From a virus (lineage: Duplodnaviria; Heunggongvirae; Uroviricota; Caudoviricetes): a DNA stretch of 36,648 nucleotides. The stretch lies in the IMG/VR virus record IMGVR_UViG_2675903330_000001; one strand, given 5' to 3'. Numbering within the stretch: position 1 is the stretch's first letter; each line of letters begins with the position of its first letter. The notes under the pieces are model-generated. The model worked only from the letters and a program-made list of their open reading frames with translations. It did no database searches and was not told the DNA's origin. This document shows positions 1 to 36,648 of this stretch, piece by piece. The translations under genes and the position numbers were made by a program.

Positions 1-126
1 GGATTGACTCGCTTCGCTCGCCCTGCGGGCAGCCCGCTCACTGCGTTCACGGTCTGTCCAACTGGCTGTCGCCAGTTGTCGAACCCCGGTCGGGGCTTCT
101 CATCCCCCCGGTGTGTGCAATATACG

Positions 127-155
127 AAAAAAAAGCCCGTACTTTCGTACGAGCT
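127..155 (-). terminator. rho-independent terminator downstream of tRNA-Ser
   Basis: On the minus strand a GC-rich hairpin (GCTCGTACGAAAGTACGGGC) is followed by a run of 8 T, directly 3' of the tRNA. Confidence 0.6.
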
Positions 156-167
156 CTTCTTTAAATA

Positions 168-255
168 TGGCGGTGAGGGGGGGATTCGAACCCCCGATAC
201 GTTGCCGTATACACACTTTCCAGGCGTGCTCCTTCAGCCACTCGGACACCTCACC
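168..255 (-). tRNA. serX: tRNA-Ser (anticodon GGA)
   Basis: Reverse complement reads GGTGAGGTGTCCGAGTGGCTGAAGGAGCACGCCTGGAAAGTGTGTATACGGCAACGTATCGGGGGTTCGAATCCCCCCCTCACCGCCA: 88 nt, long variable arm, T-loop GGTTCGAATCC, 3' CCA; adjacency to ghrA matches the E. coli serX locus. Confidence 0.9.
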
Positions 256-449
256 AAATTGTCGTTCCTGTCTTGCTGGAACGGGCGCTAATTTAGGGAA
301 ATCATGACCTGAGGTCAACAAACTTTTTGAAAAAATCGCGCGTTTATTCAAACTTCAATCAATGTGTGGTTTTAATAAGCGAAATCTGCTTTTTTTGCCA
401 CCGACCACGGATTTGTTATGCTGGTGGCCTTTGTAGATCATAATGATAA

Positions 450-1427
<978 letters not shown>

Positions 1428-1466
1428 TAAAGCATCAGGATTCCTGCTATCCTTGGCGGGAATTGA

Positions 1467-1907
<441 letters not shown>

Positions 1908-1970
1908 CACCCGATTTTCCAATAAAAAAGCCCCATCACAAGGACAGGGCTATAGAATCAATCACTTACA

Positions 1971-2276
1971 TCACTTAATGTCTTTCATTCTACGGATACG
2001 CGCGCTTGCTTCCGGTAGTTCATCCAGTGTTACGTGATAAGCAAGCATACAGACAGGAGTCGGATCAAATCCCTCATGAGTATTGATCAGATGGCTATTC
2101 CCGCCTTTAAACTCATCCTGTCCATCCCATATAGCGTACACGTCATCTTCTGCTACATAGATAATCAATCCAATAGGGGAGTTAGTAAGCTGGAAGATGC
2201 AGCCAGTAGAATCAATGCGATGTTCCCGAACGTCATCAACAGTTTCAAATTCAATCTTAATATCTTTAGTCTTCAT
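1971..2276 (-). CDS. hypothetical protein (101 aa), first prophage gene inside the junction
   Basis: Intact ORF; a weak hairpin plus T-run follows on the minus strand at about 1921-1956. No recognisable motif. Confidence 0.5.
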   Translation of the reverse strand: MKTKDIKIEFETVDDVREHRIDSTGCIFQLTNSPIGLIIYVAEDDVYAIWDGQDEFKGGNSHLINTHEGFDPTPVCMLAYHVTLDELPEASARIRRMKDIK

Positions 2277-2575
2277 GATTTGCCCTCGCGTGAAAAATAT
2301 TTTCGATTATTTATAAAAAAGACTTGACCAAATCAAAAGGTACTGTTCCACGGATGAAATAAAGGGAGTTTTCGGCACCCCGGTTTTTGATGTGCGTGTG
2401 AGATTTCAAAACAGGTGCAGTGCAGCCCACCAGCGCGGTCGCTACGCGACTATTAACACCCGCCAATCCCTTTCCATGCCTCGATCTTTCCCTTCGTTAT
2501 AAAGCGTTTTAGGCGCTCTCCTGAATGCGCAGATCAGATAAATAATTTTACGCAAATTTAATGGAGGATAACCGG

Positions 2576-3127
2576 ATGAAAGAAGAATTAACCCTTACAG
2601 AAATTTCCCGTTTATACGGCTATACAATTAACGCCGCTAAGAAATGGCAAGAACGAGGAATGCCATTTAATACCAATACCCGCCGCGTGCCAGCCAAAGA
2701 AGGAACAGAATGGGTCTTGAAAAATATCATCAACCCGCTTAAAGAAACTACTGTCAAGGAACAAATCGACGTAGAGAAATTACGCCGTGAGAGAGCATTA
2801 GCAGATGCAGCCGAACGAGAGAACCAGGAAGCGATGAATCTCCTGATTCCCGTCGGGTATGTGGAGCAGGAGCTAGCGGAATATTGCGGGAAAGTGAAGC
2901 AGACTATTTTGCAGATCGCCACAATCGATGCCCTAGAAATTCTCGAATCTGCCAATGACCAGAAAACATTGAAGAATAAGCTAAGAGAGATTATCGAGCG
3001 TCGTTTAAATGAAGTAGGGGACTTGTTCGAAAATGCAGATTTGGGAGAAGACGAGGAAGAAGAATTACCATTAATGGATGAACCGGAACAAGAACCAGAA
3101 GAAGACGATGAATTTGATGTGTCTTAA
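2576..3127 (+). CDS. Nu1-like winged-HTH DNA-binding protein, probable terminase small subunit
   Basis: GGAGG 8 nt upstream of the ATG at 2576. N-terminus LTLTEISRLYGYTINAAKKWQERGMP resembles the lambda Nu1 HTH (TIQNWQEQGMP); acidic C-terminal tail. A gpA-type large terminase (9781) normally pairs with a Nu1-type small subunit. Confidence 0.5.
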   Translation: MKEELTLTEISRLYGYTINAAKKWQERGMPFNTNTRRVPAKEGTEWVLKNIINPLKETTVKEQIDVEKLRRERALADAAERENQEAMNLLIPVGYVEQELAEYCGKVKQTILQIATIDALEILESANDQKTLKNKLREIIERRLNEVGDLFENADLGEDEEEELPLMDEPEQEPEEDDEFDVS

Positions 3128-3227
3128 AAATTAGATACTAAATATATACGTGAAGGATGTTGAGCTGGTCAACGTCTACGGGGGAGAACATCCCCCGCTA
3201 ACCTTTTTCTTATTTGAGGATTTACCT

Positions 3228-3329
3228 ATGGTTGAATTTTTGATTTATCTGGCTGTAGGATTAACTATCGTATATTCACTGGCACATATTGGCATTTCTA
3301 CTTTGTGTAACGCTTTCAAGTATCATTAA
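3228..3329 (+). CDS. small hydrophobic peptide (33 aa, one predicted TM helix)
   Basis: ATG with GAGGA 8 nt upstream; MVEFLIYLAVGLTIVYSLAHIGISTLCNAFKYH. Too short for the ORF track. Confidence 0.4.
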   Translation: MVEFLIYLAVGLTIVYSLAHIGISTLCNAFKYH

Positions 3330-3382
3330 TTAAATCGATGAATTGAACTATAGATGATGGTCGTTTTCAAAGAGGATTATCT

Positions 3383-3556
3383 ATGGATCTTTTTGTCTAC
3401 TTTGCTACTCTGCTGTTTTTGACTATCGTCGCTGGCATTAAATTGATTTTTATATCGCTGGTGGTGTTTTTCAAATTTCTAATCGGTACGCCTTACGGCT
3501 GGGTATGCTTCTTTTTGTTTATTCTTTTTAGTTGCTGTAAAAAGGATACTAAATAA
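3383..3556 (+). CDS. small hydrophobic membrane protein (57 aa, two predicted TM helices)
   Basis: ATG with AGAGGA upstream; MDLFVYFATLLFLTIVAGIKLIFISLVVFFKFLIGTPYGWVCFFLFILFSCCKKDTK. Too short for the ORF track. Confidence 0.45.
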   Translation: MDLFVYFATLLFLTIVAGIKLIFISLVVFFKFLIGTPYGWVCFFLFILFSCCKKDTK

Positions 3557-3715
3557 TAGTGTAATCTGCCTTTTCTCCTTATGGTTATTAACAGGGGATC
3601 TTCTTTGAGGATTCCCGATTAAAAGCCATAAAAACACACTTCCAGTACAGTGTTTTCATAGTCAGGATCTATACAACATAAAAACATAACAAGTATAGAT
3701 TGAGTATTAATCCTC

Positions 3716-3740
3716 CCGCCCTTCGGGGCGGTTATTTTTC
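3716..3740 (+). terminator. rho-independent terminator
   Basis: CCGCCC-TTCG-GGGCGG hairpin followed by TTATTTTTC. Confidence 0.6.
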
Positions 3741-3816
3741 TGGCTTTAAAGAATAATGTAGCATTATGTTCATTATAACCTCATCTTTGTTGTGCAAACC
3801 TAACCTAAACTTACTA

Positions 3817-3841
3817 GGGACTCTTCGGAGTCCTTTTTTTT
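3817..3841 (+). terminator. rho-independent terminator
   Basis: GGACTC-TTCG-GAGTCC hairpin followed by T8; the T-run overlaps the stop codon of the convergent minus-strand gene 3840-4082. Confidence 0.65.
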
Positions 3842-4082
3842 ATGCAACAATTCGAAGTGTAAGTTTCTTATGTTGTGTAGGTTTAGTTTCATTTCGCCAC
3901 TCAGGGAATACATGATCCATCATAACCGCATTAGTCTCATCAATCAGCTTTAAGGACTTTCTCAACGCCTTATTATCAGCTTTAAGTGTTTTAATCTCTG
4001 ATTCCATCGCTACCATTCTTTCTTTCATTTTGGTAATTTCTAACATCAGATTACCCAGAAATTCTTTGTTTTGATTCATCAT
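3840..4082 (-). CDS. hypothetical coiled-coil protein (80 aa)
   Basis: GAGGGG RBS upstream; heptad-rich sequence (MESEIKTLKADNKALRKSLKLIDE); last gene of a minus-strand operon. Confidence 0.5.
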   Translation of the reverse strand: MMNQNKEFLGNLMLEITKMKERMVAMESEIKTLKADNKALRKSLKLIDETNAVMMDHVFPEWRNETKPTQHKKLTLRIVA

Positions 4083-4097
4083 AGATTCACCCCTCTA

Positions 4098-5117
4098 TTA
4101 AGCTGCGTATGCGTAGGCGCTGTAGTTGGTGTCATAGATAGCGTCATGCAGTGCCATATGTGCTTCGCGGATCTCGTCTTCGTTTACTTCAATCTCTTCT
4201 TGTTCTTCTTCGGTATCTTCCCAAGTGGTTTTGAATTTAGCCATAAAGTTATTGCGCAGTGTTTCAAAGTTGGTAACTGGTGCGGATTCTGCTTCAACCG
4301 GAACCGGAACTACTACCGGATCAGCTTCTTTCTGTTCTACTTCTTCACCGTTACCCCAACGATAGTTAAGGAGTTCTTCCAGTTCTTCATCAATGGATTT
4401 TTCTTCAACTGCTTCAACTTCAACCGCTGCTACTTCGAAAGTGGTTTCCTGTGCTGACAGTTCAGCTTTCAGAGATGCGTTTTCTGCTTTAACTGCTGCC
4501 ATTTCTGCTTCCAGTTCAGCAATGCGTGCGTTCAGTGCTTCAACTTCGGAAGATTCAACCACTGCAACTTCTTCTTTAACTTCTTCAACTACTACCGGAG
4601 CAACTTCTTTCTGTGCTTCTTTTTTGCAGAAGAAGGAGGAAGTAACCTGTAATGCGTGGTTGTAGAAGGAACCGCCTTTAGTGGTGTTAACAGTACCAGA
4701 AACATCTTTTACAGTGGATTCGGTAGCAACAGTACGGAAGCGTTTAGCAACTTCCTGGGTCTCTACGCCGTATTCGTTACGCTTGCTCTTGTGATGCATT
4801 ACAGCACGGAAGCCGGAAGCAGTTTTAACAACAGCGAGATAGTAAGTTTCATCGGCTTTAGCAGCACGAGCGAAGCAATAAACGGATTCACCTTCTACCA
4901 GTGTAGGTTTAACGTGACGTTTGTCGAAACGGTTAGTGATCTGCCATTCAGCACCGTCTTTGATGCCAGCATTCTGACGCATTTCGGTCAGAGTCTTACC
5001 GGATACTACTTCAAAGGATTTGTCTTGTTTGCTTGCTTTACCTTCCATGACGGTAATGTTCAGTTTGCCGTTGGATTTAATAAACAGGTTGAAGGTGATG
5101 CGCTTAGAATTTTTCAT
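4098..5117 (-). CDS. hypothetical protein (339 aa) with N-terminal globular domain and acidic Ala/Glu-rich coiled-coil
   Basis: Longest uninterrupted frame in the region, AGGAG RBS 10 nt upstream. The plus-strand ORFs over the same DNA are fragmented Ser/Thr-rich antisense artefacts. Confidence 0.6.
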   Translation of the reverse strand: MKNSKRITFNLFIKSNGKLNITVMEGKASKQDKSFEVVSGKTLTEMRQNAGIKDGAEWQITNRFDKRHVKPTLVEGESVYCFARAAKADETYYLAVVKTASGFRAVMHHKSKRNEYGVETQEVAKRFRTVATESTVKDVSGTVNTTKGGSFYNHALQVTSSFFCKKEAQKEVAPVVVEEVKEEVAVVESSEVEALNARIAELEAEMAAVKAENASLKAELSAQETTFEVAAVEVEAVEEKSIDEELEELLNYRWGNGEEVEQKEADPVVVPVPVEAESAPVTNFETLRNNFMAKFKTTWEDTEEEQEEIEVNEDEIREAHMALHDAIYDTNYSAYAYAA

Positions 5118-5162
5118 TTATAAATACTCCTGAATGCTGTGTTAGTTTTAATTGTTCATTTC

Positions 5163-5199
5163 AAGCCTCCTTTGCTGCAACAAGGGAGGCTTTTTATTT
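5163..5199 (+). terminator. hairpin plus T-run (plus-strand terminator-like element)
   Basis: AGCCTCC ... GGAGGCT stem followed by TTTTATTTTT, lying between two minus-strand genes. Confidence 0.35.
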
Positions 5200-5233
5200 T
5201 TAAAGCCATCATATAATTCTCAGTGAAAGTGGA

Positions 5234-5413
5234 TTAACAAACTTGAACGTTAATCTTTATCTGAATTTCGTATTTCTTCATTAGCTTATAGAATCCGCTT
5301 CTATCAATTCCTTCCTTCTTAAAGAAATTCTCGCCGCCTCGTTCAGTATCGCCATAAAAGCGTTTAGCAATATCAACAATCATTTCACGAGTAAACTTAA
5401 CAGGTCTAGCCAT
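5234..5413 (-). CDS. small HTH DNA-binding protein (59 aa), candidate transcriptional regulator
   Basis: ATG at 5413 with GAGGA RBS (the track start at 5428 is a TTG). C-terminal GIDRSGFYKLMKKYEI looks like a helix-turn-helix. First gene of a minus-strand operon diverging from the large intergenic region. Confidence 0.45.
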   Translation of the reverse strand: MARPVKFTREMIVDIAKRFYGDTERGGENFFKKEGIDRSGFYKLMKKYEIQIKINVQVC

Positions 5414-5981
5414 AAGTAGATTCCTCAAATGTGGATTAATAAGGACAATAAAAAGAGCTTTTCGCCCTCGATACTTCTATTTATAAAAGTCATTTCAGAA
5501 AACCCTGCAAAACCACTGTATATCTGATCAGTGGGAGCACGAATTGCTAAAGAGAAGATTAATAATTAATCAATTCGTACATTATTCAATCGAAAAAGCA
5601 CTGTGTGTTTAACCAGTGCTGTGTGTGTTAACAGTGAATCAGGGGATTTTCAGAAGTGAACAATCATTTCATGCATGTATTTATACACGAAAAAATCTTG
5701 TTTATCATCAATATGTGGATTGTTTCGAAAATTTCAACCCCTACCAATGAGAAAAAGTATAAAATAATCCTTGACAGTTGTCAATGCACTTGACCTAAGC
5801 GAGAAATGACTATCAAAATTTTTGTGTGAAAATGGCGGATAACGATTATCAACCTTTATAACCTATTATAGCACGGCGACCTTTTGATAATTCTTTTTAA
5901 ATCATGCATTTACAGCGATTTTTGGTGATTTTCCGGTTAAATAATATACAAGAATTTTCTATCAAAATTTTTGATGAAAAA

Positions 5982-6122
5982 CCTACACTACAAACCTACG
6001 CTTTAAAGGTATTGGCCTACACTACACTAGTCAGTAAACCTACACTATAACACCCTCAAACCTACACTATGAAACCCTCAAACCTACACTATGAAACCTA
6101 CACACCTACACTAACCCTACAC
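5982..6122. repeat. iteron-like array: at least 9 copies of CCTACAC within about 21-bp tandem units (AAACCTACACTATGAAACCCTC)
   Basis: Direct count of CCTACAC/CCTACGC at 5982, 5995, 6016, 6039, 6061, 6083, 6097, 6105 and 6116. Confidence 0.8.
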
Positions 6123-6700
6123 TTCAATCTCATAAGTGTATGATCTTGAAAGACATTTCACCCCACAGACCATAGAATATAAAATTCGAACTAACGTTCT
6201 CCTTTTTGCTCGTTTTCTCTCACTACGTTCAAGAAAGATCTCGCAAAAAGAATACGGCGTAGCCGTGCGCGAAGCGCCCATCAACACCTTCTAAGACCTG
6301 CAAGCAGGATTCGAAAGGGATTGGATAGTTCGCTTCGCTCACGTTCACGCCTACGGCGTTCACTCGCTTTTGAAAGGATTTTCTTAGAAAGGGATTTAAT
6401 ACTAGTTACTAACTGATTCTAGTAAACGAACGAAGTGAGTAACAATCACTTTCTAGAAAGGTATTGGTATCCCTTCGGGATTGCAACCTTCGGTTGCTAA
6501 ATTGCTTCCTGATTATAATTTCTCCAAAAGAAAGATTCTTATATTCTAAAGATACTTCTTCGTTTTGATGATGATTTAATCAAATATATGAAGGAGGGCT
6601 TTAGCCCGACTGAATCCAATCACTTCCAAATAGATAAAAAATTCTCGTTATAAATAATAGTGAACTTACTTGATTCACTTTCTTTTAGAGGATTTCCACT

Positions 6701-7150
6701 ATGATCAATACTAAAACTCCTTTCGTACTTCTGGGTCTGGACTCTGAAAACTATGGCAACTTCCATATGCTAGAAGTTTTCGCTAATCGTGGTTATAACA
6801 TCATTCGTCATTCCGAAGACTCCAACTACTCAACTGCTTTCTACGCTTTAAAACGAAATGGTCGTCCTACTGTGATCATCGACTGTTTTACTGATGAGGG
6901 TCGTCTTCAATACAACGATATTCCAGCAATTATTGTTCGTGATGATCTGCCGTTTCAAGTCCGTTCCGGTGACATTGACCTGGGTAGCTTCTTGACTCTT
7001 CGTGAACTGGATGAAGCAATGTTTAATTACGGTAAAGAAACCGCTCAGGAAGCCCCAGAACAAGATGAGGAAGACGAAGACTACGCACCAATCGCTTTCT
7101 CTTCTCACGGTGGCTTCTACGGTTACGATGAAGGCTTAGATATGCTGTAA
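6701..7150 (+). CDS. hypothetical protein (149 aa) with acidic C-terminal tail
   Basis: AGAGGA RBS; codon usage strongly biased to E. coli optimal codons; C-terminus EAPEQDEEDEDYAPIAF ... FYGYDEGLDML. Confidence 0.55.
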   Translation: MINTKTPFVLLGLDSENYGNFHMLEVFANRGYNIIRHSEDSNYSTAFYALKRNGRPTVIIDCFTDEGRLQYNDIPAIIVRDDLPFQVRSGDIDLGSFLTLRELDEAMFNYGKETAQEAPEQDEEDEDYAPIAFSSHGGFYGYDEGLDML

Positions 7151-7185
7151 GTTAGGTCAACCCTTTGGCGTCTTGTCAAGGGGTA

Positions 7186-7214
7186 TTGACAAAAATTTCT
7201 GACTTTTTTATGAT
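7186..7214 (+). promoter_or_regulatory. sigma70-type promoter (TTGACA, 17 bp, TATGAT)
   Basis: Near-consensus -35 and -10 with 17-bp spacer, 57 bp upstream of the 7271 ATG; followed by a second TTGACA and a TTGACCTAG motif that also occurs at 5787-5800. Confidence 0.5.
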
Positions 7215-7270
7215 TATCGCACTTGACAACTTTGAACCTATTTGACCTAGATTTGTAAAGAGGATGTAAC

Positions 7271-7603
7271 ATGAAAGAATTTACCATCACTAAATCCCTG
7301 TATGACTGGACTGTTAAAATCTCCGGCAAAACCGTTTCTGTAACCCCTAGCCATGTAGAAAATGATTGGGGTGTATCCCGTGAAACTATCTCCCGTAGTA
7401 TGCATGTTCCGTTTGATCTGATGACCTTAACTGGTATTCATGCAATGCTGGAAGTTCGCGAGCAATTCGAAGCTGGTAATCACAATGCGACTCCAGTTAA
7501 CAATCACCTTCTTACTAATGAAGAACGTGAAATCATCGAAAATTGGCGTTATGAATATGCGATTCCTTATTATGAAGAAGACCAAGTAGAAATCGATTGG
7601 TAA
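7271..7603 (+). CDS. hypothetical protein (110 aa)
   Basis: AGAGGA RBS, intact ORF, optimal codon usage. Confidence 0.5.
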   Translation: MKEFTITKSLYDWTVKISGKTVSVTPSHVENDWGVSRETISRSMHVPFDLMTLTGIHAMLEVREQFEAGNHNATPVNNHLLTNEEREIIENWRYEYAIPYYEEDQVEIDW

Positions 7604-7692
7604 TAAATTTCTATCATAAATAAAAATGTTCCGGTGGTGATGCCGGAACTAGGAGGATCAATATCACTAAACCGTTTAAGGGGAATTTTACT

Positions 7693-8526
7693 ATGAATAC
7701 TGTTACTACTATGAATACTGCTGTTAAAACTGCTTCCGTGTCTCTGGTTGTTGATAACGAAGTTGCAAAAATGACTCTTCGTGAAATTGCCGACCTTATT
7801 GGAGTTCGTTTTTCAAACCTTGAAACTTCTATGAACCGACTGGTTGAACGCCAAGTTATCCGAAAACCTGCAACGCAGAATTTCGAGAAAATCAATAACT
7901 TAGGGTTTGCTGTTACTGTTAAAGATTATGTGTTTGAGGGTGAGCAAGGTCGCTTAGATTCGATTGTCTTGATTGCTCAAAACGTACCGGAATTTACTCG
8001 CCAACTGGTTGACCGTTGGAATTATCTGGAAGAGAAACTGAAAACCGCCAATAATACTCCTGTTAACCCGTATGCGGACTTTGAAGAAACCGACTGGATC
8101 GAACTGGCATTAGATGAAAAACGCAAAAATAAAAAACTGATTGAGCTACACATTCGCAAATCCGTAGATAGCCATTCTATGACACGTCTGTTAGGCGCTA
8201 AAAAGGGCGCTACGAAGGTTAAACAAGCACTGACGGCCTTACGTACTGCTGGCTACATTGAGCGCGTCTATGATGAAAATAACAAGCCGTGTGGGTATGT
8301 TGCTAATGACTCTTCTCTGTCTTTCTGCCGCATGAATGCTCATTACCAGCTTGAGTTTACTGTTGATGTTCTTCCGGTGCTGGTTGAATTGGGCGTTTTG
8401 GAAGAAGAACAGAAAGCAACTCTTAAACTGCCGCAGCCAAATAACACTATTCTGATTCAAAACAAAGCTGCTAAACAGATTCGTGAATCAGGTAACGTAA
8501 TTTCCCTTGTTGATTTTGGGATCTGA
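7693..8526 (+). CDS. phage regulatory protein, Rha-like (putative antirepressor)
   Basis: AAGGGGA RBS; N-terminal MTLREIADLIGVRFSNLETSMNRLVERQ resembles the Rha-family N-terminal DNA-binding region. Confidence 0.45.
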   Translation: MNTVTTMNTAVKTASVSLVVDNEVAKMTLREIADLIGVRFSNLETSMNRLVERQVIRKPATQNFEKINNLGFAVTVKDYVFEGEQGRLDSIVLIAQNVPEFTRQLVDRWNYLEEKLKTANNTPVNPYADFEETDWIELALDEKRKNKKLIELHIRKSVDSHSMTRLLGAKKGATKVKQALTALRTAGYIERVYDENNKPCGYVANDSSLSFCRMNAHYQLEFTVDVLPVLVELGVLEEEQKATLKLPQPNNTILIQNKAAKQIRESGNVISLVDFGI

Positions 8527-8532
8527 TTAATC

Positions 8533-8562
8533 GCCCGGCGCATAATTGCGCTGGGCTTTTTT
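8533..8562 (+). terminator. rho-independent terminator
   Basis: GCCCGGCGC-ATAATT-GCGCTGGGC stem followed by T6, immediately after the 8526 stop. Confidence 0.7.
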
Positions 8563-8573
8563 GTATCTGATGC

Positions 8574-8790
8574 ATCCAGATTTGGATTTATCGGAAGAAT
8601 CAATAGGTTAGAGATGAGCGCAGTTTTGCGCCGATTGATTCAAGTTTGAATTTCTCGAAAGAATCAACCACTTAGATAGATACGCTGAACTTTAAGCACA
8701 TCTCCTCAGTTTTGAGGGCATCTATAGATCAGTCCAAATCTGGACTCATCGGAAGAATCAATGACTTAGAGATGTGCTCAGTTTTGAGCG
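8574..8790. repeat. three tandem 50-70 bp direct repeats (core TCGGAAGAATCAAT ... TTAGAGATG ... CAGTTTTG), outer copies prefixed by inverted CCAGATTTGG / CCAAATCTGG
   Basis: Copies at about 8574-8640, 8648-8720 (degenerate) and 8725-8790, lying between convergent terminators. Confidence 0.7.
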
Positions 8791-8794
8791 GATA

Positions 8795-8824
8795 TAAAAA
8801 AGGCCAACCCCGAAGGATTGGCCT
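8795..8824 (-). terminator. rho-independent terminator for the minus-strand operon
   Basis: AGGCCAA ... TTGGCCT hairpin preceded on the plus strand by A6, giving a T-run on the minus strand after the 8831 stop. Confidence 0.6.
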
Positions 8825-8830
8825 AGAGAA

Positions 8831-9061
8831 TCAAATTCCTGTTGCTTCTACCATTTCACCGTCAACCTGAACAAAGAATTTCAAATCAACTTTATGTAGG
8901 GATTTGTATAGCTGGGCTATAGATAAGCCATGCTCATTTAATACCCGTTCTTTGTTCTCTTTACCTTTCGGTGCTTGATAGTACGCTTTTACAATCGCTG
9001 CCAGTTGTTCACGATTAAAACGGGCAGGGCGACCGCGAGTAGCTTTAGTAGTCATAGTCAT
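8831..9061 (-). CDS. small DNA-binding protein (about 75 aa)
   Basis: GGAG RBS; ATG at 9061 or 9055; TKATRGRPARFNREQ followed by an HTH-like GLSIAQLYKSLHK. Confidence 0.45.
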   Translation of the reverse strand: MTMTTKATRGRPARFNREQLAAIVKAYYQAPKGKENKERVLNEHGLSIAQLYKSLHKVDLKFFVQVDGEMVEATGI

Positions 9062-9090
9062 TTTCTCCAAATTAAAGTGAATGTTCACCT

Positions 9091-9693
9091 TTATTTAGAG
9101 GACTTACATTTTATAGGAAAAAGTTCTCCATCGTCAACCGACATAAAGAACTCTGCCTTAATCCCGTACTTCTTCAACCGTGAATAGTATGTACCCCGAC
9201 TTATATCAACCTTGCGCAGCACTTCGAAGAAGGACTTAGGATCGTTGTAATAGTGGCTATATCGCACGTTAGCGAGTTCTACAAACAATTCCCTTGTATC
9301 ACCATAGCCTTTCTTAAAAGCCTCGTTACGATAGCGTGTAATAGCGTGATTCAATCTCTTCTGTTTCAACACTTCTCGGATCGGCTTCCACTGCAACCGA
9401 TAGATAGGACCGTCATCAATGCGATAATAACGCTTGATATCAAAATCAAACCAATCTCGGACTCTCCGAAACTCTGTATGTGATGTTCTATGCTTCTTAA
9501 AGAAGTTGTGAACGTCTGTATAACCATTATCGCGGTAAAATTCTATTAAAATCTCTTTCGCTTCCTCACGGCTAAACCCAGATGTTGTGTAGTCGGTCTT
9601 CTTGTGATGGTGCTTAACTGGCAAACGATATTCATGATCGGTACAAGACAAGGCTAATTCTAATTCATCTCTTTCTTGCTGATTAATTAGCAT
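9091..9693 (-). CDS. hypothetical HTH-containing protein (200 aa)
   Basis: Transcribed divergently from terL; C-terminal [23 protein letters not shown] is HTH-like; an internally repeated basic/aromatic segment. Confidence 0.45.
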
Positions 9694-9780
9694 ACACCCT
9701 CCTTAAATCTTAATACCCGTATTTATCAAAAAATCAACAATTTAATAAATACCTTCATATTTCGTAATGAGGGTAATTAC

Positions 9781-11685
9781 ATGAAACTAATTTCTAATAA
9801 GGCCAAATTAAAAAAGATTCTTAAAAATGCAGCCAAATATATTACGCCACCGCCTAAACTCCTTCCATCGGAATGGTGCGAATCTAATATGGTGCTGGTA
9901 GATGGTCCTCAAGCTGGGGATAAAGTTAAATTGCTGTCATTCCAGAAAGGTATGATTGATGCTCCTTTCCTTGAGAACAAGAAAAAGTATGTTCTGATGA
10001 CCAGTGCGCAGATCGGAAAGACTACCATCCTGAACGGTATCCTGTTTAACCAGATGGCTAACGATCCATGCAATATGATTATCGGACAATCAACCGCTAA
10101 AGAAATGTCTCAATATCTCGCTGGTAAGATCCGACCGTCTATCGAAGCATGTGATGCATTAAAAGACGTGGTTACAGACAAGAATGATCGCAATTCTGTT
10201 AATAACAACAATCAGCTCCAGCTCAAATCAAACCACTTCCTTTATATGGTATCGCTTACTAGTCCATCAACCCTGCGCGGTAAGACTGCAAAGGTCGGAC
10301 TACTAGACGAAATCGATGCTGCTACAGCCTCAGAAGAAGGTGATCCGGTGGCACTGGCTGCTAACCGTTTAACTACCTTTGGCGATGAAGGCCGATTAGT
10401 CGTATCCAGTACCCCGACCAGTAAGCTGGGAAGCATTAACCAGCAATGGTTATCAAGTGATATGCGTATGTTTTTTGTTCCGTGTCCTCATTGCGGGGAA
10501 CACCAGGTGATCGAGTGGGAAAACGTTCAATTTGAATGGCGTAACATCGATGGTAAGAACTTACCCGATCCTGATACCGCTCGTTATATTTGCCCCCACT
10601 GTAAGAACGCATGGACAGAAGGGGAACGAATCAGGGCAGTAGCACAAGGCGAGTGGAGAGCAACCCGTGAAAGTGAAGTAGCCGGATTCTGGATTAGCCG
10701 TCTGTATTCACCTTTCAGCACGATCCGCGCTTGTGTGGTTGATTTTAGTCATGCGTGGCAATCCTTTGATTTACAATCATTTTATAACACCGTGTTAGGC
10801 AAAGTATACGACGATCAGGACACGGCAGTAGAAGCAAATGAACTGGAACAACTCAAAACAGATGTTTCTATCGAGAATATCCCTGATGACGTGATTTTCT
10901 TGTGTGCGGGTACTGACCAGCAATTAGATCGCGCAGAAACTACAATCATGGGCGTGGCAAAGGATAAGATTTATATTCTGGATCATCGCAGCTTTTACGA
11001 TCATAACTGTGAACGATATGAATCCCCTGTATGGGATAGATTAATCAACTTCCATAAAACCAAATTTACTACTGTATCTGGTGATCGTGTTCCTATGCTC
11101 GCCAGCTTCCTTGATACATCGAACGGTCGATTCACTCAAGCTGGATACCGTATTTGCGGCAAGTGGAAGAACTTACACGCTATCAAAGGTAGTTCTGCTG
11201 GTAACGCTCCGATCATTCCGGTTAAACCTACCCGCACAGGTGGTCATGAATTGCTTATGTTGGGTGTTAATGTGGGTAAAACTGCATTTCGTGAAATGTT
11301 GGCTAGGAACCTGAAAGATAATCCTCATATTGGCTTAGAAATATCAGACACCGTTCCTGATGATTATCTCGATCAGCTTTTAAGTGAATCTGTCAAGCGT
11401 ACTACTACTGGCGTGAGATGGGTAAAGAACCCAGGCGTTAGGAACGAGGCGCTCGACTGCGCCGTGTATGCTACAGCGGCTTCTCGCTACGTCCTTTCAA
11501 AAATGTCATGGGATAAACTCATTGCAATGAAAGACAGCTTAAACAGCGTTAAAGAAGAACCCGTAAAAGCTCCTGAATCGCAATCTGACGAGCAAATCGA
11601 AGAAACTAAGCCAATCACACGACCGCAACGTCAAAACATCGCCAGACGCCCAAATAGAGGCCGTAGCTGGGTAACATCGTTCTAA
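9781..11685 (+). CDS. terminase large subunit, lambda gpA-like
   Basis: GAGGG RBS; Walker A-like [10 protein letters not shown]; paired Cys motifs CPHCGEHQ ... CPHCKNAW; 634 aa; lies upstream of the portal gene. Confidence 0.8.
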
Positions 11686-11757
11686 TAACTCGCCGTCCTT
11701 CGGGACGGCTTACTCCTAAATATTGTTAATCCAATAACAATTAAATAAGGGGTAATT

Positions 11758-12255
11758 ATGAGTTTAGAACTAATTCCCTTAGTAATTCGTAAAGGCGAAA
11801 AAATCACGCTGGCGAATGAAGAGGGTGTAACAATTCAGGTAGGAAATAATAATAAAGGTATCATTTATCAGGTTGATGATACTCCGGCTAATCACGAGAT
11901 TAAAACCTTAGATTTTGCCGATGGTAAATATACCATCGTAATAACTTTGGATGAAGAACTAGTGTCAATGCAGCAATTGACTGTATTGCCCGTCTTTGCA
12001 AAACAATCCAAAAAACAGTATCTGCGGGAAACTATCGCCTTAATCGAGCAAGTTATTTTCGCCCGTTTATCTGGGGACGAAGCCGCATTATCTCAAATGA
12101 CCGTGAAAGGAAATACTTTCGCCTATGAGTCATTGGCTGTTCTCCAGACTCTAAAAGTCGATTATGAACGTCAACTGTCTAAATTAATTCAAGCCGAACG
12201 ACGTAAACAGGGAATTAGCCCGATTAAAAATATCAAATTACGTCTTACGCGATAA
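11758..12255 (+). CDS. hypothetical protein (165 aa) between terminase and portal
   Basis: Intact ORF with RBS; position is analogous to lambda gpW but no motif recognised. Confidence 0.45.
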   Translation: MSLELIPLVIRKGEKITLANEEGVTIQVGNNNKGIIYQVDDTPANHEIKTLDFADGKYTIVITLDEELVSMQQLTVLPVFAKQSKKQYLRETIALIEQVIFARLSGDEAALSQMTVKGNTFAYESLAVLQTLKVDYERQLSKLIQAERRKQGISPIKNIKLRLTR

Positions 12256-12265
12256 GGGGTAAATC

Positions 12266-13777
12266 ATGTTTAATCTTTTTCGACGCAAAAAGGCGGTAGA
12301 AACTCCAGTTAAAACTAATCACCGCCAGCAACAACAAAAAATCTTTATCGACAAACAAGTAGAAAAATTCCAGAAAGATTTGTCTAAGCGTTCTTTGGGC
12401 TTAGTCGGTGATCGAATTGATGGACAGCTTCAACAAGATACTATCACCGGAACGTTCAATAAGGCTCTCAAATCGAACGGTAAGCGCCTTTATGATCAGG
12501 GTCGTACTCTGGCCTTAAACACTTCCGTAGGCAGTCGATACACGCAATACATCACCGATATGGTGGTAGGTACTGGCCTAGATCCGAAGCCGTCAATCGT
12601 TAAATCAAATGGCAAACTTGATAGCGCACTGAATAAGCAGATCGAGAATGCTTTCTGGAAGTGGGCGCAGAATGCTAAACGCTTCTCTCGTAACGGTCGC
12701 TTTAACTTCCGTGAATTGCTGGTAATGGCTGAACGTGAGCGCGTTATGGGTGGTGAGTGCTTCATAGTTTTAACCAAAGAAAACAATGAGTTAAATGTTT
12801 CTATCCTGTCTGCTGATAAGTGCGACTGGACGCTCAACCGTGAAGTAAGCAAAGAACGTGCGATCTATCAGGGGATCGAGTATGACGTAGAAACAATGAA
12901 GCCCGTAGCATACTGGTTTCGTAAAGTCAACCTACTGACTCAGACTTACACAGGTGATAACTATCGTGTAGAAGCATCGCAAGTATGCCATTACTATCAA
13001 CCACTTACCGCCGAATCCCTGCGTGGTGTGACTGACTTCCTGCCAGTGATTAAGGATATCGCACATCAAGACGCATTCCGCGAAACTGCAATTATCCAGA
13101 AACGCATTGCAGCTAGCTCTATGGGCTTTATCGAGCGTCCGAAAGATTCTGGTGACGATTTTGATACTGGTGAAGATGATGAACAATATCAAGCGCCGGA
13201 AGTAGTACAGGATTTTGCACCTGGTACTATTCAGGAATTACCGGAAGGGGCAACGATCAAGAGCATCCAGGCGACGCAAAGCGGTGATGACTTTAACAGC
13301 TTCAATGATGCGATGTTTACTAGCGTATCAATGGGCTTAGGCGTGTTTAAACAGGGCTTGACTGGTGACACTAGCCAGATCAACTACTCAGCCGCACGTT
13401 TCGGTGAATTAACCCAGCGCACACGAGTTAAAGCACTGCAAAACAAATTAATTGAAACAGTGGTATCGCCAATTTTCGAAGCATATCTACGCCATTATTC
13501 CGCTCGTGGTATTGTTCCGATTCGTATTACTGCAATTCCGCATATTATCGATAACACTACTATTATTCGTCCGCGTTTTGAATCCGTCGATCCAATTAAA
13601 GACGTAAACGCCGAGATTGCTTTAATTGATAAAGGACTTAAATCACGTACTGCCGTTATATTAGAACGTGGTGATGACCCTGAAAAAGTATTCTCAGAGA
13701 TTCAAGCCGAAAAGAGCGCACTAAATATTATCGTTAATGGCGAGGGTGAAGAAAAAAATTCCCCAGCCGATCCCTAA
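12266..13777 (+). CDS. portal protein, lambda gpB family
   Basis: 503 aa; position after terL; overall resemblance to the lambda-family portal; acidic mid-region. Confidence 0.7.
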   Translation: MFNLFRRKKAVETPVKTNHRQQQQKIFIDKQVEKFQKDLSKRSLGLVGDRIDGQLQQDTITGTFNKALKSNGKRLYDQGRTLALNTSVGSRYTQYITDMVVGTGLDPKPSIVKSNGKLDSALNKQIENAFWKWAQNAKRFSRNGRFNFRELLVMAERERVMGGECFIVLTKENNELNVSILSADKCDWTLNREVSKERAIYQGIEYDVETMKPVAYWFRKVNLLTQTYTGDNYRVEASQVCHYYQPLTAESLRGVTDFLPVIKDIAHQDAFRETAIIQKRIAASSMGFIERPKDSGDDFDTGEDDEQYQAPEVVQDFAPGTIQELPEGATIKSIQATQSGDDFNSFNDAMFTSVSMGLGVFKQGLTGDTSQINYSAARFGELTQRTRVKALQNKLIETVVSPIFEAYLRHYSARGIVPIRITAIPHIIDNTTIIRPRFESVDPIKDVNAEIALIDKGLKSRTAVILERGDDPEKVFSEIQAEKSALNIIVNGEGEEKNSPADP

Positions 13778-13822
13778 TAACCAACGGGGGCGCAATGCCC
13801 CCAATTAATTAAAGGTGATTAA

Positions 13823-15826
13823 ATGCTTAAATTTCGCCGCGATCTTAACGGTTACGGTGGAGTTATTAATGAAGGGCATAACGATCAATACGAATTTGAA
13901 ATTGCTTTCTCAAGTACACAGCCTTATCAGCGCCAATTTTGGGATGAGCAAAATCAAGAAATGGTGGTATTAGATGAAATTCTGGTACATACACCGGAAG
14001 CGGTTGATCTGTCTCGTCTGAATAATAACGCTCCGTTGCTGTTTAATCATAATTTCGATAATCACATTGGTGTCGTTTGTAACGCTCGAATCGATGCGGA
14101 TAACGTAGGTCGTGCTCTGGTTAAATTCTCTAAGCATGGCACTTTGGCTAATGATATTCGCAATAAAGTCATTGAAGGTACGATGGAAAAAATTTCTGTC
14201 GGTTATGACATTAAAGAATATCACATCGATTATGCCAAAGGACAATTGATTGTTACTAAGTGGGCACCCTATGAACTCTCATTTGTCACCGTTCCCGCAG
14301 ACGATACGGTCGGTTTAAATCGCTCTCTAAATACTATCACAGTTAATTTGGAGGCTAAACGCGATATGACTAAAGAACAAATCGAAGAAATCAAAGAAGA
14401 ACAAGAATCCGCTCAGGTTGAAGAAACTCCGGTAGAAGAAATTAAAGAACCGGAAGTTGAAGAAACTCAAGAGCGCCAAGTTGAAGAGAATAAAGAAGAT
14501 GAAAATCTCGAAGACGGAAAAGACGCTGAACATCCTGAAAGTGTTGATGATGATAGTTCAACTGTTCGGGAAACAGAAGAAGTAAAAGAAGAACGTGAAG
14601 CCGCTCCGGTTGAAGAAGAAAAAATCGAGGAAGTGGCTGAACGTTCCGAAGAAGACGAATTAGAAATTCGCGAAATTGCACGCGAACTAAATATTGACGA
14701 CGAAGAATTGAAACGCGCATTGGCAATTAAAGACATGACGCCGGAAGCATTCCGCACTAAGGCACTAAATAATCTCGTCAATGCTCAACGTAATAACGAA
14801 CAACAAATTAAGGACTCTAAAATGGAAAAAACTTTTGACCTGAACAACGTAATTCGCTCTCTGGTAGATGGTGAAGCTCTGGGTGCTCACGAAGCCGAGT
14901 TTTCTGCGATGGCTGCTACTGCAACTATGCAGCGTGGTCGTGCTGCTCGTGGTGGCTCTGTATTCGTTCCGGCTGCTGCTATGCGTGCTGCTGCTGCTGG
15001 TAACACCAAAGCTGACCTGACTGCTATCACCGACGAAAAACTGCTGACTGAATCCTATGTTGAAATGCTGCTGCCGGAATCCGTTCTGGGTCGTCTGGGT
15101 GTGACCGTTCTGTCTGGCCTGAATGCTCCGGTTGCTGTTCCGAAAATGACTGCTTCCAGCGTTGAATCTTTCGGCTTCGTTGATGAAAACGGTGCTGCAC
15201 CGGAAGGTAAAGCCGAATTTGCTAACGTGAAAATGGCTCCTAAAACTTTCGCAGGTGGCAACCCGATCAGCCGTCAGTCTCTGAAAACCGTTCCGGGCAT
15301 CGCTACCCTGATCACTGATCACATTAACAAAGCTGTTCGTATCAAACTGGAACAACTGATTCTGTCTGATAAAGAAAATGCTCGCGGTCCGGCTGGTCTG
15401 GTTAAACAACTGGTAGACGGTGGTCGCGTTACTAAGAAAGCCGCTTTCAGCTACAAAGACTTCCTGAAAGAAATTGCAGCACTGACCGACGCTGGCGTTC
15501 CTGCTCAGGCGATCAAGTTTGCAATGAGCGGTGCAACTGCTGCTGAACTGGAATCTACCCTGAAAGATAACGGCGTTTCCGGTTATATCATCGAAAACGG
15601 CAAACTGGCTGGTTACGATGTAGTTACTTCTGGCGTTATTCCGGCAGACCACATCGTTCTGGGTGACTTCTCCGGTATTACTATCGGTGAGTGGGGCGGT
15701 CTGGAACTGGATATGGACGACACTACCTACCGTGCACAGTCTGCAATCGTTCCGCGTATCTGGGTAGACCTGGATTATGTTGTTACTCAGCCGGAAGCTC
15801 TGAAAGTTCTTCACATCTCCGAATGA
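13823..15826 (+). CDS. prohead protease - scaffold-like linker - major capsid protein (HK97 fold) fusion
   Basis: N-terminus matches the HK97-type prohead protease pattern (PLLFNHNFDNHIGVV ... ISVGYD ... ELSFVTVPADD); residues about 190-300 are a Glu-rich coiled-coil; the C-terminal about 330 aa is capsid-like with highly optimised codons. Confidence 0.75.
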   Translation: MLKFRRDLNGYGGVINEGHNDQYEFEIAFSSTQPYQRQFWDEQNQEMVVLDEILVHTPEAVDLSRLNNNAPLLFNHNFDNHIGVVCNARIDADNVGRALVKFSKHGTLANDIRNKVIEGTMEKISVGYDIKEYHIDYAKGQLIVTKWAPYELSFVTVPADDTVGLNRSLNTITVNLEAKRDMTKEQIEEIKEEQESAQVEETPVEEIKEPEVEETQERQVEENKEDENLEDGKDAEHPESVDDDSSTVRETEEVKEEREAAPVEEEKIEEVAERSEEDELEIREIARELNIDDEELKRALAIKDMTPEAFRTKALNNLVNAQRNNEQQIKDSKMEKTFDLNNVIRSLVDGEALGAHEAEFSAMAATATMQRGRAARGGSVFVPAAAMRAAAAGNTKADLTAITDEKLLTESYVEMLLPESVLGRLGVTVLSGLNAPVAVPKMTASSVESFGFVDENGAAPEGKAEFANVKMAPKTFAGGNPISRQSLKTVPGIATLITDHINKAVRIKLEQLILSDKENARGPAGLVKQLVDGGRVTKKAAFSYKDFLKEIAALTDAGVPAQAIKFAMSGATAAELESTLKDNGVSGYIIENGKLAGYDVVTSGVIPADHIVLGDFSGITIGEWGGLELDMDDTTYRAQSAIVPRIWVDLDYVVTQPEALKVLHISE

Positions 15827-15960
15827 ACTAACGTAGAACCATCTGAACCTTCCCCCGAATCGGGGGAAGAAAATCTGATTCCTAAACAGGAAGAAGATTC
15901 CCAGACGGTTACGGCGAAAGCCACAGTTAAAAAACAACGTAAAACTAAAGAATAATAATT

Positions 15961-15989
15961 AGCCCTGCCTTAATGGTGGGGCTTTTTTG
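15961..15989 (+). terminator. putative terminator after the capsid gene
   Basis: Imperfect AGCCC ... GGGCT hairpin followed by T6. Confidence 0.4.
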
Positions 15990-16018
15990 TATGTAAATAC
16001 TCCATAAAGGGGGTAACT

Positions 16019-16309
16019 ATGTTCAAATTATCAGAATCACAATTAAATCGAATGTTTAAGAGTGCTCCTGTATTTTCGGTGGAAGGTGGTAAATCAATTC
16101 GTGCTTATCATGAAATTACTACTACCGACGAACAAGGGGTAATGACAGAAACCGAATTTCTATTTTGTCGTGAGGGAGACTTAAAGCAAGGTGATATTGT
16201 CACAGTAGAAAACCAGCGTTTTAAAGTTCAATACATTAAGCGCAATGGTGATAATACCACTGATTGCTTTATTGCTCGTGCAGGGGGTACACATGCTCGC
16301 TACCGTTAA
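16019..16309 (+). CDS. putative head completion / head-tail adaptor protein (96 aa)
   Basis: Small gene directly after the capsid gene; assignment from position and size only. Confidence 0.4.
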   Translation: MFKLSESQLNRMFKSAPVFSVEGGKSIRAYHEITTTDEQGVMTETEFLFCREGDLKQGDIVTVENQRFKVQYIKRNGDNTTDCFIARAGGTHARYR

Positions 16310-16715
16310 TAATATGCCGAGACTGAAAATCAAACGCGCCTTGCAAGATATTATCGAACAAGATTTAGGTCTGGCTTTAAACGTAGAACAAACTCAGCAA
16401 GGCTTTAGTGATGATGTGGTTTGTTGGATTACTGGCATGAATGAAACTTATACGCGTGTTCGTGGTGGTAATGCAATGCAAGCTGAATGCGTTATCGAAA
16501 TGCAGTTGTATTCTCAGAATCATGAAACCAAAATTCATGAGGGTATTTGCCAGATAATCCAGATTCAGCCGGATAATCCACGTTTTAAAGATTTGGGCTT
16601 CTCTATTTCAGATATCACTCCAGTAGCTTCTAATACCGATTATGACGATGATTCTAGTGATGGGGGTATCGTTGGGACACTTAGCCTTAAATTTTCTTAT
16701 CTAGCGCGTTTTTAA
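16293..16715 (+). CDS. putative head-tail joining / tail completion protein (140 aa)
   Basis: ATG at 16293 with AGGGGG RBS, overlapping the upstream gene by 17 nt; assignment from position only. Confidence 0.4.
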   Translation: MLATVNNMPRLKIKRALQDIIEQDLGLALNVEQTQQGFSDDVVCWITGMNETYTRVRGGNAMQAECVIEMQLYSQNHETKIHEGICQIIQIQPDNPRFKDLGFSISDITPVASNTDYDDDSSDGGIVGTLSLKFSYLARF

Positions 16716-16724
16716 GGGGTAATA

Positions 16725-17558
16725 ATGAATATTACACAAGATAACTTAGACATTTTCACGGGGTCGCATGTTGAAGTCTCCGTGTCTACTATGGTGGATA
16801 ACCAGCCGGACTTTTTCGATCCTGCATTTAGTCCTATCGAGAACATCGCAGCATTTCCGACGATAACCGAATCCACAGAGATCCAGACGTTAGAAGAATA
16901 TGACCATGATGTTACTGGTAAGTTGGCTGGCTATCGTAAACTTGAATCAACAACACTCACAGTAAACCGTGTTCTGGATGATGAACATCAAGCAATGTTG
17001 ATGAAAGCGGTAGAGGATAAAACCCCTTTACGCTTCCGTATGTTCTATGTTGTGAACTCTGGCTATAGTGCTGCTAACACAGGATACTACGTCATTTTTG
17101 ATGCATACGTCACATCACACAAAACCCGTGGTAGCGATAACAAAGTTACTACCATCGAATTTAAATTAGATCCTGATGGTGGGATTCTCGACCGTGGTAT
17201 TGCCACCGAAGGCCGGATCTTACGTCAAGGTGATTTTGGTTTGGGCGCTGGTGTACATCCATTCACAGGTCCGATTGATAGCGAAGCATTAGCCGGAAAC
17301 CGTTTCGTAACTTATCAGGGATCGAGCGTATCTAATCCATTTAGTGCTGATACTTCACTAATTCACGTTCAACCTAATGAAGATGGTGGATGGCAATTAA
17401 CTTGCACCGCTTCCGGCGCACCACGTTTACGAGTTCGCACAGTCCAGAAAGACGGTAATTCTGGATGGGTGAAAGTGTATTCCACAGAAGAAAAACCGAC
17501 ACCAGCCGAGATTGAAGCCGTTTCTATCCATGACCGGATCGACTTCGGGGAATACTGA
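16725..17558 (+). CDS. putative tail-associated protein (277 aa), C-terminal motif shared with the tail fiber
   Basis: Weak by-eye resemblance to lambda gpV-type tube proteins; the C-terminal EEKPTPAEIEAVS mirrors DKPTPAEIGAYS in the fiber gene 17632-21156. Confidence 0.35.
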   Translation: MNITQDNLDIFTGSHVEVSVSTMVDNQPDFFDPAFSPIENIAAFPTITESTEIQTLEEYDHDVTGKLAGYRKLESTTLTVNRVLDDEHQAMLMKAVEDKTPLRFRMFYVVNSGYSAANTGYYVIFDAYVTSHKTRGSDNKVTTIEFKLDPDGGILDRGIATEGRILRQGDFGLGAGVHPFTGPIDSEALAGNRFVTYQGSSVSNPFSADTSLIHVQPNEDGGWQLTCTASGAPRLRVRTVQKDGNSGWVKVYSTEEKPTPAEIEAVSIHDRIDFGEY

Positions 17559-17631
17559 TTGCTTCTCTAAATAAAACATGACGCGGGAGGTTAACGCCTC
17601 CCTTATTCCTGTTTTATAGTGAGGTGATTCG

Positions 17632-20600
17632 ATGCAGTCGATCCAATTTAAACGAACAAATGTTTCTGGCAAAAAACCAACGCCGGAACAATTACAGGTC
17701 GGTGAGGTAGCAATCAACCTTAAAGACCATGTTATTTTCACCAAAGACCGAGATCATGAAGTAGTTCAAATCTCTGTTTCTCCTGAAACTCACGCGGCAC
17801 TAGAATCTAAAGTTGATGCTAACAAACAAGAATTGGATAGCACAATTGCAGTAAATGACCGCAATATTCACGCTAAAGTAGATGAAATTAAACAAACTAC
17901 TGATGCAACCATCGCAGCAAATCACGCAGAAATTAACAATAAAGTTGATGTAATTAAACGCGAAACCGACGCGACAATCGAGGCCAATAAAAATAAAGCT
18001 GCTTCCGATCTTGCTGGTGTTAAAGCTGAATTGTCGGATACCATCAACGCTAATAAAAATGCGGCTGCTGTAGCAACTCAGGAACTGGACACCCGCATCA
18101 ATAAAAAAGTTGATGATATTAAATCCCGTACCGATGCAACCATCGTAAGCAATCACAAAGCAATCAATGACAAAGTTGATTTGATTAAGGCAGAAACTGA
18201 CCGCACTATCGCAGCAAATCACGCCTATGCGGAAAATCAGTTAACTGACACCTACAATAACCTTACTGGTGTGATTGCAGCCAATAAGCAAGAGGCAGCG
18301 GATAACGTCGCAGCATTAACCCGTGATGTTGAAGCCAAAAATACAGCAATTCATAGCAAAGTTGACAATAACAAGTCTTACACTGATTCTGAATTGGCAC
18401 GCTTAGAAAGCCGTATTGATGCAGCCGATGGATCAAGTGATGGTAAGTACATCAAAAAGCACGTAAACACTTGCACTGATGGCTATTTGCTGTCTAAGAC
18501 CGCAAACCCTTTTGATGATCCGAGTGCTCTTAATCTTGATTACTTTGGTGCATTTCGCATGAATGACCTGGCGGGTCATATTGCAATGATCTTGCATGTT
18601 CCGCACCCATCCGGCGTTAATCATGCTCGTGGTTTTGAGTTCACTTATGGGTCTAATCCGGTTCATACGGTAAGAACATACGGCTATGATGAATTGGGAC
18701 ATTTGGCATATTCTCACCGCATGTATCATGAAGGTGATAAACCTACTCCGGCTGAAATTGGCGCATATTCGAAAGCAGAAATTGACCGACTGTTCCAGAA
18801 GACGCTTAATTTTGGTATCGAGGGTGGTTGGTTTAAACTAGGCACTTTGACAATGCCACAACAACACGGTCGCACGGCTAAGATCCGTTTGGTTGGTGGT
18901 AACGGTTATAACGTAGGACATAATGGACAAGCCAATATTATCGAATTGGTGATTCGATGCGGCAACAATAGCCCGAAAGGTGTTGTATTCAATGCGTATT
19001 ATACTATTTGGCATTATGAACAACATTTTTGCGCTATTCCAACCGATGGCGACAATTACGATCTTTACGCTTACTACGGTGCACATACAGGATTTGTTTT
19101 AGCAGAATATCAAGTTTCTTCCGGTGGTGTTTCTTTAAACCTGTTGGATACTCCTGAATACCTGGGCGGTGAAAAACCTGTTGCAGATGAAATTTTTGAT
19201 GCTCTTAACATTTCATCGTTCAATAACTTTAGCAACCGTGGAACGTTAAATTTTGGTGGAAACCATCAAGGTCAATATGATATTGAGCATTTAAACGAAC
19301 AACCGACAAATGCTAAAAAGATGTTGCGTCGCTTCCGTAGTTGTGCTCCTGCCACTATCTGGCATGAGACAGTTGATGATAACAAGTATCGTCTTGCTAC
19401 TGGATACGAAGATACAAATCAGGAATTATTGCTGTCAGCAACATCCGGGTTACATATCAAGAAATTAACATTGGATGGCGGTGTTACTGGAAATTCTGGT
19501 ATTGATATTCGTCGAGGACCAAATGAAGCAAGCCATTTTAATTTCATGGATTATCGCACTGGACAAGATGTTCGTAATGGCTGGTTTGGCTTCGGTGATG
19601 GAACAACCAAAGATTTTATTTGGTGGAACGATAACGGTCAAAACTCGATAAACCTGATTGAAGACGGTGAATTACATATTACTGGCGGTAGAGGCCAGAA
19701 AATTGTAATGAATAGCGAAGTGGCATTATCTGAAAATGCTCGTTTGGCTGTCAAAGGTGGTAACTATGGTTTAATCCTTCGTAATGATGGTTCTAGCTTC
19801 CATATTCTTACTACCGATTTAAAAGATTCCTTTGGGACGTGGAATACTCGTAGACCATTTAGTTATGATTTCGCCGAAGGTGGATTAGATCTAGGTGGCA
19901 CAGCTACCGCACGCTGTTTACATCTGGGAATTGATGGTAGCACCCGCATCGAAGATAATATGGTGTTTAGATCAGGGTCTCGTCAGTCAATGGACTATAT
20001 TGAATTAATCCATTGGGGTAACAGTAATACAGGACGCAATAACGTTTTGAGTATGCGAGATTCCAAAGGTTTCTTGGCTGAATTTGAACGCGTGGGGGGT
20101 ACTAACGGCGTTAAAACCAGATTCTTTGGCGAAACATTCACTGATGGTACATTATACCTAAATCAGATGAATAATAGCTCTGAACGATTCTCTATTAATA
20201 ATTGGGGAAATTCAGAAGTTGGTCGCGCGGCAGTGATGGAAGTCGGTGATTCCAAAGGTTATCACTTCTATACTGAACGTAGGACAGATAACAGTTTGAT
20301 GTTTGATGTTGCTGGCGCTTTTACTGTGCATGGACCTTCCGGGATTACTATCAAAAACTCTGCTGGTGCTCGCCACGTCTGGTTTAGAGATGATAGCGAT
20401 ACGGAAAAGGCTGTTATCTGGGCTACAGATGAGGGTATTTTACATATTCGCAATAACCACGGTGGACAATTTACACATCACTTCCAGGGCGCGATGATTA
20501 AACTGGAAGGGCGTGTTCCTTATGCCGCAGATCAAGGACTTATCCGTGGTGAGGTTTCTGGTGGTGCATATGTTGCATGGAGAGACCGACCTGCTGGTTT

Positions 20601-21156
20601 GTTGGTTGACTGTCAACAAAGCGTTGATAGTGCTCATGCTATTTGGAAAGCGGTTGATTGGGGGCGTAACTACATCGCTGCTATGGACGTTCATTGTCCC
20701 GGTGATAGTAATAATACTGCGGCAGCGGTTCTTCATGTTCAGGGTGCTGATTATCAATTCCATGCAAGTGGAGAATTTCATGCCACTGGTAACGGAAACT
20801 TTAACGATGTTTATATTCGTTCCGATCGTCGTCTGAAAATTAATGTTGAAGATTACGAAGAAAATGCGGTGGATAAGGTAAATAAACTCAAAGTTAAAAC
20901 CTACGATAAAGTTAAATCTCTTAATGACCGAGAAGTTATAGGTCATGAGATTGGTATTATCGCACAGGATTTACAAGAGGTATTACCGGAAGCTGTTAAA
21001 ACCGCAAAAATTGGTGGTTTTGATAACCCAGAAGAAATTTTAACAATTTCAAACTCCGCAGTGAACGCGCTTTTAATTAAAGCGGTCCAAGAAATGAGCG
21101 AAGAAAATAAACTTCTTCGTGAACGTCTTGCTGCAATTGAAGCTAAATTAGGGTAA
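17632..21156 (+). CDS. side (L-shaped-type) tail fiber with C-terminal intramolecular chaperone domain
   Basis: 1174 aa; N-terminal about 21-aa repeats (KVD-IK--TDATI-AN); C-terminus SDRRLKINVEDYEENAVDKVNKLKVKTYD ... LLRERLAAIEAKLG is typical of the self-cleaving endosialidase-type chaperone (peptidase S74). Confidence 0.75.
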   Translation: MQSIQFKRTNVSGKKPTPEQLQVGEVAINLKDHVIFTKDRDHEVVQISVSPETHAALESKVDANKQELDSTIAVNDRNIHAKVDEIKQTTDATIAANHAEINNKVDVIKRETDATIEANKNKAASDLAGVKAELSDTINANKNAAAVATQELDTRINKKVDDIKSRTDATIVSNHKAINDKVDLIKAETDRTIAANHAYAENQLTDTYNNLTGVIAANKQEAADNVAALTRDVEAKNTAIHSKVDNNKSYTDSELARLESRIDAADGSSDGKYIKKHVNTCTDGYLLSKTANPFDDPSALNLDYFGAFRMNDLAGHIAMILHVPHPSGVNHARGFEFTYGSNPVHTVRTYGYDELGHLAYSHRMYHEGDKPTPAEIGAYSKAEIDRLFQKTLNFGIEGGWFKLGTLTMPQQHGRTAKIRLVGGNGYNVGHNGQANIIELVIRCGNNSPKGVVFNAYYTIWHYEQHFCAIPTDGDNYDLYAYYGAHTGFVLAEYQVSSGGVSLNLLDTPEYLGGEKPVADEIFDALNISSFNNFSNRGTLNFGGNHQGQYDIEHLNEQPTNAKKMLRRFRSCAPATIWHETVDDNKYRLATGYEDTNQELLLSATSGLHIKKLTLDGGVTGNSGIDIRRGPNEASHFNFMDYRTGQDVRNGWFGFGDGTTKDFIWWNDNGQNSINLIEDGELHITGGRGQKIVMNSEVALSENARLAVKGGNYGLILRNDGSSFHILTTDLKDSFGTWNTRRPFSYDFAEGGLDLGGTATARCLHLGIDGSTRIEDNMVFRSGSRQSMDYIELIHWGNSNTGRNNVLSMRDSKGFLAEFERVGGTNGVKTRFFGETFTDGTLYLNQMNNSSERFSINNWGNSEVGRAAVMEVGDSKGYHFYTERRTDNSLMFDVAGAFTVHGPSGITIKNSAGARHVWFRDDSDTEKAVIWATDEGILHIRNNHGGQFTHHFQGAMIKLEGRVPYAADQGLIRGEVSGGAYVAWRDRPAGLLVDCQQSVDSAHAIWKAVDWGRNYIAAMDVHCPGDSNNTAAAVLHVQGADYQFHASGEFHATGNGNFNDVYIRSDRRLKINVEDYEENAVDKVNKLKVKTYDKVKSLNDREVIGHEIGIIAQDLQEVLPEAVKTAKIGGFDNPEEILTISNSAVNALLIKAVQEMSEENKLLRERLAAIEAKLG

Positions 21157-21194
21157 TTGGAAAGCGGGGAGAAATCTCCGCTAAGGATTCTTAT

Positions 21195-21491
21195 ATGGGA
21201 TATTGGGTAAGTAGTGAAATTAATACTAAAATCGATGCTTTAAAATGGCATGTATTTGATATTCCTAACGGCTATGGTACTGCTCGTGCTGGTGTCGCTG
21301 TAATGCGTCATAATGCTGGTGGTGGGTGGTCTGATGCACATATTAACGTAGATGGTTTGACCGTTGCTCGTCGTCGTGGTGGGACCAATTGGGGATCTAC
21401 TATAAATTCGTTTGTTCCTGCTGGCTGCACCGTCTCCTTTGGTTTAGGGGGTGAAGGTGGTGTTGAATATTTTAAATTCATGGAGTTTTAA
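21195..21491 (+). CDS. small protein, paralog 1 of a tandem triplet (98 aa)
   Basis: AAGGA RBS; shares W-x-FDIPNG(Y/W), Gly-rich loops and a C-terminal YFKF-type motif with the next two genes. Confidence 0.6.
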   Translation: MGYWVSSEINTKIDALKWHVFDIPNGYGTARAGVAVMRHNAGGGWSDAHINVDGLTVARRRGGTNWGSTINSFVPAGCTVSFGLGGEGGVEYFKFMEF

Positions 21492-21493
21492 TT

Positions 21494-21799
21494 ATGGCTG
21501 GATGGATAAATCAAAGAATGTCAAACGCTATTAGTATTTGGGCTAATGGTGGATATTTTGATATCCCCAACGGCTGGGTTACTGATTCATGCGGAATTGT
21601 TTTTGCTCATATGGAAGCCATTAACGGTGCTGGTGATCTTGATTCTGAATTGGCTGTAAATGGATTGATTGAATCAGGTCATCATGCTGGTGATGCTGGG
21701 AGTTGGGGCGCTAGTTCTTTAGTTGGCGCTGGTGCTACCGTTAGCTTTACATTGGGTAAAGGTAGTTTGCATTATTTTAAATTCAGGAGAATGCACTAA
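21494..21799 (+). CDS. small protein, paralog 2 of a tandem triplet (101 aa)
   Basis: GGAG RBS; starts 3 nt after the upstream stop; same motifs. Confidence 0.6.
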   Translation: MAGWINQRMSNAISIWANGGYFDIPNGWVTDSCGIVFAHMEAINGAGDLDSELAVNGLIESGHHAGDAGSWGASSLVGAGATVSFTLGKGSLHYFKFRRMH

Positions 21800-22101
21800 T
21801 GGCATTTTGGGTAGATGGCGCTTTGGGGAATAGGGCGGGTAAAGCAAATCAAGGATGGTTTGATATTCCTAACGGTTGGACAGCCGACGCTTTCGGGACT
21901 ATTTCATTCTGTGCTCATTCTTCCGGTGGTGGCGGTGGTGACTCTGAATTGCTTATTCATGGTTTGTGTGTTTCTGGAAGCCATAAGGGTCATGATTGGG
22001 GACAGATTCATTCTTGTATTGCACCGCAAGGGGCGGTAATTACCGTTAGCACAAATAGGGGGATCGCTCATCTTCGTTATAGACGTTTGAGCAACCGCTA
22101 A
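21799..22101 (+). CDS. small protein, paralog 3 of a tandem triplet (100 aa)
   Basis: AGGAGA RBS; start overlaps the upstream stop (TAATG); same motifs, with a GGGGG loop. Confidence 0.6.
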   Translation: MAFWVDGALGNRAGKANQGWFDIPNGWTADAFGTISFCAHSSGGGGGDSELLIHGLCVSGSHKGHDWGQIHSCIAPQGAVITVSTNRGIAHLRYRRLSNR

Positions 22102-22155
22102 ATAAATAGAATTACGGGTATGTGCCCTATTGTTTAAAATAGAAGGAAAAGAATA

Positions 22156-22626
22156 ATGACTACTAAATTTGATATTTTTTCTGGTGGCCTCGTTGGTCTG
22201 TTTCTGCATGAAGAAGTAACTAACACCGATCTTGACAGTGAAAGCTATCTGGAAATTCCAGAATGTGCGGCTTTCCCGGAAACTGGTGTAGAACGTTCTA
22301 CTGTCGATGTTCCTAACTTCGGTGGTCCGTATAACCGTAAGCTGGTTGGTCGTATGTCTGTACCGGATATCGAACTTTCGATCAACTACATGCCGGGTAA
22401 CGAAGTACACGAAAAACTGATTAAAGCAACCGAAGACGGTAAGCGCGTACAGATTAAAATTGCTTACTACATCGACGCTACGAAAAAATCTGGTGTACAT
22501 ATCGCTTATAACGGCTTCCTGTCTAAAACTACCATGACTGGTGGTGAGGATGCTGTAGTAGGCCGTACCTTCACCTTTGTAGTAGATGGTGCTCCGGTTA
22601 AACAAGCTGTTTTCCAGAAACTCTAA
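22156..22626 (+). CDS. major tail tube protein
   Basis: 156 aa, immediately upstream of the G/GT chaperone pair and the tape measure gene; optimal codon usage; terminator-like hairpin after the stop. Confidence 0.6.
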   Translation: MTTKFDIFSGGLVGLFLHEEVTNTDLDSESYLEIPECAAFPETGVERSTVDVPNFGGPYNRKLVGRMSVPDIELSINYMPGNEVHEKLIKATEDGKRVQIKIAYYIDATKKSGVHIAYNGFLSKTTMTGGEDAVVGRTFTFVVDGAPVKQAVFQKL

Positions 22627-22707
22627 TATTATCTAGCCATCCTTCGGGGTGGCTTTTTGTTTCCAATTCTAAATAAACATATCTAATTAACTTAAGAGGA
22701 AACAATA

Positions 22708-23016
22708 ATGAATATTAATGAAATGTTAGCCGCACTTTCTCCGAAACGCGAATCTCTGACCATCGGTGGATTTACTTTCTATGCTCGCCCTATGTCAGTA
22801 AAAGAATTTAACGAACATGTTTTCAATACCGATAAAGAAGACCGTGATGAACGTTCTATTCTTCGTTGTATTGAAGATGAAGACGGTAAGCCAGTATTTG
22901 AATCTATTGAACAAGTTAAGGCACTGTATACTAACGTCCGCAGTGAATTAATCGGTTTGGTTGCTCAAGCGTCATTGATGCAAGATCCGGCGGTAATTGA
23001 AAACGAGGTAAAGTAA
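22708..23016 (+). CDS. tail assembly chaperone (gpG-like)
   Basis: 102-aa gene between the tube and tape measure genes. Confidence 0.6.
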   Translation: MNINEMLAALSPKRESLTIGGFTFYARPMSVKEFNEHVFNTDKEDRDERSILRCIEDEDGKPVFESIEQVKALYTNVRSELIGLVAQASLMQDPAVIENEVK

Positions 23017-23390
23017 TAAACCCGCTTCTGAATTTCTATTTCCGGCAAATGATGAGATCGGGGCTTAGTAAAGATGAAATGGATAATATGCCAATCACTC
23101 TATTTTGGAAATTATACATTTTCGACACCTACTTAGAACCACAAAGCCCCGCGTTTCATGATATGCAGAATGCGATGTTGCAATATTCCATGTATATGAC
23201 GTCGCAAGGAATGACACGCGAAACTGCAAAGAAACTCAAGCCTAGCCAATTCCAATTAATTAGAGAAGAAAAACTCTTTAAAACTAAAGAAGAACTGGAA
23301 GAAATTGCACGCAAGAAAGAAGAAGAACGTAAAGCGGCAATGCTGAACATGTTTGATCCATCTTTGCTTGAGAAACTCAGAAGCGGTTAA
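23001..23390 (+). CDS. tail assembly chaperone T-frame (putative -1 frameshift extension giving a G-T fusion)
   Basis: The -1 frame is open from 23001, overlapping the last 5 codons of the G frame; the first ATG (23049) has no RBS; GUA-AAG-UAA offers a Lys slip site next to the stop. Confidence 0.45.
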   Translation, partial: KRGKVINPLLNFYFRQMMRSGLSKDEMDNMPITLFWKLYIFDTYLEPQSPAFHDMQNAMLQYSMYMTSQGMTRETAKKLKPSQFQLIREEKLFKTKEELEEIARKKEEERKAAMLNMFDPSLLEKLRSG

Positions 23391-23401
23391 AGGGGTAATT
23401 T

Positions 23402-25831
23402 ATGACAAAACATATAGTAACAATAGAAGGGGATAATAAAGGGCTAAAGAGAAGTACCAATGAAGCCGCCGACCTTCTCGATAGTTTGTCTGAAAAGGCA
23501 AGTAATATTGATTTTGGTGGTGGCTTATCTGGTCTGACTGGATCTCTTCGTGGGATCGCTGGCTCTGCTGGTTTAGCTGCTGGTGGTATCGGCTTAGTTG
23601 CGACCGCAGTGGTTGCAGCCGCTAAAGCTGGCGCGGAATACGTTAAACAATATTCAGAAGTATCTAAGGCGACCGGACTCTCGATTGAATCCCTTCAAAG
23701 ACTGGAAAAGGAATTTTCTGGTACTGGCCTAACAGTTGAAAAATTCGGTGATATCAACAAAGACACCTTAGATAAGATGGGTGATGCATGGGCTAACGGT
23801 GGTGGTATTGCTGATGACTTAGAATCGGTTGGCCTTAAGTTAGAAAACTATGCTCACTTCATGACTGATCCGCAAGGTGGTATGAAAGCGGCGATCCAAG
23901 TGTTCTATGACATGAAGAAAGCCGGAAAATCAATGGCTGAAATCAAGTTCATGATGGAATCTTTAGCCAGTGATTCAAGCCATATGACCAGCCAGCTTGA
24001 GAAATATAATACTGCTCAAGAGGCGATGATCGCTATTCAGAATCAATCTGTTAACGTCACCGAAGAAAACGCTAAAAAATATGATAAATTTTCTCAAAAT
24101 ATCAATAAGCTGGAAAATAACCTGAAAGGTGTCGGTATGACCATTTCTGGTCCGCTGGTTGATAGTTTAAACTGGTTATTTGACTGGTTTAATATTGATT
24201 GGGAAAAGAGTTCTCTATTCAGGGCATTAGATCGACTGAATAAAGAAGGCAAGACCGCAACTGGCGGTATTCTTAACGCCAACCATAAAGACGCTCAAAA
24301 AATTATTGACAAGTACAATAAAGAAAAGCGTTGGAATAATCTGGCAGATTGGGAAAAGGCCGCGATCCGTGGTGCTGGTGTCGATCCTCGTACTGCTGGC
24401 TTTGATGTTGAAGGATTTAAGAAACGTTTTGGTGATTCTTATAAGAAAAATGGCTCTCTGATTGTTGTCGATAACGGGGAACATCTAACCCGCAAGGCAG
24501 ATCCTAACCGTGATTTGACTATACCAAATAAACCAGTAAGACCAGAATCATTGGGTAAGTCTGGTAATGAGAAGAAAGCCGAAGAAGAAGCACGCAAGAA
24601 AGCGGAAGAGGCAGCTAAAAAGGCTAAGGAAGCCGCAGAAAAAGCACAGAAAGCACGCGAGGATGCAATCAAGCGACTGAATGCACTTGATGTTAAATTG
24701 CAAGGGCAAGTTGCAGCGTCTATCACTTCTCAAAATAGCCAGTTGCAAAACAGCTTAAAAGATGTGAACGACGCGTTAGCTCTGGGCTTAATCTCTCAGG
24801 AAGACGCAGCCGCGAAACGCCAGGCGCTAATCGATCAGAATACTGAAAACGTTTATAAAATGATGTTGGGTGCTGATCCGATTGATGCTCTGAATGCTTT
24901 AACACAATTGCAACAAATCAGGGACAACGAGCTAGAAAGCCATAAACGGTTACTTGATGGTAAAGCTATCTCCTACGAAGAATATATGCGTCGTGTGAAC
25001 GATACCGAGCAAAACTATTCTCAGATTGAAAATTCTTTACAGGGAATGGATGGTTATAAAACCAATCAATTAACTAGTGGTTATGATTATCAAGACTCAA
25101 ATAATCCGTTTGCTAAATTTAATGCAATCGATAAAGAGAAATCGGATGCTGAACAAGATTATAAGACCGATAAACTCAAGATTGATGGGATCACCGATCC
25201 GGCTAAACGGATGGAAGCATTAGAAAAACTCAATGAAAACCATCAAAAACGAATGGCTGCAATTGAGAAGAAATATGCTGATGCTCGCCAGTCAATAGCC
25301 GATGATATGTACGGCGGTTTTGCTGCTGCAATGACTCTCTTCGGGCAGGAAAACACTAAAGCTATGCAGATGGCTTTCAATGCTCATAAAGCATTCTCTA
25401 TCGGACAAGCGACGGTGAACATGTGGACGGCTGCTACCGATGCATGGAACGATCCGACCAACGTCACCACAGGTCAAAAAATCGCGGCTGCTGCATTGGC
25501 TGTTTCTCAGAACATGGGGAACATCGCAAACATCAAGTCTACTAACGTTAGCGGTATGGCTCATGATGGTATTGATAACATCCCTCGTGAGGGTACATGG
25601 TTGCTTGATAAGGGTGAACGAGTAGTTGATCAGCGTACTAACGGTGATTTGAAAGACTTCCTTGCTGCTCAAAAATCAGGTGGTGGTAACTCTCAGCCGA
25701 TTGAAGTTAATGCGCCTTTGAACATTAACGGCAACGTTAATAGCTCAGACAAGATGGTCATGGATGCTATCAAACGTCACGCTAAGTTTGTTGCTCAGGC
25801 GATAGAAGACGTTCAGCGTCGTAAGATGTAA
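23402..25831 (+). CDS. tail tape measure protein
   Basis: 809 aa; Gly/Ala-rich N-terminal membrane-like segment; long coiled-coil Lys/Glu/Ala-rich centre; position after G/GT. Confidence 0.8.
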   Translation: MTKHIVTIEGDNKGLKRSTNEAADLLDSLSEKASNIDFGGGLSGLTGSLRGIAGSAGLAAGGIGLVATAVVAAAKAGAEYVKQYSEVSKATGLSIESLQRLEKEFSGTGLTVEKFGDINKDTLDKMGDAWANGGGIADDLESVGLKLENYAHFMTDPQGGMKAAIQVFYDMKKAGKSMAEIKFMMESLASDSSHMTSQLEKYNTAQEAMIAIQNQSVNVTEENAKKYDKFSQNINKLENNLKGVGMTISGPLVDSLNWLFDWFNIDWEKSSLFRALDRLNKEGKTATGGILNANHKDAQKIIDKYNKEKRWNNLADWEKAAIRGAGVDPRTAGFDVEGFKKRFGDSYKKNGSLIVVDNGEHLTRKADPNRDLTIPNKPVRPESLGKSGNEKKAEEEARKKAEEAAKKAKEAAEKAQKAREDAIKRLNALDVKLQGQVAASITSQNSQLQNSLKDVNDALALGLISQEDAAAKRQALIDQNTENVYKMMLGADPIDALNALTQLQQIRDNELESHKRLLDGKAISYEEYMRRVNDTEQNYSQIENSLQGMDGYKTNQLTSGYDYQDSNNPFAKFNAIDKEKSDAEQDYKTDKLKIDGITDPAKRMEALEKLNENHQKRMAAIEKKYADARQSIADDMYGGFAAAMTLFGQENTKAMQMAFNAHKAFSIGQATVNMWTAATDAWNDPTNVTTGQKIAAAALAVSQNMGNIANIKSTNVSGMAHDGIDNIPREGTWLLDKGERVVDQRTNGDLKDFLAAQKSGGGNSQPIEVNAPLNINGNVNSSDKMVMDAIKRHAKFVAQAIEDVQRRKM

Positions 25832-25835
25832 TTAA

Positions 25836-25877
25836 AAGCCCCCATAGTGATAAATAATCATAAAACTATGGGGGCTT
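25836..25877 (+). promoter_or_regulatory. long hairpin (11-bp stem) whose 3' arm contains the RBS of the next gene
   Basis: AGCCCCCATAG ... CTATGGGGGCT followed by TTTTCT and the ATG at 25882. Confidence 0.4.
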
Positions 25878-25881
25878 TTCT

Positions 25882-26442
25882 ATGTTCAAATCCAAGAATA
25901 TTAAAATCACAGATTTTACTCTTAAATCAAAACAGCCTTTCTTCAAGGCGCAATCTATTTCTGGTAAGTTCCAGCGTCGCTTTACTGGCATTCATTTTTA
26001 TGAAGCAGAATTTACAGCTAATTTCATGGCTCAGGATATTAACGAAGTAAAAGAATTTGTAGCACGTCACCTTTTTGGTCGTCCTTTTAGTGTGCCACTG
26101 TCTTACTTTTCAAAATATACAGGCGATGTACGCCAGATGGTTACGGCTGCTGCTGGTACTGCTCGCGGTGGGCGTAAGGTAAGACTATCCAACTTCACCG
26201 GAACACTGAAAGCAGGAACTATCATCCAGTTTGAGAACCACAAGAAAATCTACACGATCACCGAAGATGTGAAATCAGGTGGTGAAATGAAACTCTTCCC
26301 TAACTTGCGTCAGAACGTCCTGGCGGGTGAGGTGATCAAGTATCAGAACGTAGAATGTGAATTTCTTCTCAAAACTGAAAACATCGATTGGAAGATCGCC
26401 CAGATTGGCAAGATGAAATTCGAATTAGTGGAGAATGTATAA
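25882..26442 (+). CDS. minor tail protein (gpM/distal-tail-like position)
   Basis: 186 aa, first gene after the tape measure; assignment by position. Confidence 0.5.
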   Translation: MFKSKNIKITDFTLKSKQPFFKAQSISGKFQRRFTGIHFYEAEFTANFMAQDINEVKEFVARHLFGRPFSVPLSYFSKYTGDVRQMVTAAAGTARGGRKVRLSNFTGTLKAGTIIQFENHKKIYTITEDVKSGGEMKLFPNLRQNVLAGEVIKYQNVECEFLLKTENIDWKIAQIGKMKFELVENV

Positions 26443-27095
26443 TGGCAACTATTCAGGAATCATTCAGCAAACTTTGCACTAATCTGGACTTCATCGAGGT
26501 ATACAACGACCAGACAGGTCAGAACGTGTCTAGATTGACGCTACCGCAGCTTTTTTCCACTGGATCGATGTTTCACATTATCGAAGTGATTACCGCGTCA
26601 GGGGACGTTCTACGGCTTACAGATGGGTACTTCGATTTGGACTATAACGGATTTACATATCTCGCAACGGGTGATTTTCTTCAAATCTCATCAAATACCG
26701 AAGAGAAGGAGATCAACAACAACGGGATTAACGTAACCGTTTCTAACGTTCGCGAGGAATACATTACCCTGATTCGAAACAAGCAATTCGATAAATCAGA
26801 TGTGAAAATCGAAATGGTGTTCCTGAACCCTAACACGGGCAAGGTTGAAACCACTTACCCTGTTTTCCGTGGGGTAGTCGATTCCATCGGGATTAACATC
26901 GAACATGAAGATGATGAGTGTAAAAACGAATCAGAATTTCAGCTTAATAGTATCTGGGAAGTTCTAGATAAAAACGCTCGTAGTCATGCCTCCGATGGTA
27001 TCCACCGATCCTATGCCGGAAACGAGAATGATCTATTCTTCTCAAGGACCGGGCGCTGGCAATCGGAAAGCAAGTGGCATTCATCGAAGAAATAA
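26442..27095 (+). CDS. minor tail protein (gpL-like position)
   Basis: ATG at 26442 overlaps the upstream stop (TAATG); 217 aa. Confidence 0.5.
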   Translation: MATIQESFSKLCTNLDFIEVYNDQTGQNVSRLTLPQLFSTGSMFHIIEVITASGDVLRLTDGYFDLDYNGFTYLATGDFLQISSNTEEKEINNNGINVTVSNVREEYITLIRNKQFDKSDVKIEMVFLNPNTGKVETTYPVFRGVVDSIGINIEHEDDECKNESEFQLNSIWEVLDKNARSHASDGIHRSYAGNENDLFFSRTGRWQSESKWHSSKK

Positions 27096-27141
27096 TCCCT
27101 TCTCCCTAAGCCTAGTAAATAACAGCATGGAGGTATTCAAC

Positions 27142-27561
27142 ATGCTAAAAACTAGGCTTATCACCGATTACATCAATTCTTTAATAGGTCAGGAGTTCGT
27201 TCAGGGGGAGAATGATTGCAATCTAATTGCATGTAAGATCATCGATATTCTCGCTGGTACTGACCTATATAATTCTCTTTATAAAAAATATTCAACTAAA
27301 GAAGAAGGCTTGAAAATCTGCAAAGAATTAAGCGGATACACAAATATCCTTCAACCAATTAAGAAACATTTCAAATTAGTCACTGATGATTTACAGGACG
27401 GCGACTTACTGGTCACAGCCCACAAATTAGGAAACCGCAAATATTATTCCGTAGTTCCTCATTATTCCGGTTATGGCCTCGTTGAAGAAGATGGTATCTG
27501 GATGACCATTCCTGTTTCAGACATTGACTATGAACAAGTTTATAGATTCGGGGGTGAATAA
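27142..27561 (+). CDS. minor tail protein, gpK-like (possible NlpC/P60-type peptidase domain)
   Basis: GGAGG 8 nt upstream of the ATG at 27142; Cys (ENDCNL) and His (VVPHYSG) spaced as in C40 peptidases; position before the J-like gene. Confidence 0.45.
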   Translation: MLKTRLITDYINSLIGQEFVQGENDCNLIACKIIDILAGTDLYNSLYKKYSTKEEGLKICKELSGYTNILQPIKKHFKLVTDDLQDGDLLVTAHKLGNRKYYSVVPHYSGYGLVEEDGIWMTIPVSDIDYEQVYRFGGE

Positions 27562-30500
27562 TGGGATTTGAAATATTAGTAGGCGCGGTTATTGCTGGTG
27601 CGTCTGCTGGGATGGCTGCTGCTGCAACGTTTTCTGTTATGACCGCAGTCGCTATCGGTATGGCTGCTGGTGCAATGACCTTGATCGCTTCCACTGTAGG
27701 CGCACCAAAAACACCGAAAGTACAAAGCCCAGATAATGCGGTGACACTAGGAACATCAAACGATCCTAAGACAGTATTACCCGTTCTTTTTGGTACTACC
27801 CGCACGGGTGCAATCTGCGTTTACAAGGCAATTTCACAGCGTGAAAATAACAAGCTGGTACAAATTTTTGCTATTGCCGAAGGTGAGATCGATCACTTTA
27901 AAGCACTGCACATCGATAATAAAAACGTTCTCATTAGCCAGAATATGACAATTCGTGATGGCATTCTCGATAAAGGAAACATTAAAGACGAATACCGCAA
28001 AGTTTTAGAAGTCGAGTTTCGCACGGGTAAAAATCCTAACACTGCATTGGATTTAGCTAAACATCATTTGGGCGCTGATTGGGATGATCGGTATCAGGGT
28101 AACGGCATTGCGACCATGTGTATTGTTTTACGTCGTGATGACAAATCTTTGGCTGCTGGTGTTGATATTCTCCAGCCTAATAGCCAGGTAGCGGTCGATG
28201 TTATGGGCTTAAAGATTCGTAACCTTGAAACCAATGCTATTGAGGCTAGCACTAACGGCGTGGACCAGATTTTCCATTATCTGACAAATACAAAGTATGG
28301 TCTTAGTGTACCGATTGAAAATATTAACGTTGATTCATTCCTGAAAGTGCGTAAACAAGTACGCCAGATGGATTTACATTCCAACGGTGCATGTGATCCG
28401 AACGCCAGCTTTAAAGAGAACTTAACTAGCCTTATGCAGACTTTCGGCGGGGTGATGTTCGAATCCTTTGGACGTATTACGCTGAAACTGGATGCTCCTG
28501 ATATTGTTAAGCATACCTTCAATGAAGACAATATCATGATGGGTAAGGTATCACTGAAAACAGGTGGCACTAACGGTTATTTCAATACCATTAACGCGAT
28601 GTATCAAGAACCATCAATCGACTATTCAGAGCAAATGCTACGTTATCCGGCTGATGCTGAAAACGATGCTACTATTCGTCAAGATGGTCGAATTATCGCT
28701 AAAGACATTGAATATCGTTTTGTTAAGTCTAAAGCCCAGATTGATAAACTAGCGAGTGTAGAACGAAATAAATCTCGTATCACTCAGGTTATCAGCTTTA
28801 TGACTACTGACGCATTCACCGCCGAAGTATGGGACGTTATCAGCGTAACCTATGATGAATTAAAACTGAATAATTCACTTTGGCGTATTACTGCAATTGA
28901 TCGTTCTATTGATTCTGGTATTGCTGGGATGATGACTATCACCGCTACAGAATATAATTCTCAGGTTTATACTGACCTGAACTATGCGGCGACTCCAGAC
29001 AATAGACCTACTGGTTTACCGGATTCAATGACAGTACAGAAACCGACTAATTTCAGAATTAAGGCAACTGGTGAGACAATCCACGGTAAAAACGTTACTT
29101 TGACATGGGATGCACCGGAAGATTTTAACCGCTACGGTTTCCAGATTGATTACCGTGTAAGTGGATCGCCTAACTGGATTAAGCTGGGGCAGACTTCACA
29201 GCAAATTTTCAATATCAATGCACTGGCAAAAGATCGCTCCTACGATTACCGCGTTTGTGCTTTCGGTATTATTGCTCGTTCCGAATGGGTGGAACTGGTT
29301 AACCAGAATCCTACTGTTACCTATGAATTGCCGACTCCGGTTATTCGAATCAAAAATCAGGGTAGCACGCCTGGTACTTTCGAAGGCAATGATCTGATTA
29401 TCGAATGGGAAAATCAGCAACAATTAGATGTGATGATCAACGGTGAAGCTAACAAGTTTAGTGACCTGTTTGAAGCATACATTATCAAGGTAACTAACAA
29501 GGCTGGTAAGTCTATTCAGTACCGTACCCGCGATCCTGAATCATGGACTTATACGCTTGATATGAACCAGTTTAACGGCCTTTCCCGTGAATTGACGGTA
29601 GAAGTATCAGTCAAGGGCTATAACAACTCAGAGAGCGCCCCAGCGCGTTTAGTGGCTATCAACCCACAACATAAGCCGATGAAAGGTTTTAGTGCGCGTG
29701 GTGGCTTTAATACTGCGTTTGTTAGCTGGGCGGATGACGTAGAACATGACTATGCAGGGTCAATCATTCAGTATGCAACCGATAATACTTTCTCCGATGC
29801 AAGGGCAGTGACTACCAATAGCGTTAGTCATACTTCCTTTGATTTGGCTGACGGTGATTATTATATCCGTGGTGCTCACTATGATATTTTCGGTATGGAT
29901 GATGCTGTTTGGTCTGAACCGTATTTCATGCAAATGAAATCTACCATTAGCTGGGACGATCAGGACAAAGAAGCACTGGAAGACCTGATTGGTTTACAAG
30001 ATCGCTTAGATGAAACCATCGCGGATGCTATTGCTCAAGCTGGCGCTAATGCCGATGCTAAGATTGATGCAATGCATAAACAGATTACTACCGAGACAGG
30101 GCAGACGGTCCAAGCCTCAGCCGATACTCTCAAGAGTCTGATTGCTACCAGTGAGCAAGCCAGCGCAACTAAGATTGATCAGGTTAAAGCTGAACTGAAA
30201 GGCGATATCACCAAAGAAGTTAGCGCATCCGCTACTACCCTGAAACAAGCAATTGCTACCAGCGAGGCAGCAAGCGCAAGTAAGATTGATCAAGTTCGGG
30301 TAGAAATGGATGGCAAGATTGCTGGTGTGAATCAGGAAGCAGATGTAAAAATCGATGCTTTGAAGGGAACCATTAACAGCAAATATAATCTGGCAGTTAA
30401 TGCAGATGGTCGCGTGGCTGGTATTCATATGAGCGCAACCAATGATCCGGCAGAACCGACAAGAATCATCTTTACGGCTGATAAAATCGCGGTAGCTCCA

Positions 30501-31337
30501 CAAGACGGATCAGAAGTTTGTCCGTTTGGTATCGAAGGTAACAAGGTTTATCTCGATAATGCCATGATTCGTAATGGGGCGATCGGAACAGCCCAGATCA
30601 ACGATGCTAGCATCACCACGGCTAAAATCGGCACAGCCCAGATTAACGGTGCTCACATCCAGCACGCCCAGATCGGAACAGGTCATATTATTGATGGCTC
30701 TATCGATAATGCTAAAATTGGTAACTATATCCAGTCTTATAACTGGAATGGTAACGATGGATGGTATATCGGCAAAGATGGCACTTGTCATTTTAGACAC
30801 GCTAATATTCGTGGTCATTTGGTGGCTGATTCCGGCGAAATGAACAACGTAACGATTAATTCAAGTTGCCGCATTTTGGGTATGCTTGATGCTAATCAGG
30901 TGCGTGGTGACTTCGTGAAAGCTATTGGTCGTCGATTCCCACATTGGGACGAAAACCCATCATTGGGCTATCCCGGTTATCCGCAAGGTACAATCACTGT
31001 TCGAATTGAAGATGATCACCCGTTTGATCGTCAGATTATCGTTCCGGCTATTAGCTTTGGTGGTCTTAATGCGCGTGAAGGCTCGAATAACAATACTTAC
31101 TATGATAACTGTCGCTTGATTGTTCGCAAGAACGGTGCTGAATTATATAACCGTGCATATGGCAGACAGACTGGATTGTATAGTGCTGTTATTGATATGC
31201 CAGCCGGACACGGACCAGTTACGCTAACTTTTGAAGTAAGTTCAAGCGCAATCAACAACTGGACTCCCAGCACATGGATCAGCGATCTTTCTGTAATTGT
31301 TACTAAGAAAGCCGCTACGGGTATTTCTGTTTCTTAA
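27561..31337 (+). CDS. central tail fiber / host specificity protein, gpI-gpJ fusion type
   Basis: 1258 aa. N-terminal Gly/Ala-rich hydrophobic segment plus VLPVLFGTTRTG resembles the lambda gpI C-terminus. C-terminus (DDHPFDRQIIVP ... VIDMPAGHGPVTLTF ... KKAATGISVS) closely resembles the lambda J receptor-binding end. Confidence 0.8.
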   Translation: MGFEILVGAVIAGASAGMAAAATFSVMTAVAIGMAAGAMTLIASTVGAPKTPKVQSPDNAVTLGTSNDPKTVLPVLFGTTRTGAICVYKAISQRENNKLVQIFAIAEGEIDHFKALHIDNKNVLISQNMTIRDGILDKGNIKDEYRKVLEVEFRTGKNPNTALDLAKHHLGADWDDRYQGNGIATMCIVLRRDDKSLAAGVDILQPNSQVAVDVMGLKIRNLETNAIEASTNGVDQIFHYLTNTKYGLSVPIENINVDSFLKVRKQVRQMDLHSNGACDPNASFKENLTSLMQTFGGVMFESFGRITLKLDAPDIVKHTFNEDNIMMGKVSLKTGGTNGYFNTINAMYQEPSIDYSEQMLRYPADAENDATIRQDGRIIAKDIEYRFVKSKAQIDKLASVERNKSRITQVISFMTTDAFTAEVWDVISVTYDELKLNNSLWRITAIDRSIDSGIAGMMTITATEYNSQVYTDLNYAATPDNRPTGLPDSMTVQKPTNFRIKATGETIHGKNVTLTWDAPEDFNRYGFQIDYRVSGSPNWIKLGQTSQQIFNINALAKDRSYDYRVCAFGIIARSEWVELVNQNPTVTYELPTPVIRIKNQGSTPGTFEGNDLIIEWENQQQLDVMINGEANKFSDLFEAYIIKVTNKAGKSIQYRTRDPESWTYTLDMNQFNGLSRELTVEVSVKGYNNSESAPARLVAINPQHKPMKGFSARGGFNTAFVSWADDVEHDYAGSIIQYATDNTFSDARAVTTNSVSHTSFDLADGDYYIRGAHYDIFGMDDAVWSEPYFMQMKSTISWDDQDKEALEDLIGLQDRLDETIADAIAQAGANADAKIDAMHKQITTETGQTVQASADTLKSLIATSEQASATKIDQVKAELKGDITKEVSASATTLKQAIATSEAASASKIDQVRVEMDGKIAGVNQEADVKIDALKGTINSKYNLAVNADGRVAGIHMSATNDPAEPTRIIFTADKIAVAPQDGSEVCPFGIEGNKVYLDNAMIRNGAIGTAQINDASITTAKIGTAQINGAHIQHAQIGTGHIIDGSIDNAKIGNYIQSYNWNGNDGWYIGKDGTCHFRHANIRGHLVADSGEMNNVTINSSCRILGMLDANQVRGDFVKAIGRRFPHWDENPSLGYPGYPQGTITVRIEDDHPFDRQIIVPAISFGGLNAREGSNNNTYYDNCRLIVRKNGAELYNRAYGRQTGLYSAVIDMPAGHGPVTLTFEVSSSAINNWTPSTWISDLSVIVTKKAATGISVS

Positions 31338-31354
31338 AATTTAATTCTAATAAT

Positions 31355-31397
31355 TAATCCCGCTTAATTCTTTTGAGTTAAGCGGGATTATTTTTAT
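31355..31397 (+). terminator. rho-independent terminator after the tail genes
   Basis: 12-bp stem AATCCCGCTTAA ... TTAAGCGGGATT followed by ATTTTTAT. Confidence 0.8.
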
Positions 31398-31442
31398 CTA
31401 AATAATTTTGCCATTAAACTATATAAAAATATCGGGGGCGTA

Positions 31443-31721
31443 ATGACTGAAATTATATATGGCGGTATCGGTGTTATCGCCTTAATTTGCGGTGGATTAT
31501 GGAGACTTCACCGAAATCAATTAGCAACTGAAAATAGATTGTCGAAATTGGAATCCAGCGACGCATTGTTAAACCAGAAGTTTGAGACGATGCAGAATAA
31601 CCATACTCAGATTGCTGAACGTGTTTACCAAATGGAACAAACACTACACGGTATAGAGAAGAAAGTGGTTGCGATGGACGCTAAGTTTGACCAAGTTCTC
31701 GACATACTCAAACAAAAATAA
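31443..31721 (+). CDS. membrane-anchored coiled-coil protein (XhlA-like or i-spanin-like lysis protein)
   Basis: N-terminal TM helix (IIYGGIGVIALICGGLW) followed by coiled-coil; begins the lysis region. Confidence 0.4.
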   Translation: MTEIIYGGIGVIALICGGLWRLHRNQLATENRLSKLESSDALLNQKFETMQNNHTQIAERVYQMEQTLHGIEKKVVAMDAKFDQVLDILKQK

Positions 31722-31740
31722 TAATAAAAGGGGTGAATAT

Positions 31741-31911
31741 ATGAAGAATAAACTTAAGAAATATTTTGGTTATCTCTTGATTGTCGCCCTCACTTATAAC
31801 GTAGCAATTAGACCTCTGCTTACGTCCTTTGGGCTTGAACTCCCGGCTATGACCGTGGATGAACAATTGCTAAGGACACTGGCGGGGGTCTTTTCGTTAT
31901 TAGGGGGCTAA
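31741..31911 (+). CDS. putative holin (56 aa small membrane protein)
   Basis: AAAGGGG RBS; a hydrophobic helix plus a second amphipathic segment; lies in the lysis cassette. Confidence 0.45.
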   Translation: MKNKLKKYFGYLLIVALTYNVAIRPLLTSFGLELPAMTVDEQLLRTLAGVFSLLGG

Positions 31912-31912
31912 C

Positions 31913-32596
31913 ATGGCAACCAGTACCAATAAACGAAACGCTCTAAGGACTAAGAAAGCGTTACGGCAATGGTCTGAAAAGGCAACCGATACATTCGAAA
32001 GGGCACTAGGGGAAGGGGCGATCTTTGCTTCCAGAGCACTCCAGAAGAAGATTAACAAGAATGTTGATAGACCTACTCGCTGGACTCAGCAAGCTGTAGG
32101 TAATACCAACTACAAGAACCGATCAGGGACGAGACACCAAATCTTCATCAAGGGCGCAAGGGATAAGGATAAGAAGATCGGCAGTCAGGACGACTATCTG
32201 AAACACTATTTCGATGGGGGCAAAATCAATAAGCTAGTTCCAATCGCCAACGGTAAGGTCTTAGACGCCCACGGGAACATTAAGGCCATCAAAGGCGGTA
32301 AGATGATGCGTAACCTCGAAAACGGCAACTTCATCAAGGTAGAGAACAAGGAAGGGACTTTTATCATGAAGAAGTACAAGCCTAAGAAATCCCGAACCAA
32401 ACGCGCTAGGAATGGATCGGCGGTGGCAAAACGTCGCTTAGAGAAACGCATACAGAAACAGAGCAAGCGAATTGTTGCCGTTAAATCGGATAAAATTTCT
32501 ACTCGTTATTCGACGCTAGGATCGTGGGAAAGCAACGAAGCAATGATGCTTGAAAACATCAATAAGCACATTAAATCGCGCATGAAATACGTTTAA
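31913..32596 (+). CDS. hypothetical highly basic protein (227 aa)
   Basis: Translationally coupled to the upstream gene; Lys/Arg-rich; no motif recognised. Confidence 0.5.
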   Translation: MATSTNKRNALRTKKALRQWSEKATDTFERALGEGAIFASRALQKKINKNVDRPTRWTQQAVGNTNYKNRSGTRHQIFIKGARDKDKKIGSQDDYLKHYFDGGKINKLVPIANGKVLDAHGNIKAIKGGKMMRNLENGNFIKVENKEGTFIMKKYKPKKSRTKRARNGSAVAKRRLEKRIQKQSKRIVAVKSDKISTRYSTLGSWESNEAMMLENINKHIKSRMKYV

Positions 32597-32634
32597 TCCA
32601 TAAATACCCTCATAGAAACTTATGGGGGTATAAC

Positions 32635-32982
32635 ATGGCTAAAAATATTTTCACTGAATTTCCTACTTATCCGGTCGATCAGCTTTCCGGTATTTTTATT
32701 AATGGCATTAGCCCAGAATCAATGACCTATGATTTTGAGGCGAAGAGAGTCCAACATAAACAATTCAAGCAGATGATCCGCGATGATGGTAACGGGCTAG
32801 TGTTTTGTGTTGCGACACTCGCTAAACGTCCTAAGTATCGCTTTCGTGTAGGGCAGGAGATTGATGTAGTTAATCCTTACAACTTCAATTGTATTGGCGA
32901 TACACGCGCGGTGTGTGTAGGGACAACTAACTATTATATCAAGGGACTTAGATTTACCGGCTATCTTATGCAATATATCTAA
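32635..32982 (+). CDS. hypothetical protein (115 aa)
   Basis: Intact ORF with RBS. Confidence 0.5.
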   Translation: MAKNIFTEFPTYPVDQLSGIFINGISPESMTYDFEAKRVQHKQFKQMIRDDGNGLVFCVATLAKRPKYRFRVGQEIDVVNPYNFNCIGDTRAVCVGTTNYYIKGLRFTGYLMQYI

Positions 32983-32991
32983 GGGGGTAAT

Positions 32992-33345
32992 ATGTTAAGT
33001 AAGCATTTTTCTCGCAAGGAATTTAAATGTAAATGCGGAAAATGTGATTATGATACAATCGACGCTGAATTACTGGTGATTCTTGAGGATGTACGAGAGC
33101 ACTTCGGTAAACCAGTGATTATTAACAGTGGCAACCGTTGCCCGACTCATAACAAGAATGTAGGCGGGGCAGCCAATAGCTATCACGTTCGAGGCCGCGC
33201 GGCTGACATTGTTATCAAGGGTGTCTCGCCTGATATTGTTCATGCTTATCTTGATGGGAAATATCCTACTCAATACGGCTTAGGAAAATATAAAACCTTT
33301 ACGCATATTGATTCCAGATCAAAAAAATCACGGTGGAATGGATAA
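32992..33345 (+). CDS. peptidase M15-family cell-wall hydrolase (putative endolysin)
   Basis: Zn-binding motifs of the M15 fold: NSYHVRGRAADI and the downstream HID; 117 aa; terminator directly after. Confidence 0.65.
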   Translation: MLSKHFSRKEFKCKCGKCDYDTIDAELLVILEDVREHFGKPVIINSGNRCPTHNKNVGGAANSYHVRGRAADIVIKGVSPDIVHAYLDGKYPTQYGLGKYKTFTHIDSRSKKSRWNG

Positions 33346-33351
33346 AACAAA

Positions 33352-33376
33352 AGCGCCTCTGGTGGGCGCTTTTTTG
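33352..33376 (+). terminator. rho-independent terminator
   Basis: AGCGCC-TCTGGTG-GGCGCT followed by T5. Confidence 0.7.
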
Positions 33377-33709
33377 TTAGAATATGCTGGCGACGTTAGC
33401 TATATTTCTGACCATTTTTTCATTATAGACAAATATACCGCAGATGATAAAGTGGTATTCGACGAAGTTGATCCGTCTCTGGTTGAAGCAATGAAAGAAC
33501 CTGAGATCGTCATTGAAGAAACAAAAGAAGAATCTCCAGCAGTTGAACCAGTGGTCGAAGAAGTTAAGTCAGATGTTGAAGAAGCACCGGAAGTTAAAGT
33601 GGAATCTCCGGTAGCCAACATTTTCTCTGACGAAGCAGAGCATCGTTCTCCGGCACATGACACTGATTCATTTTGCGATCTTACTGGTTTCCAAAACTAC
33701 AATAATTAA
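33374..33709 (+). CDS. hypothetical acidic protein (start uncertain)
   Basis: The frame is open from inside the endolysin gene across the terminator; the real start is probably downstream of it (TTG at 33374 or an internal ATG). Very acidic Glu/Val/Pro-rich sequence. Confidence 0.3.
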   Translation: MLEYAGDVSYISDHFFIIDKYTADDKVVFDEVDPSLVEAMKEPEIVIEETKEESPAVEPVVEEVKSDVEEAPEVKVESPVANIFSDEAEHRSPAHDTDSFCDLTGFQNYNN

Positions 33710-33755
33710 TTCTTATAAATAGTAGTGAATATTATTTTATTGAGGATTCACTACT

Positions 33756-34754
33756 ATGAATACTACTTTAGCAAAGGATATCGAATTTACCGCAAAAAGC
33801 AAACGTGCGACCCCTCCGGTCGAATATGAAACCAGAATCATTAAAGTTTGTCAAGCGCATGGATGGTTATACAGTGGTTTTGTGCTTCCTGTAAAGAAAC
33901 CATTCCAGAACACCAAAGTTTGCATAGAAGTTAACGGAAAGGTTAAAACGCCATGTATTAGTCATGTTCTAACTGGTCAGTTTACTGGCAAAGATAGAGT
34001 ATCACCGCCTAAGAAGAAGTTTAGATTTACCGAAGAAGAACACTTAGAAAACGCTCGCAAGTTCTACAAGCCGATAGGGTGGGATGTGTTAGGTCTGGCT
34101 GAACCTTATCAGGGTGTTGACACTAAACTAATTCTTCGTTGTAAGTGCCACGGAAAGATTCACAAGAAAGGTGATTTACACAATAACCGCAGACAAGGCG
34201 GGTTAACATGCCCTTTGGTTAGGGGTGTACTTAAATCAATTCAGAATGGTAGAAAACAGGTTATCAGAAACAAGTTTGCACAGCGCCCTATGCACTTTTA
34301 TCTAATTCGTGTTGGCGAGAAGTTTTTCAAATATGGAATTACCACTCGCAAAGATCCGATGCAACGGGTAAGAGAACACCAGAAGCACACCAGCGAGAAA
34401 ATCACCTTTGAATGCTCACATTTGTTTAACATTGGATGGAAAGCTGGTGATTTAGAAATGGGGATTAAAAAGAATATTCAGGGCAAGAAAATCCCACGTA
34501 AGGTAATGAATAGCGGATTCACAGAAACGCTACCGATTAGCAAGCTGAAAGATGTTAAATCATTCATCAATGAATACATCCACACCAACCCATCTAAGCC
34601 AATGTATTTTGATGATACCAACGCAATCAATCTGAACAACTACATTAGTGATGAAGACATAGAACGAGATTTATCGCAGTGGATGAATGCACCGTTAGCT
34701 GATTTAACACCGGAAGACCTAGAACTCGATTTAAGCCCTTTAGAGGCTCTTTAA
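33756..34754 (+). CDS. hypothetical protein with Cys/His-rich N-terminal region and GIY-YIG-like (T5orf172-type) C-terminal domain
   Basis: GAGGA RBS; FYLIRVGEKFFKYGITTRKDPMQRVREH resembles the GIY-YIG / T5orf172 core; several Cys and His upstream (CQAHGW, CIEVNG, RCKCHGKIHKKGD, LTCP). Confidence 0.45.
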   Translation: MNTTLAKDIEFTAKSKRATPPVEYETRIIKVCQAHGWLYSGFVLPVKKPFQNTKVCIEVNGKVKTPCISHVLTGQFTGKDRVSPPKKKFRFTEEEHLENARKFYKPIGWDVLGLAEPYQGVDTKLILRCKCHGKIHKKGDLHNNRRQGGLTCPLVRGVLKSIQNGRKQVIRNKFAQRPMHFYLIRVGEKFFKYGITTRKDPMQRVREHQKHTSEKITFECSHLFNIGWKAGDLEMGIKKNIQGKKIPRKVMNSGFTETLPISKLKDVKSFINEYIHTNPSKPMYFDDTNAINLNNYISDEDIERDLSQWMNAPLADLTPEDLELDLSPLEAL

Positions 34755-34770
34755 TACAATTAAATTAAAA

Positions 34771-34790
34771 AGGGGTACAGATGTACCCCT
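34771..34790. terminator. bidirectional terminator hairpin between convergent genes
   Basis: GGGGTAC-AGAT-GTACCCC with an A-run upstream and T-rich sequence downstream; serves the integrase on the minus strand and gene 33756-34754 on the plus strand. Confidence 0.6.
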
Positions 34791-34827
34791 TAAAGTGTTT
34801 AGCTCGTTATACGTCGATTTAGGCCGC

Positions 34828-36495
34828 TTAAATTCCAAATTCCTGTAATGGACCTGGTATTTCCTCTTCTGGTTTCCAGTCTTTATCTGTCAGCATGTCT
34901 AAACATGGATGCAGAACAAGCCCGTTACTCTCCAGAATCTGCCTATCATTGATAGTTTTCAAATCGACAAAGATTTGTCCTTTCCTCGTTCCTCTTGAAT
35001 TTTCTATTACAACTCTCTGGGTCTTTCCATCGATGTATTCCAGCACAAACAAGTTTTTATTTCTGTCAATCCTGCTACACCCGATCCGCTTTAGAGCTTG
35101 CTTAATCTTAAACCGGACCTTTAGTCGTTCCTCGTTATAAACATCTTCTAAATCAAATTCTGCGAGCTTCTCCCAGCCTTGAGAGTCCACAGAATACATT
35201 TCCTCTTCTGCCATCTTGATCTGATTGTAGAGTGTTTCACGCTCGCTATTGAGGGTAGTAATCTGATCGGCTAGCTCCTTCGTTGCTCCTGTCATAGCAG
35301 AAAGGGCAATCAGGTTATCAATCTTGCGTGATATCTCATCAACCTGTACTTTCAACGCCGGAACCGGATTAGCCTTGTCCTCAGCAATCCATATTTTATC
35401 AGCCAGCAATTGCAATACAGCTTTCTCTAATTGATCACCTCGAAAACTCCAGTTTGGATGCTCGCAATCAAGTCTACGTGAACGGGTCGCATCACATGTA
35501 TAACGATACTGGTCAGAACGTTTGTTCGTTCCCTTCACTTTAACCATAGCGCAACCGCAATGATCACATTTCAATAGGCCAATACCACTAAGCAGGGGGA
35601 TCGGTTTAACTTCTTCCTTGTCTCCAAAGTTCCATGCTCTAGCACCAATATTTTTCTTAAGGTGATAGAACGTAGCATCATCAATAACACGAGGGTAATA
35701 ATCCTTTAACTCATAGTTAACACCATCTACAGAGACTTCCTTGATACCAATCAAAGCGCGGGTATGGAACAACCTTTCAACCATTGCCCGTGACCATTTT
35801 GAATGCTTCTTATTACTAACCGCTGGTGGCGGTGTATATGTCTCGTTAAGGTGATCCAGTATTTCGGCGGTTGAACGTCCATTCTTCCGTAATTCCACAA
35901 TCTCCTGAACAACAGGGAAGTATGTAGGATGAGGCAACACATAACCGGAAGTGGTATCCGTCCACCACATATTCTTTCCAACTTCCTCGATTGCCACTGC
36001 CGGATTCTGGGGATTTTCTTGATGGGCTTTAATCTTAATCAGTGCGCTTGAGTTAGTACGATTGCGCTTAGTCTGGCTTTCCTCATTACCACGGATGAAT
36101 AAAAGGATGGAGAACATCAGGTCCATCGGGTTAGCGGTAACAGTATCCAGCGAGTAGATCTTGTTATCCATGCCAGTAACAATGGTTATCCCCCTACGGA
36201 TGATTGAAAGGAATAACTCCTGCGCACTGACAATATCGGCACGGGATAAGCGGTCCAAGTTTTCAATGAATAGCCAGCTACCAACAGGAACGGATCTACC
36301 AATTGCATCAAGGAAACGAGATAGCGCCCCTGTTTTGGAGTTAGCACCCTTAAACGCAGATACACCCAGATCCTGATAATCATTTACCAGTTCAAGGTCA
36401 TACTTTGCCGCAACCTCTCTCGCCATCCTGATTTGTCGTTCATAACTCGAACCATCATTCTGACGCATAGACGAGAAGCGAATATACGAATACAG
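34828..36495 (-). CDS. large serine recombinase (prophage integrase), 5' end interrupted by IS1
   Basis: Resolvase-type catalytic region, recombinase domain, zinc ribbon (CDHCGC ... CDATRSRRLDCEH) and coiled-coil. The catalytic Y-x-R-x-S motif (LYSYIRFSS) lies upstream of the first ATG (36468) and runs directly into the IS1 terminus at 36496 with no start codon in between. Confidence 0.8.
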   Translation of the reverse strand: MYSYIRFSSMRQNDGSSYERQIRMAREVAAKYDLELVNDYQDLGVSAFKGANSKTGALSRFLDAIGRSVPVGSWLFIENLDRLSRADIVSAQELFLSIIRRGITIVTGMDNKIYSLDTVTANPMDLMFSILLFIRGNEESQTKRNRTNSSALIKIKAHQENPQNPAVAIEEVGKNMWWTDTTSGYVLPHPTYFPVVQEIVELRKNGRSTAEILDHLNETYTPPPAVSNKKHSKWSRAMVERLFHTRALIGIKEVSVDGVNYELKDYYPRVIDDATFYHLKKNIGARAWNFGDKEEVKPIPLLSGIGLLKCDHCGCAMVKVKGTNKRSDQYRYTCDATRSRRLDCEHPNWSFRGDQLEKAVLQLLADKIWIAEDKANPVPALKVQVDEISRKIDNLIALSAMTGATKELADQITTLNSERETLYNQIKMAEEEMYSVDSQGWEKLAEFDLEDVYNEERLKVRFKIKQALKRIGCSRIDRNKNLFVLEYIDGKTQRVVIENSRGTRKGQIFVDLKTINDRQILESNGLVLHPCLDMLTDKDWKPEEEIPGPLQEFGI

Positions 36496-36648
36496 GGTAA
36501 TGACTCCAACTTATTGATAGTGTTTTATGTTCAGATAATGCCCGATGACCTTGTCATACAGCTCCACCGATTTTGAGAACGACAGCGACTTCCGTCCCAG
36601 CCGTGCCAGGTGCTGCCTCAGATTCAGGTTATGCCGCTCAATTCGCTG
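36496..36648 (-). mobile_element. insB: IS1 (partial; insB-proximal inverted repeat and 3' end of insB), continues beyond the window
   Basis: GGTAATGACTCCAACTTATTGATAGTGTTTTATGTTCAGATAATGCCCGATGAC ... is the reverse complement of the IS1 right end; the minus strand encodes the InsB C-terminus (...[20 protein letters not shown]...). Confidence 0.9.

Follow-up and report, generated by a model that had tools for sequence, protein, structure and literature searches.

Two consecutive genes of the + strand, encoding a 277-aa protein (p277; 16725..17558) and a 1174-aa side fibre (17632..21156), lie between a tail terminator gene and the canonical tail tube gene of the window, i.e. the whole stretch of 36,648 nucleotides that was analysed. 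The terminator gene (16293..16715, + strand), directly 5' of the p277 gene, encodes a gpU-like protein of 140 aa, whose database homologs have 139-141 aa. Its AF2 model (mean pLDDT 77.7) matches in the PDB lambda gpU (3fzb, 8iyd), T5 p142 and other neck/terminator chains (Foldseek, E 5e-6 to 2e-4). The original prediction had placed the module between the head-completion genes and the tube gene; the module is indeed located 5' of the tube gene, but the gene that precedes it is, according to Foldseek, a gpU-like terminator gene and not a head-completion gene. A Shine-Dalgarno sequence (AAGGGG) is found 6 nt 5' of the p277 start codon, and a stem-loop, GGGAGGTTAACGCCTCCC (17585..17602, + strand), which is a weak terminator-like site, separates the p277 and fibre genes. 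Stronger terminator-like sites follow the capsid gene (15961-15983) and, as a hairpin, the tube gene (22635-22654). The latter (22156..22626, + strand; 156 aa; phrog_158, E 3.7e-20; Pfam Phage_TTP_12, E 7e-5) is directly 5' of the G and T chaperone genes (22708-23390), which are followed by the tape-measure gene (809 aa; 23402-25831). As had been predicted, the fibre gene, with its C-terminal and putatively self-cleaving chaperone domain, is therefore located 5' of the tube/G-T/tape-measure block.

The side fibre is a gp37-type protein (phrog_1699, long tail fiber distal subunit, E 2e-135) made of successive parts, all encoded on the + strand. Residues 1-47 (17632..17772; MQSIQFKRT..GKKPTPEQLQVGEVAINLKDHVIFTKD) correspond to a gp37-type N-terminal joint domain, the fibre N-terminus displaying 39% identity over 64 aa with that of T4 gp37 (residues 4-61; E 1e-15). 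Among 40-residue blocks of the fibre, conservation peaks in this domain (mean identity of 0.80 versus 0.29-0.71 elsewhere, 37 family members). It is followed by a rod rich in Ala, Asn, Asp, Thr and Lys (residues 48-265; 17773..18426), which shows a weak apolipoprotein-like match, has no counterpart in the T-even Krischvirus G37-3, includes no DNA tandem repeat and, judging from its composition, is probably helical. An internal fibre module identified by hhalign (residues 304-382; 18541..18777) ends with RMYHEGDKPTPAEIGAYS (18718-18771) and precedes a gp37-/gp34-like shaft and tip (residues 383-1063; 18778..20820), where Pfam detects Gp34_trimer at residues 644-745. The PDB sequence matches of the fibre include T4 gp34 fragments and the distal subunit 6f45, and no lambda side-fibre chain is named among them. 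The last part (residues 1064-1174; 20821..21153) is an intramolecular chaperone of the Peptidase_S74 family (PF13884; 55.9 bits at residues 1064-1123 for a cut-off of 22). The serine of its SDRRLK sequence is Ser1064, at which autocleavage would occur. The 1174-aa fibre thus combines the gp37 N-terminal domain, homologous shaft and C-terminal Peptidase_S74 domain of a distal subunit. Its residues 285-1174 share 76% protein identity with the gp37-position protein of G37-3, which carries the same internal module and motif, and nucleotide identity to T-even phages reaches about 85% over 18718-22117.

All parts of p277 are also encoded on the + strand. Its residues 1-160 (16725..17204) display a tail-tube fold, i.e. 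a beta-sandwich with a long hairpin, and the top Foldseek match of the p277 model is full-length lambda gpV. p277 also matches phrog_158 (E 4.5e-9). No Pfam tube family exceeds its cut-off (the best one, Phage_tail_2, reaches 12.4 bits for a cut-off of 23.8, E 0.16) and no NCBIfam match was obtained. Globally, besides the tail tube protein encoded at 22156, the phage possesses a minor paralog of it, p277, with a gpV-like N-terminal domain, a kinship that the original prediction had overlooked. Two other assignments were rejected. The slot of a major tube subunit, directly 5' of the G/GT chaperone genes, is taken by the 156-aa gene, and the fibre gene intervenes; nor is p277 the terminator, since the gpU fold belongs to another protein (16293-16715).

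In its C-terminal half, the AF2 model of p277 has low to moderate pLDDT values (34-83). The remainder of p277 begins with a conserved Gly-rich segment (residues 161-200; 17205..17324; GRILRQGDFGLGAG...GNRFVT), in which G163, G172, G174, G176, G182, D185, G191, N192 and R193 are invariant among 51 homologs. Given this conservation and the pLDDT values under 50 obtained for a monomer, the segment would fold only in the oligomer. A fibre module (residues 201-266; 17325..17522), aligned by hhalign with fibre residues 304-382, ends with W.KVYSTEEKPTPAEIEAV (motif at 17472-17522). Its end reads W.KVY..EKPTPAEI.AV, after which comes the terminal peptide DRIDFGEY. The p277 profile also matches this motif in a long-tail-fibre proximal subunit of the PDB (9f4a, positions 1209-1243 of 1281, E 0.026). 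The last 11 residues (267-277; 17523..17555; SIHDRIDFGEY) form a gp36-type tail, which is found at the extreme C-terminus of all p277 homologs, including those of 465-698 aa that carry extra modules.

The sequence KPTPAEI is, as originally noticed, common to p277 and the fibre and occurs at exactly two sites (17493-17513 and 18739-18759) when the whole window is translated in all six frames. The two copies differ by 5 of their 7 codons, each at the third position, which bears out the proposal of conservation at the protein level without recent DNA duplication. When both proteins were shuffled with their composition preserved, an exact 7-mer was shared in 12 of 20,000 shuffles. Furthermore, the likeness is wider than these seven residues, since hhalign with the p277 family profile aligns p277 residues 197-269 with fibre residues 304-382 (probability 74%, E 2.7e-5). 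The motif was found in all the full-length p277 orthologs aligned, which come from Escherichia, Salmonella, Providencia, Edwardsiella and Proteus. By contrast, KKPTPEQL, previously taken for a further copy, is a different element included in the conserved gp37-type N-terminal domain of the fibre, at a position where T4 gp37 carries TRPAASVL.

As judged from sequence comparisons, the motif is a generic signature of module ends, which recurs many times in long-tail-fibre proteins. Its pattern can be written as aromatic-x-V-Y/F, a few residues, then K/N-P-T/P-x-x-D/E-I-G-A; four copies of it are found in the gp36 homolog and three in the longer p277 homologs, and other fibres carry 4-8 copies of the fibre module. 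The internal KPTPAEI of the fibre thus marks the end of one more copy of this module and, since the motif recurs so often in fibre proteins, would not be an attachment site. The suggestion of a shared attachment or trimerisation element can be retained only in part. Indeed, the T4 gp34 P5 domain (residues 1146-1238) is a trimeric beta-prism that its authors consider as a likely trimerisation nucleus (PMC5537660), and this domain is closed by a copy of the motif, FVQVFDGGNPPQPSDIGA, located around residues 1233-1250 of gp34. The alignment with T4 gp34 is significant in the motif region only (hhalign E 0.0065), whereas a longer stretch of 86 aa, including the C-terminus of the Krischvirus (T-even) gp34 homolog, aligns with the p277 fibre module with 28% identity. 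The element relevant to attachment would be the whole p277 C-terminus, i.e. the motif and DRIDFGEY.

This C-terminus resembles that of gp36. The p277 family profile (245-277) aligns with residues 464-496 of the G37-3 gp36 homolog, up to the very end of this protein (hhalign probability 90.6%, E 1.3e-6), with 13 of 28 residues identical by BLASTP between p277 and this homolog. The latter ends with ...AVIDFGTF and T4 gp36 with ...DSVQDFGYY, and p277 possesses the same ...DFG-x-(Y/F) tail. The likeness is confined to the last ~33 residues, and T4 gp36 itself, in which the KPT motif is absent, has only its terminal DFGYY in common with p277. With a cut-off of 26 bits, the Pfam Phage_T4_gp36 domain (PF03903) is detected in T4 gp36 (178 bits), in the G37-3 homolog (27.6) and in a 1209-aa relative of p277 from Serratia (28.8); this core domain was not detected in p277, although E values up to 10 were allowed. 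In the window as in T4 and G37-3, a connector gene is directly 5' of the gp37-type fibre gene. The distal rod of T4 is (gp36)3-(gp37)3 (bioRxiv 10.64898/2026.03.06.709160; PMC5537660), and a PDB sequence search found no structure of the gp36-gp37 joint. As p277 carries a gp36-type C-terminus and the fibre a gp37-type N-terminus, each of the two genes would provide one half of a joint of the gp36-gp37 type. However, T4 gp36 is itself a segment of a fibre, suspended by gp35 and gp34 from a myovirus baseplate, whereas in p277 the gp36-type end is grafted on a siphovirus tube-fold domain, without the Pfam gp36 core.

The relatives that were read (45 IMG/VR loci plus others; about 40 distinct related prophage loci) display the same pairing. 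Every intact p277-like gene encodes the motif and then a short tail ending in D(F/L)G plus two residues (for example IDFGEY, IDLGTF or IDFGLE) and, where the contig continues, a gp37-type fibre gene is found 40-82 bp 3' of it. Fused versions were also observed. The 1209-aa protein from Serratia joins a tube domain to the region that passes the Pfam gp36 threshold and has a tail of this type at its end; an S74 fibre of 490 aa comes next. In Rouxiella, a single protein of 971 aa extends from the tube domain through to the fibre knob, and the tube gene is directly 3'. Among the 150 best library representatives, 99 are proteins of at least 560 aa with a p277-like N-terminus.

Altogether, p277 and the fibre probably form a gp36-gp37-type joint, in which p277 is a tube ring that anchors a trimeric side fibre. 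Given their tube fold, the N-terminal 160 residues of p277 would assemble as one ring of the tail tube, and its C-terminal part would be a trimer-type fibre module, whose end has its T4 equivalent in the gp36 C-terminus. Through the joint, this ring would receive the trimeric fibre, the six p277 subunits presumably providing two trimeric sockets. A hexameric ring feeding trimeric fibres would imply a symmetry mismatch, and gene order by itself is as compatible with a p277 ring near the neck as with one near the tip. The folds, homologies, gene pairing and fusions are observed, whereas the contact between p277 and the fibre, the stoichiometry of the ring and its position are deduced.

Resolved anchors offer several points of comparison. 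In T5, a duplicate of the tube gene product, p140, forms a ring that separates the last tube ring from the distal tail protein and carries the side-fibre collar (PMC10038345). By analogy with p140, the p277 ring, within the anchoring model, would adjoin the distal tail protein, a location that is favoured, albeit with less confidence than the joint itself. Like p140, p277 is encoded in addition to a major tube protein. However, T5 p140 is a double, undecorated tube domain that forms a pseudo-hexameric trimer, and a separate Ig-like collar, the 12-mer p132, holds the L-shaped fibre pb1, whereas p277 has a single tube domain of ~160 aa and its own fibre module and gp36-type tail. Family scans of the submitted tail genes detected no p132-like collar protein. 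The N-terminus of T5 pb1 is not known to be related to the gp37-type N-terminus. The Stf side fibres of Ur-lambda, which are trimeric, are attached at the junction between the tube and the distal tail protein (PMC12617516). Ur-lambda and the phage studied here both combine trimeric side fibres with a lambda-like siphovirus tail and a J-type central fibre. In lambda, where stf is 3' of J, the tube is surrounded by a collar of 12 chains made of the Stf N-termini; the 1174-aa fibre has neither this location nor a collar domain, but a gp37-type N-terminus, a module located between the terminator and tube genes, and a dedicated tube paralog.

No description of a p277-type attachment of side fibres was found in the literature. 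On balance, these elements could well belong to a widespread and undescribed class of siphophage side fibres, although this is put forward with only slight preference. In this class, the proximal end of the fibre would itself be a tube subunit, so that the fibre would be part of the tube wall. Two trimeric fibres would arise from six chains, with the symmetry mismatch that this implies, and, in the present lineage, the fibre would be split at a plug-and-socket joint of gp36/gp37 type. If so, the split joint would allow a temperate siphovirus to swap distal fibre cassettes directly with virulent T-even myoviruses.

Three other explanations have to be weighed. The least probable of them, to which very little credit is given, is that the genes are not functionally linked, the motif being a common fibre signature present by chance in neighbours or a recombination hotspot for swaps of fibre modules. 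Such a signature is indeed widespread, with repeats in many fibre proteins. The ~85% nucleotide identity to T-even phages concerns the distal two thirds of the fibre, and 18718, where the blastn match begins, is 21 nt 5' of the KPT codons. However, protein identity with the T-even homolog is the same (45-65%) before and after the motif, and it is only from about residue 530 that the high-identity block extends, so the motif is not the breakpoint; moreover, the link between the genes also relies on the terminal peptide, the gp37-type N-terminus, synteny and the fusions. Hardly more credible is the possibility that p277 is a tube subunit, either scattered or major, with an adhesin-like domain, the fibre being attached elsewhere. 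Decorated tube proteins, such as lambda gpV with its C-terminal Ig domain, SPP1 gp17.1* and T5 pb6, classically carry a supplementary domain C-terminal to the tube fold, as p277 does, and it is gpV that Foldseek ranks first. Nevertheless, these are major tube proteins with Ig- or FN3-type adhesion domains, whereas the minor paralog p277 carries a fibre module, and a whole fibre in relatives. Furthermore, the gene directly 5' of the G/T chaperone genes is that of the 156-aa paralog, and it is there that an Ig-like decoration is found in relatives (in one of them, L003, its counterpart has 251 aa). Some p277 relatives are fused to 300-1300 more fibre residues, including S74 chaperones, which is implausible for every subunit of a tube, and neither the gp36-type terminal peptide nor the invariable gp37-type neighbour gene would be explained.

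The third explanation keeps the p277-fibre joint but places the ring at the head-proximal end, between the last tube ring and the terminator, which would make the fibre a neck or whisker-type one. It is unlikely, albeit clearly less so than the two others. The resolved side-fibre anchors compared, i.e. T5 p140/p132 and the Ur-lambda Stf collar, are found at the tip, at the junction between the tube and the distal tail protein (PMC10038345, PMC12617516), and minor tube paralogs lie close to the baseplate, as illustrated by T4 gp54, Pvc5 and the baseplate tube protein of Pa193. In addition, the mature fibre, roughly estimated at ~85-90 nm, would be too short to pass a tail whose length is estimated at ~120 nm from the 809-aa tape measure.

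The 277-aa protein p277 (16725–17558, + strand) is a paralog of the tail tube protein that carries a fibre module and has a gp36-type end, and the 1174-aa side fibre encoded after it (17632–21156, + strand) has a gp37-type start. Both open reading frames and both peptides quoted in the original prediction were found as claimed, and the self-cleaving-type Peptidase_S74 chaperone domain of the fibre is real (55.9 bits). No Pfam or NCBIfam family matches p277 above its cut-off, an NCBIfam scan of seven proteins gave no hits, and the PHROGs match to p277 is to the tube domain only; the public records encountered label the protein 'hypothetical protein' or 'Phage tail protein'. Residues 161–200 of p277, which follow the tube domain, are glycine-rich and include many invariant residues, yet are modelled with very low confidence. 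Beyond this stretch lies a beta-rich domain closing in W.KVYSTEEKPTPAEIEAV, and SIHDRIDFGEY forms the final eleven residues of p277; the C-domain is modelled with low to moderate confidence. The motif and the terminal peptide are both retained throughout the full-length orthologs aligned, which come from Escherichia, Salmonella, Providencia, Edwardsiella and Proteus.

The fibre is a homolog of the gp37-position protein of the T-even phage G37-3, with 36% identity over the N-terminal 71 residues and 76% over residues 285–1174; these two parts are separated by an additional rod of about 215 residues, and no DNA tandem repeats were found in the N-terminal rod of the fibre. Its N-terminus also matches that of T4 gp37 (39% identity over 64 residues, E 1e-15), and its first 40 residues are its most conserved part, with a mean identity of 0.80 versus 0.29–0.71 elsewhere among 37 family members. 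The G37-3 protein encoded directly upstream of the gp37-position gene passes the Pfam T4 gp36 model and has the C-terminus ...YELYHEGHKPTPAEVGAVPLNAVIDFGTF; the last 33 positions of the p277 family profile align, C-terminus to C-terminus, with the last 33 residues of this gp36 homolog (probability 90.6%, E 1.3e-6). T4 gp36 itself ends in ...DSVQDFGYY. Therefore, p277 ends gp36-like, over about 33 residues, and the fibre begins gp37-like; p277 lacks the core domain of gp36. The distal rod of T4 is composed of (gp36)3-(gp37)3 (PMC5537660; bioRxiv 10.64898/2026.03.06.709160). A PDB sequence search found no solved structure of the gp36–gp37 joint, and no meaningful PDB match was obtained with the gp36 homolog.

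The pairing of p277 with the fibre is conserved, as are fusions between such proteins. From 45 IMG/VR loci and other loci, p277-type C-termini could be paired with fibre N-termini in about 40 distinct combinations. Every intact p277-type gene read encodes the motif and then a short tail closing in D(F/L)G and two further residues (IDFGEY, IDLGTF and IDFGLE being among the variants), and wherever the contig continues in the loci read, a fibre gene with a gp37-type N-terminus follows after 40–82 bp. In relatives of 465–698 aa, additional modules separate the first motif from the terminal peptide. A Serratia prophage of the same synteny encodes a 1209-aa protein that is headed by the tube domain, includes a region passing the Pfam gp36 model and has the C-terminus ...NKPTAAAISAVAINDTFDEGTF; its gene is followed by that of a 490-aa S74 fibre whose start is gp37-type. 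A Rouxiella prophage encodes one 971-aa protein that extends from the tube domain through to a fibre knob, with the tube gene directly next. A profile search covering 1.84 billion representatives found 275 relatives, and among the best 150 of them 99 are at least 560 aa long and match p277 over their N-terminal ~240 residues, an S74-type motif lying near the end of 32 of these 99. Named family members come from Serratia, Rouxiella, Kluyvera and Pantoea. Such fusions argue strongly that the tube-fold domain would be the proximal anchor of the fibre.

When the long fusion protein P0103 was used as a query against IMG/VR, no relatives were found. In tblastn searches of 50,697 phage records with its N-terminus, only DCP80 matches over the tube-domain region, ten Klebsiella phage records matching only at a 50-residue fibre repeat at the end of the query; DCP80 is also the one record among the 50,697 with a relative of p277. 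This 141-kb Escherichia phage record (GenBank PQ671644.1, locus L001), labelled Straboviridae, has at its left end (1–18560) a siphovirus-type module encoding a gpA-type terminase, a 698-aa p277-like protein, a fibre, a tube protein and a tape measure, and it may be a chimeric assembly.

The KPTPAEI motif, which had drawn attention to the two genes, is a general end-of-module signature of such fibres. It occurs at 17493–17513 and 18739–18759, with no third site in the six-frame translation of the window; the copies have different third bases in five of the seven codons and DNA flanks that do not align, and an exact 7-mer common to both proteins arose in only 12 of 20,000 shuffles of p277 and the fibre. 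The likeness is therefore neither a chance match nor a recent DNA duplication, and the proposal of conservation at the protein level stands. The counting of KKPTPEQL at the fibre N-terminus as a further copy does not, since this peptide sits inside the gp37 N-terminal domain, a different conserved element. In the p277 family profile, residues 197–269 align with fibre residues 304–382 (E 2.7e-5), so that a module of about 75 residues, well beyond the seven of the motif, is common to both proteins. With the same profile, the motif is also found towards the C-terminal end of a long-tail-fibre proximal subunit of solved structure (PDB 9f4a). The T4 gp34 counterpart, FVQVFDGGNPPQPSDIGA (about residues 1233–1250), belongs to the last strand of the trimeric P5 beta-prism domain (1146–1238) and the connector leading to the C-terminal cap (PMC5537660). 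That the p277 C-domain as a whole is homologous to P5 was considered and dropped, the alignment being confined to the motif region; a longer but weak alignment links this domain with a Krischvirus gp34 homolog. Four copies occur in a T-even gp36 homolog and three in p277 homologs of 465–482 aa, and the motif-bearing module is repeated 4–8 times in other large fibre proteins; the internal copy of the fibre is therefore nothing special. Of the suggestion that the motif may mark a shared attachment or trimerisation element, the trimerisation part is thus partly supported.

The window is a temperate siphovirus prophage of E. coli. The segment 15800–18800, from capsid to fibre, has 94–97% identity in the best-matching E. 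coli chromosomes and, counting matches of every level, is present in 54 of 5,426 complete genomes; the related prophage of strain EC416 is inserted within hicB and has a serine recombinase. The large terminase (9781–11685), head-tail joining protein (11758–12255) and portal (12266–13777) are followed by a 667-aa protease/capsid fusion (13823–15826; phrog_617 and phrog_4523), in which protease or scaffold and major capsid regions form a single polypeptide, its relatives having Peptidase_S78 and Phage_capsid, and by a 96-aa FII-like protein (16019–16309). Upstream of these structural genes, the stretch 3001–7000 is low in GC (0.34–0.44 versus about 0.42–0.50 elsewhere). After the fibre and three small ORFs (21195–22101 in all) come the tube protein (22156–22626), the G and T chaperone genes, the tape measure (23402–25831), the distal tail protein (25882–26442) and other tip proteins, and the J-like central fibre (27561–31337). 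One subgroup of IMG/VR loci (L020–L038) has an extra 168-aa ORF between the tube gene and the G chaperone gene (about 13100–13650), which is not in the window. G+C-rich stem-loops with T tails follow the capsid gene (15961–15983) and the tube gene (22635–22654), and a weaker one lies in the gap between p277 and the fibre gene (17585–17602); these may be attenuators setting structural-protein ratios.

The 140-aa protein encoded just before p277 (16293–16715; the mechanical call starting at 16245 is probably 16 codons too long) is without family hits, yet has a terminator-type fold: its AF2 model (pLDDT 77.7) matches tail terminators including lambda gpU and T5 p142. The p277/fibre module therefore sits between the terminator and tube genes, so that its original placement between head-completion genes and the tube gene is right on the tube side and wrong upstream. 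That p277 itself could be the terminator is ruled out by this separate gpU-fold protein and by the best fold matches of p277, which are tube proteins. p277 would form a ring within the tail tube, its C-terminal modules would trimerise like the homologous beta-prism modules of gp34, a hexamer would thereby present two sockets, and the fibre N-terminus would dock at the terminal-peptide region as gp37 does on gp36. The ring could possibly lie at the neck, as the terminator gene precedes the p277 gene and T4 has a tube-like protein, gp3, at the neck end. A fibre of about 85–90 nm on a tail of about 120 nm (both our rough estimates) would, however, not reach the cell from the neck. For this reason, and because the distal tail protein of T5 is adjoined by p140, a tube duplicate that carries the fibre collar, and the Ur-lambda Stf collar occupies the same junction (PMC10038345, PMC12617516), we infer that the p277 ring adjoins the distal tail protein. 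The baseplate-proximal location of the minor tube paralogs of contractile systems is a further reason for this placement.

The holding of siphophage side fibres has been resolved recently, in two cases only, namely the T5 p132 collar on the p140 ring and the collar formed by the Ur-lambda Stf N-termini; according to the T5 authors, other siphoviruses must hold their side fibres differently. The present locus points to a third solution, in which a tube paralog would bear the fibre or its socket. The p277 arrangement would work in like manner to T5 p140/p132; it differs from the structural definition of p140 in its single tube domain, its own decoration and the lack of a separate collar protein among the tail genes scanned. 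About 100 sequence clusters represent this arrangement, those traced coming from Enterobacterales genomes; among isolated phages it is represented by one odd record only, and no description of a tube-domain-anchored fibre was found in the literature searched. The T4 gp36–gp37 joint would thus be a portable connector, in use beyond T-even phages, which helps to predict which fibre fits which anchor and could guide the engineering of host range, with gp37-type fibres being swapped onto the chassis of a siphovirus.

The stretch 18718–22117 (~3.4 kb, the distal two thirds of the fibre gene and the three small ORFs) has ~85% nucleotide identity to G37-3, a virulent T-even myovirus, and shorter parts of it match many other T4-like phages. 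This indicates that a fibre cassette has been exchanged between the temperate siphovirus and T-even phages. The blastn match to T-even phages begins at 18718; the motif is ruled out as the recombination breakpoint, protein identity being 45–65% on both sides and rising only after residue ~530. The three small ORFs (21195–21491, 21494–21799 and 21799–22101) are paralogous, encode about 100 aa each with FDIPNGW and YFKF in common, and are G-rich with a strong GC skew. They have no Pfam, PHROG or NCBIfam hits, and a search for homologs of the first returned hypothetical proteins only. The same trio follows the gp37-position gene in the Krischvirus G37-3. The EC416 prophage, in which the fibre is divergent beyond nt 20134, lacks it, so that the trio appears to move together with the fibre tip and may be a tip-associated factor.

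Follow-up and report, generated by a model that had tools for sequence, protein, structure and literature searches.

What do three small, tandem paralogous genes contribute to a phage when they sit directly behind its tail-fiber gene? The question arises from a 36,648-nucleotide stretch of viral DNA (IMG/VR record IMGVR_UViG_2675903330_000001, Caudoviricetes), referred to here as the window. The window is a siphovirus-type E. coli prophage, an identical copy of which sits next to ydcR in strain 14EC017. The relevant genes are as follows.

17632 to 21156, + strand: side tail-fiber gene (1174 aa), the platform that the triplet is proposed to cap
21163 to 21182, + strand: GC-rich hairpin between the fiber stop codon and the Shine-Dalgarno of gene A
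21195 to 21491, + strand: gene A (98 aa), the position-1 paralog, ending in FKFMEF
21494 to 21799, + strand: gene B (101 aa), the position-2 paralog, ending in FKFRRMH
21799 to 22101, + strand: gene C (100 aa), the position-3 paralog, ending in RYRRLSNR

A small family of ancient paralogs

A sequence-only reading of the locus had noted the three genes as translationally coupled paralogs with a conserved skeleton and strongly differing loops, and this observation is correct. Pairwise BLASTP gives 43% identity for A-B (E 2e-12), 36% for B-C (E 9e-15), and 24% for A-C (E 6e-9), which is far beyond chance. W4, F-D-I-P-N-G-W/Y, G34, D50, N/H-G-L, W-G, and P/G-x-G are invariant or nearly so. The genes use all three reading frames, with a 2-nt spacer between A and B (TAA-TT-ATG) and a 1-nt overlap between B and C (TAATG). 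Each start is preceded by a Shine-Dalgarno, that of the next gene being embedded in the conserved C-terminal codons, where F-M-E-F is ...ATGGAGTTT and R-R-M is AGGAGAATG. The 2-nt gap and 1-nt overlap persist even in the most distant loci, which supports translational coupling. A promoter and terminator scan found nothing specific to the module. It did not call the hairpin ahead of gene A, as no T-run follows, although this element folds at -14.7 kcal/mol (z -2.5), is conserved in the T4-like loci, and is annotated as a terminator in phage G2248. It may be an attenuator or RNA-stability element.

The flanking genes also lie as had been described. The upstream fiber contains Pfam Gp34_trimer (aa 644-745, E 2e-15) and Peptidase_S74 (aa 1064-1123, E 5e-15) domains and matches phrog_1699 'long tail fiber distal subunit' at E 2e-135. 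Downstream lies a tail-tube gene followed by the tail assembly chaperone (G/T) genes and the tape-measure gene.

None of the three proteins matches a Pfam or PHROG family, the only sub-threshold PHROG hits being to 'tail protein' families (E 0.008-0.05), and RefSeq annotates them as hypothetical proteins. The family is very small. A word-indexed search of 5.8 billion clusters returned 10 hits for B and 35 for a three-paralog profile, all from E. coli, Shigella, or Salmonella. An exhaustive profile search of 1.84 billion representatives returned 20 hits, of which about 16 are genuine ~100-aa relatives, the rest being ankyrin or other repeat artefacts as judged by Pfam. For gene B, some relatives carry an N-terminal extension before the Trp helix.

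All three genes are under purifying selection, with a whole-gene dN/dS of 0.04-0.29 in five comparisons (0.04-0.24 for A and 0.08-0.29 for C). The loops are the most variable parts of the proteins but are not hypervariable in the sense of diversifying selection, hence the earlier suggestion of hypervariable loops is only weakly borne out. A neighbour-joining tree groups position-1, position-2, and position-3 proteins separately across all contexts, indicating that the triplication is older than every known member. The three are distinct, ancient, non-redundant orthologous groups, a point which the sequence-only reading did not see.

Strict linkage to S74 fibers and interchange with gp38

In ten independent lineages the arrangement is the same: exactly one A, one B, and one C, in that order, right after a fiber gene ending in a Peptidase_S74 chaperone, and never one, two, or four intact copies. 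These are the window-type prophages, three Salmonella prophage lineages (L005, L006, and L023/24), the T4-like Krischvirus phages G37-3 and G2248/UPWr_E1, a T7-type fiber with a Phage_T7_tail N-terminus (L009/L010), and three metagenomic lineages (L011-13, L021, and L022). Of the 24 E. coli genomes that have any trace, 22 carry an intact triplet.

Interestingly, the slot occupied by the triplet is elsewhere occupied by the gp38 adhesin of T2-type phages. In Krischvirus FL20 the gene order is gp37, gp38 adhesin, a 79-aa ORF, and the holin t, whereas in the congeneric G37-3 it is gp37, A-B-C, the same 79-aa ORF, and the holin. Searches with two gp38 sequences by tblastn found nothing in about 99% of the G37-3 genome or in the window, while the positive controls scored E below 1e-100. 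Nucleotides 20111-21111 of the window are 88-94.5% identical to gp37 of T-even phages. In the Tequatrovirus JE01, the last ~330 residues of gp37 are 94.5% identical at the DNA level to the window's fiber and the mature tip is essentially identical, yet the gene is followed by a classical 259-aa gp38.

Two E. coli genomes show the reverse event. In TO6, a fiber 87% identical to that of the window is followed by a gp38 92% identical to that of JE01, and then by a chimeric ORF. This ORF starts with MVYNIIIGA, the first codons of the Krischvirus 79-aa ORF, and continues with the back half of gene C. A gp38 cassette from a T4-like phage has thus overwritten A, B, and half of C, with breakpoints near window positions 21111 (inside the chaperone) and 21911 (inside C). 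A third state is seen in Krischvirus KFS-EC, in which an illegitimate recombination between the Gly-codon runs of A and C deleted B and frameshifted the rest. Its fiber tip is a different module. Comparative genomics shows that the cassette of docking strand, chaperone, and A-B-C moves horizontally between sipho-, myo-, and podoviruses and is interchangeable with the cassette of chaperone and gp38.

Predicted docking strand, fold and Trp helix

The following features of the fiber and the triplet bear on how the two may fit together.

20806 to 20820, + strand: codons for D-V-Y-I-R (aa 1059-1063), the last strand of the mature fiber and predicted docking base, with autocleavage predicted between R1063 and S1064
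20821 to 21153, + strand: C-terminal intramolecular chaperone (IMC) of the Peptidase_S74 type (PF13884), predicted to be released after trimerisation
21204 to 21206, + strand: Trp4 codon of A, a proposed docking prong at the start of the predicted N-terminal helix
21503 to 21505, + strand: Trp4 codon of B, a proposed docking prong
21808 to 21810, + strand: Trp4 codon of C, a proposed docking prong

In phage S16, gp38 attaches after IMC autocleavage through three conserved tryptophans at the apex of three N-terminal helices, which occupy three symmetry-equivalent pockets on the gp37 base (PMC6851490). The DVYIR strand immediately before the cleavage site forms that triangular base (PMC7917993). 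The window's fiber reads GNGNFNDVYIR before the predicted cleavage site and SDRRLK after it, and every triplet-bearing fiber has an equivalent strand: DVYIR, DIYIR, DVQVR, NYYLR, or DIMMR. DIYIR is found in G2248/UPWr_E1, whose fibers differ from the window's upstream of this strand yet keep an intact triplet. The IMC matches that of S16 gp37 in PDB 6F45 (E 1e-5), but the mature tip shows no sequence match to S16 gp37. The docking argument therefore rests on JE01, TO6, and FL20 and on the DVYIR strand.

AlphaFold2 with the family alignment gives confident single-chain models for B (pLDDT 87.5, pTM 0.72) and A (pLDDT 83). Both are predicted to have an N-terminal helix (residues 2-12/13) followed by a seven-stranded sandwich, the helix being of lower confidence, as expected for an element that packs only in a complex. 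The top 50 Foldseek matches in the PDB are almost exclusively gC1q/TNF (E from 7e-4, TM 0.40-0.56), and Foldseek against BFVD returns phage tail-fiber proteins, 'C1q domain-containing' proteins, and collagen-repeat proteins. The predicted fold is therefore the one used for trimeric distal knobs. No sequence-level membership in C1q or TNF is detectable, as Pfam gives no hit for any of the three proteins and a profile search against PDB sequences returned no C1q or TNF chain. The latter hit only designed 'Pizza' propellers, an artefact in which a roughly 20-residue motif (IPNGxxxDSAG) is summed over 6-7 identical repeats, each stretch alone having an i-Evalue above 200. Compared with the globular head of complement C1q and its superfamily, the phage domains are shorter (about 85 aa versus about 130 aa, with 7-8 predicted strands) and carry an N-terminal helix instead of a collagen stalk, and the relationship may be convergent.

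Across 63 family members, only eight positions are at least 85% conserved with the same residue in all three paralog groups: W4, I-P-N-G, and three glycines. The N-termini (MGYWVSS, MAGWINQ, MAFWVDG) resemble the three Trp motifs of the gp38 attachment domain (PGWIGSS, QRWMSQA, PCWMSQF). This resemblance is only suggestive as it is too short for a statistical test. Trp4 is replaced by Q, L, M, or N in A and/or C of the most distant loci. Despite the shared slot, there is no detectable homology to gp38, with alignment of the family profile to JE01 gp38 by hhalign giving a probability of 0.3% and no Pfam hit at E<=1. gp38 is one 259-aa chain with a three-helix bundle, a β-helix, and a polyglycine-II sandwich, bound 1:3 to the fiber, whereas the triplet is three ~100-aa proteins with a predicted jelly-roll fold, Gly runs of at most five residues, and a proposed 3:3 binding mode.

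Candidate roles of the triplet

The best-supported reading, held with moderate confidence, is that A, B, and C are the three subunits of a separately encoded tail-fiber tip adhesin. Following the established S16/T2 paradigm, the fiber would trimerise with the help of its IMC and cleave itself after NDVYIR, and departure of the chaperone would expose a triangular base with three equivalent pockets. It is inferred that A, B, and C, made in equal amounts by translational coupling, each fold into a compact C1q/TNF-type jelly-roll and assemble 1:1:1 into a pseudo-threefold knob. The three N-terminal helices carrying Trp4 may then plug into the three pockets, as gp38 does with three Trp-tipped helices in a single chain, leaving the variable Gly-rich loops to contact a host receptor. 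In the absence of experimental or proteomic evidence that A, B, or C are in any virion, and with single-chain models only, incorporation into the virion, the heterotrimer, Trp docking, and receptor binding remain inferences. The low dN/dS shows no signature of an arms-race adhesin, and KFS-EC is a viable isolate with the triplet destroyed and no gp38 in the slot, so a cap is not always required. A more specific possibility, which is tentative, is that the heterotrimer is obligate and is a viral counterpart of the C1q A/B/C head, docking symmetrically on the self-cleaved fiber but presenting an asymmetric receptor-binding face. This would be a second, structurally unrelated solution to the problem that gp38 solves by binding as a monomer to a trimer.

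The sequence-only reading had offered diversified small binding modules at the fiber tip or, alternatively, a triplicated exclusion or immunity factor. The first of these is strongly backed by the comparative evidence, although the arrangement points to one heterotrimer rather than three diversified copies. It may instead be that each paralog forms its own C1q-like homotrimer and that any of them can cap a fiber, such that the particle displays a mixture of three receptor specificities. C1q/TNF domains usually homotrimerise and all three proteins keep W4 and the FDIPNG box, so each could dock on its own. Only one position (E/R/R at B position 99) is conserved within every paralog group yet differs between them, giving little direct sign of asymmetric interfaces. 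However, alternative adhesins should show copy-number variation and shuffling of order, whereas all ten lineages keep one of each in fixed order with conserved coupling, and each ancient group is retained under purifying selection. This alternative is considered unlikely.

A role as assembly chaperones or transient tip caps that are absent from the mature virion, as with T4 gp38/gp57A, Pam3 gp25, or the Alteromonas A5/V22 chaperone caps, is similarly doubtful. The slot after gp37 holds a chaperone in T4 itself (PMC6851490), purifying selection without strong loop diversification fits a chaperone as well as an adhesin, and KFS-EC is viable without the triplet. Conversely, the fiber already carries its own IMC, there is no similarity to any Tfa/TAP or T4 gp38 family, the predicted fold is that of distal receptor-binding knobs and not of known chaperones, and the protein replaced on identical tips in JE01, TO6, and FL20 is the adhesin type of gp38. 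Although exclusion genes such as cor and llp may lie beside receptor-binding genes in some phages, a superinfection-exclusion or immunity factor, or another moron, is very unlikely and is contradicted by the presence of the triplet in late structural operons of strictly lytic T4-like and T7-like phages, by sequences (N-termini MGYWVSSEINTK, MAGWINQRMSNA, and MAFWVDGALGNR) that on direct reading show no signal peptide, lipobox Cys, or transmembrane segment, by the lack of an independent promoter, by its absence away from an S74 fiber at all loci examined, and by its reciprocal replacement by a structural adhesin.

An externally encoded adhesin on an IMC-processed fiber is a known role, and TNF-like receptor-binding modules in phage fibers are also known. 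Covalent C1q/TNF-like knobs, including ECOD 10.3.1 modules in Klebsiella phage receptor-binding proteins, sit at the distal end of trimeric fibers (bioRxiv 10.64898/2026.05.12.724579) but are part of the fiber polypeptide and therefore homotrimeric. Pam3 gp24 similarly combines an N-terminal docking helix, a TNF-like sandwich, and glycine-rich distal loops for the receptor (PMC9608196), but it is a homotrimer with a large 12-motif polyglycine domain that docks on the baseplate and needs the chaperone gp25. As far as the searched literature shows, the new elements here are the protein family itself, its detachment from the fiber gene, its split into three conserved paralogs, and its interchange with gp38 across phage morphotypes.

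Fibers that end in a self-cleaving chaperone and have no receptor-binding domain of their own are common, and it has been stated that they probably rely on "undetected external adhesin partners" (bioRxiv 10.64898/2026.05.12.724579). The triplet is a concrete candidate for such a partner, and its small size (0.9 kb) and modularity make it attractive for host-range engineering. The TO6 and KFS-EC remnants give direct traces of adhesin-cassette exchange between lytic and temperate phages. If the heterotrimer model holds, it would be a rare case of a phage receptor-binding knob built from three different subunits, and would show how the symmetry problem at a fiber tip can be solved in a way opposite to gp38.

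Surroundings of the fiber and A-B-C cassette

Two genes with tail-tube similarity, both matching phrog_158, flank the fiber + A-B-C cassette in the window. The cassette therefore appears to be inserted within the tail-tube region of this siphovirus, an unusual place for a side-fiber module. Further upstream, the capsid gene encodes a 667-aa product. In the Salmonella relatives the equivalent gene carries Peptidase_S78 plus Phage_capsid domains, so it is a fused prohead protease and major capsid protein. The window features are as follows.

13823-15826, capsid gene
16725-17558, gene with tail-tube similarity
21163-21182, GC-rich hairpin
21255-21275, FDIPNG box (with paralogous sites)
22156-22626, gene with tail-tube similarity

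The GC-rich hairpin (GCGGGGAG/CUCCGC; -14.7 kcal/mol, z -2.5) lies between the fiber stop codon and the Shine-Dalgarno of gene A. It is conserved in the T4-like loci and is annotated as a terminator in the Krischvirus phage G2248. It could lower A-B-C expression relative to the fiber, as a 3:1:1:1 ratio would suit a heterotrimer cap, however this is speculation. In E. coli 14EC017, an otherwise identical prophage carries an IS421 between the fiber gene and gene A and an IS1A in the tail-tip region (18806-19918 and 27620-28317 of that locus), and this copy is probably defective.

Motif resemblance and loss of Trp4

At the FDIPNG box, the motif IPNGxxxDSAG resembles the blade motif of NHL/'Pizza' beta-propellers. 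The motif produced spurious summed hits to designed repeat proteins and to ankyrin-repeat giants. In the most divergent lineage, represented by the metagenomic contigs L021 and L022, the fiber ends in TDIMMR|SD. Here A and C lack Trp4, with Q and L respectively, and only B keeps a Trp. This could reflect co-variation of the docking strand and the prongs.

Disruption and replacement of the triplet

Phage KFS-EC (locus L007, 5081-5510) represents a natural knock-out of the triplet. Residues 1-89 of A are joined to mid-C through recombination between Gly-codon runs, followed by a frameshift. Interestingly, the phage is a viable O157:H7 isolate, and its gp37 tip is a different module that still ends in NDVYIR.

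The last ~15 residues of the IMC co-segregate with the downstream cassette. The fiber C-termini of the window and of loci L001-L003 and L007 end in ...RLAAIEAKLG with A-B-C, whereas those of loci L008, L019, and L020 (the last from E. coli TO6) end in ...KELKTPFFTKIARKISKYFKF with gp38. This is consistent with recombination breakpoints lying inside the IMC. In E. coli TO6 (6136-7191 of locus L020), and also in ETEC4085, a gp38 cassette has replaced A, B, and half of C. The leftover ORF is a chimera that starts with the first nine codons of the Krischvirus 79-aa ORF, a direct footprint of gene flow from a lytic T4-like phage into a temperate siphovirus prophage.

Follow-up and report, generated by a model that had tools for sequence, protein, structure and literature searches.

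A homing-endonuclease-type gene beside a fragment of a T4-like phage gene in the endolysin-to-integrase slot of an enterobacterial prophage

The slot between the endolysin and integrase genes of a Caudoviricetes sequence from IMG/VR (record IMGVR_UViG_2675903330_000001; 36,648 nucleotides, the whole of which is called the window here) contains one real gene, HEG2, which encodes a homing-type nuclease with CapR and T5orf172 modules and lies beside gene debris. We consider it probable, at roughly 60%, that this locus is what is left of a trimmed T4-like (Krischvirus-type) island with a homing-endonuclease-type gene, serving selfish homing or inter-phage competition. An earlier, sequence-only reading had annotated a two-gene cargo, which is corrected here, and had offered three options for its function: a nuclease-based defence or exclusion gene, a homing-endonuclease-like element or a regulator. 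Among these, the homing-endonuclease-like element fits best.

Composition of the variable slot

The cargo lies, as had been proposed, between lysis genes and an integrase, with an M15 endolysin on the left and a large serine recombinase on the right (Table 1). Identity between the window and sister prophages with other cargo ends at about 33341-33379. Terminators had been placed on both sides of the supposed gene pair, and the terminator scan bears this out upstream, where the T-run of the hairpin works on both strands, but not downstream, where the T-run is found on the minus strand only and the hairpin therefore belongs to the integrase gene.

Table 1. Features of the slot and its two neighbours (positions in the window)
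Feature	Position	Strand	Details
M15 endolysin	32992-33345		Pfam Peptidase_M15_3, E 9e-28; left neighbour of the slot
G+C-rich hairpin with T-runs on both sides	33349-33373	.	Endolysin-gene terminator, left boundary of the variable slot; terminator scan and sequence
Acidic ORF	33374-33709	+	Chimeric frame across two remnants plus 5 junction codons
HEG1 remnant	33377-33433	-	Stop and last 18 codons, ...YNEKMVRNIANVASIF*; junction alignment of the window with L006, translations
Krischvirus inh internal fragment	33435-33692	+	Codons 84-169 of 241, 258 bp; acidic body of the ORF; boundary alignment
TATAAATA, T4-type late-promoter consensus	33714-33721	+	34 nt upstream of the ATG; overlaps the 5' arm of the hairpin
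RNA hairpin	33719-33757	+	12 bp; arms 33719-33730 and 33746-33757
HEG2 CDS	33756-34754	+	332 aa; free-standing homing-endonuclease-type protein
DNA-binding repeat 1	33756-33980	+	aa 1-75; helix and three-stranded sheet, CapR-like without Cys ligands; AlphaFold pLDDT 83-93
DNA-binding repeat 2	34032-34220	+	aa 93-155; CapR-homology zinc-finger-like module; C129xC131 ... C152, fourth Cys missing
T5orf172/GIY-YIG nuclease domain	34281-34589	+	aa 176-278; Y182, K192, G194, R204, E234 and E257 invariant
Acidic C-terminal tail	34608-34751	+	aa 285-332, ...PLADLTPEDLELDLSPLEAL
Integrase-gene terminator hairpin	34770-34791	-	Right slot edge; terminator scan
Large serine recombinase (integrase)	34828-36468	-	Resolvase, Recombinase and Zn_ribbon_recom; right neighbour of the slot

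The upstream member of the pair is an open frame from a TTG to a stop that is as acidic and as rich in Glu, Val and Pro as had been stated (30 Asp and Glu among 111 residues; pI 4.05), but it is chimeric and not a gene of its own. In the junction alignment, the frame begins with ~20 codons that read antisense to the end of HEG1, a deleted gene for a ~193-aa CapR+T5orf172 nuclease (Pfam matches to both CapR and T5orf172) that is intact in alleles L004, L006, L007, L022 and L025 and is annotated as a GIY-YIG nuclease family protein in strain CUVET21-37. The acidic body is an internal piece of a Krischvirus inh gene, a head gene of virulent T4-like phages that encodes the inhibitor of the prohead protease. 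This piece is 98.4-98.8% identical at the nucleotide level to inh of Ec_Makalu_002, GEC-3S and ~60 other Krischvirus records, corresponds to 3001-3258 in the GEC-3S locus, in which inh occupies 2754-3479, and lacks the start and C-terminal region of the complete gene. The TTG falls within the T-run that belongs to the terminator hairpin of the endolysin gene, and no Shine-Dalgarno sequence precedes the candidate starts in the sequence. The acidic ORF is probably not an expressed gene in the window allele, and the idea that it is a real anti-defence gene or small acidic protein was rejected for the window because of the chimeric make-up. The same composition, an inh fragment fused to the antisense of a deleted gene, leaves the autonomous two-gene unit without support.

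Domains, fold and relatives of HEG2

The 332-aa ORF was confirmed, and the motif quoted for it earlier, HFYLIRVGEKFFKYGITTRKDPMQRVREH, is present in the protein, which contains 7 Cys and 11 His. Its architecture, with two CapR-type repeats, a T5orf172/GIY-YIG domain and a conserved acidic tail, is that of free-standing phage homing endonucleases. The AlphaFold model (pLDDT 79.5) consists of two helix-and-sheet repeats and a C-terminal alpha/beta domain, and the Cys/His-rich N-terminus that had been pointed out corresponds to a pair of CapR-type, zinc-finger-like DNA-binding repeats with three of the four canonical ligands left in one of them. HEG2 matches the Pfam CapR model (PF21817) weakly (16 bits, E 0.014, aa 102-134; gathering cut-off 24.2), and its profile-linked relatives do so strongly (58-135 bits, 2-5 repeats). 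The CapR motif is CxxC...CxC (PMC10448857); these ligands are incomplete in HEG2, with Val in place of the fourth Cys in repeat 2 and the pattern absent from repeat 1. The homologue alignment shows no variation at C129 and C152 and keeps C131 in at least 90% of sequences, and His 132, 136 or 142 might serve as a substitute zinc ligand in repeat 2. The N-terminal motif AKDIEF...GFVLP is common to HEG2, the Krischvirus protein JK32_00173 and HEG1.

The C-terminal domain, described earlier as GIY-YIG-like, has a GIY-YIG fold in the predicted structure, with motif residues that are invariant across the 18 homologues in which conservation was judged. The GIY-like and YIG-like strands are both present, FYLIR (Y182) on model strand E179-186 and FKYGIT (K192, G194) on E190-196. 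R204, E234 and E257 (in GFTETL) are likewise invariant in the 18 homologues; judged by motif order, they may correspond to R27/E75 of I-TevI or to the catalytic Glu of Odn. The suggested kinship with T5orf172 or MUG113 was borne out by Pfam for relatives (P0028, P0095 and the HEG1 copy of locus L022 pass the models) but not for the 332-aa protein itself, which scored 13.3 bits with MUG113 against a cut-off of 22.3 and gave no T5orf172 match at E<=1. In searches of PDB sequences, neither the protein nor a profile of 18 sequences gave a meaningful match to any solved structure; between these and the fold searches, only fold comparison identified the nuclease domain. The top BFVD matches of the model are phage proteins labelled CapR-homology, GIY-YIG, T5orf172 or "homing endonuclease" (E down to 2e-15), led by a protein of Krischvirus JEP8, and HEG2 matches PHROG 681 "endonuclease" (E 3e-20).

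The acidic tail noted earlier was also recovered, with 13 Asp and Glu against 1 Lys and Arg in the last 48 residues. Its DNA from ~34667 belongs to the conserved right flank common to prophages with unrelated nuclease bodies, and the tail has no likeness to the C-terminus of Krischvirus gp33 (the clamp-binding tail). The HEG2 ORF is real and purifying selection acts on it: dN/dS is ~0.09-0.25, with synonymous sites saturated between full-length homologues that keep all motif residues.

We found 2003 representatives of the HEG2 family, and those checked have 1-5 CapR/DUF723 repeats, several also matching MUG113 or T5orf172; near-identical HEG2 members number 396 sequences. Membership of a known defence system found no backing in NCBIfam, where HEG2 has no match, or in PADLOC-DB v2, where the acidic ORF has none and HEG2 has no significant one, its 22-44-aa GIY-motif match to PD-Lambda-1 (E 0.005-0.007) being motif-level noise, so the locus is not filed as a known defence system. 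By tblastn against 50,697 phage records, neither HEG2 nor HEG1 has a close relative in phages (best 24-35% amino-acid identity), so both are long-term residents of the prophage lineage and not recent T4 imports; the same search found no T4-like phage with either gene beside inh. Scans of IMG/VR by protein profile and leader pattern revealed no T4-like contig carrying HEG2, only prophage-sized contigs and chance matches (for example, an unrelated ORF on one 239-kb contig).

Leader of HEG2 and alleles in sister prophages

Upstream of HEG2, TATAAATA and a predicted hairpin that covers both the Shine-Dalgarno sequence (GAGGA, 33742-33746) and the first two bases, AU, of the start codon match, at the level of sequence, the control element of T-even homing endonucleases. 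The copy of TATAAATA in the leader is the sole one in the last 30 kb of the window, and over the whole window the motif is not statistically enriched (6 copies versus 2.6 expected, with 7 of 100 shuffles reaching 6). Across 13 diverged leaders the TAAATA core is invariant and the motif (T/A)ATAAATA occurs in 12; in one leader ACTAAATA replaces TATAAATA. The hairpin has a predicted free energy of -15.2 kcal/mol (z -3.75), and it is predicted to be kept in a read-through transcript (z -2.8) and lost if the transcript starts at 33727 (z +0.5). Overall, 86.5% of its cells are paired across the 13 leaders versus 15-58% in slid controls; covariation is modest, with double changes at three pairs and a mismatch at one pair in 3 of the 13. 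When compared with the Krischvirus inh and uvsW leaders for a possible descent from either, the HEG2 leader has only the 11-mer CTCAATAAATA in common with that of inh (E 0.06).

In sister prophages, the same endolysin-to-integrase slot contains islands with uvsW.1, uvsW, inh' and hoc' pieces between two such nuclease genes, arranged in T4 gene order and with uvsW.1 and uvsW at 70-75% nucleotide identity to T4-like sequences. Longer alleles retain inh codons 49-186 at 99% identity, others have hoc' or no fragment where the window has inh', and HEG1 and the two ends of inh' are missing from the window allele. Of the 57 E. coli genomes in which this prophage slot occurs, 18 have HEG2, and the gene has been lost from most prophages of its family in complete E. 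coli genomes; the only short allele sampled (L005) has an internal deletion, and some leaders lead into stubs of seven codons. Presence or absence of such a gene at an otherwise conserved locus is thus seen in the prophage slot and also between two Krischvirus genomes, JK32, with a full-length HEG2-family homologue between uvsW and uvsW.1, and GEC-3S, without a gene there.

Backbones of the E. coli prophage alleles are 95-98% identical yet their nuclease bodies are only 39-58% identical, which led us to reject vertical co-divergence of cargo and prophage for these alleles; cassettes are swapped between a fixed leader and a fixed tail. The inh' fragments, in turn, are 98-99% identical to Krischvirus, compared with 92-97% for the prophage backbone among alleles. 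The pattern of the flanking DNA is consistent with exchange or co-conversion. To the right of HEG2, T4 homology is absent in the prophage, which makes it a poor donor for classical two-sided homing. A tail-fibre locus is a second one exchanged with virulent T4-like phages.

Proposed role and closest known systems

In the reading that we favour, a family of enterobacterial temperate phages carries the island between endolysin and serine integrase, and HEG2 would be essentially silent in the lysogen, as we infer from the upstream terminator, the lack of a good sigma-70 promoter and the sequestered ribosome-binding site. On infection by a T4-like phage, or during its co-replication with the induced prophage, the late machinery of that phage (gp55, gp33 and the clamp) would transcribe HEG2 from a start ~6 nt past TATAAATA, inside the 5' arm, so that no hairpin would form and the nuclease would be translated; expression probably occurs only when a T4-like phage supplies late transcription. 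The two CapR-type repeats would then read a long DNA site and the T5orf172/GIY-YIG domain would cut nearby, in nuclease-free T4-like genomes that contain the cognate site, most likely in the uvsW-inh-hoc region. Repair of the break against the homologous scraps on the temperate phage would lead to gene conversion and marker exclusion, which would account for the 98-99% identity between the inh scrap and the Krischvirus genes of today. Such silence, late induction, cutting and conversion would amount to selfish homing or competition between phages, and a defence-like effect might come as a by-product.

Defence or exclusion, which the sequence-only reading had put first, is a possible biological role of HEG2; as a domesticated prophage gene it would cut T4-like DNA to protect the lysogen or the replicating prophage, an idea to which we give a minor share of our belief. 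The slot is a typical position for moron and defence genes, HEG2 is under purifying selection within the prophage lineage, its nuclease bodies are prophage-specific and have no close phage relative, and its acidic tail, also prophage-specific, is missing from the Krischvirus homologue; the leader could moreover tie expression to infection, and fast swaps of specificity modules on an identical backbone resemble an arms race. Against this stand the lack of a significant PADLOC model or any NCBIfam match and the patchy distribution, the full window-type cargo being limited to 18 of the 57 E. coli genomes with a match to the slot, next to the L005 deletion allele and the seven-codon stubs. A specific version, which we consider doubtful, is a domesticated anti-Krischvirus device in which the invader's own late transcription would, through promoter mimicry, switch on a nuclease that is silent in the lysogen and cuts the invader's uvsW-inh-hoc region. 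Here, the hairpin would block translation of any other transcript, the T4 scraps would act as recombination bait yielding dead-end hybrids (with Inh' in longer alleles as a decoy against the prohead protease), and the swappable DNA-binding body between fixed leader and tail would be an arms-race specificity cassette.

Homing-endonuclease genes pass through cycles of invasion, decay and loss (PMC2988022). The island could be decaying T4-derived junk without present function, its 332-aa ORF open only for lack of time, and the loss of HEG1 and both inh' ends and the frequency of further deletion alleles agree with such a relic. This is nevertheless improbable given the dN/dS of 0.09-0.25 at saturated synonymous sites, the full-length homologues with all motif residues, the compensatory changes that conserve the leader hairpin and the 396 near-identical members. 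A regulator that binds the invader's site or its own leader without cutting, repressing for example head genes near inh and hoc, is quite improbable, since all GIY-YIG/T5orf172 motif residues are invariant across the 18 homologues and HEG2 keeps the whole nuclease domain; it would draw on the CapR-type repeats, on the head-gene origin of the neighbouring scraps, on the autorepression of I-TevI at its late promoter (PMC2988022) and on the CapR of the satellite PLE, which derives from a homing endonuclease, represses the ICP1 capsid operon (PMC8096241) and has only the CapR DNA-binding domain in common with these homing endonucleases. To a two-component anti-head system, in which an expressed Inh fragment would act together with the nuclease and, as a decoy, poison the core or the prohead protease of T4-like phages, we attach the lowest probability. 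Inh' with the same boundaries (codons 49 to ~187) stays open with a dN/dS of 0.15-0.4 across diverged prophages, and PGAP annotates the fragments as CDSs, but the low dN/dS could come from phage donors, the window fragment is cut to codons 84-169 without an ATG, Shine-Dalgarno sequence or promoter, and other alleles have hoc' or nothing in its place.

With a scrap of a T4-like head gene beside an E. coli prophage nuclease, the locus records DNA traffic between temperate and lytic phages. Together, the identity of the inh scrap to Krischvirus, the tail-fibre locus and the sister islands with uvsW, inh and hoc pieces show that virulent T4-like phages and a family of temperate siphophages have exchanged DNA recently. 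The boundaries of this exchange coincide exactly with the nuclease genes, which extends the idea of nuclease genes as markers of recombination boundaries to the temperate/virulent divide in E. coli. If the leader with its T4 late promoter and hairpin works in the prophage, it would be a simple infection-triggered switch.

The closest known systems are the T5orf172 homing endonucleases with CapR zinc-finger repeats that vibriophage ICP1 and other phages carry where genetic exchange begins or ends (Barth et al. 2023, PMC10448857). Like HEG2, they combine repeated CapR/DUF723 modules with a C-terminal T5orf172 nuclease of the GIY-YIG subfamily, and they are free-standing, located at exchange boundaries and subject to module shuffling. 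In contrast, HEG2, a putative homing enzyme, is resident in a temperate enterobacterial prophage; its zinc site is degenerate, an acidic tail is added at its C-terminus, and its leader is of T-even late-promoter/hairpin style. JK32_00173 (361 aa) is 34% identical to a 394-aa prophage variant over 366 aa (E 1e-64), has an AKDIEF...GFILP N-terminal module in common with HEG2 and a nuclease domain 35% identical, and lies in the same uvsW/inh neighbourhood as is copied by the prophage island. However, it belongs to a virulent phage, ends in ...NPENPLYLTE without an acidic tail, and has a terminator and an ordinary Shine-Dalgarno sequence in front of it, without TATAAATA or hairpin.

In I-TevI, I-TevII, I-TevIII, segB and mobE of Aeh1, the position of the late promoter is such that late transcripts alone lack a hairpin that sequesters the ribosome-binding site (Edgell et al. 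2010, PMC2988022), and T-even homing endonucleases co-convert flanking markers and cause marker exclusion between related phages (PMC2988022). HEG2 resembles these enzymes in its GIY-YIG superfamily (I-TevI, Seg proteins) and in its leader design, but I-TevI binds DNA by a zinc finger and a helix-turn-helix, where HEG2 has CapR-type repeats, and the host of HEG2 is a temperate phage without T4 late transcription factors. PLE, a satellite of Vibrio cholerae, encodes a CapR (Netter et al. 2021, PMC8096241) that likewise has a CapR-type module derived from phage T5orf172 homing endonucleases, sits on an integrated element and is aimed at the head genes of a lytic phage; it is a repressor that has only the DNA-binding domain in common with these endonucleases, whereas the nuclease domain of HEG2 is apparently intact. 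For the acidic ORF, the counterpart is GEC-3S Inh (YP_009118857, 241 aa), with 98-99% nucleotide identity over 258 bp, of which codons 84-169 only are left, without promoter, start or C-terminal third and fused to unrelated sequence. The GIY-YIG nucleases SLX1 and At-HIGLE (PDB 7wme, 6seh, 7cq2; 13-16% identity) are eukaryotic and structure-specific, have other partner domains and support the fold only. HEG2 is a further example of a known enzyme type; what is unusual is its setting in a prophage.

Homing-type nuclease gene between endolysin and integrase

The window derives from a temperate phage or prophage of E. coli, and the sequence-only reading of its slot, the variable cargo site between endolysin and integrase, was confirmed in part. 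The 332-aa reading frame is present exactly as described, and the proposal that it encodes a nuclease was right, as indicated by PHROGs family 681 ("endonuclease"; amino acids 86-292, E = 3e-20), the predicted fold and GIY-YIG and T5orf172 neighbours. Pfam matched the protein only below threshold (CapR, amino acids 102-134, E = 0.014; MUG113, amino acids 192-273, E = 0.13), and searches of NCBIfam, PADLOC and PDB sequences returned nothing useful. The suggested HMM check failed for MUG113 in the protein itself and succeeded in several of its relatives: a profile search recovered 2003 among 1.84 billion representatives; each relative that was checked has one to five CapR/DUF723 repeats, and several also match MUG113 or T5orf172.

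Clustered homologues (n = 18, 24-99% identity) came from prophage-sized contigs of E. coli, Salmonella and Proteus. Their alignment revealed invariant Y182, K192, G194, R204, E234, E257 and cysteines 32, 129 and 152. The AlphaFold model built from it (mean pLDDT 79.5) contains a helix with a three-stranded sheet (around amino acids 20-75), a second such module (around 93-150) and a C-terminal alpha/beta domain (179-277), in keeping with the fold that the sequence-only reading had anticipated. Foldseek returned 120 viral models at E<=1e-3, the best from JEP8, a member of Krischvirus (RB49-like relatives of T4); top named matches were phage proteins labelled CapR-homology, zinc-ribbon, GIY-YIG, T5orf172 or "homing endonuclease". 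Compared with the CapR zinc motif CxxC...CxC, the protein has an incomplete version (C129xC131...C152, without the fourth Cys), and repeat 1 lacks the motif wholly. Wherever synonymous sites were unsaturated, dN/dS was 0.09-0.25, so the gene is maintained by selection.

An acidic tail (window 34608-34751) is common to all prophage nuclease variants, even at 37% identity, and the extreme C terminus, ending PLADLEPEDLELDLSPLEAL in about the last 25 alignment columns, is conserved among the 18 homologues. The tail's DNA from ~34667 on belongs to the conserved right flank, and the tail looks like a docking peptide for a partner.

Features of the window and cargo of the slot in sister prophages
Locus	Position	Strand	Feature	Detail
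Window	32992-33345		M15 endolysin gene	left neighbour
Window	33349-33373		hairpin, T-runs both sides	endolysin gene terminator
Window	33377-33433	-	HEG1 stump	last 18 codons and stop, ending YNEKMVRNIANVASIF
Window	33435-33692		inh piece	
Window	33714-33721		TATAAATA, T4 late-promoter consensus	upstream of 332-aa gene
Window	33719-33730 with 33746-33757		12-bp hairpin	overlaps TATAAATA; leader alone, -15.2 kcal/mol, z -3.75; upstream read-through transcript, hairpin kept, z -2.8
Window	from 33727		transcript from expected T4-type late start	-5.1 kcal/mol, z +0.5
Window	33756-34754	+	332-aa nuclease gene	
Window	34770-34791		hairpin	T-run on minus strand, hence integrase gene terminator
Window	34828-36468	-	large serine recombinase gene	right neighbour
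L007			HEG1 (-), inh', 331 aa	inh' 70% nucleotide identity to Krischvirus
L019, Proteus			inh' (146 aa), 325 aa	
L025			HEG1, inh' (79%), 330 aa	
L022, E. coli			HEG1, hoc fragment, 335 aa	68% nucleotide identity to GEC-3S hoc
L024, E. coli			inh' (52 aa), Ig-like 150-aa ORF, 419 aa	
L017/L018, Salmonella			intact T4-like uvsW, HEG1, 331 aa	
L020/L021, E. coli			intact T4-like uvsW.1 and uvsW, HEG1, 394 aa	
L023			truncated uvsW	divergent from nuclease gene across 71 bp

Acidic reading frame and T4-like cargo

The extremely acidic upstream frame also exists (TTG 33374 to 33709; 30 D+E among 111 residues, pI 4.05), but the two-gene unit built on it was wrong. The TTG falls inside the T-run of the endolysin terminator, and the frame has neither a Shine-Dalgarno sequence nor a convincing promoter. 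When 31400-36648 was compared by megablast with 50,697 phage records, the only kind of match was from the inh piece to Krischvirus inh (inhibitor of prohead protease), at 97.3-98.8% identity among the matches listed; 77 records match this piece, most at 95-99%. Its counterpart in Krischvirus GEC-3S, 3001-3258, corresponds to codons 84-169 of the 241 in a gene at 2754-3479. Further alleles of the slot in E. coli are longer: in L006 (strain ETEC1717) codons 49-186 are present in the inh fragment (inh'), at 99% identity to phages ECD7 and Whisky, and in L006 and L004 a 193-aa minus-strand gene, HEG1, lies between endolysin and inh' (RefSeq, GIY-YIG nuclease family protein; Pfam, CapR and T5orf172). 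Because base-by-base comparison joins the window's HEG1 stump directly to inh codon 84, the acidic "protein" is a chimera in which 258 bp of inh and five junction codons are combined with antisense of a nuclease gene since deleted. PGAP calls the same frame a CDS in L003 (1936-2307; WP_282868968.1), which is likely an annotation artefact since it starts inside the endolysin gene end and reads through the terminator hairpin.

Searching 5,426 complete E. coli genomes turned up the slot in 57, with full cargo in 18. The one short allele sampled, L005, joins window 33504 to 34709 by an internal deletion, keeping 70 bp of inh' and tail codons and losing the nuclease gene; in one genome (H63, strain 39EVA) an IS1A transposase is inserted. 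Some E. coli prophages match the window at 95-98% identity in their backbone proteins (integrase, 98%), yet their nuclease bodies are only 39% or 58% identical to that of the window. Nucleotide identity drops at the endolysin terminator and returns at ~34667, inside the tail-coding gene end, with only the leader recognisable between.

Diverged homologues always occupy the same slot with varying cargo, and the T4 order uvsW.1-uvsW-inh-hoc is kept among the pieces. The Ig-like frame of L024 is read as a hoc fragment, without BLAST support. The L020/L021 uvsW.1 and uvsW genes are 70-75% identical in nucleotides to their nearest relatives, in Krischvirus, and uvsW-type islands occur in seventeen further complete E. 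coli genomes; the uvsW-nuclease gap of L023 equals the GEC-3S uvsW/inh spacing. The UvsW helicase genes in the temperate prophages L017 (1772-3277) and L020 (1480-3276, with UvsW.1) are intact and of T4 type, encoding 496-501 aa, and a nuclease gene is joined stop-to-start (TAATG) onto the uvsW ATG. In diverged prophages, inh' with identical boundaries (codons 49 to ~187) stays open at dN/dS 0.15-0.4 and reaches 70-79% identity with known phage inh genes, compared with 98-99% in the window lineage; this pattern may reflect either repeated conversion by unsampled phages or selection on expressed Inh'. Overall, the comparisons show that the slot is polymorphic, swaps cassettes and is filled with T4-like DNA, including one piece that hardly differs from present-day Krischvirus.

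Between the holin-like ORFs and the endolysin, two conserved genes (31913-32596 and 32635-32982) encode a very basic 227-aa and a 115-aa protein with no family match except a weak PHROG "minor tail protein" (E 4e-4) for the former. L023 has a further 345-aa CapR-type gene (1836-2873) between the 115-aa gene and the endolysin, and therefore a second lysis-region spot accepts such genes. Elsewhere in the window, the tail-fibre ORF 17632-21156 and two following ~100-aa ORFs (region 18495-22117) show 79-94% nucleotide identity to the T-even gp37 region (long-tail-fibre distal subunit; for example, vB_EcoM_JE01, 94.5% over 1 kb), a second locus of DNA exchange between temperate phage and Straboviridae.

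Leader of the nuclease gene

The leader hairpin encloses the Shine-Dalgarno GAGGA and the AU of AUG. Across 13 leaders, taken from homologous genes whose proteins share 39-99% identity, the TAAATA core, stem core and ATG are invariant, the late-promoter motif being TATAAATA in five, AATAAATA in seven and ACTAAATA in one. Stem cells are paired in 86.5% of cases versus 15-58% in slid registers; two-sided changes occur at three stem pairs, a modest covariation. TATAAATA by itself is not enriched in the window; in Krischvirus, the inh leader has CTCAATAAATA and that of uvsW has TATAAATA. A pattern scan of IMG/VR located the same leader before further bodies of 390-391 aa and before 7-codon stubs, and on no T4-like contig. 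The stubs include four prophage contigs (L029, L048, L049, L053) in which the intact leader persists before a 7-codon ORF and the body is lost or frameshifted. HEG1 has its own upstream motif, GCCTATAAG(A/C/T)TAAA (L006 2560-2606, L007 4525-4586, minus strand), ~10-15 nt before its Shine-Dalgarno and conserved in six diverged loci, which may be its promoter.

Homing, its rivals and known systems

Of the three options offered by the sequence-only reading, homing endonuclease is the best, with defence or exclusion and regulation less favoured. The nuclease would be expressed once T4-type late transcription is available and would cut T4-like DNA around uvsW, inh and hoc; repair of the break could then exchange sequence between the T4-like genome and the prophage-borne scraps. 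This proposal accounts for the leader, for the order in which the scraps' genes lie, for the 98-99% identity and for an insert in Krischvirus JK32, a Shigella phage. There, a 361-aa CapR and T5orf172 family gene (L027 1820-2905) sits between uvsW and uvsW.1, where GEC-3S has only a 43-bp gap; the family is therefore a present-or-absent insert in that region, a polymorphism typical of free-standing homing endonucleases. Its product and the 394-aa prophage variant can be aligned from end to end (34% identity, E 1e-64); the JK32 protein shares 35% identity with the nuclease domain in the window but lacks the acidic tail, which is specific to prophage versions. RB49-like phages are not known to substitute hydroxymethylcytosine for cytosine, which might make unmodified prophage DNA easier to late-transcribe and recombine with.

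Homing is weakest in that the prophage has no T4 homology right of the nuclease gene, and because HEG1 and the 332-aa lineage (HEG2) look like long-term residents of prophages, their nearest relatives among sequenced phages being no more than 24-35% identical. As a variant of this reading, it is reasonable, though unlikely, that the lysogen gains a defence-like benefit. That the island is an inert relic is more doubtful still, set beside the selection on the nuclease gene and the conserved leader hairpin. The CapR repeats would also suit a pure CapR-like repressor, which the kept nuclease domain and its invariant residues leave improbable, and an Inh' decoy in partnership with the nuclease, for which the open inh' frames of diverged prophages might speak, is the most improbable of all beside the debris found in the window.

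What the locus carries is a homing-type nuclease gene (CapR with T5orf172) that is under selection and looks catalytically competent. A late promoter inside a hairpin sequestering the ribosome-binding site is a hallmark of I-TevI, I-TevII, I-TevIII, segB and mobE of Aeh1 (PMC2988022), and the candidate leader of the 332-aa gene is alike in sequence. CapR repeats with a T5orf172 domain are the architecture of T5orf172 homing endonucleases (PMC10448857), which the 332-aa protein resembles. This described family gains one more member, in an unusual and informative setting, among the T4-like cargo of a temperate prophage.

Follow-up and report, generated by a model that had tools for sequence, protein, structure and literature searches.

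The locus described here raises the question of whether a prophage can still leave its host chromosome when the gene for its integrase runs directly into the end of an insertion sequence. The window (the whole stretch of 36,648 nucleotides that was analysed) is an entire short-read draft contig, which begins in the serX-ghrA-ycdX region of Escherichia coli and breaks inside an IS1 element at its far end. An initial annotation made from the sequence alone had placed IS1 within the first codons of a serine integrase gene, upstream of the catalytic serine, and had proposed that the native start was gone and that the prophage was probably unable to excise. The coordinates it gave proved correct throughout, and the features that matter to the argument are collected in Table 1.

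Table 1. Features of the integrase-IS1 junction and of the attachment sites; positions are those of the window unless another locus is named.
Feature	Position	Strand	Basis
Large serine recombinase (prophage integrase) gene, codons 5-559 and stop, without the first 4 codons	34828..36495	-	Pfam, 13 relatives
Earliest ATG/GTG/TTG downstream of the in-frame stop (M14 in the intact protein)	36466..36468	-	ORF list, codon table
Catalytic serine codon tcg, S12 of the intact protein	36472..36474	-	3GUV alignment, Pfam coordinates, codon table
9 bp adjoining the IS1 end, CTGTATTCG, codons 5-7	36487..36495	-	homology to intact relatives begins here
GGAG in the IS1 terminal repeat, then CTG of codon 5 8 nt on; hypothetical non-AUG start	36493..36507	-	duplex energy
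IS1 right end	36496..36648	-	alignment to annotated 768-bp IS1, 99.3% to IS1A/IS1B
IS1 terminal inverted repeat IRR	36496-36518	-	within the right end of IS1
Final 45 codons of insB	stop TAA 36513-36511	-	translation
attL; ycdX to 1882, phage DNA beyond, AA crossover at 1881-1882	1851..1912	+	base-by-base comparison with K-12 ycdX and relatives' attR
attR of a relative	L001 6709-6770		comparison of att sites

The gene itself is readily assigned to a family. In the program-made list, in which a frame opens at the first ATG, GTG or TTG after a stop codon, it appears as an ORF of 546 amino acids from 36468 to 34828. Three Pfam domains score well over their curated cut-offs, namely Resolvase (PF00239) and, C-terminal to this catalytic domain, Recombinase (PF07508, E = 3.8e-9 in the window ORF) and Zn_ribbon_recom (PF13408, E = 1.2e-10). 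With catalytic, recombinase and zinc beta-ribbon domains all present, the encoded protein is, by its three-domain architecture, a large serine recombinase. The integrases of Bxb1, phiC31, TP901-1 and A118 combine the same three domains with a nucleophile in an N-terminal R-x-S motif, a crossover of 2 bp and an attP with dyad symmetry. Similarity of the E. coli ycdX integrase to solved structures is distant, since the whole protein has no match among them at E <= 0.001 and the catalytic domain alone has a single PDB match, the resolvase-family recombinase 3GUV (E = 5e-4). In the databases, the 546-residue protein carries the accession CTS28419.1 and the name 'site-specific invertase; DLP12 prophage' (Escherichia coli). 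This name is misleading, as the ycdX prophage is unrelated to DLP12 and the protein is its large serine integrase in truncated form. A literature search on this prophage and its integrase found no paper mentioning ycdX, and no experimental characterisation of the E. coli integrase family (ycdX and hicB/ydcR sites) was found in the literature.

What has been separated from the gene can be read from its relatives. When window positions 34700-36648 were compared with complete E. coli genomes, 55 records matched over at least 80% of the query, and nearly all of these matches run out at base 1796 of the query, equivalent to window base 36495, the last before IS1. All 13 intact relatives encode 559 amino acids, start with MKTK directly followed by LYSYIRFSSM, and carry the N-terminus MKTKLYSYIRFSSM (also written MKTKLYSYIRFSSMRQ); their identity to the window copy ranges over 87-99.5%, and they occupy two chromosomal sites. 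The remainder of the window ORF is undamaged, with 99.5% amino-acid identity to an intact 559-residue relative. The integrase cluster at 90% identity has 975 members, almost all of 559 amino acids among those read, and an exact look-up of the neighbouring 332-residue protein returned ten loci, each with an intact 559-residue integrase and none of them belonging to the source strain. An exact look-up of the truncated integrase returned only a 3.5-kb contig from the Logan collection.

The integrases that are 87-93% identical (L003, L007, L010, L011, L012 and L014) belong to prophages that lie beside ydcR in a truncated hicB and not in ycdX; in these 21-kb loci the integrase gene is at 11073-12752. 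Integrases of the ycdX and ydcR/hicB sites form a natural pair of closely related enzymes with different target sites.

Homology between the intact relatives and the window stops exactly at 36495/36496. Past 36495, read backwards, the relatives continue as AAA ACT AAA ATG, such that ATGAAAACTAAA is directly joined to CTGTATTCG, and their intact copies read ggaaatggt ATG AAA ACT AAA up to the break and CTG TAT TCG TAT ATT CGC TTC TCG TCT ATG after it. Alignment with these prophages thereby recovers both the native N-terminus, MKTK, and the point of insertion: the 13 relatives place IS1 between codons 4 and 5, within the first integrase codons as had been proposed. What IS1 cuts off, when it follows codon 4 in this way, amounts to 12 coding bases, the ribosome-binding site and everything upstream, so the native start and ribosome-binding site are indeed no longer joined to the rest of the gene.

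The sequence on the other side of the break is IS1 to the base. Only 153 bp of the element lie in the window before the sequence stops inside it. This segment ends at the canonical terminus (...GTTGGAGTCATTACC / ...AAGTTGGAGTCATTACC) as in a complete annotated IS1, and its terminal inverted repeat, GGTAATGACTCCAAC..., is identical to that of the complete copy. It shares right terminus, insB C-terminus and an AT-rich target with IS1A/IS1B, and it differs by one mismatch in 153 bp from the nearest IS1 copy among 5,426 complete E. coli genomes. The element lies in the orientation of the integrase gene. IS1 prefers AT-rich targets, and the AT content of the site (64-67%, against 56.5% for the whole integrase gene) agrees with this preference. 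Given that a precise IS1 terminus meets a precise break in homology, a chance pattern is ruled out.

A contig that has wrongly been run on into a repeat would be another concern, because a short-read draft contig does finish in a repeat here. The same junction occurs in the Logan assembly of run ERR134555, in the 3.5-kb contig, which ends 29 nt into IS1. Two different assemblers thus gave the same junction, which speaks against an artefact, although the second assembly probably derives from the same reads as the deposited contig and not from an independent isolate. Furthermore, the break matches the canonical IS1 terminus to the base and lies in an AT-rich target, as in real transposition. We therefore regard an assembly artefact as extremely improbable. 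The exact right junction is absent from the 5,426 complete E. coli genomes, the GTDB species representatives, IMG/VR and the JGI metagenomes.

Under a simple insertion, CTGTATTCG is the predicted 9-bp target-site duplication, and its second copy is expected beyond the window. The predicted left junction would then read ...ATGAAAACTAAACTGTATTCG joined to GGTGATGCTGCCAAC... (also written GGAAATGGTATGAAAACTAAACTGTATTCG joined to GGTGATGCTGCCAACTTACTG), and no such junction is present in IMG/VR or among the GTDB representatives when duplications of 0 to 14 bp are allowed. A complete and annotated IS1 of 768 bp in another E. coli strain (ETEC1738, locus L003) served as a control and carries a 9-bp duplication, GATTCCTTA, on both sides.

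The junction might also be one end of an IS1-mediated rearrangement (an adjacent deletion, an inversion or a recombination between two IS1 copies), in which case two or three small genes, attR and the 3' part of ycdX would have been deleted or moved. The draft contig ends inside IS1, the element is well known to cause adjacent deletions, and substrate for such events is ample: 4,960 of the 5,426 complete E. coli genomes carry IS1, with a median of 10 places per genome. However, nothing speaks positively for a rearrangement, short-read contigs stop at any multi-copy insertion sequence whatever follows, and IS1 most often inserts simply and duplicates 9 bp, as the control copy did. We consider a rearrangement unlikely. 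Even if one had occurred, the effect on the integrase would be unchanged, and with attR missing excision would be impossible too.

Whichever way the far side of IS1 is arranged, the location of the active site decides how much the integrase has lost. Alignment to 3GUV sets its motif YTRVST (KVYLYTRVSTSIQIEGYSLEAQ) against YIRFSS (KLYSYIRFSSMRQNDGSSYERQ), which identifies the conserved arginine as R10 and the nucleophilic serine as S12 (codons R10 to S12 at 36480-36472). The Pfam Resolvase profile matches an intact relative from residue 6 (residues 6-153, profile positions 2-134, E = 9.8e-15) and the window ORF from profile position 12 only (12-134, E = 5.6e-11), with profile positions 2-11 lost. 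Profile coordinates and structural alignment thus both bear out the initial assignment of the nucleophile to the Y-I-R-F-S motif. Codons R10 and S12, kept in all 13 relatives, lie upstream of M14, the only ATG, GTG or TTG, and no canonical start precedes M14 after the insB stop. The ORF that opens there consequently lacks the nucleophilic serine of the R-x-S motif in its translated product. Loss of the nucleophile abolishes catalysis in serine recombinases, and the predicted product from M14 of this member of the large serine recombinase family should be non-functional.

This argument would fail if M14, at the head of MRQNDGSS, were the native start and a downstream serine were used, such that nothing had been lost. 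Some intact copies have in fact been annotated by PGAP from an internal methionine, as with the 533-residue 'recombinase zinc beta ribbon domain-containing protein' of ETEC1739. However, the ETEC1739 frame is open and conserved from MKTK, MKTKLYSYIRFSS is kept in 13 of 13 relatives, which all start at MKTK and not at MRQNDGSS, and both the Pfam profile and the 3GUV alignment make S12 the nucleophile. The proposal that M14 is the native start is refuted by these comparisons, and we assign it virtually no probability.

Similarly, we rejected the idea of independent truncations in other strains, as the shorter proteins (533 amino acids in ETEC1739) reflect annotation choices of start codon on an intact ORF. 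The RefSeq start of the ETEC1739 integrase (L002 4129-5808) is an internal methionine that omits the catalytic serine, which is an annotation error. Two further matches in complete E. coli genomes (H7 and H25) have the same product name as the ETEC1739 copy.

Even the truncated product is not expected to be made in quantity. The insB stop codon lies in the integrase frame, as the initial annotation had stated, which makes an InsB-integrase fusion impossible, and no ATG, GTG or TTG occurs between this TAA and M14. M14 itself is without a Shine-Dalgarno sequence, with a duplex energy of +0.6 kcal/mol with the 16S 3' end, whereas nine out of ten further phage genes taken from the window have -4 to -12 kcal/mol. 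No sigma-70-like promoter was found in 36200-36648 on either strand. Given the missing Shine-Dalgarno sequence and the lack of a promoter, efficient synthesis of even a catalytically dead product is unlikely, and from these sequence features we conclude that the integrase is almost certainly not made in the carrying strain.

There is one route by which some active enzyme could nonetheless arise. On transcripts that run out of IS1, ribosomes might start at codon 5 (CTG), or at an in-frame ATT in the IS1 repeat, with the GGAG of the IS1 end as Shine-Dalgarno sequence; the product would lack only MKTK, would keep Arg10 and Ser12, and might support rare excision. The spacing of 8 nt is ideal, and the duplex energy of -5.9 kcal/mol is stronger than at the native integrase site (-3.3 kcal/mol) and falls inside the range of the other phage genes. 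In addition, IS1 and the integrase gene point the same way, and the Pfam Resolvase model starts at residue 5-6, such that the four lost residues fall outside the domain model. Against this stand the absence of a promoter-like site near the junction, the weak transcription and polarity of IS1, and the fact that CTG and ATT initiate in E. coli at roughly 0.1-1% of the level of ATG. Low-level production of integrase by this route is, in our judgement, quite improbable. The further proposition, that the insertion has by chance rebuilt a start for trace amounts of integrase without MKTK, with excision that is rare and tied to IS1 transcription, strikes us as very improbable.

A different sequence element precedes the integrase gene in intact relatives. 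As seen at L001 5811-5860 (minus strand), a hairpin rich in GC and with a T-run behind it, gcccctatcgttataatacgcggtaggggcgttttt, lies approximately 14 nt before the integrase ribosome-binding site and has TATAAT in its loop.

The integrase lesion should be viewed against the state of the remaining prophage. The window is identical to K-12 ycdX up to position 1882 and then diverges, and at the far end of the prophage relatives resume ycdX at that very point, which supports the attachment site in ycdX that had been proposed. The attB, attL and attR sequences have only the dinucleotide AA (window 1881-1882) in common. attB lies inside ycdX (…catcccggaAAtcccaaatatg…), and the reconstructed attP (...gatattagggAAcccgaacgtag...) has dyad-symmetric arms, gtgttattgtggg and cccccaataacac. 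The att sites are short, cross over at 2 bp and include an attP of dyad symmetry; as judged from these bases, attL, the partner that the integrase would require for excision, is intact and the layout is that expected of a serine integrase. Relatives of the prophage are held by 64 of the 5,426 complete E. coli genomes (approximately 1%), and those in 12 complete genomes cover 81-92% of its first 24 kb in 4-9 aligned pieces at 92-95% identity. Besides the IS1 insertion, no damage was seen in the integrase ORF, attL or the first 24 kb as compared.

Of the ten largest ORFs that separate attL from the large terminase, PHROGs and Pfam searches recognised just two, a small terminase and an anti-repressor-like protein; a second recombinase, an excisionase or a directionality factor was not found among the ten. 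The two recognised genes lie at 2561-3127 and 7693-8526, respectively, in the approximately 8 kb from attL to the large terminase (window 1883-9700), a region that holds almost no other recognisable gene and yielded neither a repressor nor a replication gene nor a directionality factor.

Other parts of the prophage have features of their own. When positions 1900-26000 were searched against 50,697 phage records, a tail-fibre stretch gave the sole DNA similarity, and outside it the prophage has no close relative among sequenced phages. This stretch, at approximately 18500-22100 (a tail-fibre ORF at 17632-21156 and the small ORFs after it), is 85-94% identical to the long-tail-fibre distal-subunit region of T4-like (T-even) phages. 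The similarity suggests a host-range module that has been exchanged between a temperate phage and virulent myoviruses. Small nuclease genes (GIY-YIG, and homing-endonuclease-like with NUMOD3) are present in some relatives and absent from others within the tail and lysis genes (window 33756-34754, L001 2005-2586, L006 2510-3283 and L012 2519-3286). The 332-residue ORF beside the integrase gene is called a GIY-YIG nuclease in some genome annotations and has no Pfam match in precomputed gene tables.

Taken together, we consider it highly probable that an IS1 copy has transposed between codons 4 and 5 of the integrase gene, leaving a null or extremely leaky integrase and a prophage that does not excise by itself. 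By this account, the element would have entered the 5' end of the gene in the gene's own orientation, and codons 5-559 would be parted from their ATG, ribosome-binding site and upstream DNA by no less than the 768-bp element. A fusion protein would be precluded by the in-frame insB stop, and the first canonical start left would be M14, which is without a Shine-Dalgarno sequence and past the active-site residues Arg10 and Ser12. Such an allele would be a null or would leak to an extremely small extent. Serine integrases are the catalysts of integration and, together with a directionality factor, of excision as well. Because excision requires the integrase and its nucleophile, the ycdX prophage should no longer be able to excise unaided. 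Neither attL nor the remainder of the gene nor the collinear phage genes have decayed further, which makes a recent insertion probable. A related integrase from a second prophage may act in trans, which is conceivable because some genomes carry two members of this prophage family.

That prophages become defective when an insertion sequence enters their integrase gene is familiar. The present case resembles the IS-disrupted integrases of defective or 'locked-in' prophages of E. coli and Shigella, of which we take the IS629-carrying prophages of O157:H7 Sakai to be an example, in that a multi-copy insertion sequence occupies the recombinase gene, the rest of the prophage is kept and autonomous excision is expected to be lost. 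It differs in that the usual enterobacterial integrase is a tyrosine recombinase, whereas the gene hit here encodes a large serine recombinase, and in that the element sits at the extreme 5' end, after codon 4, with the coding sequence nearly complete. A literature search for precedents of an IS-disrupted integrase returned nothing specific enough to cite.

The IS1 insertion in this integrase gene is real but is a mutation of an ordinary kind. Its significance is local: in the strain that carries it, an otherwise complete-looking ycdX prophage is predicted to be unable to excise itself, which is relevant to anyone inducing, curing or tracking the phage. The analysis also corrects the name under which the protein was deposited. 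As by-products, it provides the exact native N-terminus, the AA crossover and the sequences of attB, attL, attR and attP for an uncharacterised family of serine integrases that is present in approximately 1% of complete E. coli genomes at two chromosomal sites.
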